In this document: piece after piece, positions 1 through 64,000 of the stretch
How the letters are laid out: each line of letters begins with the position of its first letter
Numbering within the stretch: the stretch's first letter is position 1
Assembly: GCA_965199985.1 (NCBI GenBank)
Contig: CBDAUU010000120.1
Coordinates: 1,188 to 65,187 of the forward strand
DNA from: Kofleriaceae bacterium
Lineage (GTDB): Bacteria; Myxococcota_A; Polyangia; Haliangiales; Haliangiaceae
DNA: 64,000 nucleotides
Direction: 5' to 3'
Position numbers and translations under genes: made by a program
The notes under the pieces: generated by a model
What the model was told of the DNA's origin: nothing
Databases searched by the model: none
Seen by the model: only the letters and a program-made list of their open reading frames with translations

Positions 1-60
1 GCCATTCTAACAACCGCACTTGTGCTCTCGGGCGTTAACCAGTAGAAAAAGGCCCTTCCC

Positions 61-134
61 GCACCCGTAGCTCAGCTGGATAGAGCGTTGGCCTCCGAAG
101 CCAAAGGTCACAGGTTCGAATCTTGTCGGGTGCA
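61..134 (+). tRNA. tRNA-Arg (anticodon CCG)
   Basis: Hand-folded cloverleaf: acceptor GCACCCG/CGGGTGC, D-arm GCTC-AGCTGGATA-GAGC, anticodon stem TTGGC/GCCAA with loop CTCCGAA (CCG), T-arm ACAGG-TTCGAAT-CTTGT, discriminator A. No encoded CCA. Confidence 0.9.
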
Positions 135-148
135 CGAACGTTAACGAG

Positions 149-811
149 ATGAAGACGCTGGCCGAGATCGCGATCGAAGCTGGCTTGGTCACGAAGGACC
201 AGGCGGTCAAAGCGGGTCGGATCGCGGCGACGCGGCAGCAGCCGCTGATCCACGTGCTCGTCCACGAGCTCAAGATCGACGAGGTCGCGCTGATCGGCGC
301 GCTTCGCAAGCAGACCCGCGTGCCGCTCATCGATCCGGGCGATATCGAGGTCGATCCCGAGGCGCTGCGGATGGTCTCGAAGGATGTCTGCGCGCGGCTG
401 CGCGTGCTGCCGCTCTCGGTCTCGCTCGACGGCCCGACGAAGGTGCTCCGCATCGCGATGGCGGACCCGACCGATACCTCGGCGATCCTCGAGCTCGAGC
501 AGCTCGCCGCGTGCGAGATCGAGGTCACGGCACTCCCGCTGTCCGCGATCGAGGAGCTCGTCGACAAGGGCTACAAGCAGTTCTCTACCGCGGTGGTCAG
601 CCGGCGCGACAACCTGTTCGTGCGCACGCGCACGGGGCCGGTGCGCATCCACCACGATTCGGAATCCGAGGTCAGCGTGACCGCCCAGATCCCGCTGGCG
701 AGCCTGATGGGGCCCGACCTCGAGACCCGGTTTAACGCCGTTTGCCAGCTCCTGGTGAAGAAGGGCGTGATGACCGAGGCGGAGCTGGTCGAGGCGCTCA
801 AGAAAACCTAG
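149..811 (+). CDS. T2SS protein E N-terminal (GspE_N / MshEN-like) domain protein, no ATPase domain
   Basis: 220-aa ORF with an ATG start 15 nt after the tRNA. Pattern 'VPLIDPGDIEVDPEALRMVSKDVCARLRVLPLSV...VLRIAMADPTDTSAILELEQLAACEIEVTALPLSAIEELVDKGY' is typical of the T2SSE_N fold. Confidence 0.7.
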   Translation: MKTLAEIAIEAGLVTKDQAVKAGRIAATRQQPLIHVLVHELKIDEVALIGALRKQTRVPLIDPGDIEVDPEALRMVSKDVCARLRVLPLSVSLDGPTKVLRIAMADPTDTSAILELEQLAACEIEVTALPLSAIEELVDKGYKQFSTAVVSRRDNLFVRTRTGPVRIHHDSESEVSVTAQIPLASLMGPDLETRFNAVCQLLVKKGVMTEAELVEALKKT

Positions 812-817
812 GTTTTC
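802..817. promoter_or_regulatory. 16-bp perfect AT-rich palindrome GAAAACCTAGGTTTTC overlapping the stop codon of the upstream gene
   Basis: Read directly. It lies 30 nt upstream of the ATG at 847. Possible operator or short bidirectional hairpin; function unproven. Confidence 0.2.
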
Positions 818-846
818 GAAACAAGCTCGGCGCGGAACCATGCGCT

Positions 847-972
847 ATGCTCGACGAGTCGTCCGTCAGGCGACTTATGCCCGCTCATGACATGACTCAG
901 GCTTCGATCACCTGCGCTGGCTGCAAACACGGATACGCCGAGAGCGCGTTGTTCTGCCCGAATTGCGGGGCG
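847..972 (+). other. Zinc-ribbon N-terminal segment (CAGC...CPNCG), out of frame with the downstream kinase domain
   Basis: ATG at 847 in frame 1 gives MLDESSVRRLMPAHDMTQASITCAGCKHGYAESALFCPNCGA. After about 972 this frame becomes Arg-rich nonsense, while frame 2 continues as a kinase. Confidence 0.4.
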
Positions 973-1099
973 GCCCAAGCTGCGCGAATCGGGCGAGGCC
1001 GGCGCGGACCCGCTCGTCGGCAAGCTGCTCGGCGAACGCTTCCAGGTCCAGGAGCTGATCGGGCAAGGTGGCTCCGGCACGATCTATCGCGCCGAGCAC

Positions 1100-3199
1100 G
1101 TGACGCTGCGCCGCAAGGTCGCGATCAAGGTGCTCCACAACGAGCTCTCGCGCGATGATCTCGCGGTCGAGCGGTTCCGGCGCGAAGCGACCACGGTCGC
1201 CGAGATCGATAACGAGCACATCGTCGAGATTCATGATTTCGGGCGAACGTTCGATGGCCGCCTGTATCTCGCGATGGAGCTGCTCGAGGGCGACACGCTC
1301 GATCACGTGCTCGCGGCCGAGAAGACGCTCTCGGTCGAGAAGACCGCGGACATCCTCATCCAGGTCGGCGAGGCGCTGATGGAGGCGCACGCCATCGGCT
1401 ACGTCCATCGCGATCTGCGCCCGCGCAACGTCTATCTCGCAGTGCGCCGCGGCAAGGCGAACTTCGTCAAGCTCCTAGATTTCGGCCTCGCCAAGCTGGT
1501 CGAGACCGATGCGCAGGCCGCGTCGACGAGCCTCGGCATGACGTTCGGCGATCCGCGCTACATGTCGCCCGAGCAGGCGCGCGGTGATCGAATCGACCGG
1601 CGCGCGGATATCTATCAGCTCGGCTGCGTCGCGTACGAGATGCTCACCGGTTCGCCGCCGTTTACCGGCAACCGCGTGTTCGACATCCTCACGAAGCAGG
1701 TCACCGATATTCCGGCGCCGCTGCCCACGCGCCGGCCGGGCGTGCCGCTGTGGATGGAAGCGGCCGTGACGAAGATGCTCGCGAAGGATCCGGAGAACCG
1801 GTTCGCGACGACAACTCGCATGGTCGAAGCGCTGCGCCGCGGCCTCGAGACCGGCGAGGTGATGGAGGATGAAGTCGCGCGTCGGCGCGAGAGCGTCCCG
1901 CCGCCGTCGGTCTCGCGCGTGATGCAGAAGATGGGCATGTCGCAACCTGCCGAAGCCGAGCGCGACCACCAGCGCGAGCTGCCGCCGCTGCCACCCGCGC
2001 CGACGGTTCCGGAAGCGACCGGACCGATCATCGAGCGCAAGCGAACCGGGACGCCCGAGGTCGGCGTGCCACTCGTCGTGGTGCAGGCGGCCGTCGCCGG
2101 TGCGATCGAAAAGAAGTACGACGTCACCGACAAGATCCCGCGACCCGACAAGCCGATCGTGCACGAGAAGTCCGCGCCGGCCGGTCGCGCCAAGCGCCCG
2201 AGCTTCACCGAATCGAGCGCGTCCTGGTACGAAGAAGGCGAGCAAGCGGCGGCTGCAGCCGCACTCCCCGACGACGATTTCGAAGACGCGCGCGAGAACA
2301 AGAAGAAGAAGGCGCGCGCGCTGATCTCGCCGAGCGGCACCGAGTCCATGTACGACCAGCCCGCGAGCAACAAGCGCGGCCTGATCGCGTTCGCGCTGCT
2401 CGGTGTCGCCGTGATCGGCGGCGGTCTCGCATTCGCGCTCACGCGCGGCACCGGCGATTCGTCCAAGCCCGCGCCGCTCATCCAGCCCGTCGCCGCGATC
2501 ACCATGGATGCGGCGCCGAGCCAGGTGATCGATTCCGTCGATGCCGGGGTCGCGCTCGCCACGCCAGTCGATGCAGGCACCGCCAAGGTCGCGGTCGCCG
2601 CGCCGCATCCGGTCGCGCCGGTTCCGCACACGCCCGCCGTGACGCCCGGCTCTCACGATCACGATCGCAAAGGTGGACCGATCGATTTCGGTTTCGGTCC
2701 TGCGCCGGTGACGCCGACGCCCGCGCCGCCAACGCCGGTCACCCCCAGCATCACCGACGGTCCGCAGGATCCCTACAACGCCGGCGGCACCCCCGATTCC
2801 GGCGACGCCGCCTCGCCCGAAAAGAAGGCCGAGTTCTTCGCGAACCTCGGCTCACAGCAGCTCGCCTCCGCCGACACCGCCGGTGCGGCCGCGAGCTTCC
2901 AGAAAGCCCTCGCCCTCGACCCCAAGAGCGTGGGCGCGGTCACCGGCATGGGCGAGATCGCTCTCCGCCAGGGCCTCTTCGGCGACGCGATCGCGCACCT
3001 CAAGAAGGCCGCTCGGCTCGCGCCGAAGAGCTCGCGCGTCTACACGCTGCTCGGCGAGGCCTACTTGAACAGCGGCCAGAACGGCACCGCGGCGGAGAAC
3101 TTCAAGAAGGCGCTGCAGCTCGACCCCGACAACAAGCGGGCGCGCGAAGGCTACGACGACGCCTCGAGCAAAGTGCCGCCGCCGACTGATGAGCCCTAA
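1100..3199 (+). CDS. Hanks-type Ser/Thr protein kinase with proline-rich linker, one TM segment and C-terminal TPR repeats (5' end apparently frame-broken)
   Basis: Motifs VAIKVL, HRDLRPRNV, DFGLAK, GDPRYMSPE, with TPR-like 'AAASFQKALALDPKS...AENFKKALQLDPDN'. The kinase homology (DPLVGKLLGERFQVQELIGQGGSGTIYRAEH) continues upstream of 1100 in the same frame, with no ATG/GTG/TTG back to the stop at 893-895. Confidence 0.85.
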   Translation: MTLRRKVAIKVLHNELSRDDLAVERFRREATTVAEIDNEHIVEIHDFGRTFDGRLYLAMELLEGDTLDHVLAAEKTLSVEKTADILIQVGEALMEAHAIGYVHRDLRPRNVYLAVRRGKANFVKLLDFGLAKLVETDAQAASTSLGMTFGDPRYMSPEQARGDRIDRRADIYQLGCVAYEMLTGSPPFTGNRVFDILTKQVTDIPAPLPTRRPGVPLWMEAAVTKMLAKDPENRFATTTRMVEALRRGLETGEVMEDEVARRRESVPPPSVSRVMQKMGMSQPAEAERDHQRELPPLPPAPTVPEATGPIIERKRTGTPEVGVPLVVVQAAVAGAIEKKYDVTDKIPRPDKPIVHEKSAPAGRAKRPSFTESSASWYEEGEQAAAAAALPDDDFEDARENKKKKARALISPSGTESMYDQPASNKRGLIAFALLGVAVIGGGLAFALTRGTGDSSKPAPLIQPVAAITMDAAPSQVIDSVDAGVALATPVDAGTAKVAVAAPHPVAPVPHTPAVTPGSHDHDRKGGPIDFGFGPAPVTPTPAPPTPVTPSITDGPQDPYNAGGTPDSGDAASPEKKAEFFANLGSQQLASADTAGAAASFQKALALDPKSVGAVTGMGEIALRQGLFGDAIAHLKKAARLAPKSSRVYTLLGEAYLNSGQNGTAAENFKKALQLDPDNKRAREGYDDASSKVPPPTDEP

Positions 3200-3237
3200 G
3201 GGGACGGTCACCAAATCCTCACTTTAAGTGAGCTAAC
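3195..3237 (+). repeat. Family-1 terminal repeat, copy A
   Basis: CCTAAGGGGACGGTCACCAAATCCTCACTTTAAGTGAGCTAAC. It contains the kinase stop codon TAA (3197-3199) and a CTCAC/GTGAG hairpin. Confidence 0.85.
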
Positions 3238-3297
3238 TTGTGAATATCGCACGGTCGAGTTTCAACTCTCGCCGGAGTTGCCCACGAGGGCGGATGC

Positions 3298-3340
3298 CCT
3301 AAGGGGACGGTCACCAAGTCCTCACGTTAAGTGAGCTAAC
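3298..3340 (+). repeat. Family-1 terminal repeat, copy B
   Basis: CCTAAGGGGACGGTCACCAAGTCCTCACGTTAAGTGAGCTAAC. It differs from copy A at 2 positions. Confidence 0.85.
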
Positions 3341-3501
3341 CTGTTGGTATCGCTAGATCTAAGAGGCGCACGCCTCCAAGGAAGACGTTCGTACAATCAC
3401 CCGTCGTTGCCAGACCGCGCTCCGAGGCGATTCAACGAGCTACGTGACGTGAGGACGGGAATGGGGCTTCGGAGGTATCCCCAAATGAAAAGATTCGAGC
3501 A

Positions 3502-3544
3502 CTTATCTCATCTAAGGTGAGGACTTGGTGACCGTCCCCTTAGG
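3502..3544 (-). repeat. Family-1 terminal repeat, copy C (inverted)
   Basis: The reverse complement reads CCTAAGGGGACGGTCACCAAGTCCTCACCTTAGATGAGATAAG. Confidence 0.8.
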
Positions 3545-3613
3545 CCGCCGCGTGACGTGAGGATCCACTCGTCGGCGCCATCGGAAACCGGCCCCGAATG
3601 AACACATTCGGCG

Positions 3614-3657
3614 ACTTAGCTCACGTAAGGTGAGGACTTGGTGACCGTCCCCGCAGG
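3614..3657 (-). repeat. Family-1 terminal repeat, copy D (inverted, outer tip degenerate)
   Basis: The reverse complement reads CCTGCGGGGACGGTCACCAAGTCCTCACCTTACGTGAGCTAAGT. Confidence 0.8.
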
Positions 3658-3663
3658 GGGACG

Positions 3664-4710
3664 TCACGGCTCGAAGCGCGGCGCGATCTTCTTGAACCAG
3701 ACGAACGCGATGCCGGCCCCAGCGGCGGCCCAGATGAGCAGCGCCAGGAGCGCGGCGTTCCGCCGGTCCTCGCGCTTGTTCTCGAGCTGGGTCGCGCGGA
3801 ACGCATCGAGCGAGGCGTAGGTATCGGGCGTGTCGGATTGCTTCTGGATCTCGACGACCTTGGCATCGACCTCGGCGTACGCCGAACGCTCGCGCATTGA
3901 TGCGACGACCGTCGCCGGAATGAAGCCGACGAGGATCGCGATCAGGATGCCTGCGGCGAAGCGAAGGTTGGGATCCGCGAGACCCGATCGTCGGGGCCGC
4001 ACGGGAACCGTCGGAGCTTGGAGCGAGGGCCGCGACTGGCGCGCCGGCGCGGCTTCGACGGTTGCGGGCGGAATGCTGACGCGCTTTTTCGCGGCTCGCT
4101 CTTCTTCATCGGGTGCGAGGCTGACGAGGAAGTTGTCGTCCTCGGCATCGGGCGGCGCGAACATGTCGACCGGCTCGCTGCTCGCGACGGGCCTTGCAGG
4201 TGTGGGACCCATGCTCGCAGGCGGTGGCGCGAACGCGGCTTCGGACGGTGCGGCTTCGCGATCGTTGCCATCCACCGAGGACAGCTTGAATGCGGTGCCA
4301 TCGTCGAGCGCGCCGAGTCCGCCGAGCTGTTGCTCGCCGCTGTTCGTGTACGCCGCCGAGAGGCCGCTCTGGAAGTTCTTGCTCGCGGTGCGTGCAGCGG
4401 CGGGAGGCGGCGCAGGATCTTTACTCGCGGTGCGCGCGACCGCCGGGAACGGCAGCGGCGTCTTCGAGATATTCGCGGGCGTTGCTTCTTCGACCGAGCA
4501 GCGCGCACCGAGCTGCGTGAGGTCGCGGACGTACATGTCGGCCGTCGCCTTGTCCGCATTGCCTTTGACGCGAAAGCGGCCCGACGCGATCCGCACGCGA
4601 AGGTCGGCGACCGGCAAGCCGTAGTGTGCTGCGATCGCCGATGCGAGCCGCTCGGTACCGTCGGGCGAAGCATCGGCGGCACCGTCCACGAAGACGTGAT
4701 AAGCGGCCAT
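3664..4710 (-). CDS. Hypothetical protein: small N-terminal domain, Pro/Ala-rich linker and two hydrophobic TM segments flanking a charged segment near the C-terminus
   Basis: 348-aa ORF with coding-like composition. Hydrophobic stretches 'AAGILIAILVGFIPATVVA' and 'ALLALLIWAAAGAGIAFVWF'. No recognisable catalytic motif. Confidence 0.6.
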   Translation of the reverse strand: MAAYHVFVDGAADASPDGTERLASAIAAHYGLPVADLRVRIASGRFRVKGNADKATADMYVRDLTQLGARCSVEEATPANISKTPLPFPAVARTASKDPAPPPAAARTASKNFQSGLSAAYTNSGEQQLGGLGALDDGTAFKLSSVDGNDREAAPSEAAFAPPPASMGPTPARPVASSEPVDMFAPPDAEDDNFLVSLAPDEEERAAKKRVSIPPATVEAAPARQSRPSLQAPTVPVRPRRSGLADPNLRFAAGILIAILVGFIPATVVASMRERSAYAEVDAKVVEIQKQSDTPDTYASLDAFRATQLENKREDRRNAALLALLIWAAAGAGIAFVWFKKIAPRFEP

Positions 4711-4950
4711 CCCGTTTCATCATCGCATGCCTGCGATCGCGAGAGATCTCTCCCGCCGAAACTGGGCCGGGAAAAGTTGCAGCGGGAGATCCGGGGCTCG
4801 CCGCAACGAAGCGTCCCAAGCTCGGGGTCTCGTTCACGACGCGTCGCCTCCGGCTTGGAGTGTCCCATTCGGGAACGGCCACCGCCTGGGAAGCTCCGAA
4901 GAAGGAAGTCTCGGAGCGCAAGCCGGTGAAGAAGCAGCCGCGCTAGCTCG

Positions 4951-5829
4951 CTACTCGGTGAACTTGTCGTTCAGCAGCTTCGCCTTCGCCTCGCGCTTCT
5001 TGGTGACGCGCCACGCGAACAGGATCGAGATGTTGTAGAGGACGATCATCGGCGTCGCCATCATGAACTGCGAGATGACATCGGGGCCCGGCGTCAGGAT
5101 CGCACCGACGACGAACGCGATCACGATAAAGTAGCGGCTGAACTTCCACAGGCTGCGGTGGGTGACGAGGCCCACCATCGCGAGGAAGTAGATGAGCAGT
5201 GGCATCTCGAAGATCGCGCCGAACGCGAGCATCGAATCGCGCGTGATGTCGAGGTACTCCTGCATCGTGGGCAGGGAGACCAGCGTCGAGCTGTTGTACC
5301 CGAGGAAGAATTCATAGAGGCGCGGCAGCGCGAAGTAGAAGCAGAACAGCGCGCCCGCGACGAAGAACACCGCCGAGAAGCCAGCGAAGGCGACGCCCAT
5401 GCGGCGTTCCTTCTTGTAGAGGCCGGGCGCGATGAACTTCCAGATTTGATAGAACACGACCGGCGACGCGAGGAAGATGCCGGCCCAGAGGCCGACCGAC
5501 ATATCGACCCAGAACGGCTGCGTGAGGCCGGTATAGATGAGCTTTGGCGGACCCCAGTCCTGATCCGGCTTGATGCCGTGACCGACGCAGAGCTCGGTGC
5601 CGACGACGACGGTCTTGGTGCAGTGCTGGTACCAGATGTCGAACAGCGGTTGCCGCAGCCACTTGAAGATGGCCTCGGCGAAGTACCAGCTCGCGAGAAA
5701 CGCGAGCACGAATGCGATCGCCGCGTTGCGAAGGCGGTCGCGCAGCTCGGAGAGATGCGAGAGGAAGGGCATGCGCCCACCCTCGAGCTCCGACTCGGGC
5801 TTTTCGGGATTCGCGTCCGGATCAGCCAT
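4951..5829 (-). CDS. tatC: Twin-arginine translocase subunit TatC
   Basis: 'MPFLSHLSELRDRL', a six-TM profile, 'FALPRLYEFFLGY' and 'ILTPGPDVISQ' are typical of TatC. Its start overlaps the stop of the upstream Tat gene. Confidence 0.9.
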   Translation of the reverse strand: MADPDANPEKPESELEGGRMPFLSHLSELRDRLRNAAIAFVLAFLASWYFAEAIFKWLRQPLFDIWYQHCTKTVVVGTELCVGHGIKPDQDWGPPKLIYTGLTQPFWVDMSVGLWAGIFLASPVVFYQIWKFIAPGLYKKERRMGVAFAGFSAVFFVAGALFCFYFALPRLYEFFLGYNSSTLVSLPTMQEYLDITRDSMLAFGAIFEMPLLIYFLAMVGLVTHRSLWKFSRYFIVIAFVVGAILTPGPDVISQFMMATPMIVLYNISILFAWRVTKKREAKAKLLNDKFTE

Positions 5830-6358
5830 GCTTCAGCTTCGACTCGGAATCGGCCGTGACGGGTTCACGAGCGGCGGTTTCGCCCGCGGGAGGTTTGATG
5901 AGGGCGGCGAGCTCGCTCGCGTCCATGGTGCCCTTGAGATCGTGGGAATCCGCTTCGCCGACGACGGACGGCAGCGTGACCGTCTGCTGCGGCGGCTCGC
6001 CTTCTTTGGCCGCACCGATCGCGAGCTCGGCCTCGTGGCGCTCCTGATCGGCCTTCGCGATCGCCTGCTCTTCGGGCGTGGTCGGCGCGGCGACCTCGCC
6101 TTCGATCTTGTTGATCGGCTTGCGGATCGGCGGACGCGGCAGGATCTCCTCGCCGCGGAGCGCGGACTTGAGATCGCGGATCGCCCCACCGATGTGCTCG
6201 TCATTCTCGACGGTCTGCTGGAGCACGCGCGATTGCTTCTTCAGATCGCGCACGACTTTCGAGATCTGCTTGGCTGCATCCGGAAGCTTGTCCGGGCCCA
6301 AGAAGAGCATCGCGATTACCAAGATCACGAGGATCTCGCTGCCTCCGATGCCAAACAC
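5822..6358 (-). CDS. tatB: Sec-independent translocase TatA/TatB-family subunit (TatB-like by length)
   Basis: N-terminus 'MFGIGGSEILVILVIAMLFLGPDKLPDAAKQISKVVRDLKK' followed by a long charged tail. 178 aa. Confidence 0.75.
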   Translation of the reverse strand: MFGIGGSEILVILVIAMLFLGPDKLPDAAKQISKVVRDLKKQSRVLQQTVENDEHIGGAIRDLKSALRGEEILPRPPIRKPINKIEGEVAAPTTPEEQAIAKADQERHEAELAIGAAKEGEPPQQTVTLPSVVGEADSHDLKGTMDASELAALIKPPAGETAAREPVTADSESKLKHG

Positions 6359-6376
6359 CTACGGAGCTTAGCATCG

Positions 6377-8545
6377 TTAGAACTCTCGCGTCGTGCGGCC
6401 GAAGTCAGTAGGTGATGTGCCAGGCTGCCCCGAGACCTCCGTGGGTGCGGTTCCAGCGCGAAACCACAGCTCGAGGCCCCCCGTGTGAGGCGGTGACAGG
6501 AGCCCGGTTTCGCGGTCGATCGAGCTCCGCTGCATCCCCGAGGGCGGTTCGCCGGGCAGCGCGATCCTCGGGCGCGCTCCCTCCGCGGCTCGGATCGCAC
6601 GAATCCACAGCGGCAGGGCCGCGTGCGCGCCATCGCCTTCGGTCCCGAGCTTGGTCACGGGATCGTCGAAGCCGATCCACACGGCGCCGAGCTCGCGCCC
6701 GGTAAACCCGACGAACCACGCATCCGTGTTGGAGTTGGTCGTGCCGGTCTTGCCGGCGGCCGGGCGGCCGAGGCTCGCGCCCGCGGCGGCAGCAGTTCCG
6801 CGCTGGACGACCGCGGTCATCATGTCGGCGAGCTGGAACGCGATCCGTTCGTCGAGGAGCTGGCCGCCATCGGCGCCGACCCGCTCCGCCGGATCACCAC
6901 CGGCCGTCGCGGCGAGGCGATCGAAGCGCCGCGCCGCATCCAGCGCGGGATCTTCGGGCACCGCCGCATCGAAGATCACGTGGTCGCCGCGCCGCACGCG
7001 AACGGCGAGCCGCGGCGCGACGGCCCAGCCATGGCGGGCGATGATCGCGAACGCGCGCGCGAGCTCGATCGGCTTCACGCAGGACGCGCCGAGTGCGAGC
7101 GGACGCACGGGATCGAGCTTGCTCGTGATGCCGAGCTTGCGCGCGAGGCGAATGATCGGATCGGGACCGACGCGATCGAACACGTCGATCGCGGGTGCAT
7201 TGAGCGACGCGGCAAACGCATCCTGCACGAGCACGACGCCGCGGAACTTCCCGCTCGAGTGCGGCTTCCAATGAACGTTCGTGGTCTCGTCGTACTCGGC
7301 GATCGGTGCATCGCGGAGCGCAGTGCCGGGCGTGATCGCGCCACGATCGAGCGCAGCGCCATACATGATCGGTTTGAACGCCGATCCGGGCTGGCGGCAG
7401 CTCTGGGTCATCCGATCGAATTGATCCGCGCCGCGATGCCGGCCCCACAGCGTTCCACCGACGAGCGCCTCGATGTAGCCCGTGCGGTGATCCCAGAGCA
7501 GTGCGCCGATCTGTGGCGTCTTGTCGGTCTGCGTCCAGCGCTTTGCCTGCGCGACCGCATCGCGCGCGAGGTCGGTGCCGAGCGCAGGAAGTGCAGCGGT
7601 CTCGACGACGAGCCCACCGCGCGCGAGCTCGCCCGGGAGGGCGCCCTTGATCAGCTGGCGCACTTGCTCGGCGTACCAGGGGATGGCGTTGCCGAACGCA
7701 GGGCGCGCGCGCTTGAGCGCGATCGGTTCGGCCGTCGCCGCGCTGTACGCGCCCTGATCGATCAGGTGCGCGCGCAGCATGCGGGCGAGCACTTCATCGC
7801 GGCGGGTCTTGGCGAAATCGAGGTGGCGATACGGATTCAAGCGCCCCGGTGCCTGGATGAGGCCCGCGAGCAGGGCGGCTTCGGATAGCGAGAGCTCGCC
7901 GACGTTCTTCGCGAAGTAGGCCTTCGCCGCGGCGGTCATGCCGTACGAGCCCTCGCCGAGGAAGACGAAATCGAGATAGGTCTCGAGCACGTCGCGCTTG
8001 GACCAGCGCTTCTCGATCTGGCGAGCGAGCAGCGCCTCGCGAACCTTGCGGCGGAGATTGCGCGCGGTGCCGATGTCCTGAGGCAAGAGATTACGCGCGA
8101 CCTGCTGCGTGATCGTCGAGGCGCCGCCCACGACGCGGCCGACCTTGTAGTTGATCCAGCCGGCGCGCGCGATCGCCTGGTAATCGACGCCGCGGTGCTC
8201 GTAGAACCGGACGTCCTCGGCGGCGAGCACGGCGAGGATCAGTTGCTTCGGCATCGCGTCGAGCGGTGCGAGCGTGCGGTGGCCGAACACGTCACCGTCG
8301 CGGAAGGGGAGCTCGGCGAGGTGCGTTCCATCCGCGGCGACGATCACCGAGGTCTGCGCCGCCTGCGTGCGCCACGCATCGAGATCCGGAACCTCGGGCA
8401 GGTCGCGCGCCCAGTGGCGCAGCGTCACTGCGACGACGAGCGCGGCGATCACGGGCACCGCGAACGCGAGCCAGAGCACGGCGAGGATCGGAAGCCGCCA
8501 CCACCAGCCACCGTCGCGCCGATTGCGGACGGTGACTCGGGTCAT
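6377..8545 (-). CDS. mrcA: Class A penicillin-binding protein (PBP1A family; transglycosylase + transpeptidase)
   Basis: GT51 motifs 'AAEDVRFYEHRGVD', 'GASTITQQVARNL' and 'RKVREALLARQIEKRWSK'. Transpeptidase 'PGSAFKP' and 'KTGTTN'. N-terminal TM anchor. Confidence 0.9.
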   Translation of the reverse strand: MTRVTVRNRRDGGWWWRLPILAVLWLAFAVPVIAALVVAVTLRHWARDLPEVPDLDAWRTQAAQTSVIVAADGTHLAELPFRDGDVFGHRTLAPLDAMPKQLILAVLAAEDVRFYEHRGVDYQAIARAGWINYKVGRVVGGASTITQQVARNLLPQDIGTARNLRRKVREALLARQIEKRWSKRDVLETYLDFVFLGEGSYGMTAAAKAYFAKNVGELSLSEAALLAGLIQAPGRLNPYRHLDFAKTRRDEVLARMLRAHLIDQGAYSAATAEPIALKRARPAFGNAIPWYAEQVRQLIKGALPGELARGGLVVETAALPALGTDLARDAVAQAKRWTQTDKTPQIGALLWDHRTGYIEALVGGTLWGRHRGADQFDRMTQSCRQPGSAFKPIMYGAALDRGAITPGTALRDAPIAEYDETTNVHWKPHSSGKFRGVVLVQDAFAASLNAPAIDVFDRVGPDPIIRLARKLGITSKLDPVRPLALGASCVKPIELARAFAIIARHGWAVAPRLAVRVRRGDHVIFDAAVPEDPALDAARRFDRLAATAGGDPAERVGADGGQLLDERIAFQLADMMTAVVQRGTAAAAGASLGRPAAGKTGTTNSNTDAWFVGFTGRELGAVWIGFDDPVTKLGTEGDGAHAALPLWIRAIRAAEGARPRIALPGEPPSGMQRSSIDRETGLLSPPHTGGLELWFRAGTAPTEVSGQPGTSPTDFGRTTREF

Positions 8546-9514
8546 GATGCTTCGCCGAGCGAGAGCGACATCTGATGCGGTGGCCCGAGGAGGCGGGCGC
8601 GTTTTCCGAGCGCCGCAACGATCGCCTCCGCGCAGGCACCGGTGACGTAGATGTCCTTACTCTTGGTCTGCTCGATCCACGCGAGCAGCTGCGCGCGCCC
8701 TGCCGCGAATGGCCAGGCGAAGCCGGCCGCGAAGCCCGCGTGGCCATCGACCGCACGGCCCGAGACCAGCGCGCTGATCGCGTTCACGGGTGGCGTGAGC
8801 TTGTCGGTCGCGACGCGCACCAGCAGCCGCGGCTCCTTGCCGGACGTCTTGATCTCGGGAAGCGTCTCGAGATGTTCGAGGCGCTGCGCGGCATCGCGTA
8901 ATGCGCGCGAGCCGGCGAGTGGAACACCGAGCGCGGCGAGCCGCACCGCGACCTCGAGGCCATCGATCGCGCTATCGACGACCGCGATCGGGGTGCGCGC
9001 CAGACGCGAGCTGCTGCGTCGCCCAGTGCGCGACTGCACCCGCAACCTGCGCGGCAGGTGCGAACGTGTGGTGCAGCTCGCCGAACGGTGCGGCGACGAC
9101 AACCGCATCGCTCGCTCGCACCTCCGCGGCTTCGCGTTCGTCGACGGTGCGGATGGGTCCCGCGTACAGCACGGTGCGGCCGCGCGAATCCGCGTGTAGC
9201 GCGGCGGCACCGTAGCCGCGCCCCGATGGAATCAACTCGAGCCGCAGCGTGCCGAGCGTGAATGGCCGGCGCAACGGCACCGCGAGATGGCCTGCGCCGA
9301 GCCCACCGCCCGCCTTCGGCGCGAGGAGCGCGAGCGTGATGGGCGTGGCGATCAGCTGGCCGTGCTCGGCGACGGGAATCCGGTCGGCGGACGAGACGAA
9401 GCACACGTTCTGGCGCCGGCGCGCATCGCACCAGATCGGGGTTCCGGTGAGATGCACGCCATCACGCCAGGTAACCGGCGCTTGCGGGCGCGCGGGCGGG
9501 GTGCGGGGTGCCAC
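8542..9514 (-). pseudogene. MBL-fold/beta-CASP-like hydrolase homologue with a broken reading frame and degenerate metal-binding motif
   Basis: Two overlapping ORFs in different frames (8972..9664 and 8542..9210). The plausible protein switches frame near 8975-9010 ('...AHWATQQLASG' then 'TPIAVVDSAIDGLEVA...'). The position of HxHxDH reads 'FVSSADRI'. The 3' end overlaps the PBP start (ATGA). Confidence 0.4.
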
Positions 9515-9618
9515 GGGTTCACCCTGACATATTCGCCACTTACGAGCAAAAATGTAGAACCAGGTTTCCGATCGCCTGGGGCCATCGACCGGAGCGCCGC
9601 GTGGCCGATTCACCTCCC

Positions 9619-10692
9619 GTGAGTCTGATTGCAGGTCTACGCGAGCGGCGTGAACGGGGTGCACTCGCGGTCGAGCTCGAGGGCTCCCGCTCTCGCGTGC
9701 AGGTCCTCGAAGAGACCGCGCTCGCGATGGTCGATTGCGTCTCCGCGCTGGTCCTCGACCTCGAAGAGATCGGTGGGCCCGAGCTCCGGCAGACGCTAAC
9801 GACCCTCAAGACCCGGCTCGCCGGTGGCGACGACGCCGAGCGCGTGGCCGAGCACGTCGCGACCGCCAAGCACCGCACGCTCGAGTTCGCCGAGGCGGAG
9901 CGCGAGCACCTCGCCGACAAAGACTTCGAGCTTCGCCGCATCATCCGCGTGCTCACCGAAGGCCTGACCGGCATCACGCACGGTGCCGCCGCCTACCACC
10001 GCCAGATCCTCGAGACCGGCTCCCGCTTCGAAGCCGCCTCGCGCCTCGCCGATCTCCAGCGCGTCCGCGCCGCGATCACGACCGAGGTCTCGTCGCTCCG
10101 CACCGCGGTCGCCCAGCGCCAGGCCGCCGATACCGAGGTCACCGCCGCCCTCCGCGCCGAGATCGAGACGCTCCGCACCAAGGTCGAAACCGCGACCAGC
10201 GCCGCGCGCACCGACGCCCTCACCGGCGCGGCAAACCGCGGCGCCTTCGACGACGAGCTCCTCCGTCGCTGCACGCTCGCGGCGAGCAACGGCGCCGAAT
10301 TCTCCCTCGTCCTCGCCGACATCGATCACTTCAAATCGATCAACGACACCTACGGTCACCCCGTCGGTGATCGCGTCCTCCAATCGCTCGTCACCTTCCT
10401 GCGCGACCGCGTTCGCCGTGACGACCTCATCGCGCGCTGGGGCGGCGAAGAGTTCGCTGTCCTCCTGCCCAAGGCCTCCGCCCGCGCGGCCTACTCCAAG
10501 GCCAAGGCGCTCGTGGACGACCTCGCCGAAACCGACTGGACGATCGACGCCGCGAAGAAGCTGCGCTTCACCATGAGCGTCGGTGTCGTCGGCTGGACCA
10601 AGGACGATGATCCCGCTGCCATGGTCGAGCGCGTCGATAAAGCCCTCTACGCCGCAAAGCACGGTGGTCGAAACCGCGCCGTCAAAGGCTAG
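9619..10692 (+). CDS. Diguanylate cyclase (GGDEF domain) with N-terminal coiled-coil/sensor region
   Basis: 'DALTGAANRGAFDDEL', 'ADIDHFKSINDTYGHPVGDRVL' and 'ARWGGEEFAVLLP' (GGEEF active site). The start is uncertain: the ORF opens at 9508, and GTG 9619 lies after an AT-rich stretch at 9530-9575. Confidence 0.8.
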   Translation: MSLIAGLRERRERGALAVELEGSRSRVQVLEETALAMVDCVSALVLDLEEIGGPELRQTLTTLKTRLAGGDDAERVAEHVATAKHRTLEFAEAEREHLADKDFELRRIIRVLTEGLTGITHGAAAYHRQILETGSRFEAASRLADLQRVRAAITTEVSSLRTAVAQRQAADTEVTAALRAEIETLRTKVETATSAARTDALTGAANRGAFDDELLRRCTLAASNGAEFSLVLADIDHFKSINDTYGHPVGDRVLQSLVTFLRDRVRRDDLIARWGGEEFAVLLPKASARAAYSKAKALVDDLAETDWTIDAAKKLRFTMSVGVVGWTKDDDPAAMVERVDKALYAAKHGGRNRAVKG

Positions 10693-10760
10693 GACCGTAA
10701 CGCTTGCCGAGCAATTCGGCTTCAAGCGGGCGAAATCACGTGGCGCGCGAGCACTCACGT

Positions 10761-11045
10761 GGGGACGGTAACCCAGTAGTCACTTTACGATCGCTATCTC
10801 GTTGAGATCGCACGCGTGGAGAGGGACGGTTACTCATCTGCTGGACGGCACCCGCTCTCGTGTGAGTCTCGAACGCCAGCGACGCAGGTCGAGATGGCGA
10901 GCTGCCACAAGCGTGCTTTGACGCCAGCCGATACCTAAGGTGCAGATGGACGAGTCACGACTGGATGGATGAGTAACCGTCCCTCGCCGCGCACGCGATT
11001 TCGCGAGGTTGGCGATCGTAAAGTGACGACTGGGTTACCGTCCCC
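10761..11045. mobile_element. MITE-like inverted-repeat element (family 2) built from ~78-bp modules
   Basis: Forward module 10761-10838 (GGGGACGGTAACCCAGTAGTCACTTTACGATCGC...AGGGACGGTTACTCATC). Reverse-complement module at 10968-11045, and a further reverse copy at 11123-11201. No ORF with coding character. Confidence 0.45.
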
Positions 11046-11222
11046 TATTCGACGCCCTATTCGACGCTCTCGCTGAGGCTTGGAAGGCGAACTGTCAGGA
11101 GAGCGACTGTCCCCATCTGGATGAACGAGTAACCGTCCCTCGGCGCCCACGCGATTTCGCGAGGTTGGCGATCGTAAAGTGACGACTGGGTTACCGTCCC
11201 CTATTCGACGCCCTATTCGACG
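10961..11222. repeat. Tandem duplication, period 156 bp, of one family-2 module plus the 3' end of the PilZ gene
   Basis: 10961-11066 and 11117-11222 align with only a few mismatches. Each unit ends in CTATTCGACGCCCTATTCGACG, itself a 12-bp tandem repeat containing the PilZ stop codon. Confidence 0.8.
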
Positions 11223-11851
11223 ACCGCATCGCTGAGCGCACCTTGATCGAGCGCACTCTCGAGCTCTTTGATCACGGCGAGGAGGGCTGCGCGCTGGGTG
11301 TCGTCGAGGGCGAAGACGATGCCCATGCCGGGGGCTTCGTCGTCGATCGCGAGGATGGTGTGCGAGACCTTGCCGACGAGCGAGAGGGGATTGGGTTTGC
11401 CCGGCACGGCGACGAGCATGTGGATCTGCGAGGTCTCGGGCAGGGGCTTGTCGGTGAAGAGGAAGAGGCCCTCTTCGTTGATGTCTTTGGTGAAGGTGTT
11501 CGCGGGGCCTTCGACGGCACCGTAGGTGACCGAGAGGCGAATGGGGAGCCGCCGCTTCTCGCGGAGGTTGAGGAGGCCGCCGCGGACGAAGCCGTTCAGG
11601 TAGTTGATCTTTTCGCGCTCGGTCGCGCCGAGAGCGACGGTGACACCCGGCGGATCGTCGCGCGTTCCGACGACGGTGCCGCGGAGGGTGACGAGCCAGC
11701 CACCGACGTCGAGGTCGATGCGGAGGGTGGAGCCGTTCTCGATCGATTCGTCCGGCGGGGTTGGAACGAAGACCGTCCAGTCCCGCGGATCGAAGATCTT
11801 GATCCACTCTGAATGGCTGCCAAGCCGCAGCTCGAGCCGAACAGCTCCCAC
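11213..11851 (-). CDS. PilZ domain protein (putative c-di-GMP receptor)
   Basis: 'REKRRLPIR' (RxxxR-like) followed by 'DINEEGLFLFT' (D/NxSxxG-like). 212 aa. Co-directional with the upstream PDZ protein. Confidence 0.7.
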   Translation of the reverse strand: MGAVRLELRLGSHSEWIKIFDPRDWTVFVPTPPDESIENGSTLRIDLDVGGWLVTLRGTVVGTRDDPPGVTVALGATEREKINYLNGFVRGGLLNLREKRRLPIRLSVTYGAVEGPANTFTKDINEEGLFLFTDKPLPETSQIHMLVAVPGKPNPLSLVGKVSHTILAIDDEAPGMGIVFALDDTQRAALLAVIKELESALDQGALSDAVVE

Positions 11852-11868
11852 GGAGCCATCCTAACGCA

Positions 11869-12936
11869 TTACTGGAACGCGAGGCGGAGCGTGATCGGCT
11901 TGCCAGCGCGCTGGAGCTGGATCGTCGCGGCTTTCATCGAGCCAGCGCGGGCGTAGAGGTTGGCGGCATCGTCGAGGGAGCGGAGCGGGCGGTTGTTGAT
12001 CGCGGTGATGACGTCGCCGTTGCGGAGGCCAGCTTTGCCGAGGATGGAATCGGGCGAGACGGCGTCGAGCCGGGCACCGGCGGGCGTGAACGAGCCGCGG
12101 ATCGAGCCGGCGAGGGCGCCGAAGTTGGCGAGGGCAGCGTTGACGTCGGCGCGCGCGATCACGGTCGGTGCGTCGGCGGCGGGGACCGCTTCGGTGGTGG
12201 TGATGCCGGTCTCGCGCATGGCTTCGAGGGCGGTGCGCTCGGGTTTTACCGTCGGCGCGGGCGCGCTGATGACCGCGGGTTCGTTCCCCCACGCGGCGGA
12301 CGACGAGGTGTCTTCGGGCGCGGGGGCGGGCACGGCAGCCGGGCTCGAACCAGGTGCGTGGGCGGTGCGGACGCCACCGTCGCCGGCCGCGATCGGCGTG
12401 GCCATCAACCCGGTCGGCAAGGAGCCGCTCGGAATCGCCGCCGGTGCTTCGACCGTCCGGACCGAGTCGGAAGGGATCGGCAGGGACCCGCTCGCAACCG
12501 CCGCCGCGGGCGCCTCGACCGTCCGGACCGCATCGGCGTACGGATCCACCGGCGCGGCGGCCGCATACGGATCTTCGGGAAGCGGCGCTGTCCTGGGCGT
12601 TGCGGACGCGGGGTGCCGGCGCCACGACGGATCCGGCCCGGCGAGCACGACCTGCGCGCCCCCTTCGACCGGGGTCAGCGTGACCGAGTCCTCGTCGATA
12701 TCATCGACGGTGTAGCCATCGATCTGCTTGCCGATCTCGACGAGCACGTGGGTGTTCTTGAGCTTGTTGAAGAGCAGCGCCTGGTTGGTCTCGGCGAGCA
12801 CCCGGACCACGCGAAGCGGCATCTTCTTGGCCACGGCAACGACTGGCGGCTGGGGAGCCGGCGCCTCGTCGGCGAAAGCGGCAGACGACAGCAAACCAGC
12901 GAACAACACCGAGGCAGCCTTCAACGCGAAACGCAT
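11869..12936 (-). CDS. Secreted GspC-like protein with C-terminal PDZ domain
   Basis: Signal peptide 'MRFALKAASVLFAGLLSSAAFA'. N-terminal 'VEIGKQIDGYTVDDIDEDSVTL' (GspC-like). C-terminal 'ILGKAGLRNGDVITAINNRPLRSLDDAANLY' (PDZ). Confidence 0.6.
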   Translation of the reverse strand: MRFALKAASVLFAGLLSSAAFADEAPAPQPPVVAVAKKMPLRVVRVLAETNQALLFNKLKNTHVLVEIGKQIDGYTVDDIDEDSVTLTPVEGGAQVVLAGPDPSWRRHPASATPRTAPLPEDPYAAAAPVDPYADAVRTVEAPAAAVASGSLPIPSDSVRTVEAPAAIPSGSLPTGLMATPIAAGDGGVRTAHAPGSSPAAVPAPAPEDTSSSAAWGNEPAVISAPAPTVKPERTALEAMRETGITTTEAVPAADAPTVIARADVNAALANFGALAGSIRGSFTPAGARLDAVSPDSILGKAGLRNGDVITAINNRPLRSLDDAANLYARAGSMKAATIQLQRAGKPITLRLAFQ

Positions 12937-13028
12937 GGTCTCGCGTATTGCAACCGCCGATCCGAGGGCGACCGCCTGGAAACCGGACGTAACGTCCCGG
13001 AACTGCTAGCCCATTATTTCAGGCAGTG

Positions 13029-13047
13029 GCCGCTGATTCACAGCGGC
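13029..13047 (-). terminator. Hairpin GCCGCTG-ATTCA-CAGCGGC downstream of pspA
   Basis: Perfect 7-bp stem and 5-nt loop, 17 nt after the pspA stop. No U-tract, so an intrinsic-terminator role is uncertain. Confidence 0.3.
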
Positions 13048-13063
13048 ATGTCACGTCTGACGA

Positions 13064-13945
13064 CTACGCAGGCTTCTTATCGGACTTGTCGAGATCGGAA
13101 AGGTCGAGATCTTCGAGCTCCTTCAGATCCTCGGCGGTCAGCGACGGCCCGGTCGGGCCCGATTTATCTTCGGCCTTCTGATCGACCTTTGCCGGTGCAC
13201 CCGCAGCGGCAACGCCGCCGGAGTTGAGCTGCTTGGCCGAATCGCCTGCCGGCGCGGAGAGCAGGCCCATCTTGGACTTCAGCTCGGCGAGCGCATCGTC
13301 GTCGGAGCCGCCGGGGCCCGCTTCGAGCGCCATGAACTTCGATTCGAGCGTATCGCCCGAGAGCTCGCCGGCGAGCTCGGCGCCCGCCTCGGCCTCGGCC
13401 TCCATCAGCTGGATGCGCTCGGCCATGCGGTCGAACGTATCGAACGCGCTGGTATCGCCGAGGCCCTGCATGGTGTTGGCGATCTGCTGCTGCGCCTCCG
13501 CGCGCTTTTTGCGCGCGATGAGGATGTTCTTCTTACGCTTCGCTTCCTCGATCTTGTTGTTGAGGAGGCGAAGGGCATCCTTGAGCTTCTCGACGGCCTG
13601 CTTCTGCGAGACCCACTGTTGTTGGAACTGGGTGGCGATCGTCTCGTGCTCCTGCTTGCGCGCGAGCGCTTGCCGAGCGAGGTTGTCGTCACCTGCGCGC
13701 ACGGCGACCATGGCCTTGCGCTCCCATTCCTTCGACTTGTCGGTCTCTGCCGTGTACTGCTTCTGGAGCTTCTTCTCGTCAGCGATCGCGATGGCGACAG
13801 CCTTCTTAGCCTCGACCAGCTGCTGCTGCATCTCGAGCAGCACCTGCCCCAACATCTTCTCCGGATCCTCGGCTTTCGTGATGAGGTCGTTGAGGTTCGA
13901 CTTGATCAGCGTGCCCAGTCTGGAAAAGATGCCCATGGCTTTCAT
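13064..13945 (-). CDS. pspA: Phage shock protein A / IM30 family
   Basis: 'MGIFSRLGTLIKSNLNDLITKAEDPEKMLGQVLLEMQQQLVEAKKAVA', followed by long coiled-coil heptads. Confidence 0.85.
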   Translation of the reverse strand: MKAMGIFSRLGTLIKSNLNDLITKAEDPEKMLGQVLLEMQQQLVEAKKAVAIAIADEKKLQKQYTAETDKSKEWERKAMVAVRAGDDNLARQALARKQEHETIATQFQQQWVSQKQAVEKLKDALRLLNNKIEEAKRKKNILIARKKRAEAQQQIANTMQGLGDTSAFDTFDRMAERIQLMEAEAEAGAELAGELSGDTLESKFMALEAGPGGSDDDALAELKSKMGLLSAPAGDSAKQLNSGGVAAAGAPAKVDQKAEDKSGPTGPSLTAEDLKELEDLDLSDLDKSDKKPA

Positions 13946-13978
13946 CGAGCCTACGAGATCAATGGAGTACCCGCAACG

Positions 13979-14725
13979 ATGACCGCGACCGACTTGCCCG
14001 ACCTACCACGCCATGTCGGAATCATCATGGATGGCAACGGTCGCTGGGCGCAGCTGCGCGACCAGCCTCGACTTTCCGGGCATAAGGCGGGCGCCGAAAG
14101 CGTTCGCGATATCACGCGCGCCGCACGCGAGCTCGGGCTCGAAGCGCTGACGCTCTACGCGTTCTCCTCGCAGAACTGGGCGCGGCCGGTCGACGAGGTC
14201 ACGGGCCTGATGGAGCTGCTCCGCGATTTCTTGATCGACGAGCGGTCCGAGATCCTCGGCAACGGGATCCGCCTCGAGGCGCTCGGCGATATCGAGCGGC
14301 TGCCCGGCCTGGTCCGCGAGCCCCTCGAGGAGCTGCGCGCGGCCTCGGCGGGAAACTCCAAGATGGTGCTCACGCTCGCTCTGTCCTACGGCGGGCGCGA
14401 ATCGATCACGCGGGCCGCACGAGCCGCCGCCCGCGAGATCGTCGCAGGCACCCTGCGCGCCGAGGACCTCGACGCCGACAAGCTCGGGACCTACCTGCCC
14501 ACTGCAAACCTGCCGGCCCTGGATCTCCTGATCCGGACCTCGGGCGAGCAGCGGATCTCGAACTTCATGCTCTGGGAAGTGGCCTACGCCGAGCTGATGT
14601 TCGTCGACGTCCTGTGGCCGGAGTTCCGCCGAGCACACCTCTACGAATGCCTCAAGGCATACGGGACGCGGGAGCGCCGGTTCGGCCTGACGTCCGCACA
14701 GCTTGCCGATTCCTCGGACGTGTAG
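13979..14725 (+). CDS. uppS: Undecaprenyl-diphosphate synthase (cis-prenyltransferase)
   Basis: 'PRHVGIIMDGNGRWA', 'LTLYAFSSQNWARP', 'IRTSGEQRISNFMLWEVAYAEL' and 'RRFG'. ATG at 13979 lies inside the longer listed ORF. Confidence 0.9.
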   Translation: MTATDLPDLPRHVGIIMDGNGRWAQLRDQPRLSGHKAGAESVRDITRAARELGLEALTLYAFSSQNWARPVDEVTGLMELLRDFLIDERSEILGNGIRLEALGDIERLPGLVREPLEELRAASAGNSKMVLTLALSYGGRESITRAARAAAREIVAGTLRAEDLDADKLGTYLPTANLPALDLLIRTSGEQRISNFMLWEVAYAELMFVDVLWPEFRRAHLYECLKAYGTRERRFGLTSAQLADSSDV

Positions 14726-14740
14726 TTAGCTGGCCGCCTC

Positions 14741-15619
<879 letters not shown>

Positions 15620-15639
15620 AGTCCCGTACACTGGAAGCC

Positions 15640-16449
15640 GTGCGGTTGTTCGCGGTCGTCCTGCTGCTCGCTGGTTGCGGCCGGTTCAGCTTCGACAACC
15701 TCGCGAACACGGGCGGCGATGGCGGTGCGCAGAACCTCGGCGATGGCACCGATGCGACCACGAAGTCGTGCGGCGGTCACGACGAGGATGGCGATGGCAT
15801 CGGCGATGTCTGCGACGATTGCCCGACCGATGCCGATCCGGCACAGGCCGATGGCGATGGCGATGGCGTCGGCGACGCGTGCGATCCGAACCCCGGTACC
15901 GCCGGCGACAAGCTCGTCCGGTTCGAACCGCACGATGGCCAGGCCGGCTACGACCAGTTCGTCTCGCAGTGGCAGCTCACCTACGAGACGCTCGTGCTCG
16001 GCAGCTTGACCGATGTCGGCCAGGCCCACTTCACGATGCCCGTCGATGCCACGCAGATCGAGATCCGGTTCACGGTGATGGATGCGAGCTCGGACGCGCA
16101 CTACGCCGGCGTCTGGTACAGCCAGGTCTGCCGCCACAACGAGTGCGGTCAGATCGTGTTCGCGAACGTCTACCAGGATCCGGCCGGCGACGCGCGCGCG
16201 CAGCTCAAGGAGCAATCCACCGGCGCCATCTCGGTGTTCGACTACGCCACCCAGGCCATCATCGGCAAGACCTATCGCTACGTGGTCTCGATCGATCCGA
16301 CCCCGGCCGAAAACGACAAGCTCACGATCACGGGCGACGTGACCGGCGAGACCACCCTCGCGATCCCGACCGAGCGCGGAGCGTACGGGTTCCTCGAGGC
16401 GCGGAACATGATCGTCGCGTTCGATTCCCTCGCGATCTGGGGGCACTGA
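15640..16449 (+). CDS. Lipoprotein with thrombospondin type-3-like Ca-binding repeats
   Basis: Lipobox 'LLLAGCG'. Repeats 'DEDGDGIGDVCDDCP' and 'DGDGDGVGDACDPNP'. Confidence 0.65.
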   Translation: MRLFAVVLLLAGCGRFSFDNLANTGGDGGAQNLGDGTDATTKSCGGHDEDGDGIGDVCDDCPTDADPAQADGDGDGVGDACDPNPGTAGDKLVRFEPHDGQAGYDQFVSQWQLTYETLVLGSLTDVGQAHFTMPVDATQIEIRFTVMDASSDAHYAGVWYSQVCRHNECGQIVFANVYQDPAGDARAQLKEQSTGAISVFDYATQAIIGKTYRYVVSIDPTPAENDKLTITGDVTGETTLAIPTERGAYGFLEARNMIVAFDSLAIWGH

Positions 16450-16465
16450 CAGGCATCATCTCGCG

Positions 16466-18463
16466 ATGAAGCGGCTCGTTGCAGCGGTGGTCGTGGTGGC
16501 AGTCCTCGTCACGATCGGGTGGCTCGCCCTCGGTCGCCACCGCGCACCTCCTCTCGCGCGCGACGGTGCACCGCTCGCGACGAAGCTCGTCCAGCCCCAG
16601 ATCGTGCGCGTCGATGCGCCGTTGCCGGCCCACGTTCGCGAGCAGACCGATGTCGTTATCGACGGCACCGTGCAGGACATCACCGGCGGACCGATCGCCG
16701 GCGCGAACGTGCAGGTCGGTGCGCAGCGCGCGGTCACCGACAAGACCGGCGCGTTCTCGCTGTGGATGAAGGCGGGCGAGCACATCCCGGTGGTTGCCGT
16801 CGCGGATGGCTACGCGACTGCGCGGCTCGAGGTCACGGTGCCGAACACGCTGCGGATCCTGCTCACGCCGGAAGGCACGATCGATGGCACCGTCACCGAC
16901 GAGCAGGGGCCGGTCGCGGGCGCGCTCGTCGAGGCCGATGACACCGGTCGGGTGGAGGCCGCGATCAGCGGTGCGGACGGCGCGTTTCATCTCGCGAACC
17001 TCGAGCCCGGCCGCTTCGTCGTCACCGCGCGGACGCCGCACGGCTTCGGCATGGCGCCGGGCACGATCGCGATCGCGCTCGCCCAGCGGGTCGAGAAGGT
17101 CGCGATCCAGCTCCACGCGGCGGTGCGGATCACCGGGCGCATCGCGGGCTGCAAGGAGCCCACCGCGGTCCTCCACGCGCTCGGTGCGCGCTGGGGCGAG
17201 GATGATTTCGCGATCGATCCCGATGGCCTCCTCCATCGCGATGGGGTCCGCGATGGCCGCTACGTCGTGCGCGCCGAATGCCCGCACCTGAAGCTGCAGA
17301 CGTTTCCGATCACGGTCGCCGGCAAGGACCTCGGCCCGTTCACCTGGACGCTGCAGCCCGATGACGAACCGGTCGAGCTCGACGACGATTCCGCCACCGT
17401 GCACGGCACCGTCACCGATGCGAGCGGCAAGGGCATCTCGCTGTTCGTCTCCGCGAGTGGAGCGAACAACTCCGCGAGCGCGACCTCGACGGGGGCTGGG
17501 ACCTACGCGATGAAGGTGAAGCCCGGCGCGTACGAGATCTCGATCGGCCACGACGGCTTTCATCCGCTCGCCGCGAAGAAGGTCACGCTCGCGCCGCACC
17601 AGGATCTCGAGCTCAGCTTCACGGCGCCGGCAAGCGACGGAGTGATCAAGGGCGACGTCACGGATGCGCACGGCGCGCCGGTTGCGGACGCGTTCGTCGA
17701 GGCCTGGCTGCCGACCGGGTTCGACGCGTTTCGATTCGCATACGAGCAGCATCCGGTCGTCACCGACAAGGACGGCGCGTTCACGCTCGAGCACCTCGCG
17801 CCGGGCACCTACAACGTCGAGGCGGATCGCCGGGGCGGCGGGACCGCGCGCAGCGATGGCGTCGCGCTCGGCGCCACGGTGCACCTCGTGATCCCGACGC
17901 TCGGATCGATCGCGGGCAAGGTCAGCTTCCCCGATGGCCACGCTCCCGCGTGGTTCTCGATCACCGTGCGCGACGCGCCGCGCACCCTCTACCGGCGCGA
18001 GGAGCTCGAGCGCACGAACGGCGCGTTCGCGATCCACGATCTGCCGGCGGGCACGTACACGCTCGCGATCGTCGCGGCGGATGGGTTCGGCACGCAGGTC
18101 GAGACGCTCGCGGCCGGCGAGGCCAGGGCGAACGTCGCGATTCCGCTCGCCTCGAACGTCGGCGTGCACGGCCGGCTCGTCGATGAGACCGGTGCCCCGA
18201 TCGCGGGCTGGATGCTCGTGGCGCAGACCAAGCGCGCGATGCTCGGCGCGACGCTCGACTGGAACGACACGTCCCGCATCACCGACGCCAATGGCGCGTT
18301 CTCGATCGACAGCCCGGTCGGGCCGATCGATCTGCTGATCCAGGCCCCGGGTATGTTCGACCCGGAGCATCGCCCGTGCTCGGCGAAGCTCCCGCTCGAC
18401 GTGAGCGCGACGACCGACCTCGGCACGCTCACGATCGCGAAGCCGTGCTCGGTGCGGCGCTAG
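16466..18463 (+). CDS. Membrane-anchored protein with multiple carboxypeptidase-regulatory-like (Ig-like) repeats
   Basis: N-terminal TM, then repeated '(G)xVxDxxGxPVAGAxVxA...TDxxGxFxLxxLxPGxY' units. Confidence 0.65.
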   Translation: MKRLVAAVVVVAVLVTIGWLALGRHRAPPLARDGAPLATKLVQPQIVRVDAPLPAHVREQTDVVIDGTVQDITGGPIAGANVQVGAQRAVTDKTGAFSLWMKAGEHIPVVAVADGYATARLEVTVPNTLRILLTPEGTIDGTVTDEQGPVAGALVEADDTGRVEAAISGADGAFHLANLEPGRFVVTARTPHGFGMAPGTIAIALAQRVEKVAIQLHAAVRITGRIAGCKEPTAVLHALGARWGEDDFAIDPDGLLHRDGVRDGRYVVRAECPHLKLQTFPITVAGKDLGPFTWTLQPDDEPVELDDDSATVHGTVTDASGKGISLFVSASGANNSASATSTGAGTYAMKVKPGAYEISIGHDGFHPLAAKKVTLAPHQDLELSFTAPASDGVIKGDVTDAHGAPVADAFVEAWLPTGFDAFRFAYEQHPVVTDKDGAFTLEHLAPGTYNVEADRRGGGTARSDGVALGATVHLVIPTLGSIAGKVSFPDGHAPAWFSITVRDAPRTLYRREELERTNGAFAIHDLPAGTYTLAIVAADGFGTQVETLAAGEARANVAIPLASNVGVHGRLVDETGAPIAGWMLVAQTKRAMLGATLDWNDTSRITDANGAFSIDSPVGPIDLLIQAPGMFDPEHRPCSAKLPLDVSATTDLGTLTIAKPCSVRR

Positions 18464-18466
18464 ACC
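18457..18466. repeat. Left target-site duplication of the IS (GCGCTAGACC)
   Basis: Identical 10-mer at 19918-19927, immediately outside the IS inverted repeats. Confidence 0.8.
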
Positions 18467-19917
18467 CAATGCCGGTCACTTAACGCGCCTTCTCGACGAG
18501 GATGTCGTGGGCCGCTTCCGTTCATAGTTGCTCATTTTTATCTTCACGACACGCGGATAACTGCGCGCACGCCGCTCCGGTAGAACGAAATGCGCGATGT
18601 CCTCGCGCAGGTGGACGAGGCGAGTTGGCCACTTGCCGGCGCCCTCGGTGCCCCACGTGCGCAATGCGGTTTCGATGAAGGTGAGCGCTGCGATAAAGCT
18701 GATCCTCGTCGGCGGGACCCCAGCCTCGGCGGCGACGTGCTCGCACTCGAACCGGACGAGGTTGTAGGCAAGCGCGAGCGCCCACAGCTCCTGCGCCACC
18801 CCATTGGGACTCTTGCTGCGGGTGGTTTCTTCCCGCCGGAGCATCACTCGCTTGACCTCATTGTAGCCAAGCTCGATCTCCCATCGCTCGTGATACAGCG
18901 CGACGATTTCTGCGGCGGGATAGCGCTTCGGATCGACGAGGGACGTGAGCAGAAGTTGCGGCTTGAAACCGCGGCGTCGGTAGCGAATGGCGCGCATCTG
19001 CCACGTCGGCGGCATCGACGGGTCTTTATGGCGAGCTTCTTTCGAGACGTTGAGCTCGATGAGCTCGTCGCCCGACGAGAAGCGCTTGATGCGCGTGCTC
19101 GCCATATCCGTTCGCGCGCGTGTCAGCCAGTGGCGCTCATTCCCACCGCGTTGGAGACCGATCAATACGCGCGCTGAAAGGAAGCCACGGTCGACGATCG
19201 TAAGTGCGTGGTCGGGGATCGTCGACCACAGCTCCTGAGCCAGCACGGTCTCTGAAATTCCGTACGGGCCGAACCGGGCTCCTGCGAGAATGTGCGAACG
19301 CAGCGCCATCACCGTAACCATCCGGGCAAGCGGATACCCGCTCGTGCTGTCCCATCGTGCCGTCTGGCCCCCGAAGTGGTCGCGGTTCTCGGTCGAGTCC
19401 GGGATCCGCACAGTCGTGCCGTCGGCGCCGTACAGCGCAAGCCCTCGCCATGCATGGGTCCGTGCGCTTGCGTGGGCCCACGCCTCGGCCGTTCGCTCGA
19501 ACAGCCAACGCAGCGGTTCGTCGCCGAGCCTCGCTCTCGCCTGGACGATCGAGCTCGGTGCCACCCGGATTCCCCGGCTTCCTGGCAGCGCCAGATTTAG
19601 CGTCGCGACAAGCTCACGCATCGACACGTCGCGCATCAAGCACATGCCGATCACCAACCAGATCACCTGGTCCGCAGGCAATCGTCGTCGACGAATCGTC
19701 GCTGTCCCCGTCGCAGCGAGCGCTTCCTCGATCCAATCCGGGTCGAGGCTGGCAACGAACTTCGGAAGCAGCTCGCCGCTCTGCGGAGCGAGAACGCGAT
19801 CGGGGCCACGCACCATCTGCGCATCCTGATCGCGCGTGCGAACCGAAACAAGACCTCCGGACAACAGCCGGAATTCCGGAGCAACGTCAGACGCTTGGCG
19901 TTAACCGATCGGCATTG
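18467..19917 (-). mobile_element. IS4-family insertion sequence, 1451 bp, apparently intact
   Basis: Imperfect terminal IRs: CAATGCCGGTCACTTAACGC (left) versus CAATGCCGATCGGTTAACGC (right, reverse complement). Flanked by a 10-bp direct repeat. Single transposase ORF. Visibly lower GC than the flanks. Confidence 0.85.
18476..19864 (-). CDS. IS4-family DDE transposase
   Basis: N-terminal IS4-type domain ('DWIEEALAATGTATIRRRRLPADQVIWLVIGMCL'), 'LYGADGTTVRIPDS', 'TIVDRGFLS' and 'YHERWEIELGYNEVK' (Y-R-E signature of IS4 transposases). Confidence 0.9.
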   Translation of the reverse strand: MSGGLVSVRTRDQDAQMVRGPDRVLAPQSGELLPKFVASLDPDWIEEALAATGTATIRRRRLPADQVIWLVIGMCLMRDVSMRELVATLNLALPGSRGIRVAPSSIVQARARLGDEPLRWLFERTAEAWAHASARTHAWRGLALYGADGTTVRIPDSTENRDHFGGQTARWDSTSGYPLARMVTVMALRSHILAGARFGPYGISETVLAQELWSTIPDHALTIVDRGFLSARVLIGLQRGGNERHWLTRARTDMASTRIKRFSSGDELIELNVSKEARHKDPSMPPTWQMRAIRYRRRGFKPQLLLTSLVDPKRYPAAEIVALYHERWEIELGYNEVKRVMLRREETTRSKSPNGVAQELWALALAYNLVRFECEHVAAEAGVPPTRISFIAALTFIETALRTWGTEGAGKWPTRLVHLREDIAHFVLPERRARSYPRVVKIKMSNYERKRPTTSSSRRRVK

Positions 19918-19927
19918 GCGCTAGACC
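19918..19927. repeat. Right target-site duplication of the IS (GCGCTAGACC)
   Basis: See the left copy. It contains the stop codon (CTA on the + strand) of the convergent MerR-like gene. Confidence 0.8.
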
Positions 19928-20847
19928 GCGATCTGATCGAGGTAGCCACGCGCGTGGCCCGCCCAATCGGATCCGGTATCGAGCTCGAGGTAGCGCTCGA
20001 GGTGCTGCTTGGCCTGCGACGTCCCGCCGACCTGGACGAGCATGATGCCGAGGTTGTAGTGCGCATCCGCGAAATCGGGACACGCCGCGCACACCCGGCG
20101 GAGCTCCGCGATCGCGAGCTCGGTCTCGCCGAGGTCCTCGTAGACGTTTGCGAGGTTGTAGCGCGCCTCGGCCTGCATCGGATCGTGCTCGAGGGCGCGC
20201 TCGTAATAGCGGCGCGCCTCTTCGAGCTCGCCCTGGCGATAGACGAGGTTACCGAGGTTCGTGAGCGCGGCCGCCATGTTCGGCTCGAGGTCGACCGCCT
20301 GCCGGAACAGGTGCTCGGCGGTCTCGGAATCCCCGCGATCTTCGGCGGCGCATGCCTCGACGAAGTGGCGATACGCGGTCGTGCCGCCGTTTGCCTCGGT
20401 CGGCGAATCGGTGACTTCCTCGACCGGGGCTGCCGAGCTGGGATCCACGCGGGGCATCGACAGCACATCGGCGACGTGCTCGCCGAACGACGCGAGCGAG
20501 AACGCCATCATGATCTGGCCGCCGACCGGCTCGAACGCGATGTCATCGGCGAGCGCGACGATCGTCGTGCCGTCCGAGCACAACCGCAGCTTCGAGGCCG
20601 GGTTGGTCTCCTGCGGGAGCACCTTCTTCAAGCCCTCGACCGCCTTGCGCGCCTGCTGGAGCGAGACGTCCGCGGCGAGCAGGTCCTTCGCCGATTTCAC
20701 CGCGACGAGATCGGTGAACGTGTAATAGAACCGCCCGCCTTTGCGCACGGTCGGCCCGACGAAGCCGGTCTGCATCCAGTAGCGCAAGCGCGACTCTTGA
20801 ACGGCGAGAATGCGGGCGACATCGCGAATGCTGTACAGCTCGATCAT
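19921..20847 (-). CDS. MerR-family HTH regulator fused to C-terminal TPR repeats
   Basis: 'MIELYSIRDVARILAVQESRLRYWMQTGFV' (MerR HTH). TPR 'AALTNLGNLVYRQGELEEARRYYERALEHDP...'. ATG 20847 is preceded by GAGGAAAG. Confidence 0.7.
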   Translation of the reverse strand: MIELYSIRDVARILAVQESRLRYWMQTGFVGPTVRKGGRFYYTFTDLVAVKSAKDLLAADVSLQQARKAVEGLKKVLPQETNPASKLRLCSDGTTIVALADDIAFEPVGGQIMMAFSLASFGEHVADVLSMPRVDPSSAAPVEEVTDSPTEANGGTTAYRHFVEACAAEDRGDSETAEHLFRQAVDLEPNMAAALTNLGNLVYRQGELEEARRYYERALEHDPMQAEARYNLANVYEDLGETELAIAELRRVCAACPDFADAHYNLGIMLVQVGGTSQAKQHLERYLELDTGSDWAGHARGYLDQIAV

Positions 20848-21311
20848 AGGGCTTTCCTCGCTTGGGCACGGGCTTCGACGTTGAGGCTGAGGTGCAGCTC
20901 GGCACCGCGGGCACTGGATTCGATATCGACGGTGGACGACGCCAGGTTGCAACCGGCGGCGCGGCGGGCTTCGGCGAGCGCGACGCGGCGCGCGTGGGCG
21001 CGGCAGCGTTCGTCGGAGGCGTAGAGGAGCGCGACGCGCTGCGCGGTGGCGGCATCCGGCGGATCGCTGATCGAGTGCCGGGTCTTGCCCAGATCGACCG
21101 TCATCATCGTCGAGCCCGCGTAGGTCTCACCGTCCAGCGAGCCCTCGTGAAGGACGCGGGCAGCGAGGTGCAGGAGGTCGACGGCCATCGGCGCGAGGCG
21201 GATCGTGACCTGGCGCTCGAACAGCGACACCCGCCGCGCCATCGCCATGGGCTTGCGGAGGGGTTTCGGAGTCTTCGTCGGGACGCGGCGAACACGTCGA
21301 GCAGTGGCCAT
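20844..21311 (-). CDS. Hypothetical protein, translationally coupled (ATGA) to the MerR-TPR gene
   Basis: 155-aa ORF with no recognisable motif. Supported only by operon position and overlap. Confidence 0.4.
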   Translation of the reverse strand: MATARRVRRVPTKTPKPLRKPMAMARRVSLFERQVTIRLAPMAVDLLHLAARVLHEGSLDGETYAGSTMMTVDLGKTRHSISDPPDAATAQRVALLYASDERCRAHARRVALAEARRAAGCNLASSTVDIESSARGAELHLSLNVEARAQARKAL

Positions 21312-21407
21312 TTAATAAATGCTAGAGGACGCCGGTTTCGGCCGCCAATTTCCTACCCGTGCAGCCCCCGTGAACCCCGAATTCGCCTCCAAAACGTGGT
21401 ACCTCAA

Positions 21408-22970
21408 ATGGAGTTCATGACGTTGGACGTCAAGCGGTACCCGATCCTGATCGTCGACGACGAACAGGACAACCTCGATGCCTTCCGGTTCAACTTCCGG
21501 AAGACGTTCGACATCCTCACGGCCACCAGCGGGCCCGAGGCGCTCGCGATCCTCGCCGAGAAAGATGTTGCGGTGATCGTGACCGATCAGCGCATGCCGA
21601 AGATGACCGGCGTGGAGCTGCTCCGGGAAGTCCGGGCCAAGACGCCCGAGACCGTCGGCATCATCCTGACTGCGTTTACCGATGTCGACGTCCTGATCGA
21701 GGCGATCAACCTCGGCCAGGTCTATCGCTACATCACGAAGCCCTGGGATGCCAAGGAGGTCCGCGGCGTCCTCCAGTACGCGCTCGAGCGCTATCACCTG
21801 CAGGCCGAGAACAAGCGGCTCGCGGCGCAGCTCTCCGAGTACACCGGCTACCTCAACCAGCAGCTCCACGGCGAGTTCGATTTCGGCAACATCATCGGCG
21901 AGAGCGCAGCACTCAACGAGGTGCTGACCAAGATCGAGCAGGTGGCGCCCACGTCGTCGACGGTGCTGCTCCGCGGCGAGACCGGCACCGGCAAGGAGCT
22001 CGTCGCTCACGCGATCCACATCAACTCGCCCCGCGAAGAGAAACCGTTCGTGCGCGTCAACTGCGCGGCGCTCGCACCGGGCATCCTCGAGAGCGAGCTG
22101 TTCGGGCACGAGAAGGGCAGCTTCACCGGCGCGATGGAGCGGCGGCGCGGCCGCTTCGAGCTCGCGGATGGCGGCACGCTGTTCCTCGACGAGGTCGGCG
22201 ACCTGCCGATGGAGGTCCAGATCAAGTTGCTCCGCACGCTGCAGGAGCGCGAGCTCGAGCGCGTGGGCGGCAACGAGACGATCAAGGTCGATGTCCGCGT
22301 GGTCTCCGCCACGAACCGCAACCTCGAGAAGATGATCGAGGAAGGCGAGTTCCGCGAGGATCTCTACTACCGGCTGAACGTCTTCCCGATCAACCTGCCG
22401 CCGCTGCGCGATCGCCTCGACGATCTGCCGGTGCTCGCGAACCACTTCGCGGCGAAGTTCGCCCGCCAGATGGGCACGCCACCGCAGGGCCTCGCGCCCG
22501 ATGGCATGGCGAAGCTGCGCGAGTACAACTGGCCGGGCAACGTCCGCGAGCTCGAGAACATCATCGAGCGCGCGATGATCCTCGCGCGGGGGGCGCCACT
22601 GGCCGCCACCCACCTCGATTTCGGCCGGCGCGCCGCAACGCACAGCAACACCACGTCCGGCGCGGTCCCGATCGTCGTGCCGGCGAGCTCGTCGGCGCCG
22701 GTCGCGCAGGCGCAGGCGGAAGATGGCAAGAGCCTCGCAGAGCGCCTGCTCGAGAGCGAGCGCAAGGAGATCGTCGCCGCGGTCGAGAAATCGCGCGGCA
22801 ATATCGCGAGCGCCGCGCGCACCCTCGGCATCAATCGCTCCACGCTCTACTACCGGCTGCGCAAGCACGGCCTCGAGCACCTGCTCCCCACGAAGGTGCA
22901 GGTCGGCGGTGACGAGCCGGCCGCGGATTCGGGGCCCGTGCCGGCGGTTCCTCCGCCCGTGGCGCAGTGA
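21408..22970 (+). CDS. Sigma-54-dependent response regulator (REC + AAA+ + Fis-type HTH; NtrC family)
   Basis: '[14 protein letters not shown]...[10 protein letters not shown]', Walker A 'GETGTGKE', 'GSFTGA' (GAFTGA variant), 'LFLDEVGDL' and '[25 protein letters not shown]'. An alternative start exists at ATG 21417. Confidence 0.9.
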
Positions 22971-24058
22971 AATCGTTCGTCGCTGCGCCGCCGGATCTCG
23001 GCACCAAGGCGGTCGCCCCGTTTCGCACCGGCGATGACGAGCAGACGCTCGACGCGCTCGCGGCCGCGAAGCCACCGTTCGGCGCCGAGGTCTCGGCCGA
23101 GCTCCTCGCGCTCGCGTACGCGGCGCCTTGGAGCCTGGCGAATCCGCGCGGCGGTGATCTGCGCAAGCAGGCGAAGAAGCTCGTCGACAAGCACGTCGCG
23201 GGCGCGAGCGCGTTCGCGGCCGCGTTCAAGGGCCTCCGCAAGCACGACAATCACTTCGATCCACGGATCCGCGAGCTCGAGCATCCGCTGCGCCTCGCGG
23301 TCGCAAAGGCGATCGCCTTCCACGCGTGGGCCGGGCTCGCGGTGCCGTTCGAGGAGGACGCGGCGTTTCGCAGCGAGATCCTCGCGCACGCGATCGCGGG
23401 CGCGAAGCGCGACAAGAAGACCGAGCTCTCGTTCGGCGAGATCTATACCGAGTGGCACGGCTCGCATGGTTCGGCGACCTCGATGCCGCTCCGGACCCTG
23501 CCGACCGCGCTCGCCAAGGAGCTGACCGCGCGGCGCTCGGCGTACAAGTTCACGGGGCTCAGCTTCTGGGGCTGCAACCTGACCGATCTGCCGACCTCCT
23601 TTGCGAAGGCCAAGCCGTGGCTGACCGAGCTCCAGCTCGGGTTCAATCCCTTCGCGAAGGTTCCGAAAGTCCTGTTCGAGCTGACCAACCTCGAAGAGCT
23701 GGGGCTTCTCGGGACCGAGCTCGTGGACATCCCGGACGACATCCTGAAGTTGACGAAGCTCCGGCGGCTCGACCTCGGCAACGGCAAGAAGATGCAGCGC
23801 ATTCCCGATAGCGTGTGCGCGCACGATCAGATTCGCGTGCTCAGGATCGGCAATGGTTCGATCAAGCTCGTGCCCGCCGCGATCGCCGGCATGAAGTCTC
23901 TCGAGGTGCTCGAGCTCCAATCGGCCAGCAAGATCTCGAAGCTTCCCGACGAGATCGCGACGCTGCCGAACCTGAAGCTCGTCAAGGCCAAGTGGTCGCG
24001 CTTGAACCCGGCCACGACGCGGGCGCTGCTCCCAAAGCGCGTGAAGCTCGAGCTGTAG
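22967..24058 (+). CDS. Leucine-rich repeat protein
   Basis: GTG start overlaps the regulator stop (GTGA). C-terminal LRRs 'LTELQLGFNPFAKVPKVLFELTNLEELGLLGTELVDIPDDILKLTKLRRLDLGNG...'. Confidence 0.7.
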   Translation: MKSFVAAPPDLGTKAVAPFRTGDDEQTLDALAAAKPPFGAEVSAELLALAYAAPWSLANPRGGDLRKQAKKLVDKHVAGASAFAAAFKGLRKHDNHFDPRIRELEHPLRLAVAKAIAFHAWAGLAVPFEEDAAFRSEILAHAIAGAKRDKKTELSFGEIYTEWHGSHGSATSMPLRTLPTALAKELTARRSAYKFTGLSFWGCNLTDLPTSFAKAKPWLTELQLGFNPFAKVPKVLFELTNLEELGLLGTELVDIPDDILKLTKLRRLDLGNGKKMQRIPDSVCAHDQIRVLRIGNGSIKLVPAAIAGMKSLEVLELQSASKISKLPDEIATLPNLKLVKAKWSRLNPATTRALLPKRVKLEL

Positions 24059-24088
24059 ACCCGCGACCGGCTGGGGTAGGTTGCGCAC

Positions 24089-25537
24089 GTGCGCTACCTC
24101 CATCCGGCCCATGACGAAGAGCTCGAGCTCTCGACCGACGACGTCTTCATCAACCCGGGCTACTTCGCCGGAGAATCGCGGCTCGATACCGACCTGTCGC
24201 CGCCGGACTTCGCGGGCGGCTCGCATCCGATCGTCTCGGCGAACATGAACGCGGTCACCGGCAAGCGGATGGCCGAGACCATGGCGCGGTTCGGCGGCCT
24301 GGGCGTCTTGCCGCAGGACATGGAGCTCGCGACCGTCGAGCGAATCGTCACGCACATCCACGCGGCCGATGCGCGCTACGACACGCCGCTCGAGGTCTCG
24401 CCGCGCGCGACGCTGCGCGATGTCCAGGGCATCATCCGCAAGCGCGCGCACGATCTCGTCGTCGTCGTCGACGATCAGCGCCGGCCGCTCGGCATCATCA
24501 CGCACTCCGATCTGCGCGATCGCGATCAGTACACGCTGGCCTCGGCGCTGATGACGCCGCGCCTGATCTCGTTCCCGGTCGGCGTCGCCAACCGCGAAGC
24601 CTTTCTCCAGATGGATAACGCGCGCGTCAAGGCGGCGCCGGTGCTCGACGACGAGGGCCGGCTGGTCGGCGTGATCACCCGCAACGATGCGGTGCGGCTC
24701 GAGCTCCTGCGGCCCGCGCTCGACGCGGAGGGGGACCTGATGGTCGCGGCCGCGGTCGGCATCTCGACCCAGGCGCCCACGATCGCGGCGCAGCTCGTCG
24801 ACATCGGAGTCTCCGCGATCGTCCTCGATACGGCGCATGGCCATCAGCGCCGCATGCTCGAGGCGATCGCCGGGGTCAAGGCCGTGGTCCGCGGGCGCGT
24901 GCCGGTGATCGCGGGTAACGTCTGCACCGCCGCCGGGACCAAGGCGCTACTCGATGCCGGCGCCGATGTCGTCAAGGTCAACGTCGGACCGGGCGCGATG
25001 TGCACGACGCGCATGCAGACCGGCGTCGGCCGGCCGACGTTCACCTCGGTCCTGACCTGCGCGCGGGAAGCGCGAGCGCGCGGCAAGCACGTGTGGGCCG
25101 ACGGTGGCGTGAAGCACCCGCGCGACATCGCGCTCTACCTCGCAGCTGGGGCGGCGCGCGTGATGATCGGGACCGCGCTCGCGGGTACCTACGAGAGCCC
25201 CGGCGATGTCAACGAGGACAAGGATGGCCTCCTGTTCAAGGAGAACTACGGCATGGCGAGCGGCCGTGCCGTCAGCGATCGCCACGGTGATCAGGATGCG
25301 TTCGAGCGCGCGAAGAAGGGCTTCTTTCGCGAAGGCATCTCGAGCTCGCGGATCTACATCCGCGAAGGCCAGGAGAGCGTCGGCGCACTGCTCGTCGAGA
25401 TGATCACCGGCGTGCAATCCGCGTTCACCTACGTCGGCGCCCGGACCCTCGCGGAGTTTCACGAGCGGGCCGAGGTCGGCGTCCAGACCTCCGCCGGCTA
25501 CAGCGAGGGCACGCCCCACGGCGCGATCCGGCGCTGA
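24089..25537 (+). CDS. IMP dehydrogenase-family protein (GuaB1-like, with CBS pair)
   Basis: 'SANMNAVTGKRMAETMARFGGLGVLPQD', 'DTAHGHQ', catalytic-loop-like 'VGPGAMCTTR' and 'ADGGVKHPRD'. Confidence 0.8.
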   Translation: MRYLHPAHDEELELSTDDVFINPGYFAGESRLDTDLSPPDFAGGSHPIVSANMNAVTGKRMAETMARFGGLGVLPQDMELATVERIVTHIHAADARYDTPLEVSPRATLRDVQGIIRKRAHDLVVVVDDQRRPLGIITHSDLRDRDQYTLASALMTPRLISFPVGVANREAFLQMDNARVKAAPVLDDEGRLVGVITRNDAVRLELLRPALDAEGDLMVAAAVGISTQAPTIAAQLVDIGVSAIVLDTAHGHQRRMLEAIAGVKAVVRGRVPVIAGNVCTAAGTKALLDAGADVVKVNVGPGAMCTTRMQTGVGRPTFTSVLTCAREARARGKHVWADGGVKHPRDIALYLAAGAARVMIGTALAGTYESPGDVNEDKDGLLFKENYGMASGRAVSDRHGDQDAFERAKKGFFREGISSSRIYIREGQESVGALLVEMITGVQSAFTYVGARTLAEFHERAEVGVQTSAGYSEGTPHGAIRR

Positions 25538-25577
25538 GCGGCGCGCCGGTCCCGGGCAGCTGCGCTAGAGTGGCGAC

Positions 25578-26517
<940 letters not shown>

Positions 26518-26537
<20 letters not shown>

Positions 26538-28572
26538 TCGAATCTCCAAGATCGACGCACGCATCGGCCTGGCCATCGCCATCGAGATCGCCGAGCCACA
26601 GCGCGCTCACGTCGCCGGCAGGCAACACGGCAACGGTGGTGCGCGGGCCGAAGCCGTGGCCGTTGCTGCGCGCGCACCGGATCTCGCCCGCGATCGGCGC
26701 GCACAGATCGCCATCGCCATCGCCATCGATATCGGCGATGTCGGTGAGCGCCGGGTTGCCATCGAAGGTCTCGACGACGTTGTTCAGCGCGAAGCCCCAC
26801 GGGATGCCATCGGTGGTGAGGCCGGTCTCGGCGGCGAGGCCACACGCGGGCCCCGCATCGGTGAGCGCGCACCAATCGGCGCGGTGATCGCCATCGAGAT
26901 CGCGCGGCAACACGTTCGCGCCTGCCGCGGGCCAGGTCGAGCGCAGCTCGCTGCTCGTCGCGGTCGTGCACACCACGCCGAGCGCGTTGACCCCGCAGAT
27001 GTCGCTCGTGCCATCGCCATCCGCATCTTCGATGGCGAGCGAGCAGGAGGTCTCGGCGCGCGCATCGCCATCGCCAAAGCTCGTGCCGAAGCGCGTCGCA
27101 GCGTAGTGGTTCGAGGACAGCGCGCACAGCACGCCCGCGTGATCGCGCCCGCACGCATCTGGAGCGCCATCGCGGTCGAGATCGCCGATCGTGAGGCTCA
27201 CCGGATCGATCGCGAGCGGCGCCGCAGGATCATCGATCCGCTTCGCCGCGATGAACGTGCCATCGCCCTGACCTGGCGCGCACACGAGGCCCGCGGCGGT
27301 GACCGCGCACAGATCGGCGAGCCCATCGCCATCGAGGTCGCCGAGGCGCACGGCGCGCCCGGTCGCAGCGAGCACGCTGTGGGGCGTGGTGACGAAGCGG
27401 GGCGACCACTGCCAGCGCGCCGCATCGGGCCCGCCGCAGGTCGCGGTGCCCTCGGGCGTCACGCAGCGCAGGTGCGCGTAATCGAGCAGCGGGCCGAAAT
27501 CCGGCGCGACACCGGACCACAGGTGATCTTCGTCGTCGAAGAAGAACCGCTGCGCCGGATCCGCCTTGCAGGCCGCGAGGCGCACTGCGCCGCTCGAATC
27601 GACGGCGAGGCAGCCCTCGTCGGTCACGAGGTGGCCGCGCTCGAGCGAGAGCTCGGGTGCAGTGGCGCAATCGCCGAGGCCGCTGCCGGTCAAGCACTGG
27701 TCGCCCGAGCGGAGCTGGCCGTGGGCCCGGCGGCGAAAGCCAACGGCGTAGCGCCGTCCGAGCCAGGTCTCGTGCGCCCGGTCGATCGTCGTGCACGGCT
27801 GCCCGCACGCGGCGCCGCAATCGGTCGCGCATGCTTCGTAGTGCGCGAGGACCTCGTGCGCCGCCGCATAGATCGGACCGAGCTTGTTCTGGGGCTCGCT
27901 CTCCATGTTGTAGCCGCGATACGCGAGCAGCTCGGGATCGAGATCCGTGCGCGCGAGTGCGAGCGCGGTGAGCGCGCCGACGATCATGTGATCCGAGTGG
28001 TCGTAGCCATGACTCGCCGCGAGATCGAGCGTGCGAATACTCGCGGGCTCGACCGCGCGCACGATCGCGGCCACGGTATCGATCAGCTCGTCGCGCGTGT
28101 ACACCGTCGGACGTTCGGCGATCGTGGTGGCGCTCGGAATCGAGCCCTCCCACAGGCGCAGCAGGCTGTGGTGGAGCTCGCCGTACTTGCCGCCATCGGG
28201 ATACGCGATGAACACGAGCGAGACGTTCTTCGCCTCGAGGCGGCAGTGCTGCATCGGATGCGCGTCGATCGTGATCCAGCCGCATTGCCAATCGTGCTCG
28301 TTCGCGGCATCGCCATACGCGGACTTCAGGCCGTCGTAGCGCGGGTTCGCGGCGTTCGTGCCCTTCTTGCCATTGCCTGCGGTGATGTAGACGTTCGTGA
28401 CGCCGGTGCCATTGCGCACCGCTTCGATCACGTCGGGTTGCATGAACAGGAGGTCGTCGTCCTGGTGCGCGACGATGACGAGGTCGCGCGTGTGCGCGAG
28501 CGGCACGTCGCCACCGGCGAGGTTATCGCCGCACCCCACGAGCGCGATCACAGCGACAACGAGCCGCAACAC
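26518..28572 (-). CDS. Lipoprotein: PIG-L/LmbE-family deacetylase domain + Cys-rich middle region + FG-GAP/VCBS repeats
   Basis: Lipobox 'IALVGCG'. 'LVIVAHQDDDLLFM' and 'HSDHMIVG' (PIG-L motifs). C-terminal repeated 'GDLDGDGxxDxC' units. Confidence 0.7.
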
Positions 28573-28606
28573 GGCCGCACTTTACTCGCGATCCATGCCG
28601 CGGGTG

Positions 28607-30112
28607 TTAAAGGTTCGTGATCGAACGCGCGAGCTCCGAGGCGCGCGCTCCCGCGGTCAGAAATCGCAGACTCACGGTGCCAAATGTCACGCGGTCGCCA
28701 TCGTGGAGCTCGCGCTCGACGTGGCTCGAGGTCTCGCGCAGCTTGAACGCACCGCGCTGCCACCAGATCACGGCGTGCATCCGCGCGACCGATGCGGTCT
28801 CGAACGCGATCGCGGCGGTGGGTCCGCGGCCGACGCTGATCCGGATATCTCCGAGGCTGCCGAGATCCCAGATGCGGCCGGGCTCGGGCCCGGATTCGCA
28901 GACCAGCCAGGCCGGGGAGGTCGGCGCACCCTGAGCGGCGCGCGCGCGATACCAATCGGCGGCTTCGTCGCGCACGGGTTGTAAGAGCTCGAGCTCGAGC
29001 GGTTCATCGACAACGAGATCGAGTGCGGCGGGTGGGAGCTCGATCCGGTAGGTCTCGCGCAGATCGAGGCGGGCGAGCCGCTTCGCGAGAGTCGCGAGGA
29101 CCGCGCGATCGGGACGAGCGTTCCATCCGCTCAGTGCGAGCGAGCGCAAGGCGGGAAGGCGGAACAGCGCGGGCAGCCCGGGGCCGGTGCCGAAGCCGCG
29201 GTGCAACCCGAGCGTCTCGAGGTTGCTGAACGAGGCGAGCAGCGCACCGGTTTCCTCGTCGAGCGTGACCTGCGGATCGCCCCACGCTTCGAGCTCGAGC
29301 CGCGTGAGCGAGCGCGCGAGCTCCGAGCTCGCGAGGCTGACGACCGCGCCGGCCGTGACGTTGCGCAGCCGCAGCGAGGTCACGTTCGGGAGCATCCCCC
29401 TGAGCGCAGCGAAATCGATCGAGCTCGCGTCCAGCTCGAGCTCGCGCAGGCGCGGCGCATGAGCTGCGAAGTGGCGCACCGCATCGGTGCGGATGCGCGA
29501 TTCGCCGAGCCACGCGCGCTCGAGCCGCTTCGGTCCCGCATCGCCGAGCGAGACCACGCCGGCCTCGGTGAGCCCGTACGGCATGCCGAGCGCGACGAGC
29601 TTCACGAGCGCGCCGGTCTTCGCGAGCACGCGCGCGGCGCCATCGGCCCACGAGTAATCGAGCTCGACCACGCGATCGACGAGATCGAGCGCCCGGATCT
29701 GCGCGAACCCGGGATGCTCGACGATCCGCTCGAGGCGCGCGGCGGCTTCGGCGACATCTTCGCGACGGCGATGCATCGGGTGGACGCCGCCGAGCGTGAG
29801 CGCGGTGACGAACGGCGCGAGCCGCATGATCTCGGCGCCGCGCTTGCTGAACACCTCGGCATCGACCTCGATCGCATCGACGAAGCCGCGGCGATAGCGC
29901 ACGCGCTTCGCGAGGCCCGCGAGCCCGGACCACGCGAGGCCATGGGCCGCGAGCAGCTCGCGCTCGCGCCGCGCATGGGCGGGACTCCGGGCGCCGCACT
30001 GCAGGCCGACCAGCTCGCCGCGCTCGCCGCCGACCTGATCGGCCCAGATCAGGCGCGGCTCGTCGAGCTCGGGGTGGGCGAGGCACTCCGCAAGGACCGT
30101 GGCTTCGCGCAC
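28607..30112 (-). CDS. TIGR02996-like N-terminal domain + LRR-like repeats + C-terminal FHA domain protein
   Basis: 'HPELDEPRLIWADQVGGERGELVGLQ' (TIGR02996-type motif). Repeated 'L..L.L' units. C-terminal 'ISVGRGPTAAIAFETASVARMHAVIWWQRGAFKLRETSS...GDRVTFGTVSLRF' (FHA). Confidence 0.6.
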   Translation of the reverse strand: MREATVLAECLAHPELDEPRLIWADQVGGERGELVGLQCGARSPAHARRERELLAAHGLAWSGLAGLAKRVRYRRGFVDAIEVDAEVFSKRGAEIMRLAPFVTALTLGGVHPMHRRREDVAEAAARLERIVEHPGFAQIRALDLVDRVVELDYSWADGAARVLAKTGALVKLVALGMPYGLTEAGVVSLGDAGPKRLERAWLGESRIRTDAVRHFAAHAPRLRELELDASSIDFAALRGMLPNVTSLRLRNVTAGAVVSLASSELARSLTRLELEAWGDPQVTLDEETGALLASFSNLETLGLHRGFGTGPGLPALFRLPALRSLALSGWNARPDRAVLATLAKRLARLDLRETYRIELPPAALDLVVDEPLELELLQPVRDEAADWYRARAAQGAPTSPAWLVCESGPEPGRIWDLGSLGDIRISVGRGPTAAIAFETASVARMHAVIWWQRGAFKLRETSSHVERELHDGDRVTFGTVSLRFLTAGARASELARSITNL

Positions 30113-30162
30113 CAGCCCTCCACTCTAGCTCATCGGGGGTGCCGATGATATGAAGCCGCTGC

Positions 30163-31377
30163 GTGAGCACCGTCTCTCCAGTTGACCCCGAGATTTCGCT
30201 CTCGATTCCCGCCGACGATGTCGAGAATCCGGAGATCTCGATCGTGATCCCGGCGCTCAACGAGCAGCTCACGATCGGTGACTTCATCGACTGGTGCAAG
30301 CAGGGCCTCGCGAAGGCCGGCGCGGTCGGCGAGATCCTGATCGTCGATAGCTCGACGGACCGCACCAAGGAGATCGCGCTCGCGAAAGGGGCGCGCGTGC
30401 TCTCGAGCCCGAAGCGCGGCCTCGGGCGCGCCTACATCGACAGCCTTCCCTACATCCGCGGCAAGTACGTCCTCATGGGCGATTGCGACTGCACGTACGA
30501 TTTCCGCGAGCTCGCGCCGTTCGTCGAGAAGTTCCGCGCGGGCGCCGAGTTCGTGATGGGCTCGCGCTTCGATGGCTACATCGAGCCCGGCGCGATGCCG
30601 CCGCTCCACCGCTACCTCGGCACGCCGGTCACGACGTGGATCCTCAACGTGATCTTCTCGAGCCACTTCTCCGATATCCACTGCGGCATGCGCGGCATCT
30701 CGACCGCGGCGCTCAACCGCATGGGCCTGCGCTCGCAGTCGTGGGAGTACGCCTCGGAGATGGTCCTCAAATCCGTGCACATGAAGCTCGCGACCGAGGA
30801 GGTGCCGATCCGGTTCCTCAAGGATGTCGAGGGCCGGCTCTCGCACCACAAGCGCTCGGGTTGGTTCTCGCCGTGGGCCGCCGCGTGGATCAACCTCCGC
30901 GCGATGTTCGTGTACGGGGCCGATTTCTTCCTCTACCGCCCCGGCTTCTTGATGCTGTTCCTCGGCCTGTTGCTGCTCGGGCCGCTCTCGTTCGGCAACG
31001 TCACCGTCGGGCCGATCACGTTCTCGCTGTTCTGGATGCTGCTCGGCGTCACGCTCGCCACGCTCGGCCTCCAGTGCATCTACCTCGGCGTGATCGCGCA
31101 GGTGTTCTACGACTACACGGGAGAGAGAACACGTGTCTGGTACGAGCGGTTCGCGTACACGCGCACGGTGGGCATCGCCGCGGTGCTCTTCCTCGCTGGC
31201 CTGATCCTGACCGCGGGGTTGATCGTCTCGTACGTTCACCACGGCTATCGCCTCGAGGATGGCCACGCGATCAACCACCTCGGTATCACCGGGTTGTTTC
31301 TGTTGATTGCCGGCTTCACGACGTTCACGTTCACGCTGATCCTGCACTCGACCGCCGTCGTCGTCTGGCGCCGGTAG
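30163..31377 (+). CDS. GT2 glycosyltransferase with C-terminal TM helices (polyprenyl-phosphate sugar synthase-like)
   Basis: 'ISIVIPALNEQLTIGDFI', 'VDSSTDRT', 'MGDCDCTYD', then about 4 hydrophobic helices. Confidence 0.8.
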   Translation: MSTVSPVDPEISLSIPADDVENPEISIVIPALNEQLTIGDFIDWCKQGLAKAGAVGEILIVDSSTDRTKEIALAKGARVLSSPKRGLGRAYIDSLPYIRGKYVLMGDCDCTYDFRELAPFVEKFRAGAEFVMGSRFDGYIEPGAMPPLHRYLGTPVTTWILNVIFSSHFSDIHCGMRGISTAALNRMGLRSQSWEYASEMVLKSVHMKLATEEVPIRFLKDVEGRLSHHKRSGWFSPWAAAWINLRAMFVYGADFFLYRPGFLMLFLGLLLLGPLSFGNVTVGPITFSLFWMLLGVTLATLGLQCIYLGVIAQVFYDYTGERTRVWYERFAYTRTVGIAAVLFLAGLILTAGLIVSYVHHGYRLEDGHAINHLGITGLFLLIAGFTTFTFTLILHSTAVVVWRR

Positions 31378-31395
31378 CTATGTTATGACCGGCCG

Positions 31396-32337
31396 GTGAA
31401 ATCGTTCGTCATCGGCGGCGCGGGCTTCATCGGCAGCCACCTCATCGACCTGCTCGTCGAGCGCGGCCCGGTCACGGTCTACGACAACATGTCGGTCGGC
31501 AAGCGCGAGTTCATCGCCGGCCATCTCGCGAGTGGGCGCGCGCAGCTCGTCGAGGCGGATGTCCTCGACCTGCCGAAGGTGACCGAGGCGATGGCGGGCC
31601 ACGATGCAGTGTTCCACCTCGCCGCGAACCCCGAGGCGCGCTGGGGCCTCGAGCGCACGCGGCTCGATCTCGAGCAGGGCACGATCGCGATCTACAACGC
31701 GCTCGAGGCGGCGCGCCTCGGCGGCGTGAAGAAGTTCGTGTTCGCCTCGAGTGGCACGGTCTATGGCAACGTCACGACCCCGTGCGCCGAAGGCGACCTC
31801 GGCAGCTTGCCGATCTCGCTGTACGGCGCGAGCAAGTTCGCCGGTGAGGCGATGCTGTCGGCGTTCGTCGAGTGCTTCGGCATCGAGGGCTTCATCTGCC
31901 GGTTCGGCAACGTCGTCGGCAAGCGCGGCACCCACGGCGCGATCCTCGATTTCTGCAAGAAGCTGAAGGCGCACCCCGAGTACCTCGATGTCCTCGGCGA
32001 TGGCCGCCAGGCAAAGCCCTACCTCCACGTCACCGATTGCGCGGCGGGCATCTGCTTCGTCCTCGATAACGCGAAGGGCGAGAAGCCCGCGATCTACAAC
32101 CTGGCGCCGCCCGATTCCACCTCGGTGAAGCGGATCGCGGAGCTCTGCGTCGGTGCATCACCGAATCCCGCCGCGCGGATCGAGTACGGCGGCGGCGCGC
32201 AAGGCTGGCCGGGCGACGTGCCCAAATCGCTGATCGTCCCCGACAAGCTCGCGGCGCTCGGCTTCCGCGTCAAGCACACCTCGGATGACGCGGTGCGGAT
32301 CTCCGTCGAAGAAGTCGCTAAAGAAGTGTTCGTGTGA
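31396..32337 (+). CDS. NAD-dependent nucleotide-sugar epimerase/dehydratase
   Basis: 'GGAGFIGSHLID', 'FASSGTVYG' and 'YGASKFAGE' (SDR YxxxK). Confidence 0.85.
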   Translation: MKSFVIGGAGFIGSHLIDLLVERGPVTVYDNMSVGKREFIAGHLASGRAQLVEADVLDLPKVTEAMAGHDAVFHLAANPEARWGLERTRLDLEQGTIAIYNALEAARLGGVKKFVFASSGTVYGNVTTPCAEGDLGSLPISLYGASKFAGEAMLSAFVECFGIEGFICRFGNVVGKRGTHGAILDFCKKLKAHPEYLDVLGDGRQAKPYLHVTDCAAGICFVLDNAKGEKPAIYNLAPPDSTSVKRIAELCVGASPNPAARIEYGGGAQGWPGDVPKSLIVPDKLAALGFRVKHTSDDAVRISVEEVAKEVFV

Positions 32338-33629
32338 TCACGCGCGATCAGGTCGCGACCTGGGCGACGTGGCGCTCGGTCAAGGTTTCGATCGCGATCG
32401 CGTTCGCACTCGCGCAGCTCCTGGTGATCGCGCACGCGGGCCACGTGCGGCTGCACCTCCCGTTCGATAACGCGCCGGGCGAGCACATCGCCTACACCGA
32501 TCCGATGGCGCCCTCGCTCGGCCACATCCCGCGGCAGCCGCCGAACTGGTCGCGGCTGATCGTGTCGCGGTTCGATTCGCAGCACTACATCGGCTTCGCC
32601 ATCCGCGGCATGACTTCGTGCCCGACGGATCCCAAGGAAGCGAACAAGGGATGGGGCTATCTCAACTGCGGGCTCGGATGGTTGCCGGCCTACGGCGTGG
32701 CAGGCGGCCTGATCAGCTCGGCGACCGGGCTCGAACCTGATTTTTCGCTCGTGCTGCTCTCGGTGCTGTGCGCGATCGCGGTCAACCTGCTGTGGATCTC
32801 GCCGACGCTGATCAAGCGCATCGGCCTGTTCGAAGCCTACGCGGTGCTGCTCGCCTGGAACTGCTATCCGGCGGCCTGGAACCTGGTGATTCCGACGACG
32901 GAGCCCGTGGTGCTCGCGCTCGCACTCGGCGGGTTCGTGATGCTCGCGAACGAGAAGTGGGTGTGGTCGGCGATCCTGATCGGCGCCTCGACGGCGCTGC
33001 GGATCCCGACCGCGTCGTACGCGTTCGCGCTCGGCTGCGCGCTGCTCGTCGCGGCCTACGATCGCTACCGCGCGCAGACGCCGCAGTGGTGGCGGCCGCT
33101 GCTTGCGGTGCCGTTCTGCGGCTGGGGCCAGTTCGCGACGATGGCCGTGTTCCAGGCAAAGCTTCACAACTGGCACGCGTTCTTCGACGCCCGCTTCGCG
33201 TTCGGCGATCACAACCGGCTCGATCGCCTGTTCGACATCAAGTACTTCGTCAAAGGGTTTCAATCGCAGTGCGCCGACATGGTCGTGTACCTGGGCCTGG
33301 TCGCGATCATGATCGTGACCGCGCGGCGCGTGCTCGCGAAGTTCAATCGCACCGAGTGGACGTTCCTCGTGGTCTCGAGCGTGATCACGACCGTGCTCGC
33401 GGTGGCTGCCGCATTTCAGTACTGGGGGCTCACGCGCTACATGATGCTGTGCCCGCTGCCGTTCCTCGGGGCGGGCGTGCTCGGCCGCTACCACCGCGCG
33501 GTGCTCGTGGTCTGGTTGATCGTGTGCTGCGCCGTGTACTGGCATCTCGAGCTGTGCAGCTACATCACGCAGGGCAACCCGCTCGCGTGCCCGTGCCTCG
33601 GCAAGCTCGAGCTCAGCATGCAGTGGTGA
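32334..33629 (+). CDS. Polytopic membrane protein, PIG-V-like GT-C glycosyltransferase candidate (paralogue of 36237..37526)
   Basis: GTGA overlap with the epimerase. 'SRFDSQHYIGFAIRGM' resembles the 'WDxxxYxxIAxxGY' motif of PIG-V-type mannosyltransferases. More than 8 TM segments. Cys-rich tail 'ELCSYITQGNPLACPCLGKLE'. Confidence 0.5.
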   Translation: MITRDQVATWATWRSVKVSIAIAFALAQLLVIAHAGHVRLHLPFDNAPGEHIAYTDPMAPSLGHIPRQPPNWSRLIVSRFDSQHYIGFAIRGMTSCPTDPKEANKGWGYLNCGLGWLPAYGVAGGLISSATGLEPDFSLVLLSVLCAIAVNLLWISPTLIKRIGLFEAYAVLLAWNCYPAAWNLVIPTTEPVVLALALGGFVMLANEKWVWSAILIGASTALRIPTASYAFALGCALLVAAYDRYRAQTPQWWRPLLAVPFCGWGQFATMAVFQAKLHNWHAFFDARFAFGDHNRLDRLFDIKYFVKGFQSQCADMVVYLGLVAIMIVTARRVLAKFNRTEWTFLVVSSVITTVLAVAAAFQYWGLTRYMMLCPLPFLGAGVLGRYHRAVLVVWLIVCCAVYWHLELCSYITQGNPLACPCLGKLELSMQW

Positions 33630-33630
33630 T

Positions 33631-34671
33631 TCAGCGCTCGTGCCAGAAGCCCCACGCTCCGACGAGGATCGCGAGGGCCACCTGCAGCACGTACATGAGG
33701 AACACGAACGCCGAGCCCGGGCCGGTGACGATCGCCGTCGCGAAGTACATCGTCATCGCGGCGTAGATGCCGGCCTGGAACACGCCGAGTAAGCCGGGCG
33801 GACCGGGAATGAGCACGGTACAGCCAAGCATGCCCATCACGGTGAGCGCCTGGCCGAACGACATCTCGACACCGCAGGCATTCGCGAGCACCCAGGTCGC
33901 GATCGCGTTGAACAGCCAGTACAGCGCGGTCTCGAGCACGAAGCCGCCGAAGTCGCGGCCGCGGCTGAACACGTGGAGCCCGTCCGCGAGGCGCGAGGCG
34001 AAGCCGGCGAGGGACGCGGCGAGCTTCTTCGAGACGAGGCCGATGACCGCTTCGGTCGCGCGAATCGCCCACGCGCGCGCGAGGTAGAAGATCGCGATCA
34101 CGACGAACGCCGTCGTGAACACGCCGAGCATCGCGAAGCCGAGCATGCGGACGTGCGCGACGGTGATCGGCAGGCCGACCACCTTATCGGGAAGCGGATC
34201 GAGGGTCGGCACCGTGAGCAGCGCGATCGCGAGCACGATGCTCAGGAACAGGCCATCGATGATGCGCTCGGCGACGACAGAGGCGGTGGCGGCGGTCATC
34301 GTCAACGCCGGGGTCACGCCGGGCTTGGTGCGCACCATGTACGGGCGCACCAGCTCTCCAAGGCGAAACGGGAGCAGCAGGATCGCGAGGTAGCCGGCGC
34401 AGGAGGTGGCGAGCAAGCGGACCTTCGGGATGGCGATGATCTGGCGGAGCAGGAACCGCCAGCGAATGCTGCGGAACCAGGTCGAGACCAGCATCAGCGG
34501 CGGATACACCGCGAGCGCGATCCACCAGCGCACCGCGCCGAAATCGCCGGCGTCCGGAATCAATTTCAGGCCGCCGCTGTGGACGACGTACAGGACGCCC
34601 GCGGTGATCAGCACCGACGCCACGAGCTTGGCCGCATGGCGCCGAACGAATTCCACGTGGTCTCTTAACAC
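33631..34671 (-). CDS. UPF0104 / LPG_synthase_TM 'flippase-like' membrane protein, copy 1
   Basis: 'WFRSIRWRFLL', 'PFRLGELVRPYM' and 'LIPGPPGLLGVFQAG'. Very similar to 39650..40798. Confidence 0.65.
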   Translation of the reverse strand: MLRDHVEFVRRHAAKLVASVLITAGVLYVVHSGGLKLIPDAGDFGAVRWWIALAVYPPLMLVSTWFRSIRWRFLLRQIIAIPKVRLLATSCAGYLAILLLPFRLGELVRPYMVRTKPGVTPALTMTAATASVVAERIIDGLFLSIVLAIALLTVPTLDPLPDKVVGLPITVAHVRMLGFAMLGVFTTAFVVIAIFYLARAWAIRATEAVIGLVSKKLAASLAGFASRLADGLHVFSRGRDFGGFVLETALYWLFNAIATWVLANACGVEMSFGQALTVMGMLGCTVLIPGPPGLLGVFQAGIYAAMTMYFATAIVTGPGSAFVFLMYVLQVALAILVGAWGFWHER

Positions 34672-34705
34672 CTTGAAGTGGGTCGCGGATTGGGTATGTT
34701 GCGGC

Positions 34706-35488
34706 GTGCCGGCGTTTCCTCTCGATCTCCAAGAAACGGCGTACAGCTATTTGGAGCGGCCGAACACCGTCCTCACTAGTCTGGTCGCCAAGCACGTGCT
34801 GAGGGGTTCGCCCGAGGCGCGGATCCTCGATATCGGGTGTGGCTGCGGTGCGAACGCGCAAGAGATCCGGAGGCTGGCGCCACAGGCTCACCTCGTCGGG
34901 ATCGAGCCCAGCGCACCCGCTGCCGAGCTCGCGCGCACGCAGGGGTTCGACGAGGTCCACGAGTCCGATGCGCTCAGCTGGCTGCACGCGAGCAAGGCCA
35001 AGGGCTTCCAGGGTGTGGTGCTCTCGGACGTGCTCGAGCACATCGCCGATCCGGTCGCGATGCTCAAGGAGCTCGCGCAGGCCGAAGCGCTGCGCGATGC
35101 AACCTGGGTCATCTCGGTCCCGAACTATGCGGTCTGGTACAACCGGATTCGCACGCTGCTCGGCCGCTTCTCGTATCAGTGGTCGGGCTTGTTCGACCGC
35201 ACGCACCTGCGGTTCTTCACGCGCACCTCGATCCGCGACCTCCTCGGCTACTGCGGCTTCGACGTGATCGAGGACAAGGCCACGCCCGCGCTCGCGCAAT
35301 CCGCGGCGCCACTGCTCCGCAAGATGTTCGAATCGGATCTCGCCGAGGGCAATCACCTCGCGCTCGAGAGCAGCGGTTCCTATCGCTTCTACAACAAGGC
35401 CGTCGCTCCCATCGAGACCGCGGTCTGTCAGCTGTGGCCGGAGATGCTGGGGTTCCAGATCGTCTCGGTCGCCCGGGTGAGAAAATGA
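34706..35488 (+). CDS. Class I SAM-dependent methyltransferase
   Basis: '[13 protein letters not shown]' (motif I), '[13 protein letters not shown]' and 'DRTHLRFFT'. The GTG 34706 start is inferred; the ORF opens earlier. Confidence 0.75.
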
Positions 35489-36102
35489 GCTTGAATCCGT
35501 TTACGCGCCTGTTCGACCACTATCACCGCACCAACCCGACGACGCGGCACGATCGGATCACCGCCTCGCTCGCGAAGCACATCGAGCACGCCGATTCGCT
35601 CCTCGATGTCGGCTGCGGCAACGGCGAGCTCACGAAGAAGCTCGCCGGCATGATCGGCGCGACCAAGCTCGCCGGCGTCGATGTGGTGCCGCGCCCCACG
35701 AGCGAGATCGATGTCCAGCTCTACGACGGCACGACGCTGCCCTACGCGGACAAGACCTTCGAGGCCGTGATCATCGTCGACGTCTTGCACCACTGCACGA
35801 ACCCGACCGCCGTCCTCGCCGAGTGCGTCCGGGTCGCCAAGCGCGTGGTCGCCGTCAAGGACCACTTCTCGTTCGGCCCGCTCAGCCACCAGACCCTCTA
35901 CTGGATGGATCGCTTCGGGAACGCGAAGGATTCGATCCATGTCGAGGGCACGTACTTCACGCCGCCCCAGTGGATCGAGATGTTCGCCGATGCCGGTGCG
36001 CGGATCCGGTCGCTCGCGTGGCCGATCAAGATGCACGATCTGCCGTGGCGCGCGATCGCGTGGCCCGAGCTCCAGTTCTCGGCGAAGCTGCTGCCCCTCT
36101 AA
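35485..36102 (+). CDS. Class I SAM-dependent methyltransferase
   Basis: ATGA overlap with the previous gene. '[15 protein letters not shown]' and '[14 protein letters not shown]'. The stop TAA lies inside the MITE terminal repeat. Confidence 0.75.
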
Positions 36103-36240
36103 GGGGACGGTCACCAAATGCTCACTTTAAGTGAGCTAACATCGCGAGATCCTTGATTCGGATGGATCGCGGACTCGCGACTTCAACGATCTCGGGGACA
36201 TAGCTCACGTAAGGTGAGGATTTGGTGACCGTCCCCTTAG
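36097..36240. mobile_element. Family-1 MITE-like element, simple copy (~140 bp)
   Basis: CTAAGGGGACGGTCACCAAATGCTCACTTTAAGTGAGCTAAC ... (about 60 bp) ... TAGCTCACGTAAGGTGAGGATTTGGTGACCGTCCCCTTAG. Flanked by TA/TA. It fills the whole intergenic gap between two convergent genes. Confidence 0.6.
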
Positions 36241-37526
36241 CTGCCGAACGGCATCGCGATCTCGATACGGCCGAGGCACGGGCAGACATGGGAGTCGCCC
36301 TGCGTGAGGTAGCCGCAGAGCTCGACGTGCCAGTAGAACGCGGCGCACAGGATGCACCACAGCGCGAAGATCGCGAGGTGCTTGCGCGCCATCATGCCCG
36401 CGCCGAGGAACACCATCGGACACAGCATGAGGCCGCGGGTGATGCCCCAGTAGCCGGGCGGCGCCGCGATCGCGAGGAGGATCGTGAACGCGCTGGCGGC
36501 GATCAGGAACACGGACTCGATGGAGGAGAACTTCTTGAGCAGATCTTTCGCGGTGTACGCGAGGATCGCGGCGAACGCGACCAGCCACACGACATCCATG
36601 TTCTGCGATGCGAGGCCTTTGACGAAGTAGGTGACATCGAAGATGCGCGACCACGCGTGCGTGCTGCCGAACGCGGTGCGCGCGTGGAAGTAGGCGGCGT
36701 AATCGCCGACGGCGATCTGGAGCGCGAGCATCGTGACGAGCTGGCCCCAGAACGCGATCGGAATGGCGAGAAGCGGGCGCGACGATTTCGTTTGATAGGC
36801 GGCGAACGCGAGCGCGCAGGATAGGGCGATCGCGAACGCGAGCGCGGAGGTCGAGAAGGCGGTGGCGGCGCCGATCAACAGCGCGGCAATGATCCAGCGC
36901 TCGCCGAGGAGCGCGATGAAGCCGCCGAGCGCGAGCGCGAGGATCGCGGCATCGGCGTACGGCGTGACGAGATAGAACGCGGACGGGTAGAGGTTGAAGC
37001 CAAGGAGCGCGGCCCACGCCGCACCGCGGCCGATGCGCGCGACGAGGATCGGCGTGGTCCACAGGACGTTGAGGATCAGGGCCGCCAGGATCGACAGGCC
37101 CATCAGCGCCTTGTCGTCGGAGGCGCGGGTGACCTGGGAGGTGACGTTGCCGACCATGCCCCACGCGGGGAGCCAGCCGAGCCCGCAATCGAGGTACGCC
37201 GCGCCGGTGCCGTGGTCGGGGCAGGCCGTCAGCCCGCGGACCGAGGTGCCGATGTAGTGCTGCGCATCGAAGCGCGAGACCAGCAGGCGCGACCAGCGAT
37301 GCGGCTGGCGCGGGAAATCGGCGAGCGCGGGTGCATCGGGGTTCGAGAAGTACGGCGCTTCGTCCGGGTTCGAATCGAACGCGAGCCCGAGGCGTTCGCG
37401 GCCGGCCTTTGCGAACAGCGAGAGGTGCAGGAGGACGAGCAGCGCGGCGACGGCGAGTCGGACCCAGCGCTTCGCGGCGTGCTCGTCGAGCTGCGCGAGC
37501 GCGTTATCGCGGATCTGCCGGAACAT
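36237..37526 (-). CDS. Polytopic membrane protein, PIG-V-like GT-C candidate (paralogue of 32334..33629)
   Basis: 'SRFDAQHYIGTSVRGL', 'LDCGLGWLPAWG' and tail 'ELCGYLTQGDSHVCPCLGRIE'. The start at 'MFRQIRDN' is inferred. The stop TAA lies in the MITE repeat. Confidence 0.5.
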   Translation of the reverse strand: MFRQIRDNALAQLDEHAAKRWVRLAVAALLVLLHLSLFAKAGRERLGLAFDSNPDEAPYFSNPDAPALADFPRQPHRWSRLLVSRFDAQHYIGTSVRGLTACPDHGTGAAYLDCGLGWLPAWGMVGNVTSQVTRASDDKALMGLSILAALILNVLWTTPILVARIGRGAAWAALLGFNLYPSAFYLVTPYADAAILALALGGFIALLGERWIIAALLIGAATAFSTSALAFAIALSCALAFAAYQTKSSRPLLAIPIAFWGQLVTMLALQIAVGDYAAYFHARTAFGSTHAWSRIFDVTYFVKGLASQNMDVVWLVAFAAILAYTAKDLLKKFSSIESVFLIAASAFTILLAIAAPPGYWGITRGLMLCPMVFLGAGMMARKHLAIFALWCILCAAFYWHVELCGYLTQGDSHVCPCLGRIEIAMPFGS

Positions 37527-38487
37527 CGCGGCGGATACTAGCGCGTTCGGCGAGCTGCAGCGCTCCACCGAGTGCGCCGACGACGAGGTGGGCCAGCCAC
37601 AGCGCGAGTGATGCGGCGACGGCATCGGACTCGGGCATGTGGAACAAGGATGCGCCGAGCGAGATGAACACCGCCTCGCGCGCGCCGGCCCCGCCGACGG
37701 TGATCGGGAGGAACGTGGTGGCCGCCGCGAGCGGGACGATCAGGAGCGAGGCGCCGAGCCCGACGTCCGGATCGACCGCGTGGAGGAGGACGAACCCGGC
37801 GAGCGCGACGAGCGCTTGCGTGAGGACGGAATAGAACGCCGCCAGCACGAACGCGGTGCCCGAGGTCAGCGCAGGGACGCGCTCGGCGATCGTGCGGAGC
37901 TTGCCGGGCAGGAGCGGGGCGAGGCGCCGCGCGAACGGCAGGGCGAGCACCAGCACGAGCGAGCCGGCGATGCCGAGGCCGCTCCACAGATAGAGCGAGC
38001 CGACCTGCAGCCCGCCACCGGCGACGGCGAGGCCGATCGCGAGCAGCAGGAACACGCCGAACAGGCCGAGCGCGCGCTCGACGAGCACCACCGCGAGGCC
38101 GGCGGTCGCGCCGCGCTCGCCGAACACCTCGCGCGTGACGACGCCGCGCACCACATCGCCGGCGACGGCGCCGGGGAGGTAGTTGTTGTAGAAGAACGAG
38201 ATGAAGTAGAGGACGGTCGCGCGGGGCAGGGAGGGGCGGGTGTCGGCGCCGTAGGCGACGAGCAGGTTGCGCCAGCGTGCGGCGCCGGCGACGACGTTCA
38301 GGGCTACCAACGCGATGGCGAGCAGGATCGCGGAGATCGAAATCCGGGAGAACGCGGTGCTCGCCTTGGCGAAATCGACGACGTGGATGATGTACGCGAT
38401 GCCGGCGGCGGTGCCGCCCCAGCGCAGCAGCCAGCCCCACCGCTGCCAGGGTGATCGCGCCGGTTCCATGGCGGCGGAGCATGCCAC
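37504..38487 (-). CDS. UPF0104 / LPG_synthase_TM 'flippase-like' membrane protein, copy 2 (divergent)
   Basis: 'AARWRNLL', 'YNNYLPGAVAGDVVRG' and 8 predicted TM stretches. Overlaps the downstream GT-C paralogue. Confidence 0.6.
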   Translation of the reverse strand: MACSAAMEPARSPWQRWGWLLRWGGTAAGIAYIIHVVDFAKASTAFSRISISAILLAIALVALNVVAGAARWRNLLVAYGADTRPSLPRATVLYFISFFYNNYLPGAVAGDVVRGVVTREVFGERGATAGLAVVLVERALGLFGVFLLLAIGLAVAGGGLQVGSLYLWSGLGIAGSLVLVLALPFARRLAPLLPGKLRTIAERVPALTSGTAFVLAAFYSVLTQALVALAGFVLLHAVDPDVGLGASLLIVPLAAATTFLPITVGGAGAREAVFISLGASLFHMPESDAVAASLALWLAHLVVGALGGALQLAERASIRRDVPADPR

Positions 38488-38542
38488 ACGGTGGCGTGTT
38501 CCACGTCAGCAACGGCCGGTAGCCTCGCGTACACTGCGCCGC

Positions 38543-39646
38543 ATGGCTCAGCGGAGAGTCGCGGTCGCGGTCGTTGCTATTGCGGCGAGCGTGGCGGCCT
38601 ACATCGGCTTTCAGATGCCGATCAGCTGGGCAATGACGCTGCAGTCGATCTCTCTGTTCGATGGATTTCACCGCCGGTTTCTCGTCGGGACCGTGCTGTA
38701 CCCCGCGCTCAGAGCGACGCACTACGACGCCCGCGTGCTCGCGGTGTTCAGCTTCGCGGTCCTGGGCGCCTTGCTCGCGATCATCTGTCGGCTCGCCATC
38801 ACCACGCCACTGTGGTCGCGGCGTCTCTTGATCGTGGCCTTTCTCCTGCTCCCGACCGGTGGCTTTCTGTTTCACGAGGTCGGCTACTTCGAGCAGGTCG
38901 TCTACCTGATGCTGTTCGGCAGCATGTATCTCGTCACGCGCGGCAACGTGCGCGCGGCAGCCGTGCTGATGGCGTTCGCGCCGTGCGTGCACGAGCTCGC
39001 GGTCCTGACCGTGGTTCCGGTGTTCGGCATCTATGTTCTGCGCCGCATGCCGCTCCTCCGCGCCGCGCTCCTGGTTGCACCCGCGGTGGCGGTCGGCGCG
39101 GTCGTGCTCCTGGTCCCCACGATGTCGGCGCACGCGGTCGAGAACATCGAGGCCTCGCTCGCACAGGCGAACTTCAAGTTCCGCGTCGATGCGATGTACA
39201 TCTTCATCCGCAGCCAGCACGAGTCGTGGGCGATGTACTCGATCCTCGCGCAGGTCAAGGCCGTGGTCGGGACCGCGGTCGTCGTCCTGCTCGGCTACCT
39301 CGCCCTCTGGCGTTCCGTGCGCTTCGCAAAGGCTGGCGTGTTCCTGCTCTCGTGCCTCGCGATCGTCGCGCCGTTCCTGCTCGTGTTCGGCGGCTGGGAT
39401 GACAATCGCTGGATCTTTCTCATCACCGCGAACTTCTTCATCGTGCTGTGGATCTCGCTCGACGACCTCGCTGCGGAGCTCGCCGCCGTACCTGTCGCGA
39501 TCCTCGCGGTCACCGCCCTCGTCCTCGGCTCGATGCCGATCTACTACTTCGAGCACGTGAAGCCGCGGCGGCTCAATCCGCCCGAGCTGCGCGCGTTCCT
39601 GCACAACGTCACCTTCGGGCGCATCTTTCGCATCCCGGACGAGTAG
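38543..39646 (+). CDS. Polytopic membrane protein of unknown family
   Basis: ATG 38543 inside the longer listed ORF. Mostly hydrophobic, about 10 TM. 'GGWDDNRWIFL'. No catalytic motif recognised. Confidence 0.5.
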   Translation: MAQRRVAVAVVAIAASVAAYIGFQMPISWAMTLQSISLFDGFHRRFLVGTVLYPALRATHYDARVLAVFSFAVLGALLAIICRLAITTPLWSRRLLIVAFLLLPTGGFLFHEVGYFEQVVYLMLFGSMYLVTRGNVRAAAVLMAFAPCVHELAVLTVVPVFGIYVLRRMPLLRAALLVAPAVAVGAVVLLVPTMSAHAVENIEASLAQANFKFRVDAMYIFIRSQHESWAMYSILAQVKAVVGTAVVVLLGYLALWRSVRFAKAGVFLLSCLAIVAPFLLVFGGWDDNRWIFLITANFFIVLWISLDDLAAELAAVPVAILAVTALVLGSMPIYYFEHVKPRRLNPPELRAFLHNVTFGRIFRIPDE

Positions 39647-39649
39647 GCG

Positions 39650-40798
39650 TCAGGTTGGTTCGCCGGCGAGCGGCTGCTCGTCGAGCGAGACGCCCTGCAA
39701 TCGGCGCGTGCCGCCCTCGTACCAGAGCCCCCACGCGGCCGTGACGATGCAGAACGCCACTTGCGTGATGTAGACCAGAAATACGAACGCGGCGCCGGGC
39801 CCGATCACGATCGCGGTCGGGAAATACATCGTCATGCCCGCGTAGATGCCGGCCTGAAACACGCCGAGCAGTCCTGGGGGCCCCGGGATCAGGATCGCGC
39901 AGCTGAGCATGCCCATGAGCGCGCACGCTTCGCCGAACGTGACTGCAGATCCATCGCCGTGGGTGACACCACACGCGAGGGCGAGCACCCACATGCCCGC
40001 CGCATTGAACATCCAGTACGCAGCGGTCTCGAGGACGAAGCCGAAGAAATCGCGACCGCGGCTGAACACGTGAAGGCCATCGGCGAGGTGGCTCGCCATG
40101 TTCGAGAGCTTATCGGCAAGCTTCTGCGAGACGAGGCCGAACACCACGTGCGTCGCTCGCACCGCGAACGTGCGCGCGAAATAGAACACCGCGATCACGG
40201 TGAACGCGACGGAGAACAAGCCGAGCATCGCGAAGCCCGCCCAGCGGACATGCGCAACGCTGATCTTGAGACCCACGACGGTCTCCGGCAGCGGATGGAG
40301 CGTCGGCACCGTGAGGAGCGCGATCGCGAGCACGATGCTGATGAACAGCCCATCGATCACGCGCTCCGCGACGACCGTGCCGGTTGCTGCGGTGAGCGTG
40401 AGCACCGGCTTGCCCGGGCGGATCTCCTCGGGACGCGTGCGGAGCAGCAGCGGCCGCGCGAGCTCGCCGAGGCGAAATGGGAGCGCCCACATCGCGAAGA
40501 ACCCGATGCACGAGACGGCGAACAGGCGCAGCTTCGGGACCACGATGATCTGGCGGAGCAGGAACCGCCACCGCACCGCGCGGAACCAGGTCATCCCGAA
40601 CAGCAGCGGGAAGTACACCGCGAGCGCCGACCACCGAACGTGATCGAAGTCGCCACCGTCGGGGACGAGCTTCAAGCCGCCCGATTCGATCGTGTAGACC
40701 ACGCCCACGGTAATCAGGGCGGAGGCGATCAACTTCAGCGCGTGGCGGCGCAGGAAACCTTGTTGGGCGGGCCCGGGCATGGATCGCGGGCGGTTCAT
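39650..40798 (-). CDS. UPF0104 / LPG_synthase_TM 'flippase-like' membrane protein, copy 3
   Basis: 'WFRAVRWRFLLRQII', 'PFRLGELARPLL', 'SRGRDFFGFVLETAAYW' and 'LIPGPPGLLGVFQAGIYAGMTMYF'. Start taken at 'MNRPRSMPG' (ATG 40798). Confidence 0.65.
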   Translation of the reverse strand: MNRPRSMPGPAQQGFLRRHALKLIASALITVGVVYTIESGGLKLVPDGGDFDHVRWSALAVYFPLLFGMTWFRAVRWRFLLRQIIVVPKLRLFAVSCIGFFAMWALPFRLGELARPLLLRTRPEEIRPGKPVLTLTAATGTVVAERVIDGLFISIVLAIALLTVPTLHPLPETVVGLKISVAHVRWAGFAMLGLFSVAFTVIAVFYFARTFAVRATHVVFGLVSQKLADKLSNMASHLADGLHVFSRGRDFFGFVLETAAYWMFNAAGMWVLALACGVTHGDGSAVTFGEACALMGMLSCAILIPGPPGLLGVFQAGIYAGMTMYFPTAIVIGPGAAFVFLVYITQVAFCIVTAAWGLWYEGGTRRLQGVSLDEQPLAGEPT

Positions 40799-40888
40799 AA
40801 CACGCGAACGGCGCTGGTGAAGTGGTAAGGAACGGCCCAAGGGCGTGATTTGGCTCGCTCGGGACGCGGCATGTGATATCCCCGCCCC

Positions 40889-42511
40889 GTGTCCGACACG
40901 ATGCGTCTGGAATTCACGTCGACCCCTGCCGTCGTCGCGGCTCGTTCGCACAACCGCTACGTGGCGTGCCCGGGTTGCCAGCGCGACGTGCCGAAGTACC
41001 TGTTCTATCGGGCCGGCGTCCGGTTCGTCCGCTGCGCGAACTGCGATGCGGTCTACGTCAATCCGGCGCGCGAAGAGCCCACGAACATCCTCGATATCGA
41101 GGCGCTCGAGCAATTCACGAACCCGCGCGATCGCGAGCTCGTGGTCGCGGATTTCTCCGCGCTACTCGAGCACGTCGCGCGCGATTACAAGAAGCAGACC
41201 GGCAAGCCGCTCGAGCGCACCCTGCTGCTCGGCCGCTGGCTTCCCGAATTCGAGAGCGCGGGCGCGGCGGTCGGGCTGCAGGTCGCGCCGATCACGGACG
41301 AGGTGCTGCACAAGGTCGCGGTCGATTCCGAGATCCGCTGGGCCGCGCCGTACCTCGAGCGCGCGCCGCAGGTCGTGATCCTCCACGAGCTCCTCGAGAG
41401 CTGCAGCGATCCGGGTGCTGTGGTCGCGAAGCTCGTCGCCGCGCTGCCGCTGAACACGCAGTTCGTCGTCACGTACACCAACGCCGATTCGTTTCCCGCG
41501 CGCATCTTGCGCCGCAGCTGGGCGCAGTTCTTCGGCGCCAAATCCGCGTACCTCTCGACGAGCAACCTGAGCTCGCTGCTCGCGCGCCACGGACTCGTCC
41601 TCAAGGCGCAGTACCCGCTGCCGGTCACACGCACGGCCGGGTACGTCGCGCAGATGGCCGAACGCCTGGTTCCGAACATGGGGATCGCGACGGCGGCGAA
41701 CGCGACGCCGCTGCGCAACCTCAGCATCCCGGTCCGCGCAGGCAATCGCGTCGCGGTGTTCGGCCGCAGCCACCTGTCCTCGGGACCGGCCGAGAAGCTC
41801 TCGATCATCTTGCCGGTATTCAACGAGCACCGCTTCGCGGCACAGGTCATCGATGCGGTGCTCGCGAAGGAGCTGCCGATCGAGCGCGAGCTGATCATCG
41901 TCGAGAGCAACAGCACGGACGGCACGCGCGAGATCGTCGCGAGGTACGAAGGCCGCCCTGGCGTGCGCGTGGTCTACGAGGACAAGCCGCGCGGCAAGGG
42001 CCACGCGGTTCGCACCGGGCTCCAGCACGTGACCGGCACGATCGTGCTCATCCAGGATTCGGACTTCGAGTACGACATCGACGACTACGACGCACTGCTC
42101 GAACCGCTGCTCCAGCACAAGGCGATGTTCGTCCTCGGGTCGCGCAGCCTCGGCCTCGATGACTGGAAGGTCCGCAAGTACGACGCGACGCCGATCCGCG
42201 GCGTGCTGCTCAACTTCGCGCAGGTCATGTTCGCGAAGACGTACAACGTGCTCTACCAGCAGCGCGCGACCGATGTGAACACGATGTTCAAGGTGTTCCG
42301 CAGCGAGTGTCTCGACGGGCTCGACCTGCACTCGAATGGCTTCGAGCTCGATATCGAGCTCGCGTGCAAGCTCGTTCGCAACGGCAACTCGCCGTTCGAG
42401 GTGCCGGTGAACTACGTCGCGCGCGGCTTCGAGGACGGCAAGAAGATCCGGTTCTGGCGCGATGCGGTGCCGAGCTACTTCGCGCTGTATCGCTACCGCT
42501 TCACCAAGTAA
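40889..42511 (+). CDS. Fusion protein: N-terminal zinc-ribbon + methyltransferase-like fold (degenerate SAM motif) and C-terminal GT2 glycosyltransferase
   Basis: 'CPGCQRDV...RCANCDAVYVNP'. C-terminal 'LSIILPVFNEHRF', 'VESNSTDGT', 'IQDSDFEYD' and 'FELDIEL'. Confidence 0.7.
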   Translation: MSDTMRLEFTSTPAVVAARSHNRYVACPGCQRDVPKYLFYRAGVRFVRCANCDAVYVNPAREEPTNILDIEALEQFTNPRDRELVVADFSALLEHVARDYKKQTGKPLERTLLLGRWLPEFESAGAAVGLQVAPITDEVLHKVAVDSEIRWAAPYLERAPQVVILHELLESCSDPGAVVAKLVAALPLNTQFVVTYTNADSFPARILRRSWAQFFGAKSAYLSTSNLSSLLARHGLVLKAQYPLPVTRTAGYVAQMAERLVPNMGIATAANATPLRNLSIPVRAGNRVAVFGRSHLSSGPAEKLSIILPVFNEHRFAAQVIDAVLAKELPIERELIIVESNSTDGTREIVARYEGRPGVRVVYEDKPRGKGHAVRTGLQHVTGTIVLIQDSDFEYDIDDYDALLEPLLQHKAMFVLGSRSLGLDDWKVRKYDATPIRGVLLNFAQVMFAKTYNVLYQQRATDVNTMFKVFRSECLDGLDLHSNGFELDIELACKLVRNGNSPFEVPVNYVARGFEDGKKIRFWRDAVPSYFALYRYRFTK

Positions 42512-42515
42512 GCGC

Positions 42516-43871
42516 GTGCTGAAGAAGCTGCAGCCGGCTGCGATCCTCGGGATCGGATGGCTCCTGCTTCTCGGGTACGCGTATCCCGGAACGCTGACGT
42601 TCGATTCGCTCGACCAGCTGGTCCAGGCGCGCACCGGCATCTATCGCGACGATCATCCGCCGGCGATGGCCGCGCTGTGGCGGCTCGTCGAGCACGTGAT
42701 CGCGGGGCCGTTCGGCATGCTCGCGCTACAGAGCCTCGCGTTCGCGATCGGCCTGTATCTGATCTTCCGGCGCACGTTCGCGGCGCGGGGTGCGGCGATC
42801 GCGGCGGTCGCCCTGCTGTTGTTTCCGCCGGTGTTCGCACCGCTCACCGCGATCTGGAAGGACTCGCTCATGGCGGGCTTCCTCGTGCTCGGCATCGGTG
42901 CGCTCCTCCGCACGACGCGAGGGTGGAGCGTGCTCGGCGCCGTCGCGATCGCGATCGCGGCCGCGATGCGACTCAACGCGGCCGCGGCCACGCTCGCACC
43001 GATGGTGCTGTTGTTCACGTGGGGGTGGGTCGGCTGGAAGCGGTACGTGCTCGCGACGGCCGTGTGGATCGCGACCGTCGCCGCGGCGTTCGGGCTGAAC
43101 GGCGCGCTGGCCGACCGGCAGGCCTATGGCTGGCACACGACGCTCGCGCTGTACGACATCGTCGGCACGCTGGCGAACACCGAAGAGCCGATTCCGGATC
43201 CGACGCTGGTGGAGCTCCTCGACGGCAGCAAGCTCCTCGTCCAGCACGACATTCAGCCGACGGCGCGCCAGATCTACGACCCGCGCAATTTCATCAGCTC
43301 GGTGACGGATCCCGAGCATGCGTTCTGGCACTTCTCGCTGCGCAACGACAAGCCGGTGCTCGAGCCGTTTCGCACGGCGATCAGCCGGACCTGGACGTAT
43401 CTCGTGACCCACGAGCCGCGCGCGTACCTCGCGCACCGCCTGATCACGATGAACCTGCTGCTCGATAACGGCGTTGCGATGCCCTGGCGCGGCGAAGCGC
43501 AAACGGAGCTCCGCGCATCCCTGGGCGTCTCGAATGGCGCGAGCTCGGCGCAGCTCGCGGTGTATCGCAAGCTCGTCAAGTTCGGCCGCCGGACGCACCT
43601 GTTCTCGCCGTGGATCTATCTCATCACCGCGCTGATCCTCCTCGCCATCTCGCTGCGGGAGCGCGATGTGCTTGCACTGCTACTCAGCGGCCTCTGCTAC
43701 GAGGGCACGCTCGTGATCTTCGCGGCGACCAGCGACTATCGCTACTCGCACTGGCTGGTCACGACCTGTTGCATCGCGATCGTGACGCTGTTCGCGCGCC
43801 GGCTCACCGGCCGGAGAGAAACGACAGCCGCTGAAACAACCGCTCCGGTGTATTCCTCACGATCGGCATGA
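42516..43871 (+). CDS. Polytopic membrane protein, GT-C-like (paralogue of 49686..50999)
   Basis: 'YAYPGTLTFDSLDQL', 'DDHPPAMAALW' and 'IWKDSLMAGF'. GTG 42516 start is inferred. The 3' end overlaps the convergent SDR gene by 68 nt. Confidence 0.5.
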   Translation: MLKKLQPAAILGIGWLLLLGYAYPGTLTFDSLDQLVQARTGIYRDDHPPAMAALWRLVEHVIAGPFGMLALQSLAFAIGLYLIFRRTFAARGAAIAAVALLLFPPVFAPLTAIWKDSLMAGFLVLGIGALLRTTRGWSVLGAVAIAIAAAMRLNAAAATLAPMVLLFTWGWVGWKRYVLATAVWIATVAAAFGLNGALADRQAYGWHTTLALYDIVGTLANTEEPIPDPTLVELLDGSKLLVQHDIQPTARQIYDPRNFISSVTDPEHAFWHFSLRNDKPVLEPFRTAISRTWTYLVTHEPRAYLAHRLITMNLLLDNGVAMPWRGEAQTELRASLGVSNGASSAQLAVYRKLVKFGRRTHLFSPWIYLITALILLAISLRERDVLALLLSGLCYEGTLVIFAATSDYRYSHWLVTTCCIAIVTLFARRLTGRRETTAAETTAPVYSSRSA

Positions 43872-44535
43872 TCACGCCCCAGAAGGAAGGCACGTAGGCT
43901 TCGGCCGCGCCGCTCTCGATCGCGTGCACGATGCCGCGCGCCACGGCGGGAGGCTTGCCGAACAGCGCGTGCTTGGTGTGGCTCTGTGTCATCGGCGAAT
44001 CGACGGGACCCAGCTTCAGCGTCGTGACGCTCACGCGCGCGGGATAGAGCCGGGTGCGAAGGCCTTGGAGGTAGATATTCAAGGCGCCCTTGGCCGCGCC
44101 GTAGGTGTAGTTCCGCGGTCGGCCACGGTCGCCGGCAACCGAGGTGATGACCCCGATCCGCCCACCGCGCGCGCCTTCCATCGCGTTCGCGAGCGGCACG
44201 AGCAGCGAGACGACGCTCGTGAAGTTGACGCGCAAGATGCGCTCGGCCTCGTCGAACGCGTGCTCGCTCGCGAGCTGATCACCGAGGTCGCCGTGCGCGA
44301 TCAACGCAACATCGATGGTGCCGAGCACGGCAAGCGCCTCTGCGATCACCGCGGCGTTGCGATCGAGCTGCCCGAAATCGGCGATCTGCGTGGTCGCGTT
44401 CGCGCACCGCTCGGCGACGGCGGCGAGCTTTTCGGGATTGCGGCCGACCAGGTGGATGCGATCGCCGCGGGCCGCGTAGATCGCAGCAGCTTCGGCTGCG
44501 ATCGCCGATGTCGCGCCGAGGACGAGGACGTTCAT
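43804..44535 (-). CDS. DprE2-like short-chain dehydrogenase/reductase, copy 2
   Basis: 'VLVLGATSAIAAEAA' and 'YGAAKGAL' (YxxxK). C-terminal tail 'YVPSFWGVIMPIVRNTPERLFQRL' resembles the DprE2 C-terminus. Confidence 0.7.
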   Translation of the reverse strand: MNVLVLGATSAIAAEAAAIYAARGDRIHLVGRNPEKLAAVAERCANATTQIADFGQLDRNAAVIAEALAVLGTIDVALIAHGDLGDQLASEHAFDEAERILRVNFTSVVSLLVPLANAMEGARGGRIGVITSVAGDRGRPRNYTYGAAKGALNIYLQGLRTRLYPARVSVTTLKLGPVDSPMTQSHTKHALFGKPPAVARGIVHAIESGAAEAYVPSFWGVIMPIVRNTPERLFQRLSFLSGR

Positions 44536-45263
44536 CAGAAGTTGATCTTTCGCATGACGAAACGCGGGAGCGAGCGGATGACGAGCATCACGAGCGCCCA
44601 CATGCGCGGCGCGTAGACGACCGGCTTCTTGTTGTCCATCGCGCGCACGACGAGCGCTGCGACCTTGCGCGGCTCGCCCGCGAACGGCGGCGGCTTGAGC
44701 CCGGCGGTCATCTCGGTGCGGACGAAGCCAGGCTTGACGCAGGTCACGGCCAGCCCGGCCGCGTGGAACTTGTGGTCGAGCGCCTCGAGGTACGTGGTCA
44801 ACCCGGCCTTGCTCGCACCGTAGATCGCGACTGGCTTACGCCCGCGCTCCCCGGCCACCGACGAGAACACCACGAGGTGCCCGCCACCGCGCGCGAGTAG
44901 ACGCGTGCGCGCGTGCTCGCAGAACGCGACGGTGTTCGCGAAGTTCACGGTGACGAGCCGGCGGGTCAGCTCGACATCCGCCTCGAGCGCCTCCTGGCTC
45001 GCGAACATGCCCGCCGTCACGATCACGGTCTCGAATTCGCCGGCGCGGTCGAGCGCCTCGGCGAAGCCCTCGGGGTGCTCGAGATCGCAGATGCCGAAGC
45101 CGATGGCCTCTTGGCGCGCGTGATGGACCTGCAGATCGGCGGCGCTGCGCGCGAGGTCAGCGGCATTGCGGCCGAGCAGGAACACGGAATCGCCCCGCTC
45201 GACGAGCGTGCGCGCGACCTCGCGACCCATTCCTGACGTGCCGCCGAGAATGACAACCTTCAT
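44535..45263 (-). CDS. dprE2: Decaprenylphospho-D-erythro-pentofuranosid-2-ulose 2-reductase-like SDR (DprE2-like)
   Basis: 'VVILGGTSGMGREVA' and 'YGASKAGL'. Tail 'VVYAPRMWALVMLVIRSLPRFVMRKINF' resembles the recalled M. tuberculosis DprE2 tail '...[27 protein letters not shown]'. ATGA overlap with the DprE1-like gene. Confidence 0.8.
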   Translation of the reverse strand: MKVVILGGTSGMGREVARTLVERGDSVFLLGRNAADLARSAADLQVHHARQEAIGFGICDLEHPEGFAEALDRAGEFETVIVTAGMFASQEALEADVELTRRLVTVNFANTVAFCEHARTRLLARGGGHLVVFSSVAGERGRKPVAIYGASKAGLTTYLEALDHKFHAAGLAVTCVKPGFVRTEMTAGLKPPPFAGEPRKVAALVVRAMDNKKPVVYAPRMWALVMLVIRSLPRFVMRKINF

Positions 45264-46582
45264 GCCGGATCTCCAAACAGGCGGACCGATTGAGCGCTGC
45301 GCAGGCGGTGCGCGGGATCCCACTTCTCGCGTACGGCGAGGAATGCATCGAGCCGCGGCTCCATCGCGCGAAAGTGCTCGGCACGCGTGAAGCGATCCTT
45401 CGTCATGTAGATCCGGCCGCCCGCGGCGATCACGAGCTCGTTCAGGCGATCGATCACGCGCTGGATGTCGGCGACCACCGCGATATCGACGGCGATCGAG
45501 GTGCCCTCCAGCGGAAACGACAGCATCCCTTTACCCTGCGGACCGCAATCCTTGATCACGCACAGCGGCGATGCGCAGCCGAGCGCGGCCAGCTGCTTCA
45601 TGAACTCGCGCACGGCAGGTGCGCCGGCAGCGCGCGGTATCACGCACTGGTACTGGGTCATGCCGCGGCTGCCATACGCGCGATTCCAGTGCAGGATCGC
45701 ATCGAGCGGGTAGAAGAACGGCTCCGGCGAGACCACGCGCGTGATCTTCGTGTGCAGCTGCTTGCGGTAGTACAGCGCGTTGAACGCGCGCGCTGACCAC
45801 GGATTGAGCGCCCAGTTCGGTAGCACGACCGGTAGCGACCGCGCACTCGGAACCTTCGGTACACCGGGATGCGCCTCGTCGGGCTGCGCCCAATCGCCGA
45901 TCATCATGAGCCCACGCCCGGTGCTGCGGCCGCGGCTCAAGCAATCGATCCAGCCCATCGTCATCGGCGACGTGGCCGCCGAACGGTCGAGCGCGGTGAG
46001 AAACGCATCGATGTTCGGAACCCGCTCGCTCTCCATCCGCACCCACGGGCTCGCGATGCGCTTCATCGCGAACTCCACCTCGAGGATGTGGCCGAGGAGG
46101 CCCATCCCGCCGATCGCGGCATAGAACAGCTCCGCTTGCTCCGTCGGGCTGCATGTCACGACCTCGTTACTCGCGACGCGAAGGCGCAGCTCGCGGACGT
46201 GCGCGCCGAAGCAGCCATCGCGGTGGTGATTCTTGCCGTGCACGTCACTGGCGACCATGCCGCCGACCGTCACGTACTTGGTGCCCGGGCTGACCGGTGT
46301 GAACCAGCCGCGTGGCAAGAAGACCCGGTTGAGCTCGGCGAGGCTGATGCCGGCTTCGACTCGGAGCACACCGGTCTCCGGATCGAACGCCAGGATGCGA
46401 TCCGCGAGGCGCGTCGCGACGACCTTGTCATCTGCGTTCGCGGGCAGGGACGAGTCGCCGTAGGACCGGCCGAGCCCGCGGGAGAGCCGCGCGTCGATCG
46501 TGAGGCGCTCGAGATCCGACGACAGCACCTCGCGCCCGGGCGCCGGGATGCGGCCCCATCCTTCGAGCGTCGGGTCAGCCAT
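45260..46582 (-). CDS. dprE1: Decaprenylphospho-beta-D-ribofuranose 2-oxidase-like FAD enzyme (DprE1-like)
   Basis: 'LEGWGR', 'GLGRSYGDS', 'VTVGGMVASDVHGKNHH', 'ELFYAAIGGMGLLG', 'FYPLDAILHWNRAYG', 'YQCVIP' and 'SFPLEGTSIAVD' parallel DprE1 (Rv3790) blocks recalled from memory. Confidence 0.85.
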   Translation of the reverse strand: MADPTLEGWGRIPAPGREVLSSDLERLTIDARLSRGLGRSYGDSSLPANADDKVVATRLADRILAFDPETGVLRVEAGISLAELNRVFLPRGWFTPVSPGTKYVTVGGMVASDVHGKNHHRDGCFGAHVRELRLRVASNEVVTCSPTEQAELFYAAIGGMGLLGHILEVEFAMKRIASPWVRMESERVPNIDAFLTALDRSAATSPMTMGWIDCLSRGRSTGRGLMMIGDWAQPDEAHPGVPKVPSARSLPVVLPNWALNPWSARAFNALYYRKQLHTKITRVVSPEPFFYPLDAILHWNRAYGSRGMTQYQCVIPRAAGAPAVREFMKQLAALGCASPLCVIKDCGPQGKGMLSFPLEGTSIAVDIAVVADIQRVIDRLNELVIAAGGRIYMTKDRFTRAEHFRAMEPRLDAFLAVREKWDPAHRLRSAQSVRLFGDPA

Positions 46583-47489
46583 AGATGATGTAGAGGATCG
46601 TCACCGCAGCGGCTGCCAGATCGAGGACGAACCACGGATCTCGCAACATCGCTTCGGTGGGCGATTCATCCTTGGGCCGGTACAGCGCGAGCCAGACGAA
46701 GCGAATGATGCCGAGCGCGACGAACGGCGTGGAGAGGACGAGGCGTGACGTGTGAAACATCTCGACGGTGTGCTCGTCGAGGGTGTACGCCGCATACGCC
46801 GCCGTCGTGGCCACGGCCAGGACGATCATCGCGAGCCGGACGGTGGTCAGCCGATAGCCCGCCAGTGCGGCACGGGTCGCGGTCGACCCTTTGCCGGAGC
46901 GCTCCGCCCACGCGAGCTCGTGAGCGCGCTTGCCGAGCGCCAGGAACAGCGCGAGTAACCCGGTGCAGGCAAGCAGCCAGCCCGAGGCGGGAACATCGAT
47001 CGCGGCGGCCCCCGCGAGGACGCGCAACAGGAACCCGCTCGCGATCAAGCACACGTCGACGAATGCGACGTGTTTCAGCCGCACGCTGTAGGCGACGTTC
47101 TGCGCGAGGTAGAGGCCGGCCCAGACGCCGAGCATGCGCGACAGCAGCGTGCTGCCGACCAGCGCGATGACCGCGAGGATCCCGGCCGCGAGCAGGGCGG
47201 TATCCTCCGACACTTTGCCCGAAGCGATCGGCCGCCGACACTTGGTCGGATGGACGCGATCCTGCTCGACATCGAGCACATCGTTGAACGCGTAGACCGC
47301 GCCCGCCAGGAGCGAAAATGCGAGCACCGCCACCGCCTCACGCCACACGTAGGTCTTGTCGAGAAGGTGGTGCGAGAACACCAGCGGTGCCGCGACGAAC
47401 ACGTTCTTGACCCACTGGTGGGGTCGTAACGTCTTGATCAGCGGGAGCACCCGAGAGGGATAACCGGCGCTGTCGGTGGAGTCCAGCAT
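46575..47489 (-). CDS. UbiA-family decaprenyl-phosphate phosphoribosyltransferase-like enzyme
   Basis: 'LRPHQWVKNVFV', 'NDVLDVEQDRVHPTKCRRPIASG' (NDxxDxxxD) and 8-9 TM. ATG 47489 ('MLDSTDS') chosen inside the longer ORF. Overlaps dprE1 by 8 nt. Confidence 0.8.
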   Translation of the reverse strand: MLDSTDSAGYPSRVLPLIKTLRPHQWVKNVFVAAPLVFSHHLLDKTYVWREAVAVLAFSLLAGAVYAFNDVLDVEQDRVHPTKCRRPIASGKVSEDTALLAAGILAVIALVGSTLLSRMLGVWAGLYLAQNVAYSVRLKHVAFVDVCLIASGFLLRVLAGAAAIDVPASGWLLACTGLLALFLALGKRAHELAWAERSGKGSTATRAALAGYRLTTVRLAMIVLAVATTAAYAAYTLDEHTVEMFHTSRLVLSTPFVALGIIRFVWLALYRPKDESPTEAMLRDPWFVLDLAAAAVTILYIIYG

Positions 47490-47538
47490 CGCGATCGTGA
47501 CATTGACCGCACGTCGAGCACGGGCGAAGGTAGCCGGC

Positions 47539-49689
47539 GTGAAACGGCCGAAGCTGGTGTGGACGCGCCCCGCCGTGGGGACGCTGGTGGGCGTGGTGGC
47601 GGTCGTCATCGCCTTCGCGGCTCTCGCCTGGCACCGGCGATGGATCGCCGACGACGGCTTGATCGTGATTCGCACGGTCCGCAACGTGCTCGCGGGCAAC
47701 GGGCCGGTCTTCAACGCGTTCGAGCGCGCGGAGGCCAACACCAGCACACTCTGGACCTACGCCCTCGTCCTGATCGTCGGCGTGTTGCGGACCGAACCGG
47801 TCTTCACGTCTGTCGTTGTCGGATGGGCGTTCTCGGTCTGTGGAGTCGCGCTCGCGCTCGATGCCACCCGCCGCTTTCATCGTGCGCGCGGCTCGACCGC
47901 CCTGGTGCTGCCGGCCGGCGCACTCGTCCTGATCGGCACCCAGCCGTTCTGGGACTTTGCGACCTCCGGGCTCGAAACCGGGCTTGCAACGCTGTGGCTC
48001 GCGGCCTGCTGGTGGTTGCTCGTCGCGCTGCGTGCCGAGAGCTCGCTTCGGTCGAAGCTCGCGATCGCCTTCGTGTTCGGGCTTGGCCCGCTGGTGCGGC
48101 CAGACTTCGCCGTCGTTTCGGTCGTCTTCTGCATCGGGTTCTGGCTCCTGGTGCGTCCCAGCTGGAAGCTCGCGGCGCTGCTGCTCGGCGTCGCGCTCGC
48201 ACTACCGGTCACGTACGAAGTGTTTCGCGCGGGCTACTACGGCGTGCTCGTGCCTCTCCCTGCGATCACCAAGAGTGCAGGAGACGCGGATTGGGCACGT
48301 GGCATCGCGTACCTGCTCGACTACGTGACTCCGTACTTCGTGTACGTGCCAGTGGTGATCCTCGCGATCCTCGCGTGCATCGCCCTGCTCCGACGACGGA
48401 TCGTAGACCGTGTCCGGATCCTCATCGGAACGACGACCGTTGCCGGACTGTTGATGACCGCCTTCGTCCTCCGAGTCGGCGGCGATTTCATGCATGGCCG
48501 CATGATGCTGCCGCCGACGTTCATGCTGCTGTTTCCGGTGATGCTCCTTCCTGTGCGCCGCATCACCGCACCCGCGTTGGGTGCGATCGCGATCTGGGCC
48601 GTCGTCGCCCTCGTGATCCGGACCGATGGCAAGCCTCATTCAAGCGCGGAGCGCGTGTTCGACGAACGTCATAACTACGCGAACTGGACGAGGTCCCGGC
48701 ATCCAACAGAGGCTTCGGTTTTCCTGCAAGCGGACATTTACTCGACGAATCTTGTCAACGCGGCGCTCGCCAACCACCGTCACCGGTTGATCTCGGAAGG
48801 CGGCCTCGATCTCGCCGCGAACCCTGCGTATTCCGCTCCGGTGATGTACGCGGTCGGGCGGTTGGGCACGGGCGGTGCGACGGCACCGCTCGATGGCATC
48901 GTGATCGACGTCCTCGGCCTCGCGAATCCGCTCGGTGCGCATATCACGGTCAATCAGCCCGGAATGACCGGCCACGAGAAGAGCCTCCCGTGGGCGTGGA
49001 TTCGGGCGGACTACACGGATCCCGCGACCGACGCCAGGCCAAGAAACGCGCTCAACGTCGCAGCGATCCGGGCCGCACGGCACGCGATGGGCTGCGGCGA
49101 TCTTGCGGAGCTCTTCGCCTCGGTTCGCGAACCGATGACAGCGAGCCGCTTTCTCGCGAACCTCGAAGGATCGGTACGCCGGACCCGGCTCGTCGTTCCG
49201 AGCGATCCGTTCGACGCCGAGAAGAAGTTCTGCCCGGACATGCTGCCTCGTGACCTCACCAACCTGGATCCGGACGTCGTGGCATCGAGCAGTTACGAAG
49301 GAGAAGGGTGGGGCGTCGACGCAGCGGTCGACGGCCTCACGACCTCGACGAGCGAATCGAAGGGATTCTCGAGCGAGGTCGGTCCGACCCAGTGGATCGA
49401 GGTTCACCTCCACAAACCCTCGTCGGTGTCGACGGTCACGCTCTATCCGCGCGCCGATGACCTGCCAGGTGCGGGCTTCCCGATCGATTTCCAGATCGAG
49501 ATCTGGAACGGCAGCGCGTGGATCCCGCGCGTGACTCGAACCGCCGTTCCGAACCCGGGCTCCACCGCGCAGGTGTTCACGTGGTCCCCGGCCGACCAGA
49601 CCGATCGCGTTCGCATCACCGCGACGAAACTGCCAACCGTGTCGAAGGAAGGGCCGCGGCTCCAGTTCGCCGAGATCGAAGTGAAGTGA
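47539..49689 (+). CDS. GT-C-type polytopic glycosyltransferase (arabinofuranosyltransferase candidate) fused to a C-terminal F5/8 type C (discoidin) domain
   Basis: 'WIADDGLIVIRTVRNVLAGNGPVFNAFERAEANTSTLW' (first-loop acidic motif) and more than 10 TM. C-terminal 'WIEVHLHKPSSVSTVTLYPR...FQIEIWNGSAWIP...RVRITATKL...LQFAEIEV'. The start could be 47476. Confidence 0.65.
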   Translation: MKRPKLVWTRPAVGTLVGVVAVVIAFAALAWHRRWIADDGLIVIRTVRNVLAGNGPVFNAFERAEANTSTLWTYALVLIVGVLRTEPVFTSVVVGWAFSVCGVALALDATRRFHRARGSTALVLPAGALVLIGTQPFWDFATSGLETGLATLWLAACWWLLVALRAESSLRSKLAIAFVFGLGPLVRPDFAVVSVVFCIGFWLLVRPSWKLAALLLGVALALPVTYEVFRAGYYGVLVPLPAITKSAGDADWARGIAYLLDYVTPYFVYVPVVILAILACIALLRRRIVDRVRILIGTTTVAGLLMTAFVLRVGGDFMHGRMMLPPTFMLLFPVMLLPVRRITAPALGAIAIWAVVALVIRTDGKPHSSAERVFDERHNYANWTRSRHPTEASVFLQADIYSTNLVNAALANHRHRLISEGGLDLAANPAYSAPVMYAVGRLGTGGATAPLDGIVIDVLGLANPLGAHITVNQPGMTGHEKSLPWAWIRADYTDPATDARPRNALNVAAIRAARHAMGCGDLAELFASVREPMTASRFLANLEGSVRRTRLVVPSDPFDAEKKFCPDMLPRDLTNLDPDVVASSSYEGEGWGVDAAVDGLTTSTSESKGFSSEVGPTQWIEVHLHKPSSVSTVTLYPRADDLPGAGFPIDFQIEIWNGSAWIPRVTRTAVPNPGSTAQVFTWSPADQTDRVRITATKLPTVSKEGPRLQFAEIEVK

Positions 49690-50999
49690 GGCCGAGCTCG
49701 CGCGCCATTCTCGTCGTGGGCTGGCTCGGGATGATGCTCTATGCGTTTCCCGGCTATATGAGCTACGACTCGGTCGCGCAGCTGATGGAGGCGCGCCTCG
49801 GGTGGTTCGATGACGGTCATCCGCCGGCGATGGCCTTTCTCTGGGGCAACGTCGATGGCTTCGTGGCCGGGCCGGTCGGCATGCTGGTCATCCAGGTCAC
49901 GTGCTTCCTGATCGGCGCATACCTGATCCTGCGCCAGCGCCTTGCGCCGAGGGGCGCCGCGGTCTGTGCCGTGCTGGTGCTGTGGTTTCCGCCCGTCGCG
50001 AACACGATGAGTGTGATCTGGAAGGACTCGCAGATGGCGGCCTTCATGTTGCTCGGGACCGCGCTGCTGCTCGAGCCGCGCCGGCACTGGAAGATCATCG
50101 GACTCGTGCTGCTCGGCCTCGCGACTGCGCTTCGCTACAACGCGCTCGCGATGACGATCGAGCTGGTCGTCTTGTTGTTCGTGTGGAACCCGACGTGGCA
50201 CTGGTGGAAGCGCTACGCCCTCGGATTGCTCGCGTTCGTCGTCATCACCGTTGGAGCGCGGGTCGTCACCACCGCCCTCACCGATACCCCGCGGTTCATG
50301 TGGCATCGCAGCATCGCGTTGCTCGATATCGTGGGCACGCTCCGCTACGCGCCCGATATTCCCGAGGCAACGCTCGAGCAGGAGCTGGCGGGCACGCCAC
50401 TCGTCGTCCCGAACGACCTCCAGGCGCGGGCTCGCAAGACGTGGCGACCCGACGTGTCGCGCACCGAGCAGTTGTGGGATGCAACCGACCGGTTCTTCGA
50501 GCGCCCGGATACGCCGTCAGAGCGCGAGGCGGTAGCTCGAGCGTGGCGAGCGATCGTGTTCGCGCATCCGAAGGCGTACCTCGAGTACCGGTGGGTCTTG
50601 TTCGCGCAGCTGATCCAGCTCGACGACACGCAGCTGGGCTCGCCCGTTTATTTTTGGTTCGGCGACATCCAGGACCTCGCGCGCAGCGCTGTCTATTCGG
50701 ATCACGATGCAGGCCCGAGTGGCCTGCAGTCTGCGCTCCACCAGGTCATGGAATGGCTCGGCGAGACCTGGTTGTTCCACGTTTCCGTGTATGTCGGACT
50801 GGCCCTCTTGCTGTTGCCGTTCTGCTGGGGAGACCGGCTGACATTCGCACTCCTCTCATCGGGCCTTGCCGGCGAGCTGTTCCTGTTCGTGATCGCGCCG
50901 ACGGTGGACGTGCGGTACTCGTTCTGGCTCGTGCTGACGACCGTGCTCGCGGTCATCCTGATCACCGCGCGTAGGGTATTGTCGCGGCCACAGCTATGA
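49686..50999 (+). CDS. Polytopic membrane protein, GT-C-like (paralogue of 42516..43871)
   Basis: GTGA overlap with the upstream gene. 'YAFPGYMSYDSVAQL', 'DDGHPPAMAFLW' and 'IWKDSQMAAF'. Confidence 0.55.
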   Translation: MRPSSRAILVVGWLGMMLYAFPGYMSYDSVAQLMEARLGWFDDGHPPAMAFLWGNVDGFVAGPVGMLVIQVTCFLIGAYLILRQRLAPRGAAVCAVLVLWFPPVANTMSVIWKDSQMAAFMLLGTALLLEPRRHWKIIGLVLLGLATALRYNALAMTIELVVLLFVWNPTWHWWKRYALGLLAFVVITVGARVVTTALTDTPRFMWHRSIALLDIVGTLRYAPDIPEATLEQELAGTPLVVPNDLQARARKTWRPDVSRTEQLWDATDRFFERPDTPSEREAVARAWRAIVFAHPKAYLEYRWVLFAQLIQLDDTQLGSPVYFWFGDIQDLARSAVYSDHDAGPSGLQSALHQVMEWLGETWLFHVSVYVGLALLLLPFCWGDRLTFALLSSGLAGELFLFVIAPTVDVRYSFWLVLTTVLAVILITARRVLSRPQL

Positions 51000-52852
51000 G
51001 ACGGCCGGTGTTAGGGGTGCTCGAGATCGCGACGGCGTTCGTCGTCGCCGCGCTATTCGTTCTGTCGTGCACGCACGTCTCGATGGATCCTCTCGATCGG
51101 CTCGGTCAAGTCAGCATCCTGGCCGCGATCGAATGGCGCTTCGTGCTGTTCGCACTGCCGTGCGTTGCCGCCTTGCTCCTCGCCGCCCGCGGATCGCATT
51201 TCGAAACCTGGACCCGGTTCGTGTGCGCGGCCATGGCCGGGCTCGCGAGCGCGACCGTGGCCGGCGGGGTCTACGCCATCCTTCACCGCACCCCGTTCGG
51301 CCTCGGCGGAATGGGCGGAGATGCCGGCATCCTGATCTCATGGGCCGACCAGGTGAAGGCGGGTAAGGGCATGGAGTCCAGTGTCTACCCGCCGGGCCAG
51401 ATCTATCTCCTCGCAGCGATGTCGAAGCTCTCGGGTGTTCGCAGCGCGTACGTCATCCAGGCGTTTCAGATCGTCGGCGTGGCCGCGGTCGGTCCGTGCG
51501 CTTACGCGGCATGGCGGCTCCTCCTGAAGCCGCAGACCGCCCTGATCGTGGCCTTGGTCTCGGGCATCCCGATGATCGAGGCGTATCGCCAGTATCCACT
51601 CCTGACGCTCGTGATCTTGATCCCTGTCCTGGTGAAGTTTCTCCAGGTCCTGCGCTACTCCGACCGCGACCCGCTGCGCCGCACCATCTGGTGTGGCCTG
51701 GGCTTCGGGGTCGCACTCGGCTCCTTGTTCCTCCTGTACTCGGGTTGGTTCCAGTGGTCTGGTCCGGGCTTCTTTGTCGCGGCCGCGATCGTCTTTCCGT
51801 GGCGCAACTGGAAGCAGGGCGCGCTGTTCTGCGCGATCGCGAGCGTGGTGTTCGGCCTGATGACGTACCGTTACCTCACGGGCGTCGTCGCAGCGTCGGG
51901 TGTCTCGGATAACTACGTCTACTTCGACGCGACGATCGAACCGATGTTCGTCGCGATGTGGCGCGGCGGGTTGCCAGGCACGATCGGCGTGTGGCCACCG
52001 TTCGGCGAGTTCGGTGGCGTCGGCGTGTTCACGCTGATCCTCGCGGTCGGTCTCGGGCTCTCGGTCGCGATCGCGCGCGCGCGCACGATCGTGATCGGTG
52101 TGGGCTGCATCCTCGTGGGCACCTGGCTATTTCGGCTGTGGCATGCGCACCGGATGTGGAAGACCAAGCTCGTCCAGCTGTGGCCGCGCACGACGGCCGA
52201 GCTGCTCTACCTCCTGCTGGTGCTCGGCGCGTTCGCCGCATGCATCGCGATCGAACGCCGCCGCAAAGCCGAAGAAGCCACAGCCACCGGGTTCATTGGC
52301 GTGATCGCCGGGCTCGCGCTGGTCATTGCATCGGCCAGCTCCTCGACGATCGACAAATACATGCCAAAGAACGAGGAGGCCGGTCCGGGCATGCTGGCGT
52401 GGCGCTCGTTCCATCAGCCCCTGCTCGAGGCGAATCAGCTCACGATGGGCGCGACCGTGAAAGCGCGGTCTTCGCTCGAGACCAGCCGGTGGTCGACCGG
52501 CGGAGCGATCGATCACAAGCTGACGCGGGGCTACTCCAGCGAGCTCGGTCGCAAGGATGACCACGTCGAGTGGCTCGAGCTCGACATGCACCAGGCCCGG
52601 ATCTTTTCGCGGCTGTTGTTCTGGCCCGCTGAAGCGGGAAGTCCCGTCGACTTCGTCGTCGAGGTCTGGGACGGCTCGACGTGGACCGTTGAAGCAACGG
52701 TGAAGGACTTCCCGCAGGCACACATGCTGCCGCAGGTGATCAAGCTTGCACACTCGCACGAGACTGACCTTGTCCGCATCCGCGCCACGAAGCTCCGTCA
52801 GGTTGACGGTGACTACGTGTTCAGGGTTGCCGAAGTCGAGCTCTACGAATAG
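50996..52852 (+). CDS. Polytopic membrane protein (GT-C candidate) fused to a C-terminal F5/8 type C (discoidin) domain
   Basis: ATGA overlap with the upstream gene and about 12 TM. C-terminal 'WLELDMHQARIFSRLLFWP...FVVEVWDGSTWTV...LVRIRATKL...FRVAEVELY'. Confidence 0.6.
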   Translation: MRRPVLGVLEIATAFVVAALFVLSCTHVSMDPLDRLGQVSILAAIEWRFVLFALPCVAALLLAARGSHFETWTRFVCAAMAGLASATVAGGVYAILHRTPFGLGGMGGDAGILISWADQVKAGKGMESSVYPPGQIYLLAAMSKLSGVRSAYVIQAFQIVGVAAVGPCAYAAWRLLLKPQTALIVALVSGIPMIEAYRQYPLLTLVILIPVLVKFLQVLRYSDRDPLRRTIWCGLGFGVALGSLFLLYSGWFQWSGPGFFVAAAIVFPWRNWKQGALFCAIASVVFGLMTYRYLTGVVAASGVSDNYVYFDATIEPMFVAMWRGGLPGTIGVWPPFGEFGGVGVFTLILAVGLGLSVAIARARTIVIGVGCILVGTWLFRLWHAHRMWKTKLVQLWPRTTAELLYLLLVLGAFAACIAIERRRKAEEATATGFIGVIAGLALVIASASSSTIDKYMPKNEEAGPGMLAWRSFHQPLLEANQLTMGATVKARSSLETSRWSTGGAIDHKLTRGYSSELGRKDDHVEWLELDMHQARIFSRLLFWPAEAGSPVDFVVEVWDGSTWTVEATVKDFPQAHMLPQVIKLAHSHETDLVRIRATKLRQVDGDYVFRVAEVELYE

Positions 52853-52871
52853 CGAGACAACGACGACGGAT

Positions 52872-53450
52872 TCAGCGCTTGCGCGCGAGGACGATGAACT
52901 CGTTGTAGCGGAAGAACTTTCCCAGCGAGCGTGCGAACGGGAACGAGTACTGGTCGGTGACTCGCAGCCCGGCGTGCGATGCGATCGCGGCGAGCCGTTC
53001 GAGGTCGACGAACTCGATGTGTGTTGGGTTGAAGCGAAACCCGGCTTCTTGTGGCGTGATGAAGATCGCGCGGCCGCCTGCCTTGAGTCGCGGAATGTAC
53101 TGCTCGACGAGGGCCTGCGCCTCCGCGCCGGTCATGTGCTCGAGCACGTGCGAGAACAGGAGGGTGTCGAACTGTTTCGCCGGATCGACCTCGGTGAGAA
53201 ATTCATCGGGCGTGTAGACGGTCAGTCCGTTCGCGCGGCAACTCGCAAGCGATTCGGGATCGATATCGATACCGATTCCATTTCCGTTGCAATGGAACAA
53301 GTTGCGGCCCATGCCGCAGCCGACATCGAGGACGAAACCCGGATCGAGCTTCTGCAGGTGGCGGCGATACGGCCACTGCACGTCGATGTAGCGCTTCCAC
53401 CAAGCGCCCACGCGAACGCGGTTGGCGGAAGCGGCATCGACACCGGACAT
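52872..53450 (-). CDS. Class I SAM-dependent methyltransferase
   Basis: 'VLDVGCGMGRNL', 'TLLFSHVLEHM' and 'GGRAIFITP'. An internal ATG (53450) is preferred, because the longest ORF would overlap the divergent GT4 start. Confidence 0.65.
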   Translation of the reverse strand: MSGVDAASANRVRVGAWWKRYIDVQWPYRRHLQKLDPGFVLDVGCGMGRNLFHCNGNGIGIDIDPESLASCRANGLTVYTPDEFLTEVDPAKQFDTLLFSHVLEHMTGAEAQALVEQYIPRLKAGGRAIFITPQEAGFRFNPTHIEFVDLERLAAIASHAGLRVTDQYSFPFARSLGKFFRYNEFIVLARKR

Positions 53451-53600
53451 GGCGCAGGACGCTACCACGAAGAAATCGCTGAATTCGCGCGCTTCAAGGT
53501 ACGATCGCGACCAATGCGCTGGCAGCTCCGCACCTTCCGTCCCTCCGGCGCGCGCGTTCGCGATTTCGGGGCGGGCAACCGCCACGAGCCTGCGCTCTAG

Positions 53601-54707
53601 ATGCATCGAATCCTGTTGAGCACGTACGCGTATCCGCCCTCGGTCGGGGGTGTCGAGCGTCAGTCACAACGCCTCGCTCACGCGCTCGTCGAGCGCGGCC
53701 ATGCCGTCGAAGTAGTGACTGCCGAACATCCCGACGCGCCCGTGCACGAGCTCGATCACGGGGTCGAGATCACGCGCGTGTCAGCGGGAATCGGGTCGCG
53801 CTGGCGCAGGATGGCGACGTACGTGAGCAGCGTCGCGGCCCACGTGATTCGCAGACGCGATCAGATCGATCTCGTCCACATCCAGCAGGCGCTCTATCCG
53901 GCAGCCGCGATCACGCCGCTGGCGCGCGCGCTCGGCAACCCCGTGGTGGTCCGCAACTCTGGCTCCGGGACGCATGGCGCGGTGCAGCTGATGTCGCGGT
54001 TGCCGGGCGGGCGGGCGGCCCTGGCGGTTATCGGGCGGTTAGCGACGACGGTCTCCCTCTCGGACGAGATGACCCGCGAGATGCGCGACGCGGGGTTTCA
54101 GCGCGTCGTCCAGATTCCCAACGGGGTCGAGCCGCCGCGGGTGGTCGACCGCGCGGCAGCGCGCGACGCGCTCGGGATCCCTGCGCGCGCACGGGTGGTT
54201 CTCGTCGTCGGTCGCCTCGACCGCGAGAAGGGAACTCGCCTGCTGGCGCGAGCCTGGCCGCTCGTTGCGGCTCCGGATGCACTGCTCGTCGTGGCAGGCG
54301 ATGGGCCGGAGCGCGAGCTGCTGACGACCTTCGCGAACGTACGGCTGCCCGGCTTTGTCGCGGATCTCGCGCCGTACTATGCGGCCGCCGACCTGTTCGT
54401 GTTGCCCTCGGAGTCCGAGGGAATCTCGAATGCATTACTCGAGGCAATGGCGGCCGGCCTCCCGGTGATCGCGACGAAGGTCGGCGGTAACGCCGCCGTC
54501 ATTTCGGATCCCTCGTTCGGCGTGCTCACCCCGGCCAACGACGCGAGCTCGCTCGCTCGCGAGATCAGCGCACTTCTAGGGGACAACGATCGGGCGTTGC
54601 TTCTCGGGCGCTCGGCGAAGCAGCACGTCGCCGAATTCTGGTCGTTCCAGGCGATGGTCGACGCGTACGAGCGCCTGTACGATTCCGTCGTTGTCCGAGC
54701 CGCGTGA
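53601..54707 (+). CDS. GT4-family glycosyltransferase
   Basis: 'YPPSVGGVERQSQRLAHAL', 'GRLDREKG' and 'FVLPSESEGISNALLEAMAAGLPVIATKVGG' (EX7E region). Confidence 0.8.
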   Translation: MHRILLSTYAYPPSVGGVERQSQRLAHALVERGHAVEVVTAEHPDAPVHELDHGVEITRVSAGIGSRWRRMATYVSSVAAHVIRRRDQIDLVHIQQALYPAAAITPLARALGNPVVVRNSGSGTHGAVQLMSRLPGGRAALAVIGRLATTVSLSDEMTREMRDAGFQRVVQIPNGVEPPRVVDRAAARDALGIPARARVVLVVGRLDREKGTRLLARAWPLVAAPDALLVVAGDGPERELLTTFANVRLPGFVADLAPYYAAADLFVLPSESEGISNALLEAMAAGLPVIATKVGGNAAVISDPSFGVLTPANDASSLAREISALLGDNDRALLLGRSAKQHVAEFWSFQAMVDAYERLYDSVVVRAA

Positions 54708-56019
54708 ATCGAGACCCGCTCGAAGCCTGATCCAGCTGGTCGTGGCGGTCGGGTCGATCGCGATGATCGCTCGCGTGTTCGGTGCCGGTAAGGATCTGAT
54801 CGTCGCCGATAAGCTCGGGACCTCCGATCTGCTCGACGCGTTCCTGATGGCGAGCCTGGTGCCTCTGTTCGTCACGAACACGATCTCGGCATCGTTCGGC
54901 GAAGCGTTCGTGCCGGTGTTCGTGCGCGCGCGCGACCAACAGGGCAAGGTGGAGGCGCAGCAGCTCCTTCGCGGCGCCACTGCGATCACCCTGATCACCT
55001 TGGTGGTCGTTACTGCTCCTCTGGCGCTGTTCATGAGACCACTGCTCGAGGTGCTGGCGCGTGGGTTCTCCGAGGACAAGGTCGCGCTGACGACGCACAT
55101 GGCTCGCACGCTCCTGCCGATTCAGATCCTCGGCGGCCTGTCGGCCTGCTGGGCGCACGTGCTCAATGCGAGTGGTCAAGCGCATCGGACCGCGCTGACG
55201 CCGATCATCGCGCCCGTCCTCACGATCGCTGCGCTCCTCGCCGGCGGGGGACAAGCCGCCGTGTTCGCCCTCACGGGTGGCCTGCTCGGTGGCGCCGTCA
55301 TCGAGGCACTCGCGCTCGGACTCTCGGTTCACGCGCTCGGCTTCTCGTTGATGCCTCGGTGGATCGGCTTCACGCCGGAGCTGCGGCGCTTCGCGAACCA
55401 GTGCGTGCCCCTCGCGGGCGCGTCCTTCCTGGCAACCGGTTCGAGCTTGATCGATCAGTCGATGGCCTCGTGGCTGGGCTCTGGCGCGGTCTCTGCACTC
55501 AACTACGGCAACAAGATCACGATGATGGTCCTCGGCGTGGCGAACGTCGCGTTGACCTCGGTGCTGTACCCGCACTTCGCGACGCTCGTTGCAGCGCACG
55601 ACTTCGCAGGACTGCGCGCGGTGTTTCGGCGCTACACGCTCTTGCTGCTGCTCGCGGGAGCGGCAGGCGCAGCGATCTTGATCGCGATCTCCGGGCCCGT
55701 GATCTCGCTCCTGTTCGAACGCGGCTCGTTTCATGCGAGCGACACGGCCATCGTCGCGCGCGTGCAGCAGCTCTATCTGATCCAGCTCCCATTTCATCTC
55801 GCGGGGATCATCGGCGTGCGCCTCGTGAGCGCGCTCGGCCTCAATCGGATCCTGCTCGCGTTCACGCTCGTCACTGGGGTGATCAACGCGGCTGCAAACT
55901 ACTGGTTCATGCAGCGGTGGGGGGTGGCGGGTATCGCCTTGTCGACCTCGCTCGTGTTCTTGTCCTCCTTCGTGATGGTGTGGTTCACCACTCGTGCACT
56001 GCTGAAGGCCCGGTCGTGA
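54691..56019 (+). CDS. MurJ/MVF-family lipid-linked oligosaccharide flippase-like protein
   Basis: 'ARVFGAGKDLIVADKLGTSDLLDAFLMA' and 'FGEAFVPVF' resemble the MurJ N-terminus. 12-14 TM. Confidence 0.7.
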   Translation: MSEPRESRPARSLIQLVVAVGSIAMIARVFGAGKDLIVADKLGTSDLLDAFLMASLVPLFVTNTISASFGEAFVPVFVRARDQQGKVEAQQLLRGATAITLITLVVVTAPLALFMRPLLEVLARGFSEDKVALTTHMARTLLPIQILGGLSACWAHVLNASGQAHRTALTPIIAPVLTIAALLAGGGQAAVFALTGGLLGGAVIEALALGLSVHALGFSLMPRWIGFTPELRRFANQCVPLAGASFLATGSSLIDQSMASWLGSGAVSALNYGNKITMMVLGVANVALTSVLYPHFATLVAAHDFAGLRAVFRRYTLLLLLAGAAGAAILIAISGPVISLLFERGSFHASDTAIVARVQQLYLIQLPFHLAGIIGVRLVSALGLNRILLAFTLVTGVINAAANYWFMQRWGVAGIALSTSLVFLSSFVMVWFTTRALLKARS

Positions 56020-57668
56020 TCATCCTCCGCACTCGCTTCGTGACGATCGGCGAGGCCCTCTTCGGAGAGCCTGCCGAAGGTGCGCGGGTCGATCTAGTGC
56101 GTCACACGCAGCGCCGGGACGCGATTGCGAATGCTGCGTGTACCTCGTTCGCGACGATCCAGATCGATCTCCGCGCCGACGAGGTCGCGCTCCTCGCCGC
56201 GATCAAGAAGGGCACGCGGTACGAGATCCGGAGAGCGGAAACCGATGGCGTGCAGTGCGAGGTCGCGGCGCTCACCGAGCTTGCAAGGTTCAGCGAATTC
56301 TTCGCGAGCTTCGCGGAGATCAAAGGGATCTCGACGCTTCCAGACGCACAGCTCGAGGCGTACGCGCAGCAGGGCGCGCTCCGGCTAACGCGTGCACGGT
56401 CCGCGGATGGCGAGGTGCTCGTCTGGCACGCGTATCTCATCGGCAACAAGCGCGCGAGGTTGCTGCTGTCCGCGACGTCAGAACGCGGCGACGACAAGGC
56501 GAAACGTGCCGCGATCGGCCGCGCGAATCGGCTGCTTCACTGGCATGACATCAAGACGTTTCGCGCCGCGGGACTCGGTATCTACGACCTCGGCGGCTGG
56601 CAAGGGGAGAGCCCGGACCCGGAGTTGCGCGGCATCAGCAAGTTCAAACGAGAATTCGGGGGCGCCATCGTGGAGGAGGCGAACTGCGTGGAGGCGAAGA
56701 CGTTGCGAGGTAAGCTCTATCTCCGAGCGGAAGCGCTGGTCGCGAAGCTGCGGACCCGCCGCGCGAGCCCCGTTCCGCTCGCCCCGATCTCGTTGCTGCG
56801 TTGCCCCGACGATGCGGGCGAGCTCGTGCTGCGCGACGCTCACCTCCAGTGCTCGAGCTGTTCCGAGCGGTATCCGGTGGAGGACAACATCGTCCGCTTC
56901 GTGAAAGCCGACGAGCTCGACAGCGAGGAAAAGCGGAGCGAGATGCACGCCCGCGACCAGGAGGCGGAGCGCTACGACGAACGCTTCTCCGCGGTGCGCA
57001 ATGCGATCGAGATTCCCACCAGTCTCACTGCGCTTTCGCCGACCGCAGACGATGTGGTGGCCGAGCTCGGGTGCGGCTCGGGTCGCATGACGCTGCGCTA
57101 TCTCGAAACGGTTCGTGCGGTCATCGCGATCGATTTCTCGCTCGCCTCGCTACGAGTGCTGCAACGCAAGTTGCCGCCGCATTTGCGCGCGCGCGTCCTG
57201 CTCGTCCAGGCAGACATCTGCAGACCGCCCCTCGTCGCGAGCTCGTTCTCCAAGGTCGCCTCGTTTCAGGTGTTCGAGCACCTTCCAACGCCGGAGATGC
57301 GAGCGGCGGCGTTTCGTGCGGCGCGCAAGCTCCTCCGCCCTACGGGGACGTTCACGCTCTCGGTCTACAACTGGAACTGGAACAAGCAGCGCCTCAGTGC
57401 GAGAGGAATCGGCGATAACACCGCGAAGGAGGGCTTCCACGCGGGCGCGAATCGCGTCTACTACTTCAACTTCGAGCCTCACGATCTGGCTGCGCTGTTC
57501 GCGCAGAGTGGTTTTCAGGTCGACCTCATGACCGGACTCGATGCCCAGGTTCCAGGCATCGATCGCGTCGGCTTTGCCGCGGTCGCCGTCAACCGTCTCC
57601 TCGAGCGGCTCCCGCTCGGCCGCCGCCTGGGGCACTTGCTGCTCGCTCGTGGCAGCGTGCGGGTTTAG
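56016..57668 (+). CDS. Triple fusion: FemAB-like (Acetyltransf_6) domain + Trm112-like zinc ribbon + class I SAM methyltransferase
   Basis: GTGA overlap with the flippase gene. 'KGTRYEIRRAE', 'LHWHDIKTFRAAGLGIYDLGG' and 'ISKFKREFGG'. 'LLRCPDDAGELVL...LQCSSCSERYPVEDNIVRFV'. 'VAELGCGSGRMT' and 'FQVFEHLP'. Confidence 0.65.
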   Translation: MIILRTRFVTIGEALFGEPAEGARVDLVRHTQRRDAIANAACTSFATIQIDLRADEVALLAAIKKGTRYEIRRAETDGVQCEVAALTELARFSEFFASFAEIKGISTLPDAQLEAYAQQGALRLTRARSADGEVLVWHAYLIGNKRARLLLSATSERGDDKAKRAAIGRANRLLHWHDIKTFRAAGLGIYDLGGWQGESPDPELRGISKFKREFGGAIVEEANCVEAKTLRGKLYLRAEALVAKLRTRRASPVPLAPISLLRCPDDAGELVLRDAHLQCSSCSERYPVEDNIVRFVKADELDSEEKRSEMHARDQEAERYDERFSAVRNAIEIPTSLTALSPTADDVVAELGCGSGRMTLRYLETVRAVIAIDFSLASLRVLQRKLPPHLRARVLLVQADICRPPLVASSFSKVASFQVFEHLPTPEMRAAAFRAARKLLRPTGTFTLSVYNWNWNKQRLSARGIGDNTAKEGFHAGANRVYYFNFEPHDLAALFAQSGFQVDLMTGLDAQVPGIDRVGFAAVAVNRLLERLPLGRRLGHLLLARGSVRV

Positions 57669-58387
57669 CGCCGACGGCCGACGTACATCAGGTTGATCTT
57701 CGGCGTTCTAAGCACGGTCGAGAGCAGATCGAACGCCTGGCTCCACCGCGAGTACGGGCGTAGCGTCAGCGTCTTCGTTCGCACGGGCTCGAAGCCGTGG
57801 CGCTGCATGAAACGAGTCAGGCTCTTCGCGCTCCACGAGGTTTGGTGCTGGACGCGATGAAACTTACCGCCGCAATCCGGGCAGAACTGCATGTCGAGCT
57901 CGAGGTCTTCCTCGTTCCTCGTGGTGATCACGATCGAACCACCGGGCTTGGTGATCCGTGCGAGCTCCGCGGCCGTCGGCTCGATCTCGTCCGCGAGAAG
58001 ATGCTCGATCGTCTCGAGGAAGAACACGGTGTCGAACCGGCCAGCTTCGAACGGCGTTGGAAGCGCCGTGATCTCGGTCGCTCCAGCGAACTTGGGGTTC
58101 CCCGCAACGCGGGTACGAACGGCGGCGATCGACTCGGGCGAAAAATCGACGGCCTCGGTCAGCGCGCCACGCTTCACGAGTTTCTCGACGAGAAAGCCCG
58201 GACCCGAGCCGAAGTCCAGGACGCGTCCGCGCGTCAGATCGACATCGTGCGAGGCGAGATCGAGCACGGTATCGCCGACCTGTTTGCTGAAGTAACTGTT
58301 CTCGGTTGCATCGCGCGTCGCGAGCTGGTTCCAGAATCGGATCGCCTTCTCTCGGGTCCACACGACATCGTGAACGCTGAACGCCAT
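57665..58387 (-). CDS. Class I SAM-dependent methyltransferase with internal zinc-ribbon-like insert
   Basis: 'VLDFGSGPGFLVEKL', 'VFFLETIEHL' and 'GGSIVITT', plus 'FCPDCGGKFH'. Confidence 0.75.
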   Translation of the reverse strand: MAFSVHDVVWTREKAIRFWNQLATRDATENSYFSKQVGDTVLDLASHDVDLTRGRVLDFGSGPGFLVEKLVKRGALTEAVDFSPESIAAVRTRVAGNPKFAGATEITALPTPFEAGRFDTVFFLETIEHLLADEIEPTAAELARITKPGGSIVITTRNEEDLELDMQFCPDCGGKFHRVQHQTSWSAKSLTRFMQRHGFEPVRTKTLTLRPYSRWSQAFDLLSTVLRTPKINLMYVGRRR

Positions 58388-58389
58388 GG

Positions 58390-59214
58390 CTAGCCTGCCT
58401 CGTGGTGAGAGAACACGAACTGATTGCAGCCGCTGGACCCGGTGATCATCCGCTCGAGCGTGAAGCCCTTGTCATGATAGAGGGCGAAGATCTCCTCGGG
58501 CCGCGCGACTTCGAACGGGTAGCCGCCGAGCCAGTCGAACCAATCGTAGACCACCGACATCCCGCGGGTCCGCGCCGGATCGGTGTAGCGCTTGAGCGGG
58601 TTATCACCATGGACGACATCCACGGCCAGGCCCTCGAGCGCGAACGCCGGCACGAAGATCGCCGAGACCACCGCGCGACCGAATGGCCCCGAGCAATACG
58701 CGCGCTTGACGCGCTTCCACATCTGCGACTTCGCGCCCTGATCGTTGTAGATCGCGACGAACAGCGTCCCCGTGGGCGCGAGTGGAATCGTGATGTTGTC
58801 GAGCGCCTGCCACATCGCACCCGTGTGATGGAGCACACCCCACGAGTAGACGACATCGAACTCGCCCAGCGACCGAAGGTAATCGGCATCGAGAACCGAG
58901 GCTTCTTCGACGGACCACTCCGAGCCGATCCCGAACCGCGACCGCAGCTCCGTGGTGCAGGCGACCGATTGCGGGTCGAAATCGAAGGAATGAACGCGCG
59001 CACCCAGGCGATTCGCGGCGAGTGACATGATGCCGCTGCCAGAACCGGCGTCGAGGAAGCGCTTCCCTGCGAGGCTCGACACACCGAGCATCGCCTGGAG
59101 GGAGCTCTGCGCTTGCTGGATCCGCTCTTCGTTCAGGAGCCGCAGGAACCGCTGCCAGTTCTTTCCGAACTGGAACCGCTCCCCTCGACGGACCTCATCC
59201 CCGTGACTCGGCAT
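58390..59214 (-). CDS. Class I SAM-dependent methyltransferase
   Basis: 'FLDAGSGSGIMSLAA', 'DVVYSWGVLHHTG' and 'GTLFVAIYN'. Start at 'MPSHGDEV' (ATG 59214) is inferred. Confidence 0.7.
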   Translation of the reverse strand: MPSHGDEVRRGERFQFGKNWQRFLRLLNEERIQQAQSSLQAMLGVSSLAGKRFLDAGSGSGIMSLAANRLGARVHSFDFDPQSVACTTELRSRFGIGSEWSVEEASVLDADYLRSLGEFDVVYSWGVLHHTGAMWQALDNITIPLAPTGTLFVAIYNDQGAKSQMWKRVKRAYCSGPFGRAVVSAIFVPAFALEGLAVDVVHGDNPLKRYTDPARTRGMSVVYDWFDWLGGYPFEVARPEEIFALYHDKGFTLERMITGSSGCNQFVFSHHEAG

Positions 59215-59245
59215 TGGCGGCGCAGTATATGGTACTGGGAGCACG

Positions 59246-60199
59246 ATGATCGCGGTGACCGTCACCATCGATACGGAAGCTGACCACACCGGGCGTGCGT
59301 GGCAGAAGACGTCTCCGCTGCGGTACCGCTCTGTCATCGAAGGCATCCCGGAGGTGCTGACTCCGCTGTTCGCCCGCCACGGTGCCCGGCCGACCTACTT
59401 GCTCACGACCGAGGTCATGAACGACCCGGCCTCGGTCGAGACGCTGAAGCGGGCGCGCGACTGCGAGCTCGGGACCCACTTGCACGGCGATCACGTCGAG
59501 CCGGCAGCGAGAGCTCCCGATCCAGCGGGCCAAACCAGCTGGGACTTCACCTGCTGCTATCCGGAGGCGATCGAGCGCGCGAAGCTCGTCACGATCACGA
59601 ACCAGTTTCGCGACCGGTTCGATCGTGCGCCGCTCTCGTACCGTGCAGGTCGCTACGGGGCGTCGGGCCGGACCGCCCGCGAGCTCGCCGCGCTCGGATA
59701 CAAAGCGGAGACCAGCGTCACGCCGGGGATCGAGTGGATCAACGAGATCGAGCCGAGCCACCGGATGGACTTCCGCGGCGCGCCGATCACGCCGTATCGG
59801 CCATCGGAGCACGATCTCGCGCGCGCTGGCTCCCTGCCGATCTGGGAGCTTCCGGTCACCATCCTGGCGCGGCCAGCGCTGTGGAATCGCGGCCTGAGCA
59901 CTGCGCAGCGCCTGACGAACCGACCGCAGCAGTCCTATCCGGTGTGGCTGCGACCGTCGACGACCTCGCGGCCGTGGCTCTACTGGATGGTGCGCGAGAT
60001 CCTGCGCCGCCCCGGCTTGCAGCTGTTCAACATCATGTTCCACAGTATGGAGGTCGTGACCGGCGGGAGCCCGTATAACCTCACGGACACCGCGACGGCG
60101 CGAATCCTGCGCCGCTTGGACTTCGTCCTCGGGCTCCTGAAAGCGCGGGGCGCTCGCTTCTTCACGATGGCCGAGCTCGCCGAGACCCTCGACCGGTGA
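59246..60199 (+). CDS. Polysaccharide deacetylase-like (CE4/WalW-like) protein
   Basis: 'VTIDTEAD', 'GTHLHGDH' and 'YRAGRYG'. The assignment is tentative. Confidence 0.5.
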   Translation: MIAVTVTIDTEADHTGRAWQKTSPLRYRSVIEGIPEVLTPLFARHGARPTYLLTTEVMNDPASVETLKRARDCELGTHLHGDHVEPAARAPDPAGQTSWDFTCCYPEAIERAKLVTITNQFRDRFDRAPLSYRAGRYGASGRTARELAALGYKAETSVTPGIEWINEIEPSHRMDFRGAPITPYRPSEHDLARAGSLPIWELPVTILARPALWNRGLSTAQRLTNRPQQSYPVWLRPSTTSRPWLYWMVREILRRPGLQLFNIMFHSMEVVTGGSPYNLTDTATARILRRLDFVLGLLKARGARFFTMAELAETLDR

Positions 60200-61245
60200 T
60201 CCGGATCCTCTACGTGATGACGACCCTCGACGTCGGAGGTGCCGAGCGCTCCTTGCTCGAGCTCGTGCGGCGGCTCGACCGCTCTCGGTTTGCGCCATCG
60301 GTCTGCTCGCTGATGACGGGCGGACGGCTGGTCGAGACGTTCGAGGCCTCGAACGTCCCCGTCTTCGAGCTCGGGGTCGCTGGTGGCGTCGCGGAGCTCA
60401 ACGGTGCTCGCATCGTCCCGCTGCTCGCGCGCGTGCGGCCGCAGATCGTGCACTCGCGATTGATCCTCTCGAACCTGTGGGCGCGGCTGGGGCGGTTCCG
60501 CGCCAAGGTCATCAGCGAGGAGCGCGGCCTCGCCGAGGACCGCCCGCGCTTCATGACGTTGCTCGATCGGTGGTCGAGTCCGCTCGTGACTCGGCAGGTC
60601 GCGAATTCACACGCGGTTGCGGAGCGGATGCGCACCCGCGATCGCAGCTCGCCCGTCGTGATCCATGGTGGCATCGATACGGATCGCTTCTATCCAGGGG
60701 CGAAGGAGCCCGAGTGCGATCTGGTGACGGTCACGCGGCTCGAGCGCTACAAAGGGGTGTTCGATCTCGTCGATGCGATGCGCGAGGTCGTGGCGCGGCG
60801 GCCCGGCGCCACCCTGCGGATCTACGGCGGCGGAAGCAAGCTCGCGGAGCTCACCGCCAAGGTTCGCGAGGATGGGCTTGCTGCGAACATCGAGGTGTGT
60901 GGCGAGCGCGCGGACATACCAGCGCGGTTACAGGAGGGCCGCGTGTTCGTCCTCGCGTCTCACGAGGAGGGGCTACCGAACGCGGTGATGGAGGCGATGG
61001 CCGCGGGGCTCCCCGTGGTCGCGACGGAGGTTGGCGGTACCCCCGAGCTCGTTGGACCCGACACCGGAATGCTCGTCGCCGCGCGCCGTCCGAGCGAGCT
61101 GGCGGCGGCCATCCTGCGCTATCTCGGCGATCGCGAATTGCGGACCGCGCACGGCGCCGCGGCCCGCGCACATGCGGTCGCGAAGCTCGATGTTCGGACG
61201 ACGGTCGCGCGCTACGAAGCGCTCTATCAGGAGCTCGTCGGCTGA
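60196..61245 (+). CDS. GT4-family glycosyltransferase
   Basis: 'ILYVMTTLDVGGAERSLLEL', 'RLERYKG' and 'FVLASHEEGLPNAVMEAMAAGLPVVATEVGG'. Confidence 0.8.
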   Translation: MIRILYVMTTLDVGGAERSLLELVRRLDRSRFAPSVCSLMTGGRLVETFEASNVPVFELGVAGGVAELNGARIVPLLARVRPQIVHSRLILSNLWARLGRFRAKVISEERGLAEDRPRFMTLLDRWSSPLVTRQVANSHAVAERMRTRDRSSPVVIHGGIDTDRFYPGAKEPECDLVTVTRLERYKGVFDLVDAMREVVARRPGATLRIYGGGSKLAELTAKVREDGLAANIEVCGERADIPARLQEGRVFVLASHEEGLPNAVMEAMAAGLPVVATEVGGTPELVGPDTGMLVAARRPSELAAAILRYLGDRELRTAHGAAARAHAVAKLDVRTTVARYEALYQELVG

Positions 61246-63098
61246 TGTGCGGCATCACCGGTGCGGTGTCGCGCACGCCCGATCCAGCGCTCGAGGGCCT
61301 CGTCCGTCGGATGAACGCGACGCTCGTGCATCGTGGTCCGGATGGCGACGGCTTCTGGCGCAGCTCCTCCGAGCTGGCGATGTTCGGTCACCGGCGCCTC
61401 GCGATCATCGATCTCGCGACGGGCCAGCAACCGATGCGGGACGCGACCGAGCGTTTCACGGTCACGCTCAACGGCGAGATCTACAACTTCCTCGAGCTCC
61501 GCGCAGAGCAGGAGCGCCGCGGTGCGCGCTTCCTGACCCGCTCCGACACCGAGGTGATCCTCAACGCGCATCTGCTCGATGGCGCTGCCGCACCGACGGC
61601 GTTGCGTGGAATGTTTGCGTACGGCGTCTGGGACGAGCGCGATCAGCAGCTCACGTTGGTCCGCGACCGCTTCGGGAAGAAGCCGCTGTTCTACGCCGAG
61701 GACGGAGACCGGTTGGTCTTCGGTTCCGAGATCAAGGCGCTGCTCGCGGCGCTGCGTCAGCACACGGTCGACGAGACCGCGGTCGTCGAGTACTTGATGC
61801 TCGGCTACGTCCCGGGCAACCGGTCGATCTATCGCGAGATCAAGCGGGTACCTCCCGGCCATACGCTCACGTGGACGCGTGCGCGCGGAGTGCAGCTCGC
61901 TCGGTACTGGGAATGGCCCCTCCCGGAGGATCACGACGATCGGCGCAGCGATGCCGAGTGGGAGACCGACGTTGCGGGTGTCTTCGAGGATGCGGTCCGC
62001 CTTCGCTTGATCGCCGACGTTCCACTCGGCTCGTTTCTCTCGGGTGGGCTCGATTCGTCCGCGGTCGTCGCCGCATGCATGAACGGCGCGGCGCGCCCGT
62101 TCCACACGTTCTCGATCAGGGCTGCGGGCGGTCCATCTCCGGATGCCGATGCGGCGCACCAGGTTTCGCGGCTGCTCGGCACCACGCATCACGAAACGGT
62201 CCTGCAGTGCCCGAGCCCTGAAGAGCTGGTCGCGCTGTTCCAGCACTTCGACGAACCATTCGCGGATTCGTCGATGATCCCGACCGCTGCGGTCAGCGCG
62301 GCGGCGCGTCGCGAGGTCACGGTCGCGCTCTCGGGCGATGGCGGTGACGAGATCTTTGGCGGCTACGGCGTCTATCGCGATTACGATCAGCTCTCCCGGC
62401 TATCCGCGCTACCGCTCGTTCACCGCACCGCAGCGATCGCATCCACGCGGTGGCATGCCCGGTGGCCCGGCGCACGCATTCTCGATCAGCTGGCAGCGTC
62501 GGATGACGAGCGCTACTTGCGCCTGGTCTCGCACGTCTCGAGCAGCGCGCTCGCGCGAGCGCTCGGAAGCCGGACGGCCTCGGCGGCACGGGATGCGTCC
62601 GCGGAGGCACACGCGCTGTTCCGGTTTCCGAAGCTCGCGCGGGAGCCAGGCGCCGTGGCCCGCGCACAATGGATCGACGCGACCCGCGGCTACCTGCCGG
62701 GCGACATCTTGCCGAAGGTCGATCTCGCCTCGATGTCGCACAGCCTCGAGGTCAGATCGCCATTCCTCGACCACGTGCTCGCGGAACGCGTGGCGAAGCT
62801 GCCCGCACGCCTGCGCATGGATCGCGGTCGCGGAAAGGTGCTGCTCCGGACGATCGCGCGGCGGTACCTGCCGGTATCGATCATCGAACGGAAGAAGATC
62901 GGCTTCTCGATCCCACTCGCGGACTGGCTCGAAGGTCCGCTGCGTTCGCTCGTCACGCACTACCTCGCGCCTACCGGTCCGCTCGCAGGCCTCGTAGATC
63001 TCTCTCGCCTTCCACCCGAGCGCGACGACCGTACGGCGAATGCTCGGCGCACGTATACACTGCTCGCGCTCGCGGTCTGGGCCGAGCGTCAGCGCTGA
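61245..63098 (+). CDS. asnB: Asparagine synthase (glutamine-hydrolysing) family amidotransferase
   Basis: 'MCGITG' (N-terminal nucleophile Cys), 'HRGPDG', 'LNGEIYNF', 'SDTEV', 'SFLSGGLDSS' (PP-loop) and 'LSGDGGDEIFGGY'. ATG overlaps the GT4 stop. Confidence 0.9.
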   Translation: MCGITGAVSRTPDPALEGLVRRMNATLVHRGPDGDGFWRSSSELAMFGHRRLAIIDLATGQQPMRDATERFTVTLNGEIYNFLELRAEQERRGARFLTRSDTEVILNAHLLDGAAAPTALRGMFAYGVWDERDQQLTLVRDRFGKKPLFYAEDGDRLVFGSEIKALLAALRQHTVDETAVVEYLMLGYVPGNRSIYREIKRVPPGHTLTWTRARGVQLARYWEWPLPEDHDDRRSDAEWETDVAGVFEDAVRLRLIADVPLGSFLSGGLDSSAVVAACMNGAARPFHTFSIRAAGGPSPDADAAHQVSRLLGTTHHETVLQCPSPEELVALFQHFDEPFADSSMIPTAAVSAAARREVTVALSGDGGDEIFGGYGVYRDYDQLSRLSALPLVHRTAAIASTRWHARWPGARILDQLAASDDERYLRLVSHVSSSALARALGSRTASAARDASAEAHALFRFPKLAREPGAVARAQWIDATRGYLPGDILPKVDLASMSHSLEVRSPFLDHVLAERVAKLPARLRMDRGRGKVLLRTIARRYLPVSIIERKKIGFSIPLADWLEGPLRSLVTHYLAPTGPLAGLVDLSRLPPERDDRTANARRTYTLLALAVWAERQR

Positions 63099-64000
63099 GC
63101 GGTGCGGTCGGGCTCGCTGAATTCGGCATCGGCTGGCTTCGCGAAGGATTCGCGGAGAAACCCGAGCGCGAAGCCGAAGTTACTGAGCACGAACAGCCCG
63201 GTGCCTTCGAGCCGGGTCATGACGTCCGCCGGCACGTTGCGCGAAGCGATCAGGAATGCGCCTGTGTACGCAGCTGCGAGTGCGACCGCGCCACCGACCA
63301 GCCACGGTTGCAACGTGAGCGTACCGGCCAGCGCGACCGCGCCGAGAGGTAGCGGCACGAGGCGCGATACGCTGCCGAGCTGGAGGCCGGAGGTGTGCGC
63401 GCGAATCAGCGCTCGAACGCGCAGCCCATCCCGGTAGCCGCGCGCCCAGATCCCGCGAAGCGTCGTCGGAACCCCGTAATGCTGCGCGGTCAAATCGCGC
63501 GGCTGGAGCAGGCGGTAGTGATCGCGAAGCTGGAGCGAGAGATCCGAATCCTCGTTGATATCGACGCGCATCCGGATCCCGCGAAGCACGCTGCGGCGAA
63601 ACATCACGCACGCGCCGACGATCCAGCGAGTTTCCTCTCGCTCGTTCACATTGGTCTGGCGCACGAGGTCCTCGAAGAACGCCTGACCTCGGCCCCACCG
63701 CCGGTCGGTCACGCAGCGCGCCTGCGCGGAAACCGCGGCAACCTGATCATCTCCGTCGAGCAGCTCGACCATCCTTGCGATCGCGTGGGGCGGCAGCGCC
63801 GTATCGGAATCGAGGATCAGCACGTACTCCGAATCCTCGGGCGCCGCTTCGACGGCCGCGCGCTTGGTCGTTCGCAGACCGCGGTGAGGCGCGCGGACCA
63901 AGGTCATGGAGATCCGGTCGGCGTACGACTCGGCGATCGTCGCCGAGCTATCTGTCGATCCGTCATCGACCACGACGAGGTGAAAATCGCGCACGGTCTG
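63089..64000 (-). CDS. GT2 glycosyltransferase with C-terminal TM region (5' end beyond the window)
   Basis: 'HLVVVDDGSTDSS' and 'LILDSDTALP'. The ORF runs to the window edge and the usual N-terminal 'IPxxNE' block is missing, so the gene is partial here. Confidence 0.7.
   Translation of the reverse strand, partial: QTVRDFHLVVVDDGSTDSSATIAESYADRISMTLVRAPHRGLRTTKRAAVEAAPEDSEYVLILDSDTALPPHAIARMVELLDGDDQVAAVSAQARCVTDRRWGRGQAFFEDLVRQTNVNEREETRWIVGACVMFRRSVLRGIRMRVDINEDSDLSLQLRDHYRLLQPRDLTAQHYGVPTTLRGIWARGYRDGLRVRALIRAHTSGLQLGSVSRLVPLPLGAVALAGTLTLQPWLVGGAVALAAAYTGAFLIASRNVPADVMTRLEGTGLFVLSNFGFALGFLRESFAKPADAEFSEPDRTAQR

What the first reader, a model, noticed from the sequence alone, without database searches (positions are those of the whole stretch)
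43804..47489. Mycobacterial-type polyprenyl-phospho-D-arabinose (DPA) donor pathway in a non-actinobacterial-looking genome
Four co-directional minus-strand genes are joined by start/stop overlaps (8-nt and ATGA-type).
- A UbiA-family enzyme carries 'RPHQWVKN' and 'NDVLDVEQD...RRPIASG', as in decaprenyl-phosphate phosphoribosyltransferase Rv3806c.
- A DprE1-like FAD oxidase carries 'GLGRSYGD', 'VTVGG..ASDVHGKNHH' and 'YQCVIP'.
- Two tandem DprE2-like SDRs share the characteristic hydrophobic C-terminal tail.

Together these are the enzymes that convert PRPP plus polyprenyl-phosphate into the lipid-linked D-arabinofuranose donor of Corynebacterineae cell walls. Outside that group the pathway is known only sporadically, for example in Pseudomonas aeruginosa pilin D-Araf glycosylation.

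The rest of the window (STPK-TPR, sigma-54 EBP, TIGR02996/LRR, PilZ) looks myxobacterial. Two things deviate from the canonical gene set: two DprE2 paralogues are present instead of one, and no PAP2-type DPPR phosphatase is visible.
Basis: partly seen in the sequence, partly recalled or inferred. Interest (0 to 1): 0.75.

Follow-up and report, generated by a model that had tools for sequence, protein, structure and literature searches.

The report
Lipid-linked D-arabinose operon inserted beside AftB-like transferase
A myxobacterial (Kofleriaceae-like) genome carries a four-gene operon predicted to make the lipid-linked D-arabinofuranose donor best known from tuberculosis bacteria, inserted right next to a relative of the mycobacterial arabinose-adding enzyme AftB; such donor genes prove common in environmental bacteria, so it is a new example, not a new kind of system.

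Summary
Four co-directional minus-strand genes (43804-47489) are joined by 8-, 4- and 1-nt overlaps, and every quoted motif is present.

In silico the genes are:
- a Rv3806c-type polyprenyl-phosphate phosphoribosyltransferase;
- a DprE1-type FAD oxidase;
- two DprE2-family reductases.

- The divergent neighbour (47539-49689) is an AftB-family GT-C arabinofuranosyltransferase (E 6e-75 to the solved AftB; nucleophile and donor-phosphate residues conserved) with a C-terminal discoidin domain. It lies in a glycan cluster of at least 31 kb.
- The four-gene block is a 3.7-kb insertion flanked by a 31-nt direct repeat. Relatives have an uninterrupted junction there and keep the UbiA gene and the DprE1-SDR-SDR trio at separate loci.
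- The pathway is not rare. DprE1-like genes occur in more than 600 species genomes across many phyla, and a 2024 paper already generalises such pentofuranose systems.

The two reductases are ancient paralogues conserved as a trio in Kofleriaceae. Mycobacteria have a parallel in DprE2 and Rv2073c.

Verdict: a new member of a known kind, with a useful natural linkage of donor synthesis to an AftB-like enzyme. No chemistry was tested.

The parts
46575..47489 (-). UbiA-superfamily polyprenyl-phosphate 5-phosphoribosyltransferase (Rv3806c / PPPRS type), first gene of the operon
   Evidence: NCBIfam NF008977 scores 235.5 bits against a cutoff of 234. PDB 8j8j (Rv3806c) matches at E 5e-40. Nine of 11 PRPP/Mg/decaprenyl-phosphate contact residues are identical: R22, K28, Y70, N73, D77, K87, R90, Y138, K143. 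The other two are Q135->N and K208->A.
45260..46582 (-). DprE1-type FAD-dependent polyprenyl-phospho-ribose 2'-oxidase
   Evidence: NCBIfam NF053785 gives E 3e-108 but 362.8 bits, below the cutoff of 500. M. tuberculosis DprE1 structures match at E 2e-70 over residues 32-431; the next family scores 1e-8. HGKNHH and the catalytic Lys (YMTKD) are conserved. Cys387 is replaced by Ala.
44535..45263 (-). SDR-A, DprE2-family reductase; belongs to the clade that always accompanies Myxococcota/Acidobacteriota-type DprE1
   Evidence: The best PDB hit is M. tuberculosis DprE2 at E 1e-27; the next hit is 4e-19. NCBIfam DprE2 scores 166 bits, below the cutoff of 250; PRK07102 scores 217 bits. Orthologues lie directly downstream of DprE1 in 34 of 38 related loci. 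Its clade is shown in the tree.
43804..44535 (-). SDR-B, second DprE2-family reductase; 31% identical to SDR-A and in a different clade
   Evidence: M. tuberculosis DprE2 is the only PDB hit at E <= 1e-12 (8.5e-20). Identity to SDR-A is 31%. It clusters with the single SDR of proteobacterial/Chlorobi UbiA-DprE1-SDR clusters. It is conserved next to DprE1/SDR-A in Kofleriaceae relatives L081, L167 and L168.
43771..43801 (.). Left copy of the 31-nt direct repeat bounding the inserted four-gene block; lies in the 3' end of the upstream GT-C-like gene
   Evidence: Repeat family D3. The 16-nt exact core occurs only at these two places in the window; 0.02 matches are expected by chance.
47486..47516 (.). 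Right copy of the 31-nt direct repeat; contains the complement of the UbiA ATG
   Evidence: It matches the left copy at 25 of 31 positions, and the first 16 are exact.
47488..47538 (+). Non-functional remnant of the ancestral C-terminal coding sequence of the upstream GT-C-like gene (IAIVTLTARRARAKVAG)
   Evidence: The L169 and L084 orthologues end ...IAVVTLTARRARAKVRA* immediately before the AftB-like start. The window carries this string upstream of GTG 47539.
47539..49689 (+). AftB-family (GT-C) arabinofuranosyltransferase homologue with a C-terminal F5/8 type C (discoidin) carbohydrate-binding domain
   Evidence: PDB 9dlf (AftB) matches at E 6e-75 over residues 25-578. NCBIfam NF041481 gives E 3e-86 but 290 bits, below the cutoff of 1050. 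Pfam F5_F8_type_C matches residues 603-718. The precomputed domain is PF26371 AftB_C. D61/D62, T91, E172, R221 and R372 are conserved; T274 is Pro. The start at GTG 47539 follows P0121 (716 aa) and the orthologues.
42516..43871 (+). Polytopic membrane protein of an unclassified family with a predicted divergent GT-C fold; its last ~22 codons read antisense through the SDR-B 3' end
   Evidence: It has 265 homologues, none with a Pfam domain. The AF2 model has pLDDT 90.6. The top Foldseek hits are ArnT, AglB/STT3, PimE, ALG9 and EmbA/B/C, with probability 0.85-1.0 but TM-scores of only 0.3-0.43. The new C-terminal tail is shown.
49686..50999 (+). Paralogue (39% identical) of the 42516-43871 GT-C-like protein, coupled to the AftB-like gene by a GTGA overlap
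   Evidence: blastp gives 39% identity over 453 aa. The GTGA overlap lies at 49686-49689.
50996..52852 (+). Polytopic membrane protein carrying the same C-terminal discoidin-like domain as the AftB-like protein; fold of the membrane part untested
   Evidence: hhalign against the AftB-like family gives probability 99.5 and E 2e-23 for the C-terminal domain only. The ATGA overlap is shown. A single-sequence AF2 model failed, with pLDDT 41.
40889..42511 (+). GT2 glycosyltransferase of the polyprenyl-phosphate-sugar-synthase type with an N-terminal methyltransferase-like region
   Evidence: Pfam Glycos_transf_2 matches at 1e-24. The best NCBIfam similarities are AglJ, PpgS and dolichyl-phosphate hexose transferase.
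39650..41113 (-). LPG_synthase_TM (MprF flippase-like) membrane protein; candidate lipid-linked sugar flippase
   Evidence: Pfam PF03706 matches at 7e-20. Its role as a flippase is inference only.
37504..38487 (-). LPG_synthase_TM / TIGR00374 flippase-like membrane protein
   Evidence: Pfam PF03706 matches at 5e-34. TIGR00374 scores 44.9 bits against a cutoff of 43.2.

Best explanation
The four genes form one translationally coupled operon that makes a polyprenyl-phospho-beta-D-arabinofuranose donor on the cytoplasmic face of the inner membrane.

Proposed steps (all activities inferred from homology; the only thing shown directly is the sequence anatomy and the insertion):
1. [quoted passage not shown]
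2. An unlinked or unspecific phosphatase removes the 5'-phosphate.
3. The DprE1-like flavoenzyme oxidises C2' to the 2'-keto intermediate.
4. One or both DprE2-family reductases reduce the intermediate to the arabino configuration.
5. The donor is flipped to the periplasmic face. Candidate flippases are the three LPG_synthase_TM proteins or the MurJ-like protein of the cluster.
6. In the periplasm the adjacent AftB-family GT-C enzyme uses the donor. Its discoidin domain would hold the acceptor glycan.
7. The flanking unclassified GT-C-like proteins may use the donor as well. Together these enzymes would decorate or build a surface glycan encoded by the surrounding cluster of at least 31 kb.

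The operon reached this position by insertion into the junction between two coupled GT-C genes. That insertion brought together genes that relatives keep at three separate loci.
For: Family assignment:
- UbiA-like: passes the NCBIfam equivalog cutoff and matches Rv3806c at E 5e-40. It keeps the PRTase-specific contacts R22, K28, K87, R90 and K143. The structure paper says the phosphoribose-binding sites are not conserved in ordinary UbiA prenyltransferases.
- DprE1-like: matches M. tuberculosis DprE1 over its full length at E 2e-70 with catalytic residues kept. The next family is 60 orders of magnitude weaker.
- Both SDRs have DprE2 as their best solved relative, including the C-terminal tail.

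Coupling of the genes:
- The junction overlaps are 8, 4 and 1 nt.
- UbiA-DprE1 and DprE1-SDR fusion proteins exist elsewhere.
- The canonical UbiA-DprE1-SDR order occurs in about 30 loci from other phyla.

Likely consumer of the donor:
- The AftB homologue matches at E 6e-75. It has the DD nucleophile motif and both donor-phosphate arginines.
- It starts 49 nt from the UbiA start codon.

Insertion:
- A 31-nt direct repeat bounds the block. Its 16-nt core is unique to the two sites (0.02 expected by chance).
- Orthologous junctions in L084 and L169 are uninterrupted.
- Close relatives hold DprE1-SDR-SDR alone.
- Close relatives hold UbiA alone, next to mevalonate-pathway genes.

Known framework: PMC11127046 and the P. 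aeruginosa work.
Against: - No chemistry was done. No sugar composition is known for this organism.
- The DprE1-like, SDR and AftB-like proteins all score below NCBI's equivalog cutoffs: 363 versus 500, 166 and 131 versus 250, and 290 versus 1050 bits. The SDRs fit the generic PRK07102 model better than the DprE2 model.
- The AftB residue that contacts the sugar C2 position (T274) is Pro here. Rv3806c Q135 and K208 are replaced by N and A.
- No 5'-phosphatase and no GtrA-type protein are present in the window.
- The usual home of the UbiA orthologue is beside mevalonate-pathway genes. That context would also fit a different isoprenoid-related role.
- None of 80 DprE1 loci and none of 80 UbiA loci from other organisms has an AftB-like neighbour. 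The physical link therefore rests on this one genome.
Confidence: 0.75

Rival explanations
1. The operon makes a lipid-linked pentofuranose, but not only D-Araf, or not D-Araf at all. The second, phylogenetically distinct reductase would give a different stereochemical outcome or act on another intermediate. The cluster would then use two donors, or a donor other than DPA.
For: - SDR-A and SDR-B are only 31% identical and fall in different clades.
- Both are kept under selection as a DprE1-SDR-SDR trio in several Kofleriaceae: 73-78% identity to the window proteins, similar to the 75-82% of DprE1.
- Kelly et al. show that epimerase content decides which pentofuranose is added, and that the GT-C can be donor-promiscuous.
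Against: - Both SDRs have DprE2 as their best solved relative, with an intact Ser-Tyr-Lys centre and the DprE2 tail.
- A redundant DprE2 paralogue that makes the same product is documented in M. tuberculosis (Rv2073c).
- The known route to Xylf uses a different, GalE-like epimerase.
- The neighbouring transferase belongs specifically to the Araf-transferring AftB family.
Confidence: 0.12
2. The block is a recent horizontal acquisition of a mycobacterial or actinobacterial cell-wall module by a myxobacterium.
For: - The block is demonstrably an insertion bounded by a direct repeat.
- Its best characterised relatives are mycobacterial proteins.
Against: - The closest homologues of all parts are myxobacterial. 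DprE1 is 80-84% identical to Kofleriaceae proteins against roughly 40% to M. tuberculosis. UbiA has relatives of up to 83% identity in soil metagenome loci with a TRAP/mevalonate gene context.
- The SDR-A clade is specific to Myxococcota and Acidobacteriota.
- The G+C of the block is 0.675-0.679, within the window range of 0.645-0.705.
- The insertion therefore looks like an intragenomic or within-lineage rearrangement.
Confidence: 0.03
3. The genes are generic members of their superfamilies with no role in pentose chemistry: an aromatic or haem-type prenyltransferase, a vanillyl-alcohol-oxidase-type flavoenzyme and fatty-acid-type ketoreductases.
For: - Three of the four proteins miss NCBI's equivalog cutoffs.
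- Orthologous UbiA genes sit beside mevalonate-pathway genes.
Against: - Other UbiA subfamilies score 60 bits or less, against 235 bits for the PRTase model.
- Other FAD-oxidase families reach E 1e-15 or worse, against 3e-108 and 2e-70.
- The PRPP-contact residues are conserved.
- Gene fusions and a conserved gene order link exactly these three families.
Confidence: 0.03
4. The arrangement is a metagenome assembly chimera, not a real genomic arrangement.
For: The source is a MAG contig. No related genome examined shows the same arrangement.
Against: - A chimera would need two precise joins at gene boundaries.
- It would also need a diverged (25/31) duplicate of the target sequence. The left copy continues an open reading frame to a new stop codon, and the right copy retains the ancestral C-terminal codons.
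- Composition is uniform across both joins.
Confidence: 0.02

Closest known systems
Mycobacterial / corynebacterial DPA pathway (Rv3806c, Rv3807c, DprE1 Rv3790, DprE2 Rv3791, Rv3789) with GT-C arabinofuranosyltransferases (AftA-D, EmbA-C)
   Same: - The same three enzyme families occur in the same reaction order.
- PRPP-binding and catalytic residues are conserved.
- A second DprE2-like reductase also exists in M. tuberculosis (Rv2073c).
- The donor genes are clustered with a GT-C transferase of the AftB family.
   Different: - The host is a Gram-negative myxobacterium.
- The lipid is probably undecaprenyl rather than decaprenyl phosphate (inference).
- There is no PAP2 phosphatase and no GtrA/SMR-like Rv3789 equivalent in the window.
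- DprE1 has Ala instead of Cys387.
- The AftB homologue carries a discoidin domain that mycobacterial AftB lacks.
- There are no Emb or AftA/C/D homologues. Unclassified GT-C-like families are present instead.
- The acceptor glycan is unknown.
Three-component periplasmic pentofuranose glycosylation systems of Gram-negative bacteria (Kelly et al., PNAS 2024, PMC11127046)
   Same: The logic is the same: a polyprenyl-P-ribofuranose synthase using PRPP, optional epimerisation (DprE1/E2 homologues where the glycan contains Araf), export, and a GT-C with a carbohydrate-binding module acting in the periplasm.
   Different: - The synthase has no fused HAD phosphatase domain.
- No MATE or GtrA flippase is present; LPG_synthase_TM and MurJ-like proteins are found instead.
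- The GT-C belongs to the AftB family, a retaining enzyme in mycobacteria, not to GT136.
- Several further GT-C-like genes suggest more than a single side-chain addition.
Pseudomonas aeruginosa Pa5196/PA7 pilin arabinosylation genes PsPA7_6245-6249 plus TfpW
   Same: PPPRS, DprE1 and DprE2 homologues are clustered in a Gram-negative. The phosphatase is dispensable there.
   Different: - P. aeruginosa has one DprE2, a PAP2-type 6245 and a GtrA-like 6247.
- Its transferase, TfpW, is unlinked and is not an AftB homologue.
- Its acceptor is pilin. Here nothing points to pilin.

Membership tests
Polyprenyl-phosphate 5-phosphoribosyltransferase (Rv3806c / DPPR synthase, NCBIfam NF008977) | Score at or above the curated equivalog cutoff | tested here: met
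   235.5 bits against a cutoff of 234, so it passes only narrowly.
Polyprenyl-phosphate 5-phosphoribosyltransferase (Rv3806c / DPPR synthase, NCBIfam NF008977) | Mg2+/PRPP/decaprenyl-phosphate contact residues of the solved structure: R22, K28, Y70, N73, D77, K87, R90, Q135, Y138, K143, K208 | tested here: met
   Nine of 11 are identical. Q135 is Asn and K208 is Ala.
Polyprenyl-phosphate 5-phosphoribosyltransferase (Rv3806c / DPPR synthase, NCBIfam NF008977) | PRPP-dependent transfer of ribose-5-P to polyprenyl phosphate | not testable with these tools
   This needs an enzyme assay.
DprE1 (decaprenylphosphoryl-beta-D-ribose 2'-oxidase, NCBIfam NF053785) | Score at or above the curated equivalog cutoff | tested here: not met
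   362.8 bits against a cutoff of 500, although E is 3e-108 and the alignment is full length, profile positions 38-447 of 449. I treat it as a member of the wider DprE1-like family, not of the actinobacterial equivalog.
DprE1 (decaprenylphosphoryl-beta-D-ribose 2'-oxidase, NCBIfam NF053785) | FAD_binding_4 domain plus the DprE1-specific substrate domain with the catalytic Lys418 and the His132/Lys134 region | tested here: met
   PF01565 matches. The protein aligns with 4FDN-type structures at E 2e-70. HGKNHH and YMTKD are conserved.
DprE1 (decaprenylphosphoryl-beta-D-ribose 2'-oxidase, NCBIfam NF053785) | Cys387, the covalent benzothiazinone site (a drug-sensitivity feature, not needed for catalysis) | tested here: not met
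   Ala occupies the aligned position.
DprE2 (2'-keto reductase, NCBIfam NF053786) | Score at or above the curated equivalog cutoff | tested here: not met
   SDR-A scores 166.4 bits and SDR-B 131.3 bits against a cutoff of 250. Both score higher on the generic PRK07102 model.
DprE2 (2'-keto reductase, NCBIfam NF053786) | Classical SDR with a Ser-Tyr-Lys centre and the DprE2 C-terminal hydrophobic tail; DprE2 is the nearest solved relative | tested here: met
   SSVAG...YGASK in SDR-A and TSVAG...YGAAK in SDR-B. DprE2 is the top PDB hit for both, at 1e-27 and 8.5e-20, aligned to residue 252 of 254.
DprE2 (2'-keto reductase, NCBIfam NF053786) | Gene adjacent to and co-inherited with a DprE1 gene | tested here: met
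   SDR-A orthologues follow DprE1 in 34 of 38 related loci. SDR-B-clade genes follow DprE1 in proteobacterial and Chlorobi loci. DprE1-SDR fusion proteins exist.
AftB (terminal beta-1,2-arabinofuranosyltransferase, GT-C; NCBIfam NF041481, Pfam AftB_C) | Score at or above the curated equivalog cutoff | tested here: not met
   290 bits against a cutoff of 1050, with E 2.7e-86. It is a member of the wider AftB-like family only.
AftB (terminal beta-1,2-arabinofuranosyltransferase, GT-C; NCBIfam NF041481, Pfam AftB_C) | DD motif with the nucleophile D62, donor-phosphate R221 and R372, and sugar contacts T91, E172 and T274 | tested here: met
   D61, D62, T91, E172, R221 and R372 are identical. T274 is Pro.
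AftB (terminal beta-1,2-arabinofuranosyltransferase, GT-C; NCBIfam NF041481, Pfam AftB_C) | Retaining transfer of Araf from a polyprenyl-P-Araf donor, forming a beta-1,2 linkage | not testable with these tools
   This needs an enzyme assay and NMR of the product.
Three-component pentofuranose glycosylation system (PMC11127046) | PPPRS plus a 5'-phosphatase that together make polyprenyl-P-Ribf | tested here: inconclusive
   The PPPRS is present. No HAD or PAP2 phosphatase is present in the window. One could be encoded elsewhere.
Three-component pentofuranose glycosylation system (PMC11127046) | Dedicated flippase for the lipid-linked pentose | tested here: inconclusive
   No GtrA-like or MATE protein is next to the operon. 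Three LPG_synthase_TM proteins and one MurJ-like protein in the cluster are candidates only.
Three-component pentofuranose glycosylation system (PMC11127046) | Periplasmic GT-C transferase, often with a carbohydrate-binding module | tested here: met
   The AftB-like GT-C carries an F5/8 type C domain. A further predicted GT-C fold is present.

The most novel reading that the evidence does not exclude
Kofleriaceae-type myxobacteria assemble, on the periplasmic side, a D-arabinofuranose-containing surface polymer. It might be arabinan-like with beta-linked caps. The enzymes would be an AftB-family transferase fused to a discoidin domain plus at least two GT-C-like families that have no Pfam model.

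The conserved DprE1 + SDR-A + SDR-B trio would then be the myxobacterial form of the epimerase.

The active endo-D-arabinanase reported from Myxococcus xanthus was ascribed to predation on mycobacteria. It might instead, or also, remodel a self-made D-arabinan.
Probability: 0.3. Interest if true: 0.65.

Novelty: new member of a known kind. Interest (0 to 1): 0.42.

Why it matters
D-arabinofuranose glycans are usually treated as a hallmark of the mycobacterial cell envelope, and their synthesis is a major drug target.

This locus shows the full donor route wired directly to an AftB-type transferase in a Gram-negative predator lineage. The related loci show that DprE1/DprE2-type genes are widespread in soil phyla.

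The insertion event is a natural 'guilt by association' experiment. It links three gene sets that are normally dispersed in these genomes: the UbiA gene, the DprE1-SDR-SDR trio and the AftB-like GT-C cluster. It therefore gives a testable function to thousands of 'FAD-binding oxidoreductase', 'SDR' and 'discoidin domain-containing protein' annotations in Myxococcota.

The locus also offers non-pathogenic, divergent AftB and DprE1 homologues for mechanistic work. The DprE1 homologue has Ala at the Cys387 position. Finally, it bears on how D-arabinan-degrading enzymes in myxobacteria should be interpreted.

Tried and rejected
- **Exact look-up of the DprE1-like protein** found nothing on record. 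Context had to come from homologues.
- **Search for the same architecture elsewhere.** I checked 80 genome loci around DprE1 homologues. I also checked 80 metagenome loci around UbiA homologues. None combined UbiA/DprE1 with an AftB-like gene, so the arrangement remains a single case.
- **PDB profile searches** with the two unannotated membrane families gave no significant hits.
- **Profile-profile comparison** of the 42516-43871 family with the AftB-like family was not significant, with probability 0.5. Its GT-C assignment therefore rests on a fold search with low TM-scores of 0.3-0.43.
- **Single-sequence structure prediction** of the 50996-52852 protein failed with pLDDT 41, so no fold search was run on it.
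- **PAP2 motif scan and small-TM-ORF scan** for a phosphatase or a GtrA-like protein were negative.
- **Sigma-70 promoter scan** of 43.5-48 kb found no sites. The two terminator-like sites are at chance level.
- **Literature searches** for myxobacterial DPA or arabinofuranosyltransferase work found nothing relevant. A search for arabinose in M. xanthus LPS returned only synthetic-chemistry uses of arabinose.
- **Harvey et al. 2011** (PMC3151058) is not held in the library. Its content was taken second-hand from the 2020 preprint.
- **Rejected explanations:** recent transfer from Actinobacteria, generic superfamily members, and an assembly chimera. See the rival explanations.

Full report
**1. 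The observation**

The region 43804-47489 holds four minus-strand ORFs with coding-type composition:
- a UbiA-like gene, 46575-47489, 304 aa from the ATG;
- a DprE1-like gene, 45260-46582, 440 aa;
- SDR-A, 44535-45263, 242 aa;
- SDR-B, 43804-44535, 243 aa.

The junctions read directly from the sequence are:
- ATGGCTGA, an 8-nt overlap;
- ATGA, a 4-nt overlap;
- TGATG, a 1-nt overlap.

The only correction is that the third junction is a 1-nt overlap rather than an ATGA overlap.

**2. What the four proteins are**

*UbiA-like protein.*
- It passes, narrowly, the NCBIfam equivalog cutoff for decaprenyl-phosphate phosphoribosyltransferase: NF008977, 235.5 bits against 234. Other UbiA subfamilies score 60 bits or less.
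- It matches the solved Rv3806c structure at E 5e-40.
- Eleven residues contact Mg2+, PRPP or decaprenyl phosphate in that structure (PMC10994848). Nine are identical here: R22, K28, Y70, N73, D77, K87, R90, Y138 and K143. Q135 is Asn and K208 is Ala.
- The structure paper states that the phosphoribose-binding sites are not shared with ordinary UbiA prenyltransferases. This conservation therefore argues for a phosphoribosyltransferase.

*DprE1-like protein.*
- It aligns over its full length with M. tuberculosis DprE1 at E 2e-70. The next family, cytokinin dehydrogenases, reaches only 1e-8.
- The HGKNHH segment and the catalytic lysine are kept. The benzothiazinone-binding Cys387 is Ala.
- Its NCBIfam DprE1 score is 363 bits, below the equivalog cutoff of 500.

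*The two SDRs.*
- Both have M. tuberculosis DprE2 as their best solved relative, at 1e-27 and 8.5e-20. They align to the end of its hydrophobic C-terminal tail.
- Both fall below the DprE2 equivalog cutoff, and both fit the generic PRK07102 model better.

*Summary.* The proteins belong to the wider Rv3806c, DprE1 and DprE2 families. They are not the actinobacterial equivalogs.

**3.

The divergent plus-strand gene is an AftB homologue.
- It matches the solved AftB (9dlf) at E 6e-75 over about 550 residues.
- It matches NCBIfam NF041481 at E 3e-86, although 290 bits is far below the cutoff of 1050.
- Relatives carry the precomputed Pfam domain AftB_C.
- The residues shown to be essential in AftB are identical: the DD motif with nucleophile D62, and the donor-phosphate arginines R221 and R372. 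T91 and E172 are identical too. T274, which contacts the sugar C2 position, is Pro (PMC12041299).
- The C-terminus is an F5/8 type C (discoidin) domain, which mycobacterial AftB lacks.

The gene is followed, through GTGA and ATGA overlaps, by two more polytopic membrane proteins.
- One (49686-50999) is a 39%-identical paralogue of the protein encoded just upstream of the operon, 42516-43871. That family has only 265 detectable homologues and no Pfam model.
  - An AlphaFold model built on 39 sequences has pLDDT 90.6.
  - Its best PDB neighbours are all GT-C enzymes: ArnT, AglB/STT3, PimE, ALG9 and EmbA/B/C. Foldseek probabilities are 0.85-1.0, but TM-scores are only 0.3-0.43.
  - I call it a probable, divergent GT-C.
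- The other (50996-52852) shares only the discoidin-like C-terminal domain with the AftB homologue (hhalign E 2e-23).

The surrounding 30-61 kb region is a glycan cluster. It encodes:
- two GT2 proteins, one of the polyprenyl-phosphate-sugar-synthase type;
- two GT4 proteins;
- an NAD-dependent epimerase;
- three LPG_synthase_TM flippase-like proteins and a MurJ-like protein;
- at least six methyltransferases.

**4. The operon is an insertion**

A 31-nt imperfect direct repeat bounds the block exactly. It matches at 25 of 31 positions, and the first 16 are exact.
- One copy lies at 43771-43801, just outside the SDR-B stop codon.
- The other lies at 47486-47516 and contains the complement of the UbiA ATG.
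- The 16-nt core occurs nowhere else in the 64-kb window, where 0.02 matches are expected by chance.

Two related contigs carry colinear orthologues of the cluster genes.
- In L084 they are 52-87% identical to the window proteins.
- In L169 the upstream GT-C-like protein is 75% identical and the AftB-like protein 74% identical.

In both contigs the upstream GT-C-like gene ends ...I(A/S)VVTLTARRARAKVRA*, and its stop overlaps the GTG start of the AftB-like gene.

In the window that junction is split.
- The upstream gene reads ...IAIVTLFARR and then runs into a new 22-codon tail, antisense to the SDR-B 3' end. This explains the 68-nt convergent overlap.
- The ancestral ending IAIVTLTARRARAKVAG survives as a remnant immediately before GTG 47539, which is therefore the true AftB-like start.

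The G+C content is uniform across the joins. No transposase or integrase is present. The mechanism of the insertion is unknown.

**5. Where the parts come from**

*The DprE1-SDR-SDR trio.* The nearest DprE1 homologues are 75-84% identical and come from Kofleriaceae and other Myxococcota MAGs. Where their context could be read, they sit in a stand-alone DprE1-SDR-SDR trio among unrelated genes, with no UbiA gene.

*The UbiA gene.* The nearest UbiA homologues are 59-83% identical and were found in 80 metagenome loci.
- None lies next to DprE1, an SDR or an AftB-like gene.
- They lie between TRAP-transporter genes and mevalonate-pathway genes: an IDI-2-like FMN enzyme, a GHMP kinase and diphosphomevalonate decarboxylase.

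*The AftB-like clusters.* Those of relatives lack the donor genes within 10 kb.

*Inference.* This genome has consolidated three normally dispersed gene sets. The origin is within the lineage, not actinobacterial.

**6. The two reductases**

A neighbour-joining tree of SDRs adjacent to DprE1 genes (no support values) shows two groupings.
- SDR-A falls in a clade that accompanies the Myxococcota/Acidobacteriota type of DprE1. It is present in 34 of 38 such loci.
- SDR-B groups with the single SDR of proteobacterial and Chlorobi UbiA-DprE1-SDR clusters. M. tuberculosis DprE2 lies in that same half of the tree.

The pair is therefore an old paralogy, conserved as a trio in Kofleriaceae. It is not a recent tandem duplication.

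A functionally overlapping second reductase is documented in M. tuberculosis (Rv2073c; PMC13530172). Redundancy, a heteromer or a second product cannot be distinguished here.

**7. How common the pathway is**

They come from many phyla.
- About 30 loci from other phyla show the canonical UbiA-DprE1-SDR order.
- The exhaustive search found 1,657 50%-identity cluster representatives at E <= 1e-30.
- Those include DprE1-SDR and UbiA-DprE1 fusion proteins. The fusions independently tie the three activities together.
- Kelly et al. 2024 (PMC11127046) established the general scheme: a PRPP-dependent polyprenyl-P-ribofuranose synthase, optional epimerisation, a flippase and a GT-C with a binding module. 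They noted DprE1/E2 homologues wherever Araf is present.
- In P. aeruginosa the phosphatase homologue is not essential for arabinosylation.

**8. Most likely mechanism**

All steps below are inferred from homology.
1. PRPP plus polyprenyl phosphate gives polyprenyl-P-ribose-5-P (UbiA-like enzyme).
2. An unlinked phosphatase removes the 5'-phosphate.
3. The DprE1-like enzyme oxidises C2'.
4. SDR-A and/or SDR-B reduce the keto intermediate to polyprenyl-P-D-Araf.
5. The donor is flipped to the periplasm. The LPG_synthase_TM and MurJ-like proteins are candidates only.
6. The AftB-like enzyme transfers Araf, with its discoidin domain binding the acceptor glycan. The flanking GT-C-like proteins possibly do so too.

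My confidence is about 0.75. The main weaknesses are:
- the complete absence of chemistry;
- sub-threshold scores for three of the protein families;
- the T274P difference in the AftB homologue;
- the physical link to an AftB-like gene being seen in this one genome only.

**9. Comparison with known systems, and novelty**

The locus works like the mycobacterial DPA/arabinosyltransferase system and like the Gram-negative three-component pentofuranose systems. I file it as a new member of that known kind.

Features I could not find described in the searchable literature are:
- AftB-family enzymes with a discoidin domain in Myxococcota;
- the conserved DprE1 plus two-SDR trio;
- the unclassified GT-C-like family;
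- the insertion that joins donor synthesis to the transferase.

One published observation gains a possible alternative reading. Myxococcus xanthus has an active endo-D-arabinanase, which was ascribed to predation on mycobacteria (PMC10115798). If myxobacteria make D-Araf glycans themselves, the enzyme could also act on a self-made polymer. This is speculation.

**10. Verdict**

The identity of the pathway holds; its rarity and foreignness do not.
- Interest is moderate.

Noticed in passing
L087-L166 (e.g. L087:4633-9516, L090:10877-11956, L118:12820-13998): Close homologues of the UbiA-like gene (59-83% identical) in 80 metagenome loci sit in a conserved context. TRAP-transporter genes (DctP/Q/M, TAtT) lie upstream. 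Mevalonate-pathway genes lie downstream: an IDI-2-like FMN enzyme, a GHMP kinase and diphosphomevalonate decarboxylase. None of these homologues is next to a DprE1 gene.
   Followed up: partly
proteins P0376, P0438, P0445, P0457, P0489, P0467: Natural fusion proteins occur in the representative library. Five are DprE1-SDR fusions and one is a UbiA-DprE1 fusion. They are Rosetta-stone support for the functional coupling of the three enzymes.
   Followed up: partly
window 45260-46582 (-), residue aligned to M. tuberculosis DprE1 Cys387: The cysteine that benzothiazinones bind covalently is alanine here (EGTSIAVD). This enzyme would therefore be predicted insensitive to that drug class.
   Followed up: no
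window 42516-43871 (+) and 49686-50999 (+): These are two paralogues (39% identical) of a membrane-protein family with only 265 detectable homologues, all from Myxococcota-type metagenome bins and none with a Pfam domain. A confident AF2 model (pLDDT 90.6) resembles GT-C glycosyltransferases only distantly.
   Followed up: partly
window 30163-61245: The surrounding glycan cluster is unusually rich in SAM-methyltransferase genes. These are 34406-35488, 52872-53606, 57665-58387 and 58390-59346, plus methyltransferase-like regions in 40889-42511 and 55359-57668. The cluster also contains three LPG_synthase_TM flippase-like genes. ORF 55359-57668 combines a weak FemAB-like match with a methyltransferase domain, and its true start is uncertain.
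   Followed up: no
L084:9754-13967: A related contig carries two tandem AftB-like/discoidin paralogues where the window has one. It also has two copies of the 50996-52852-type protein.
   Followed up: no
window 47489-47539: After the insertion only 49 nt separate the divergent UbiA and AftB-like start codons, and that stretch is the remnant of the old coding sequence. No sigma-70-like promoter was found, so it is unclear how the downstream GT-C genes are transcribed.
   Followed up: partly
L025 (CAZDLW010000011.1): A contig binned as 'uncultured Bifidobacteriaceae' carries a Myxococcota/Acidobacteriota-type UbiA-DprE1-SDR-A cluster, with DprE1 54% and SDR-A 60% identical to the window proteins. 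The bin label looks doubtful.
   Followed up: no

What the first reader, a model, noticed from the sequence alone, without database searches (positions are those of the whole stretch)
47539..52852. Translationally coupled operon of three polytopic GT-C-like proteins, two fused to C-terminal discoidin (F5/8 type C) domains
Three plus-strand membrane-protein genes lie divergent from the DPA genes, separated by about 50 bp. They are linked by GTGA and ATGA overlaps.

The first gene has a first-loop acidic motif ('WIADDGLI...NGPVFNAFERAEANTS') typical of GT-C enzymes that use polyprenyl-phosphate sugars. The first and third genes each end in a ~130-aa domain with discoidin hallmarks ('W(I/L)E(V/L)..', 'F.(I/V)E(I/V)W(N/D)GS.W', 'RI(T/R)ATKL', 'AE(I/V)E(V/L)').

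A carbohydrate-binding module covalently attached to a GT-C arabinosyltransferase candidate recalls the CBM-decorated mycobacterial AftD/Emb enzymes, but this is a different domain type. The middle gene has a paralogue at 42516..43871 that shares 'DD(G)HPPAMA' and 'IWKDS.MA.F'. This looks like the periplasmic polymerising or branching machinery for the DPA donor, and I do not recognise the architecture as a described one.
Basis: partly seen in the sequence, partly recalled or inferred. Interest (0 to 1): 0.7.

Follow-up and report, generated by a model that had tools for sequence, protein, structure and literature searches.

The report
Arabinan-type membrane glycosyltransferases in a myxobacterium
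A likely Kofleriaceae (Myxococcota) genome fragment carries a tightly coupled operon of three membrane glycosyltransferases: a clear relative of mycobacterial AftB, an AftA-like enzyme, and an undescribed type, two of them fused to sugar-binding discoidin modules, next to genes that make the lipid-linked arabinose donor, which suggests that a Gram-negative lineage uses mycobacterium-style arabinose chemistry on its surface glycan.

Summary
Three overlapping plus-strand genes (GTGA and ATGA overlaps) lie 49 bp from a divergent UbiA/DprE1/DprE2 cassette.

- **Gene 1** is a clear AftB (GT89) homologue: PDB 9dlf E=3.5e-75, 41% identity. The catalytic DD motif and the donor-contact residues are conserved. 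It carries an extra C-terminal F5/8 type C (CBM32) domain.
- **Gene 3** has no sequence match to a known family. Its confident AlphaFold model hits AftA (8if8) first, and the C-terminal domain matches CBM32. In Pseudonocardia its homologues sit in the glf-glfT2-dprE1/E2 arabinogalactan cluster.
- **Gene 2** and its paralogue belong to a large unannotated family (about 4,900 cluster representatives). The predicted fold is GT-C, with an invariant Asp at the tip of the first periplasmic helix.

The host is probably a Kofleriaceae (Myxococcota) MAG, not an actinobacterium.

The g1-g2-g3 order is conserved in relatives. Adjacency to the DPA genes is not: in two relatives the g2 paralogue directly precedes g1.

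Best reading: periplasmic glycosylation of a surface polysaccharide from polyprenyl-phosphate sugars. Polyprenyl-P-Araf is the likely donor for g1, is plausible for g3, and is open for g2.

This is a new variant of a known kind. The AftB+discoidin architecture is already auto-annotated in databases, but I found no paper describing it.

The parts
47539..49689 (+). g1: AftB-family (GT89-like) GT-C glycosyltransferase. The TM plus periplasmic domain covers aa 1-557, followed by a C-terminal discoidin module.
   Evidence: PDB 9dlf AftB at E=3.5e-75 over query aa 4-557. NCBIfam NF041481 at 2e-86, but 290 bits against a 1050-bit cutoff. D38/D39, T68, E146, R187, R321 and Y380 match McAftB D61/D62, T91, E172, R221, R372 and Y449. 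The 100%-identical database protein has precomputed PF26371 AftB_C.
49282..49686 (+). g1 C-terminal F5/8 type C (discoidin / CBM32-like) domain, aa 582-716.
   Evidence: PF00754 at 2.9e-10 (40.8 bits, above the 28.2 cutoff) and PF22633 at 5.7e-8. The family profile hits the lectinolysin lectin domain and NanJ CBM32.
49686..50999 (+). g2: 437-aa polytopic protein of an unannotated family with a predicted GT-C fold. It overlaps g1 by GTGA.
   Evidence: No Pfam, NCBIfam or PDB sequence hit. AF2 pLDDT is 94. The nine best Foldseek hits are GT-C enzymes (STT3, ArnT, Pmt4, EmbB, PimE), with E 2e-3 to 4e-2 and query-normalised TM 0.29-0.41. D28 is invariant at the start of the first periplasmic helix. 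The family has 4,904 50%-cluster representatives.
50996..52852 (+). g3: AftA-fold GT-C (13 predicted TM helices, aa 1-~472) with a C-terminal CBM32-like domain. It overlaps g2 by ATGA.
   Evidence: AF2 pLDDT is 91.4. The top Foldseek hits are AftA 8if8 (E=7e-10, TM 0.51-0.53, 17% identity). D109 is invariant in the loop after TM3, and R398 is invariant at the start of TM12. Pseudonocardia and Kutzneria homologues lie beside glf, glfT2, dprE1/E2 and ubiA.
52454..52849 (+). g3 C-terminal discoidin/CBM32-like beta-sandwich, aa 487-618.
   Evidence: PF00754 at 1.5e-4 (22.3 bits, below the cutoff). It is 31% identical to the g1 domain. Foldseek CBM32 hits have target-normalised TM 0.7-0.86. hhalign between the A1 and A3 families gives 98% probability for this domain.
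47490..47538 (.). 49-bp divergent intergenic region between the UbiA-like gene and g1.
   Evidence: Start codons read directly from the sequence. No sigma-70-like match was found.
46575..47489 (-). UbiA-family polyprenyl-phosphate phosphoribosyltransferase (DPPR-synthase-like).
   Evidence: PF01040 at 6.8e-22. NCBIfam NF008977, decaprenyl-phosphate phosphoribosyltransferase, at 234.3 bits against a 234 cutoff.
45260..46582 (-). DprE1-like FAD oxidase.
   Evidence: NF053785 at 3.3e-108 (363 bits, below the 500 cutoff) and PF01565.
44535..45323 (-). DprE2-like SDR reductase (copy a).
   Evidence: NF053786 at 5.9e-49 (167 bits, cutoff 250) and adh_short. It is paired with DprE1 in about 70 metagenomic loci.
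43804..44601 (-). Second DprE2-like SDR (copy b), 31% identical to copy a.
   Evidence: NF053786 at 4.4e-38. Paralogy shown. It is conserved next to DprE1-DprE2a in L082, L083 and L087.
42462..43871 (+). g2 paralogue. In relatives it lies directly upstream of g1.
   Evidence: 40% identity to g2, E=2e-73. Synteny with L080 and L081.
40889..42511 (+). Methyltransferase-GT2 fusion, an AglJ / Dol-P-hexose-transferase / PpgS-like candidate polyprenyl-phosphate-sugar synthase. It heads the + strand gene row.
   Evidence: PF00535 at 1.4e-24, TIGR04182 at 3.4e-28 and NF058614 at 5e-10. It is conserved upstream of the g2 paralogues in L080 at 81% identity.
54580..56019 (+). MurJ/MATE-like MOP flippase, a candidate exporter of a lipid-linked sugar or repeat unit.
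   Evidence: PF03023 at 4.1e-51 and PF01554 at 2.7e-8. TIGR01695 at 196.8 bits, below the 235.55 cutoff. It is conserved downstream in L081.

Best explanation
The three genes encode a periplasm-facing glycan-building module of a Kofleriaceae-like myxobacterium. Each product is a GT-C membrane glycosyltransferase that takes a sugar from a polyprenyl-monophosphate donor in the outer leaflet of the inner membrane and adds it to a surface polysaccharide. That polysaccharide is made by the surrounding GT2, GT4, methyltransferase and flippase genes.

- **g1** is an AftB-family enzyme. It most likely uses polyprenyl-P-D-arabinofuranose. The adjacent UbiA-type phosphoribosyltransferase would make polyprenyl-P-ribose-5-P, and DprE1 plus DprE2 would epimerise C2 to give the arabinose donor. 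By analogy with AftB, g1 would transfer through the DD-motif Asp (D39) with retention.
- **g3** has the AftA fold, including the two extra N-terminal helices and an invariant Asp (D109) on the loop after TM3. It probably adds Araf too, possibly as the priming step.
- **g2** and its paralogue are GT-C enzymes of a new family with an invariant Asp (D28) at the tip of the first periplasmic helix. Their donor may be polyprenyl-P-Araf, or a polyprenyl-P-hexose/HexNAc made by the GT2 enzymes of the locus.
- **The CBM32/discoidin modules** on g1 and g3 are periplasmic. They are inferred to hold the enzyme on the acceptor polymer, as CBMs do in EmbC, AftD and GT136.

Shown here: the homologies, folds, conserved residues, gene order and synteny. 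Inferred: donor identity, linkage, acceptor and CBM role.
For: - **g1 versus AftB.** E=3.5e-75 for the single sequence and 2.6e-122 for the family profile, covering the TM and periplasmic domains. The nucleophile D62 and donor contacts T91, E172, R221 and R372 described in PMC12041299 are all conserved.
- **Donor genes nearby.** The UbiA-like protein reaches the NCBIfam cutoff for decaprenyl-phosphate phosphoribosyltransferase. DprE1 and DprE2 homologues lie beside it, 49 bp from g1.
- **g3.** The model is confident (pLDDT 91.4). Its best structural matches are AftA chains (E=7e-10, TM 0.52), followed by CBM32 modules. In 13 Pseudonocardia and Kutzneria loci the g3 homologue sits with glf and/or glfT2, and in 3 Pseudonocardia-like loci (L042, L065, L067) also within 10 kb of a DPA-pathway gene (dprE1/dprE2 or ubiA). 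These are the genes of the arabinogalactan cluster.
- **g2.** The model has pLDDT 94. All nine best Foldseek hits are GT-C enzymes. A few family members give weak PMT_2 or GT87 hits. D28 is invariant.
- **Gene order.** g1-g2-g3 is conserved in L080 and L081 with the same overlaps. g1, g2 and g3 homologues co-cluster in further Kofleriaceae loci.
- **Precedent.** Periplasmic pentofuranose addition by a PPPRS, an epimerase, a flippase and a CBM-bearing GT-C in Gram-negatives is described in PMC11127046.
- **Topology.** AftB's C-terminal domain is periplasmic, and the discoidin domain follows it with no further TM helix. g3 has 13 predicted TM helices with a positively charged N-terminus.
Against: - Adjacency of the GT-C operon and the DPA cassette is seen only in this window.
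  - In L080 and L081 the g2 paralogue abuts g1, with no DPA genes in between.
  - Three more Myxococcota AftB-like loci have no UbiA or FAD_binding_4 gene within 10 kb. They are instead surrounded by GT2+DUF2304 pairs.
  - The closest DprE1 relatives (69-71% identity) have no g1, g2 or g3 homologue nearby and sit in housekeeping context.
- Genome-level co-occurrence could not be tested.
- No 5-phosphatase (Rv3807c-like or HAD) was identified in the window.
- The g1 score is far below the AftB equivalog cutoff. Three residues tied to the acceptor or the sugar differ (T274P, F448N, T524G), so linkage and acceptor may differ from AftB.
- g3 has no detectable sequence similarity to AftA.
- The g2 structural matches are weak (E about 1e-3, TM about 0.4).
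- There is no biochemical evidence for any step.
Confidence: 0.6

Rival explanations
1. Mixed-donor decoration system. Only g1, and perhaps g3, uses polyprenyl-P-Araf. g2 and its paralogue use polyprenyl-P-hexose or -HexNAc made by the locus's GT2 enzymes (GT2a and the MT-GT2 fusion), in the manner of GtrB/GtrC, ArnC/ArnT or PpgS/Rv3779. They would add side-chain sugars rather than extend an arabinan.
For: GT2a and MT-GT2 match AglJ, Dol-P-hexose transferase and PpgS models. In L080, MT-GT2 directly heads the row g2-like, g2par, g1, g1, g2, g3, g3. g2-family genes occur in up to five copies per 20 kb without DPA genes. Myxococcota AftB-like loci are rich in GT2+DUF2304 pairs and LPG_synthase_TM proteins. 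The g2 family shows no profile similarity to the g1 or g3 families.
Against: g2 is translationally coupled between two arabinosyltransferase-like genes in three genomes. No direct link ties a particular GT2 to g2. This reading is compatible with most of the best explanation and differs only in the g2 donor.
Confidence: 0.3
2. None of the three uses arabinose. The AftB- and AftA-like folds have been recruited in Myxococcota for another polyprenyl-P-sugar, and the DPA cassette lies next to them here by a chance rearrangement.
For: The DPA adjacency is unique to this window. The cassette looks inserted between g2par and g1, with a 68-nt convergent overlap with g2par. The g1 score is well below the AftB equivalog cutoff. 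Sugar and acceptor contacts T274, F448 and T524 are changed. The Citrobacter GT136 enzyme accepts either Ribf or Xylf donors, so GT-C donor choice can be loose.
Against: The residues that contact the donor in AftB are all retained: E172 on the C5-OH of the sugar, T91, R221 and R372. DprE1/E2 cassettes at about 70% identity exist in related metagenomic contigs, so the pathway is maintained in the lineage. g3 homologues are embedded in actinobacterial arabinogalactan clusters.
Confidence: 0.1
3. Protein O-arabinosylation. The GT-Cs would modify a pilin, S-layer protein or other secreted protein, like TfpW of Pseudomonas aeruginosa (own knowledge), rather than a polysaccharide.
For: GT-C enzymes include protein glycosyltransferases: STT3, PglB and Pmt are among the g2 structural neighbours. 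D-Araf pilin glycosylation using DPA-pathway homologues is mentioned in PMC11127046.
Against: Neither the Pfam annotation nor the reading of the 64-kb window showed pilin or S-layer genes. The enzymes carry carbohydrate-binding modules. The locus is a typical polysaccharide cluster with GT2, GT4, a MOP flippase and methyltransferases. AftB and AftA act on glycans.
Confidence: 0.05

Closest known systems
AftB (Rv3805c; M. chubuense AftB, PDB 9dlf/9dlh), CAZy GT89, the terminal beta-(1->2)-arabinofuranosyltransferase
   Same: g1 aligns over the whole TM domain and the periplasmic domain (41% identity across 547 aligned positions). The DD motif and the donor-binding residues T91, E172, R221 and R372 are conserved. 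The database twin of g1 carries Pfam AftB_C. As in mycobacteria, the gene lies next to a ubiA-type gene (the mycobacterial gene order is from my own knowledge).
   Different: g1 has an extra C-terminal F5/8 type C domain. Its host is a Gram-negative Myxococcota-like organism. It scores far below the NCBIfam equivalog cutoff (290 versus 1050 bits). Residues T274, F448 and T524 are changed. The acceptor cannot be a mycolyl-arabinogalactan terminus.
AftA (Rv3792, PDB 8if8), CAZy GT85, the galactan-priming arabinofuranosyltransferase
   Same: AftA is the best structural match of the g3 model (E=7e-10, TM 0.52). Both have 13 TM helices, with two helices preceding the GT-C core, a conserved Asp on the loop after TM3, and a conserved Arg at TM12. 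g3 homologues in Pseudonocardia sit in the glf-glfT2-dprE cluster.
   Different: Identity is only 17%. None of 40 family members hits Pfam AftA_N or AftA_C. The alpha/beta C-terminal domain of AftA is replaced by a CBM32 beta-sandwich. Arg132, the partner of the catalytic Asp, has no conserved counterpart four residues downstream.
Three-component pentofuranose modification systems of Gram-negative bacteria (Citrobacter youngae ORF15 PPPRS, ORF14 MATE flippase, ORF12 GT136 GT-C+CBM; Kelly et al. 2024, PMC11127046)
   Same: The logic matches: a UbiA-type polyprenyl-phosphoribose synthase, optional epimerases (DprE1/E2 for Araf), a MOP/MATE-type flippase candidate, and a periplasmic GT-C carrying a C-terminal carbohydrate-binding module.
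   Different: Here there are three or four GT-Cs of different families (AftB-like, AftA-like, new) instead of one GT136. The CBM is of the discoidin/CBM32 type. No fused or separate phosphatase was found. The multiplicity suggests oligomer or polymer building rather than a single side-chain sugar.
EmbA/B/C and AftD, mycobacterial arabinosyltransferases with CBMs
   Same: These are GT-C arabinosyltransferases with periplasmic carbohydrate-binding modules that bind the acceptor glycan (as summarised in PMC11127046).
   Different: The GT families differ (GT53 and the AftD family), as do the CBM folds and positions. Only 3 of 40 g3-family members give a weak CBM_AftD hit.
PpgS / Rv3632 / Rv3779 and GtrA/B/C-type polyprenyl-P-hexose systems
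   Same: The locus and related loci contain PpgS/AglJ-like GT2 enzymes, DUF2304 proteins and GT-C proteins in close linkage. This offers an alternative donor route for g2-type enzymes.
   Different: No specific pairing has been shown. The assignment of Rv3632 to DUF2304 and the role of Rv3779 are from my own knowledge and were not tested here.

Membership tests
AftB family (CAZy GT89 / Pfam AftB_C) | Sequence homology across the 11-TM domain and the C-terminal periplasmic domain | tested here: met
   phmmer against 9dlf gives E=3.5e-75 over query aa 4-557 and chain residues 29-641. The family profile gives 2.6e-122. PF26371 AftB_C is precomputed for the identical protein P0247.
AftB family (CAZy GT89 / Pfam AftB_C) | DD motif with the catalytic nucleophile (McAftB D62) at the tip of JM1 | tested here: met
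   g1 D38/D39 align with D61/D62. They are invariant in 25 family members. Their role is described in PMC12041299.
AftB family (CAZy GT89 / Pfam AftB_C) | Donor (polyprenyl-P-Araf) contacts T91, E172, R221 and R372 | tested here: met
   All four are conserved as T68, E146, R187 and R321, and all four are invariant in the family.
AftB family (CAZy GT89 / Pfam AftB_C) | Equivalog-level score, meaning the same function as mycobacterial AftB (NCBIfam NF041481 cutoff) | tested here: not met
   290.5 bits against a 1050-bit cutoff. The T274-, F448- and T524-equivalent positions are changed.
AftB family (CAZy GT89 / Pfam AftB_C) | Retaining beta-(1->2) Araf transfer from DPA | not testable with these tools
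   This needs an enzyme assay with polyprenyl-P-Araf and an acceptor.
AftA family (CAZy GT85 / Pfam AftA_N, AftA_C) | Sequence match to AftA models or to the solved AftA | tested here: not met
   No AftA_N or AftA_C hit in any of 40 family members at E<=1. No PDB sequence hit for the single protein or the profile. No NCBIfam hit.
AftA family (CAZy GT85 / Pfam AftA_N, AftA_C) | AftA-type GT-C fold: 13 TM helices, with TM1-2 outside the core | tested here: met
   The AF2 model has pLDDT 91.4 and 13 long helices. The top Foldseek hits are 8if8_C and 8if8_B, at E=7e-10 and 1.4e-9 with TM 0.51-0.53 over about 510 columns. The AftA description is in PMC10265970.
AftA family (CAZy GT85 / Pfam AftA_N, AftA_C) | Catalytic Asp on the first long periplasmic loop after TM3 (D128) and donor-phosphate Arg on TM12 (R415) | tested here: inconclusive
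   Invariant D109 begins helix 108-121 after TM3. Invariant R398 begins helix 397-425, the twelfth TM helix. Residue-level superposition on 8if8 could not be obtained.
AftA family (CAZy GT85 / Pfam AftA_N, AftA_C) | Alpha5-beta5 sandwich C-terminal domain that covers the active site | tested here: not met
   After the last TM helix the g3 model has one short helix and then an all-beta CBM32-like domain.
F5/8 type C (discoidin) / CBM32 | Pfam PF00754 above the gathering threshold | tested here: met
   g1 scores 40.8 bits against a 28.2 cutoff. g3 alone scores 22.3 bits, below the cutoff. 19 of 40 g3-family members hit PF00754 at E<=1, with a best E of 2.7e-10.
F5/8 type C (discoidin) / CBM32 | Beta-sandwich fold matching solved CBM32 modules | tested here: met
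   The g3 model matches 4zz5, 4zy9, 2v72 and 4a41 with target-normalised TM 0.79-0.86 and E about 1e-6. No g1 structure was predicted. The g1 domain is tied to the g3 domain by 31% identity and by hhalign at 98% probability.
F5/8 type C (discoidin) / CBM32 | Carbohydrate binding | not testable with these tools
   This needs a glycan array or a binding assay.
GT-C superfamily (for g2) | Polytopic GT-C core fold | tested here: met
   The model has pLDDT 94. Foldseek ranks 1-9 are all GT-C enzymes (STT3, ArnT, Pmt4, EmbB, PimE), but with modest scores: E 2e-3 to 4e-2 and TM 0.29-0.41.
GT-C superfamily (for g2) | Conserved acidic residue at the tip of the first juxtamembrane helix in periplasmic loop 1 | tested here: met
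   D28 is invariant in 43 sequences. It lies at the start of helix 27-38, directly after TM1 at 5-20.
GT-C superfamily (for g2) | Membership of a described GT-C sequence family (PMT_2, GT87, GT83, GT136 and others) | tested here: not met
   The window protein has no Pfam, NCBIfam or PDB sequence hit. Only 4 of 43 relatives give weak PMT_2 or GT87 hits. GT136 could not be compared because no sequence was available.
Three-component periplasmic pentofuranose system (PMC11127046) | UbiA-type polyprenyl-phosphate phosphoribosyltransferase | tested here: met
   NF008977 at 234.3 bits against a 234 cutoff, and PF01040.
Three-component periplasmic pentofuranose system (PMC11127046) | DprE1/DprE2-type 2'-epimerase pair for Araf | tested here: met
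   NF053785 at 3.3e-108 and NF053786 at 5.9e-49, both below equivalog cutoffs. The pair is conserved as a cassette in about 70 metagenomic loci.
Three-component periplasmic pentofuranose system (PMC11127046) | Phosphoribose 5-phosphatase (fused HAD domain or a separate enzyme) | tested here: inconclusive
   No phosphatase family appeared in the Pfam or NCBIfam scans of the ORFs I scanned across the window. Several ORFs have no annotation, and not every ORF was scanned.
Three-component periplasmic pentofuranose system (PMC11127046) | MATE/MOP-type flippase for the lipid-linked pentose | tested here: inconclusive
   A MurJ/MatE-like protein at 54580-56019 scores below the MurJ equivalog cutoff. 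Its substrate is unknown.

The most novel reading that the evidence does not exclude
Kofleriaceae and related Myxococcota, which are Gram-negative, build a true multi-residue D-arabinofuranan or arabinan-decorated envelope polymer with a division of labour that parallels mycobacteria. An AftA-like enzyme primes, the new g2 family elongates or branches, and an AftB-like enzyme adds beta-linked caps. CBM32 modules provide acceptor tethering. On this reading the g2 family, with thousands of members, would found a new CAZy family of arabinofuranosyltransferases, and the arabinan toolkit would have been shared between Actinomycetota and Myxococcota by ancient gene transfer.
Probability: 0.2. Interest if true: 0.8.

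Novelty: new variant of a known kind. Interest (0 to 1): 0.58.

Why it matters
- **Reach of AftB and AftA.** These enzymes are studied almost only as mycobacterial and corynebacterial cell-wall enzymes and as drug-target neighbours of DprE1. Clear AftB-family enzymes and AftA-fold enzymes in a Gram-negative phylum, in multi-copy clusters beside a DPA-type donor cassette, extend arabinan-style chemistry well outside the Mycobacteriales.
- **Beta-linked Araf.** Kelly et al. 2024 noted that no beta-linked Araf additions were known outside AftB. If g1 acts like AftB, this lineage would supply the first such examples.
- **A new enzyme family.** The g2 family is large (about 4,900 representative clusters) and entirely unannotated. 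It is a candidate new GT-C family.
- **A possible non-canonical AftA.** The link between g3 homologues and the Pseudonocardia arabinogalactan cluster suggests that the galactan-priming enzyme of non-mycolate actinomycetes may be this divergent family rather than a canonical AftA.
- **Natural fusions for study.** The CBM32 fusions are natural examples for studying how acceptor tethering works in GT-C enzymes.

All of this rests on computation, and the donor and acceptor remain unproven.

Tried and rejected
- **Actinobacterial origin.** The GC content and the DPA genes suggested it, but I rejected it. The window encodes a sigma-54 enhancer-binding protein, glutathione synthetase and TPR Ser/Thr kinases. 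That Actinobacteria lack sigma-54 is from my own knowledge. All named close homologues of g1, g2 and g3 come from Kofleriaceae or Myxococcota MAGs.
- **Exact look-up of the source contig.** This failed. The g3 protein and its identical database entry are not indexed, so the organism is inferred rather than read off.
- **Sequence-level classification of g2 and g3.** Pfam, NCBIfam, PDB phmmer and PDB profile searches gave nothing. Only structure prediction was informative.
- **Relationship among the three membrane domains.** hhalign finds no detectable relationship among them. They are three separate families, not diverged paralogues.
- **Co-localisation with DPA genes, tested from both sides.**
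  - Of 79 genome loci around g3 homologues, only 3 (Pseudonocardia-like actinobacterial loci L042, L065 and L067) have DPA genes within 10 kb.
  - Of 80 metagenome loci around DprE1 relatives, none has a g2 or g3 homologue within 10 kb. One distant locus (L146, 41% DprE1 identity) has a weak 26% match to the g1 AftB-like domain.
  - The idea of a conserved DPA-GT-C supercluster is rejected.
- **Promoter and terminator scan of 47300-53700.** No sigma-70-like site was found, and only weak intragenic hairpins. This was not informative.
- **Literature searches.** Searches for DPA or arabinofuranosyltransferases in myxobacteria, and for GT-C with discoidin, found nothing relevant.
- **WaaL/Wzy-like polymerase reading for g2.** WaaL appears only at Foldseek rank 30, with TM 0.2 and probability 0.18. 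I rejected this reading.
- **The DD(G)HPP motif as the g2 catalytic site.** Its aspartates are not invariant, whereas D28 is.

Full report
**Observation**

The region contains three real plus-strand genes.
- g1 is 47539-49689 (716 aa), g2 is 49686-50999 (437 aa), and g3 is 50996-52852 (618 aa).
- GC3 is 0.81-0.84. Each gene has a 100%-identical database protein of the same length.
- The junctions are a GTGA overlap (49686-49689) and an ATGA overlap (50996-50999).
- On the other strand, the UbiA-like gene most plausibly starts at ATG 47489. Homology to phosphoribosyltransferases begins just downstream of that codon. This leaves a 49-bp divergent gap.
- The g2 paralogue at 42462-43871 is 40% identical to g2 (E=2e-73).
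- The two C-terminal domains are 31% identical to each other (E=9e-18).

**Gene 1**

g1 is not an unrecognisable architecture. It is a clear AftB-family protein.
- It matches the solved M. chubuense AftB (9dlf) at E=3.5e-75 over residues 4-557, which covers AftB's 11-TM domain and its periplasmic domain. A profile of 25 relatives gives 2.6e-122.
- I used the residues defined in the AftB structure paper (PMC12041299). The DD motif with nucleophile D62, and the donor contacts T91, E172, R221 and R372, are all conserved in g1 and invariant in its family. T274, F448 and T524 are replaced.
- The NCBIfam AftB equivalog model scores only 290 bits against a 1050-bit cutoff. g1 is therefore a family member but not an orthologue in the functional sense.
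- Residues 582-716 form an additional F5/8 type C domain (PF00754, 40.8 bits against a 28.2 cutoff). It follows the periplasmic domain with no further TM helix, so it must be periplasmic.

**Gene 3**

- g3 has no sequence match in Pfam, NCBIfam or the PDB, either alone or as a 40-member profile.
- Its AlphaFold2 model is confident (pLDDT 91.4, pTM 0.89).
- Its best structural neighbours are the two AftA chains of 8if8 (E=7e-10 and 1.4e-9, TM 0.51-0.53, about 510 columns, 17% identity). A long list of CBM32 modules follows, matching the C-terminal beta-sandwich with TM about 0.8.
- The model has 13 long helices, like AftA (PMC10265970).
- An invariant Asp (D109) starts the first helix of the loop after TM3, where AftA has its catalytic D128. 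An invariant Arg (R398) opens TM12, where AftA has R415. I could not obtain a residue-level superposition, so these equivalences are inferred.
- AftA's alpha/beta C-terminal domain is absent and is replaced by the CBM32 module.
- Independent support for an arabinosyltransferase role comes from context elsewhere. In 13 Pseudonocardia and Kutzneria loci the g3 homologue (about 40% identity) sits beside UDP-galactopyranose mutase and/or GlfT2-type galactofuranosyltransferases. In three Pseudonocardia-like loci (L042, L065, L067) a DPA-pathway gene also lies within 10 kb: DprE1/DprE2 in L042 and UbiA in L065 and L067. These are the genes of the arabinogalactan cluster.

**Gene 2 and its paralogue**

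- There are no Pfam, NCBIfam or PDB sequence hits.
- The model is very confident (pLDDT 94).
- The nine best Foldseek hits are all GT-C enzymes: STT3, ArnT, Pmt4, EmbB and PimE. The scores are modest, at E 2e-3 to 4e-2 and TM 0.29-0.41.
- A few relatives give weak PMT_2 or GT87 hits.
- D28 is invariant. It sits at the N-terminal tip of the first helix after TM1, the position of the catalytic Asp in GT-C-A enzymes.
- The family is large, with 4,904 50%-identity representatives at E<=1e-3 and 1,002 at E<=1e-30. All named members are from Kofleriaceae, Myxococcota or 'Deltaproteobacteria' MAGs.
- Profile-profile comparison shows that the membrane domains of g1, g2 and g3 are not detectably related to each other.

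**Organism**

Despite 66% GC and the DPA genes, the window is not actinobacterial.
- It encodes a sigma-54 enhancer-binding protein, glutathione synthetase and TPR Ser/Thr kinases.
- The closest named homologues of all three genes are Kofleriaceae (Haliangiales, Myxococcota) MAG proteins.
- The exact contig could not be retrieved.

**Context and conservation**

- The surrounding 35 kb is a polysaccharide locus. It contains two AglJ/PpgS-like GT2 enzymes, one of them fused to a methyltransferase. It also contains three LPG_synthase_TM proteins, GT4s, several methyltransferases, a MurJ/MATE-like flippase, and further unannotated polytopic proteins in paralogous pairs.
- The g1-g2-g3 order is conserved in two relatives at about 65-72% identity, L080 and L081, with 4-bp overlaps at the g1-g2 junction. 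In L080, g1 and g3 are each duplicated.
- Other Kofleriaceae loci hold a g3 homologue with up to five g2 paralogues and a g1 homologue within 20 kb.
- The link to the DPA cassette is not conserved.
  - In L080 and L081 the g2 paralogue directly precedes g1. The four minus-strand genes at 43804-47489 therefore look like an insertion or rearrangement specific to this genome.
  - Three more Myxococcota AftB-like loci have no UbiA or DprE1 gene within 10 kb and are rich in GT2+DUF2304 pairs.
  - The closest DprE1 relatives (69-71% identity) keep the DprE1-DprE2 cassette, in two checked cases in housekeeping surroundings (L085 and L086). No g1, g2 or g3 homologue was detected in their flanks.
- The two gene sets therefore both seem to be maintained in the lineage, but they are usually unlinked. 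Genome-level co-occurrence could not be tested with the caps available.

**Mechanism proposed**

- Shown here: the homologies, folds, conserved residues and gene order.
- Inferred donor route: the UbiA-type enzyme makes polyprenyl-P-ribose-5-P from PRPP. An unidentified phosphatase removes the 5-phosphate. DprE1 and DprE2 invert C2 to give polyprenyl-P-Araf. A flippase, possibly the MurJ/MATE-like protein, exposes the donor to the periplasm.
- Inferred transfer steps: g1 transfers Araf with retention through D39. g3 transfers Araf, possibly as the priming step. g2 and its paralogue add further residues from the same donor, or from a GT2-made polyprenyl-P-hexose.
- Inferred CBM role: the CBM32 modules bind the acceptor polymer.
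- Precedents: the overall logic matches the three-component pentofuranose systems described for Gram-negative O antigens, whose GT-C (GT136) also carries a C-terminal CBM (PMC11127046). It also matches the CBM-bearing Emb and AftD enzymes.

**Novelty**

- The kind of system is known: periplasmic GT-C glycosylation from polyprenyl-P-pentofuranose, with CBM-assisted GT-Cs.
- New here are AftB-family and AftA-fold enzymes in Myxococcota, their CBM32 fusions, the multi-GT-C operon, and the large unannotated g2 family.
- The AftB_C+F5_F8_type_C architecture already exists in more than 70 database clusters under automatic names. I found no paper that describes it.
- I rate it a new variant of a known kind, of moderate to good interest. 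The main uncertainty is donor identity for g2, and to a lesser extent for g3.

Noticed in passing
window 43804-47489 (minus strand), compared with L080 3195-7908 and L081 5-2997: The four-gene DPA cassette (two DprE2-like SDRs, DprE1, UbiA) sits between the g2 paralogue and g1 only in this window. In two relatives the g2 paralogue directly abuts g1. The 3' ends of the g2 paralogue and DprE2b overlap convergently by 68 nt (43804-43871). This looks like a lineage-specific insertion or rearrangement.
   Followed up: partly
window 43804-44601 and 44535-45323 (minus strand): There are two DprE2-like short-chain reductases, only 31% identical to each other, both next to DprE1. The trio is conserved in metagenomic relatives L082, L083 and L087. 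What the second reductase makes is unknown; it could be a different epimer or a redundant copy.
   Followed up: partly
L015, L022, L024, L035, L036, L038, L040, L042, L050, L054, L055, L065, L067 (Pseudonocardia, Kutzneria): Homologues of g3, with no Pfam AftA domains, lie inside the glf-glfT2 (and, in three loci, dprE1/dprE2 or ubiA) arabinogalactan-type cluster, together with a DUF6541 membrane protein and an unannotated 613-aa protein. The galactan-priming arabinosyltransferase of these non-mycolate actinomycetes may be this divergent family.
   Followed up: partly
window 32322-33629 (+), 36237-37739 (-), 38255-39646 (+): Three further polytopic membrane proteins have no Pfam hit. The first two are 48% identical paralogues, and one gives a weak hit to the NCBIfam 'AZOBR_p60025 family cell surface glycopolymer formation protein' model. 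They could be additional GT-C or polymerase-like enzymes of the same pathway.
   Followed up: partly
window 33631-34746 (-), 37504-38505 (-), 39650-41161 (-): There are three LPG_synthase_TM (flippase-like) proteins in one locus, two of them 67% identical. They are interleaved with GT2 and unknown membrane proteins, which suggests duplicated donor-synthesis/flipping/transfer modules.
   Followed up: no
proteins P0367-P0372, P0374, P0432, P0498: Some members of the g2 family are 840-1386 aa long and match the profile in 2-4 stretches. These are tandem fusions, or unsplit tandem genes, of this GT-C-like unit.
   Followed up: no
L162, L163, L164: In other Myxococcota, AftB-like genes sit beside small GT2 + DUF2304 pairs and, in one locus, GT_STM0557_N (PF19528) proteins. 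L163 (GCA_030155825.1) shares the sigma-54 activator and glutathione synthetase flank with the window. The glycan island therefore occupies a conserved chromosomal position while its content varies.
   Followed up: partly
window 55359-57668 (+): A 769-aa ORF combines a weak FemAB-like region with a class I methyltransferase domain, directly after the MurJ-like gene. The same pair follows the flippase in L081.
   Followed up: no
window 26518-28581 (-): A PIG-L-type de-N-acetylase is fused to FG-GAP repeats at the edge of the glycan locus. A similar PIG-L+FG-GAP gene lies near the AftB-like gene in L164.
   Followed up: no
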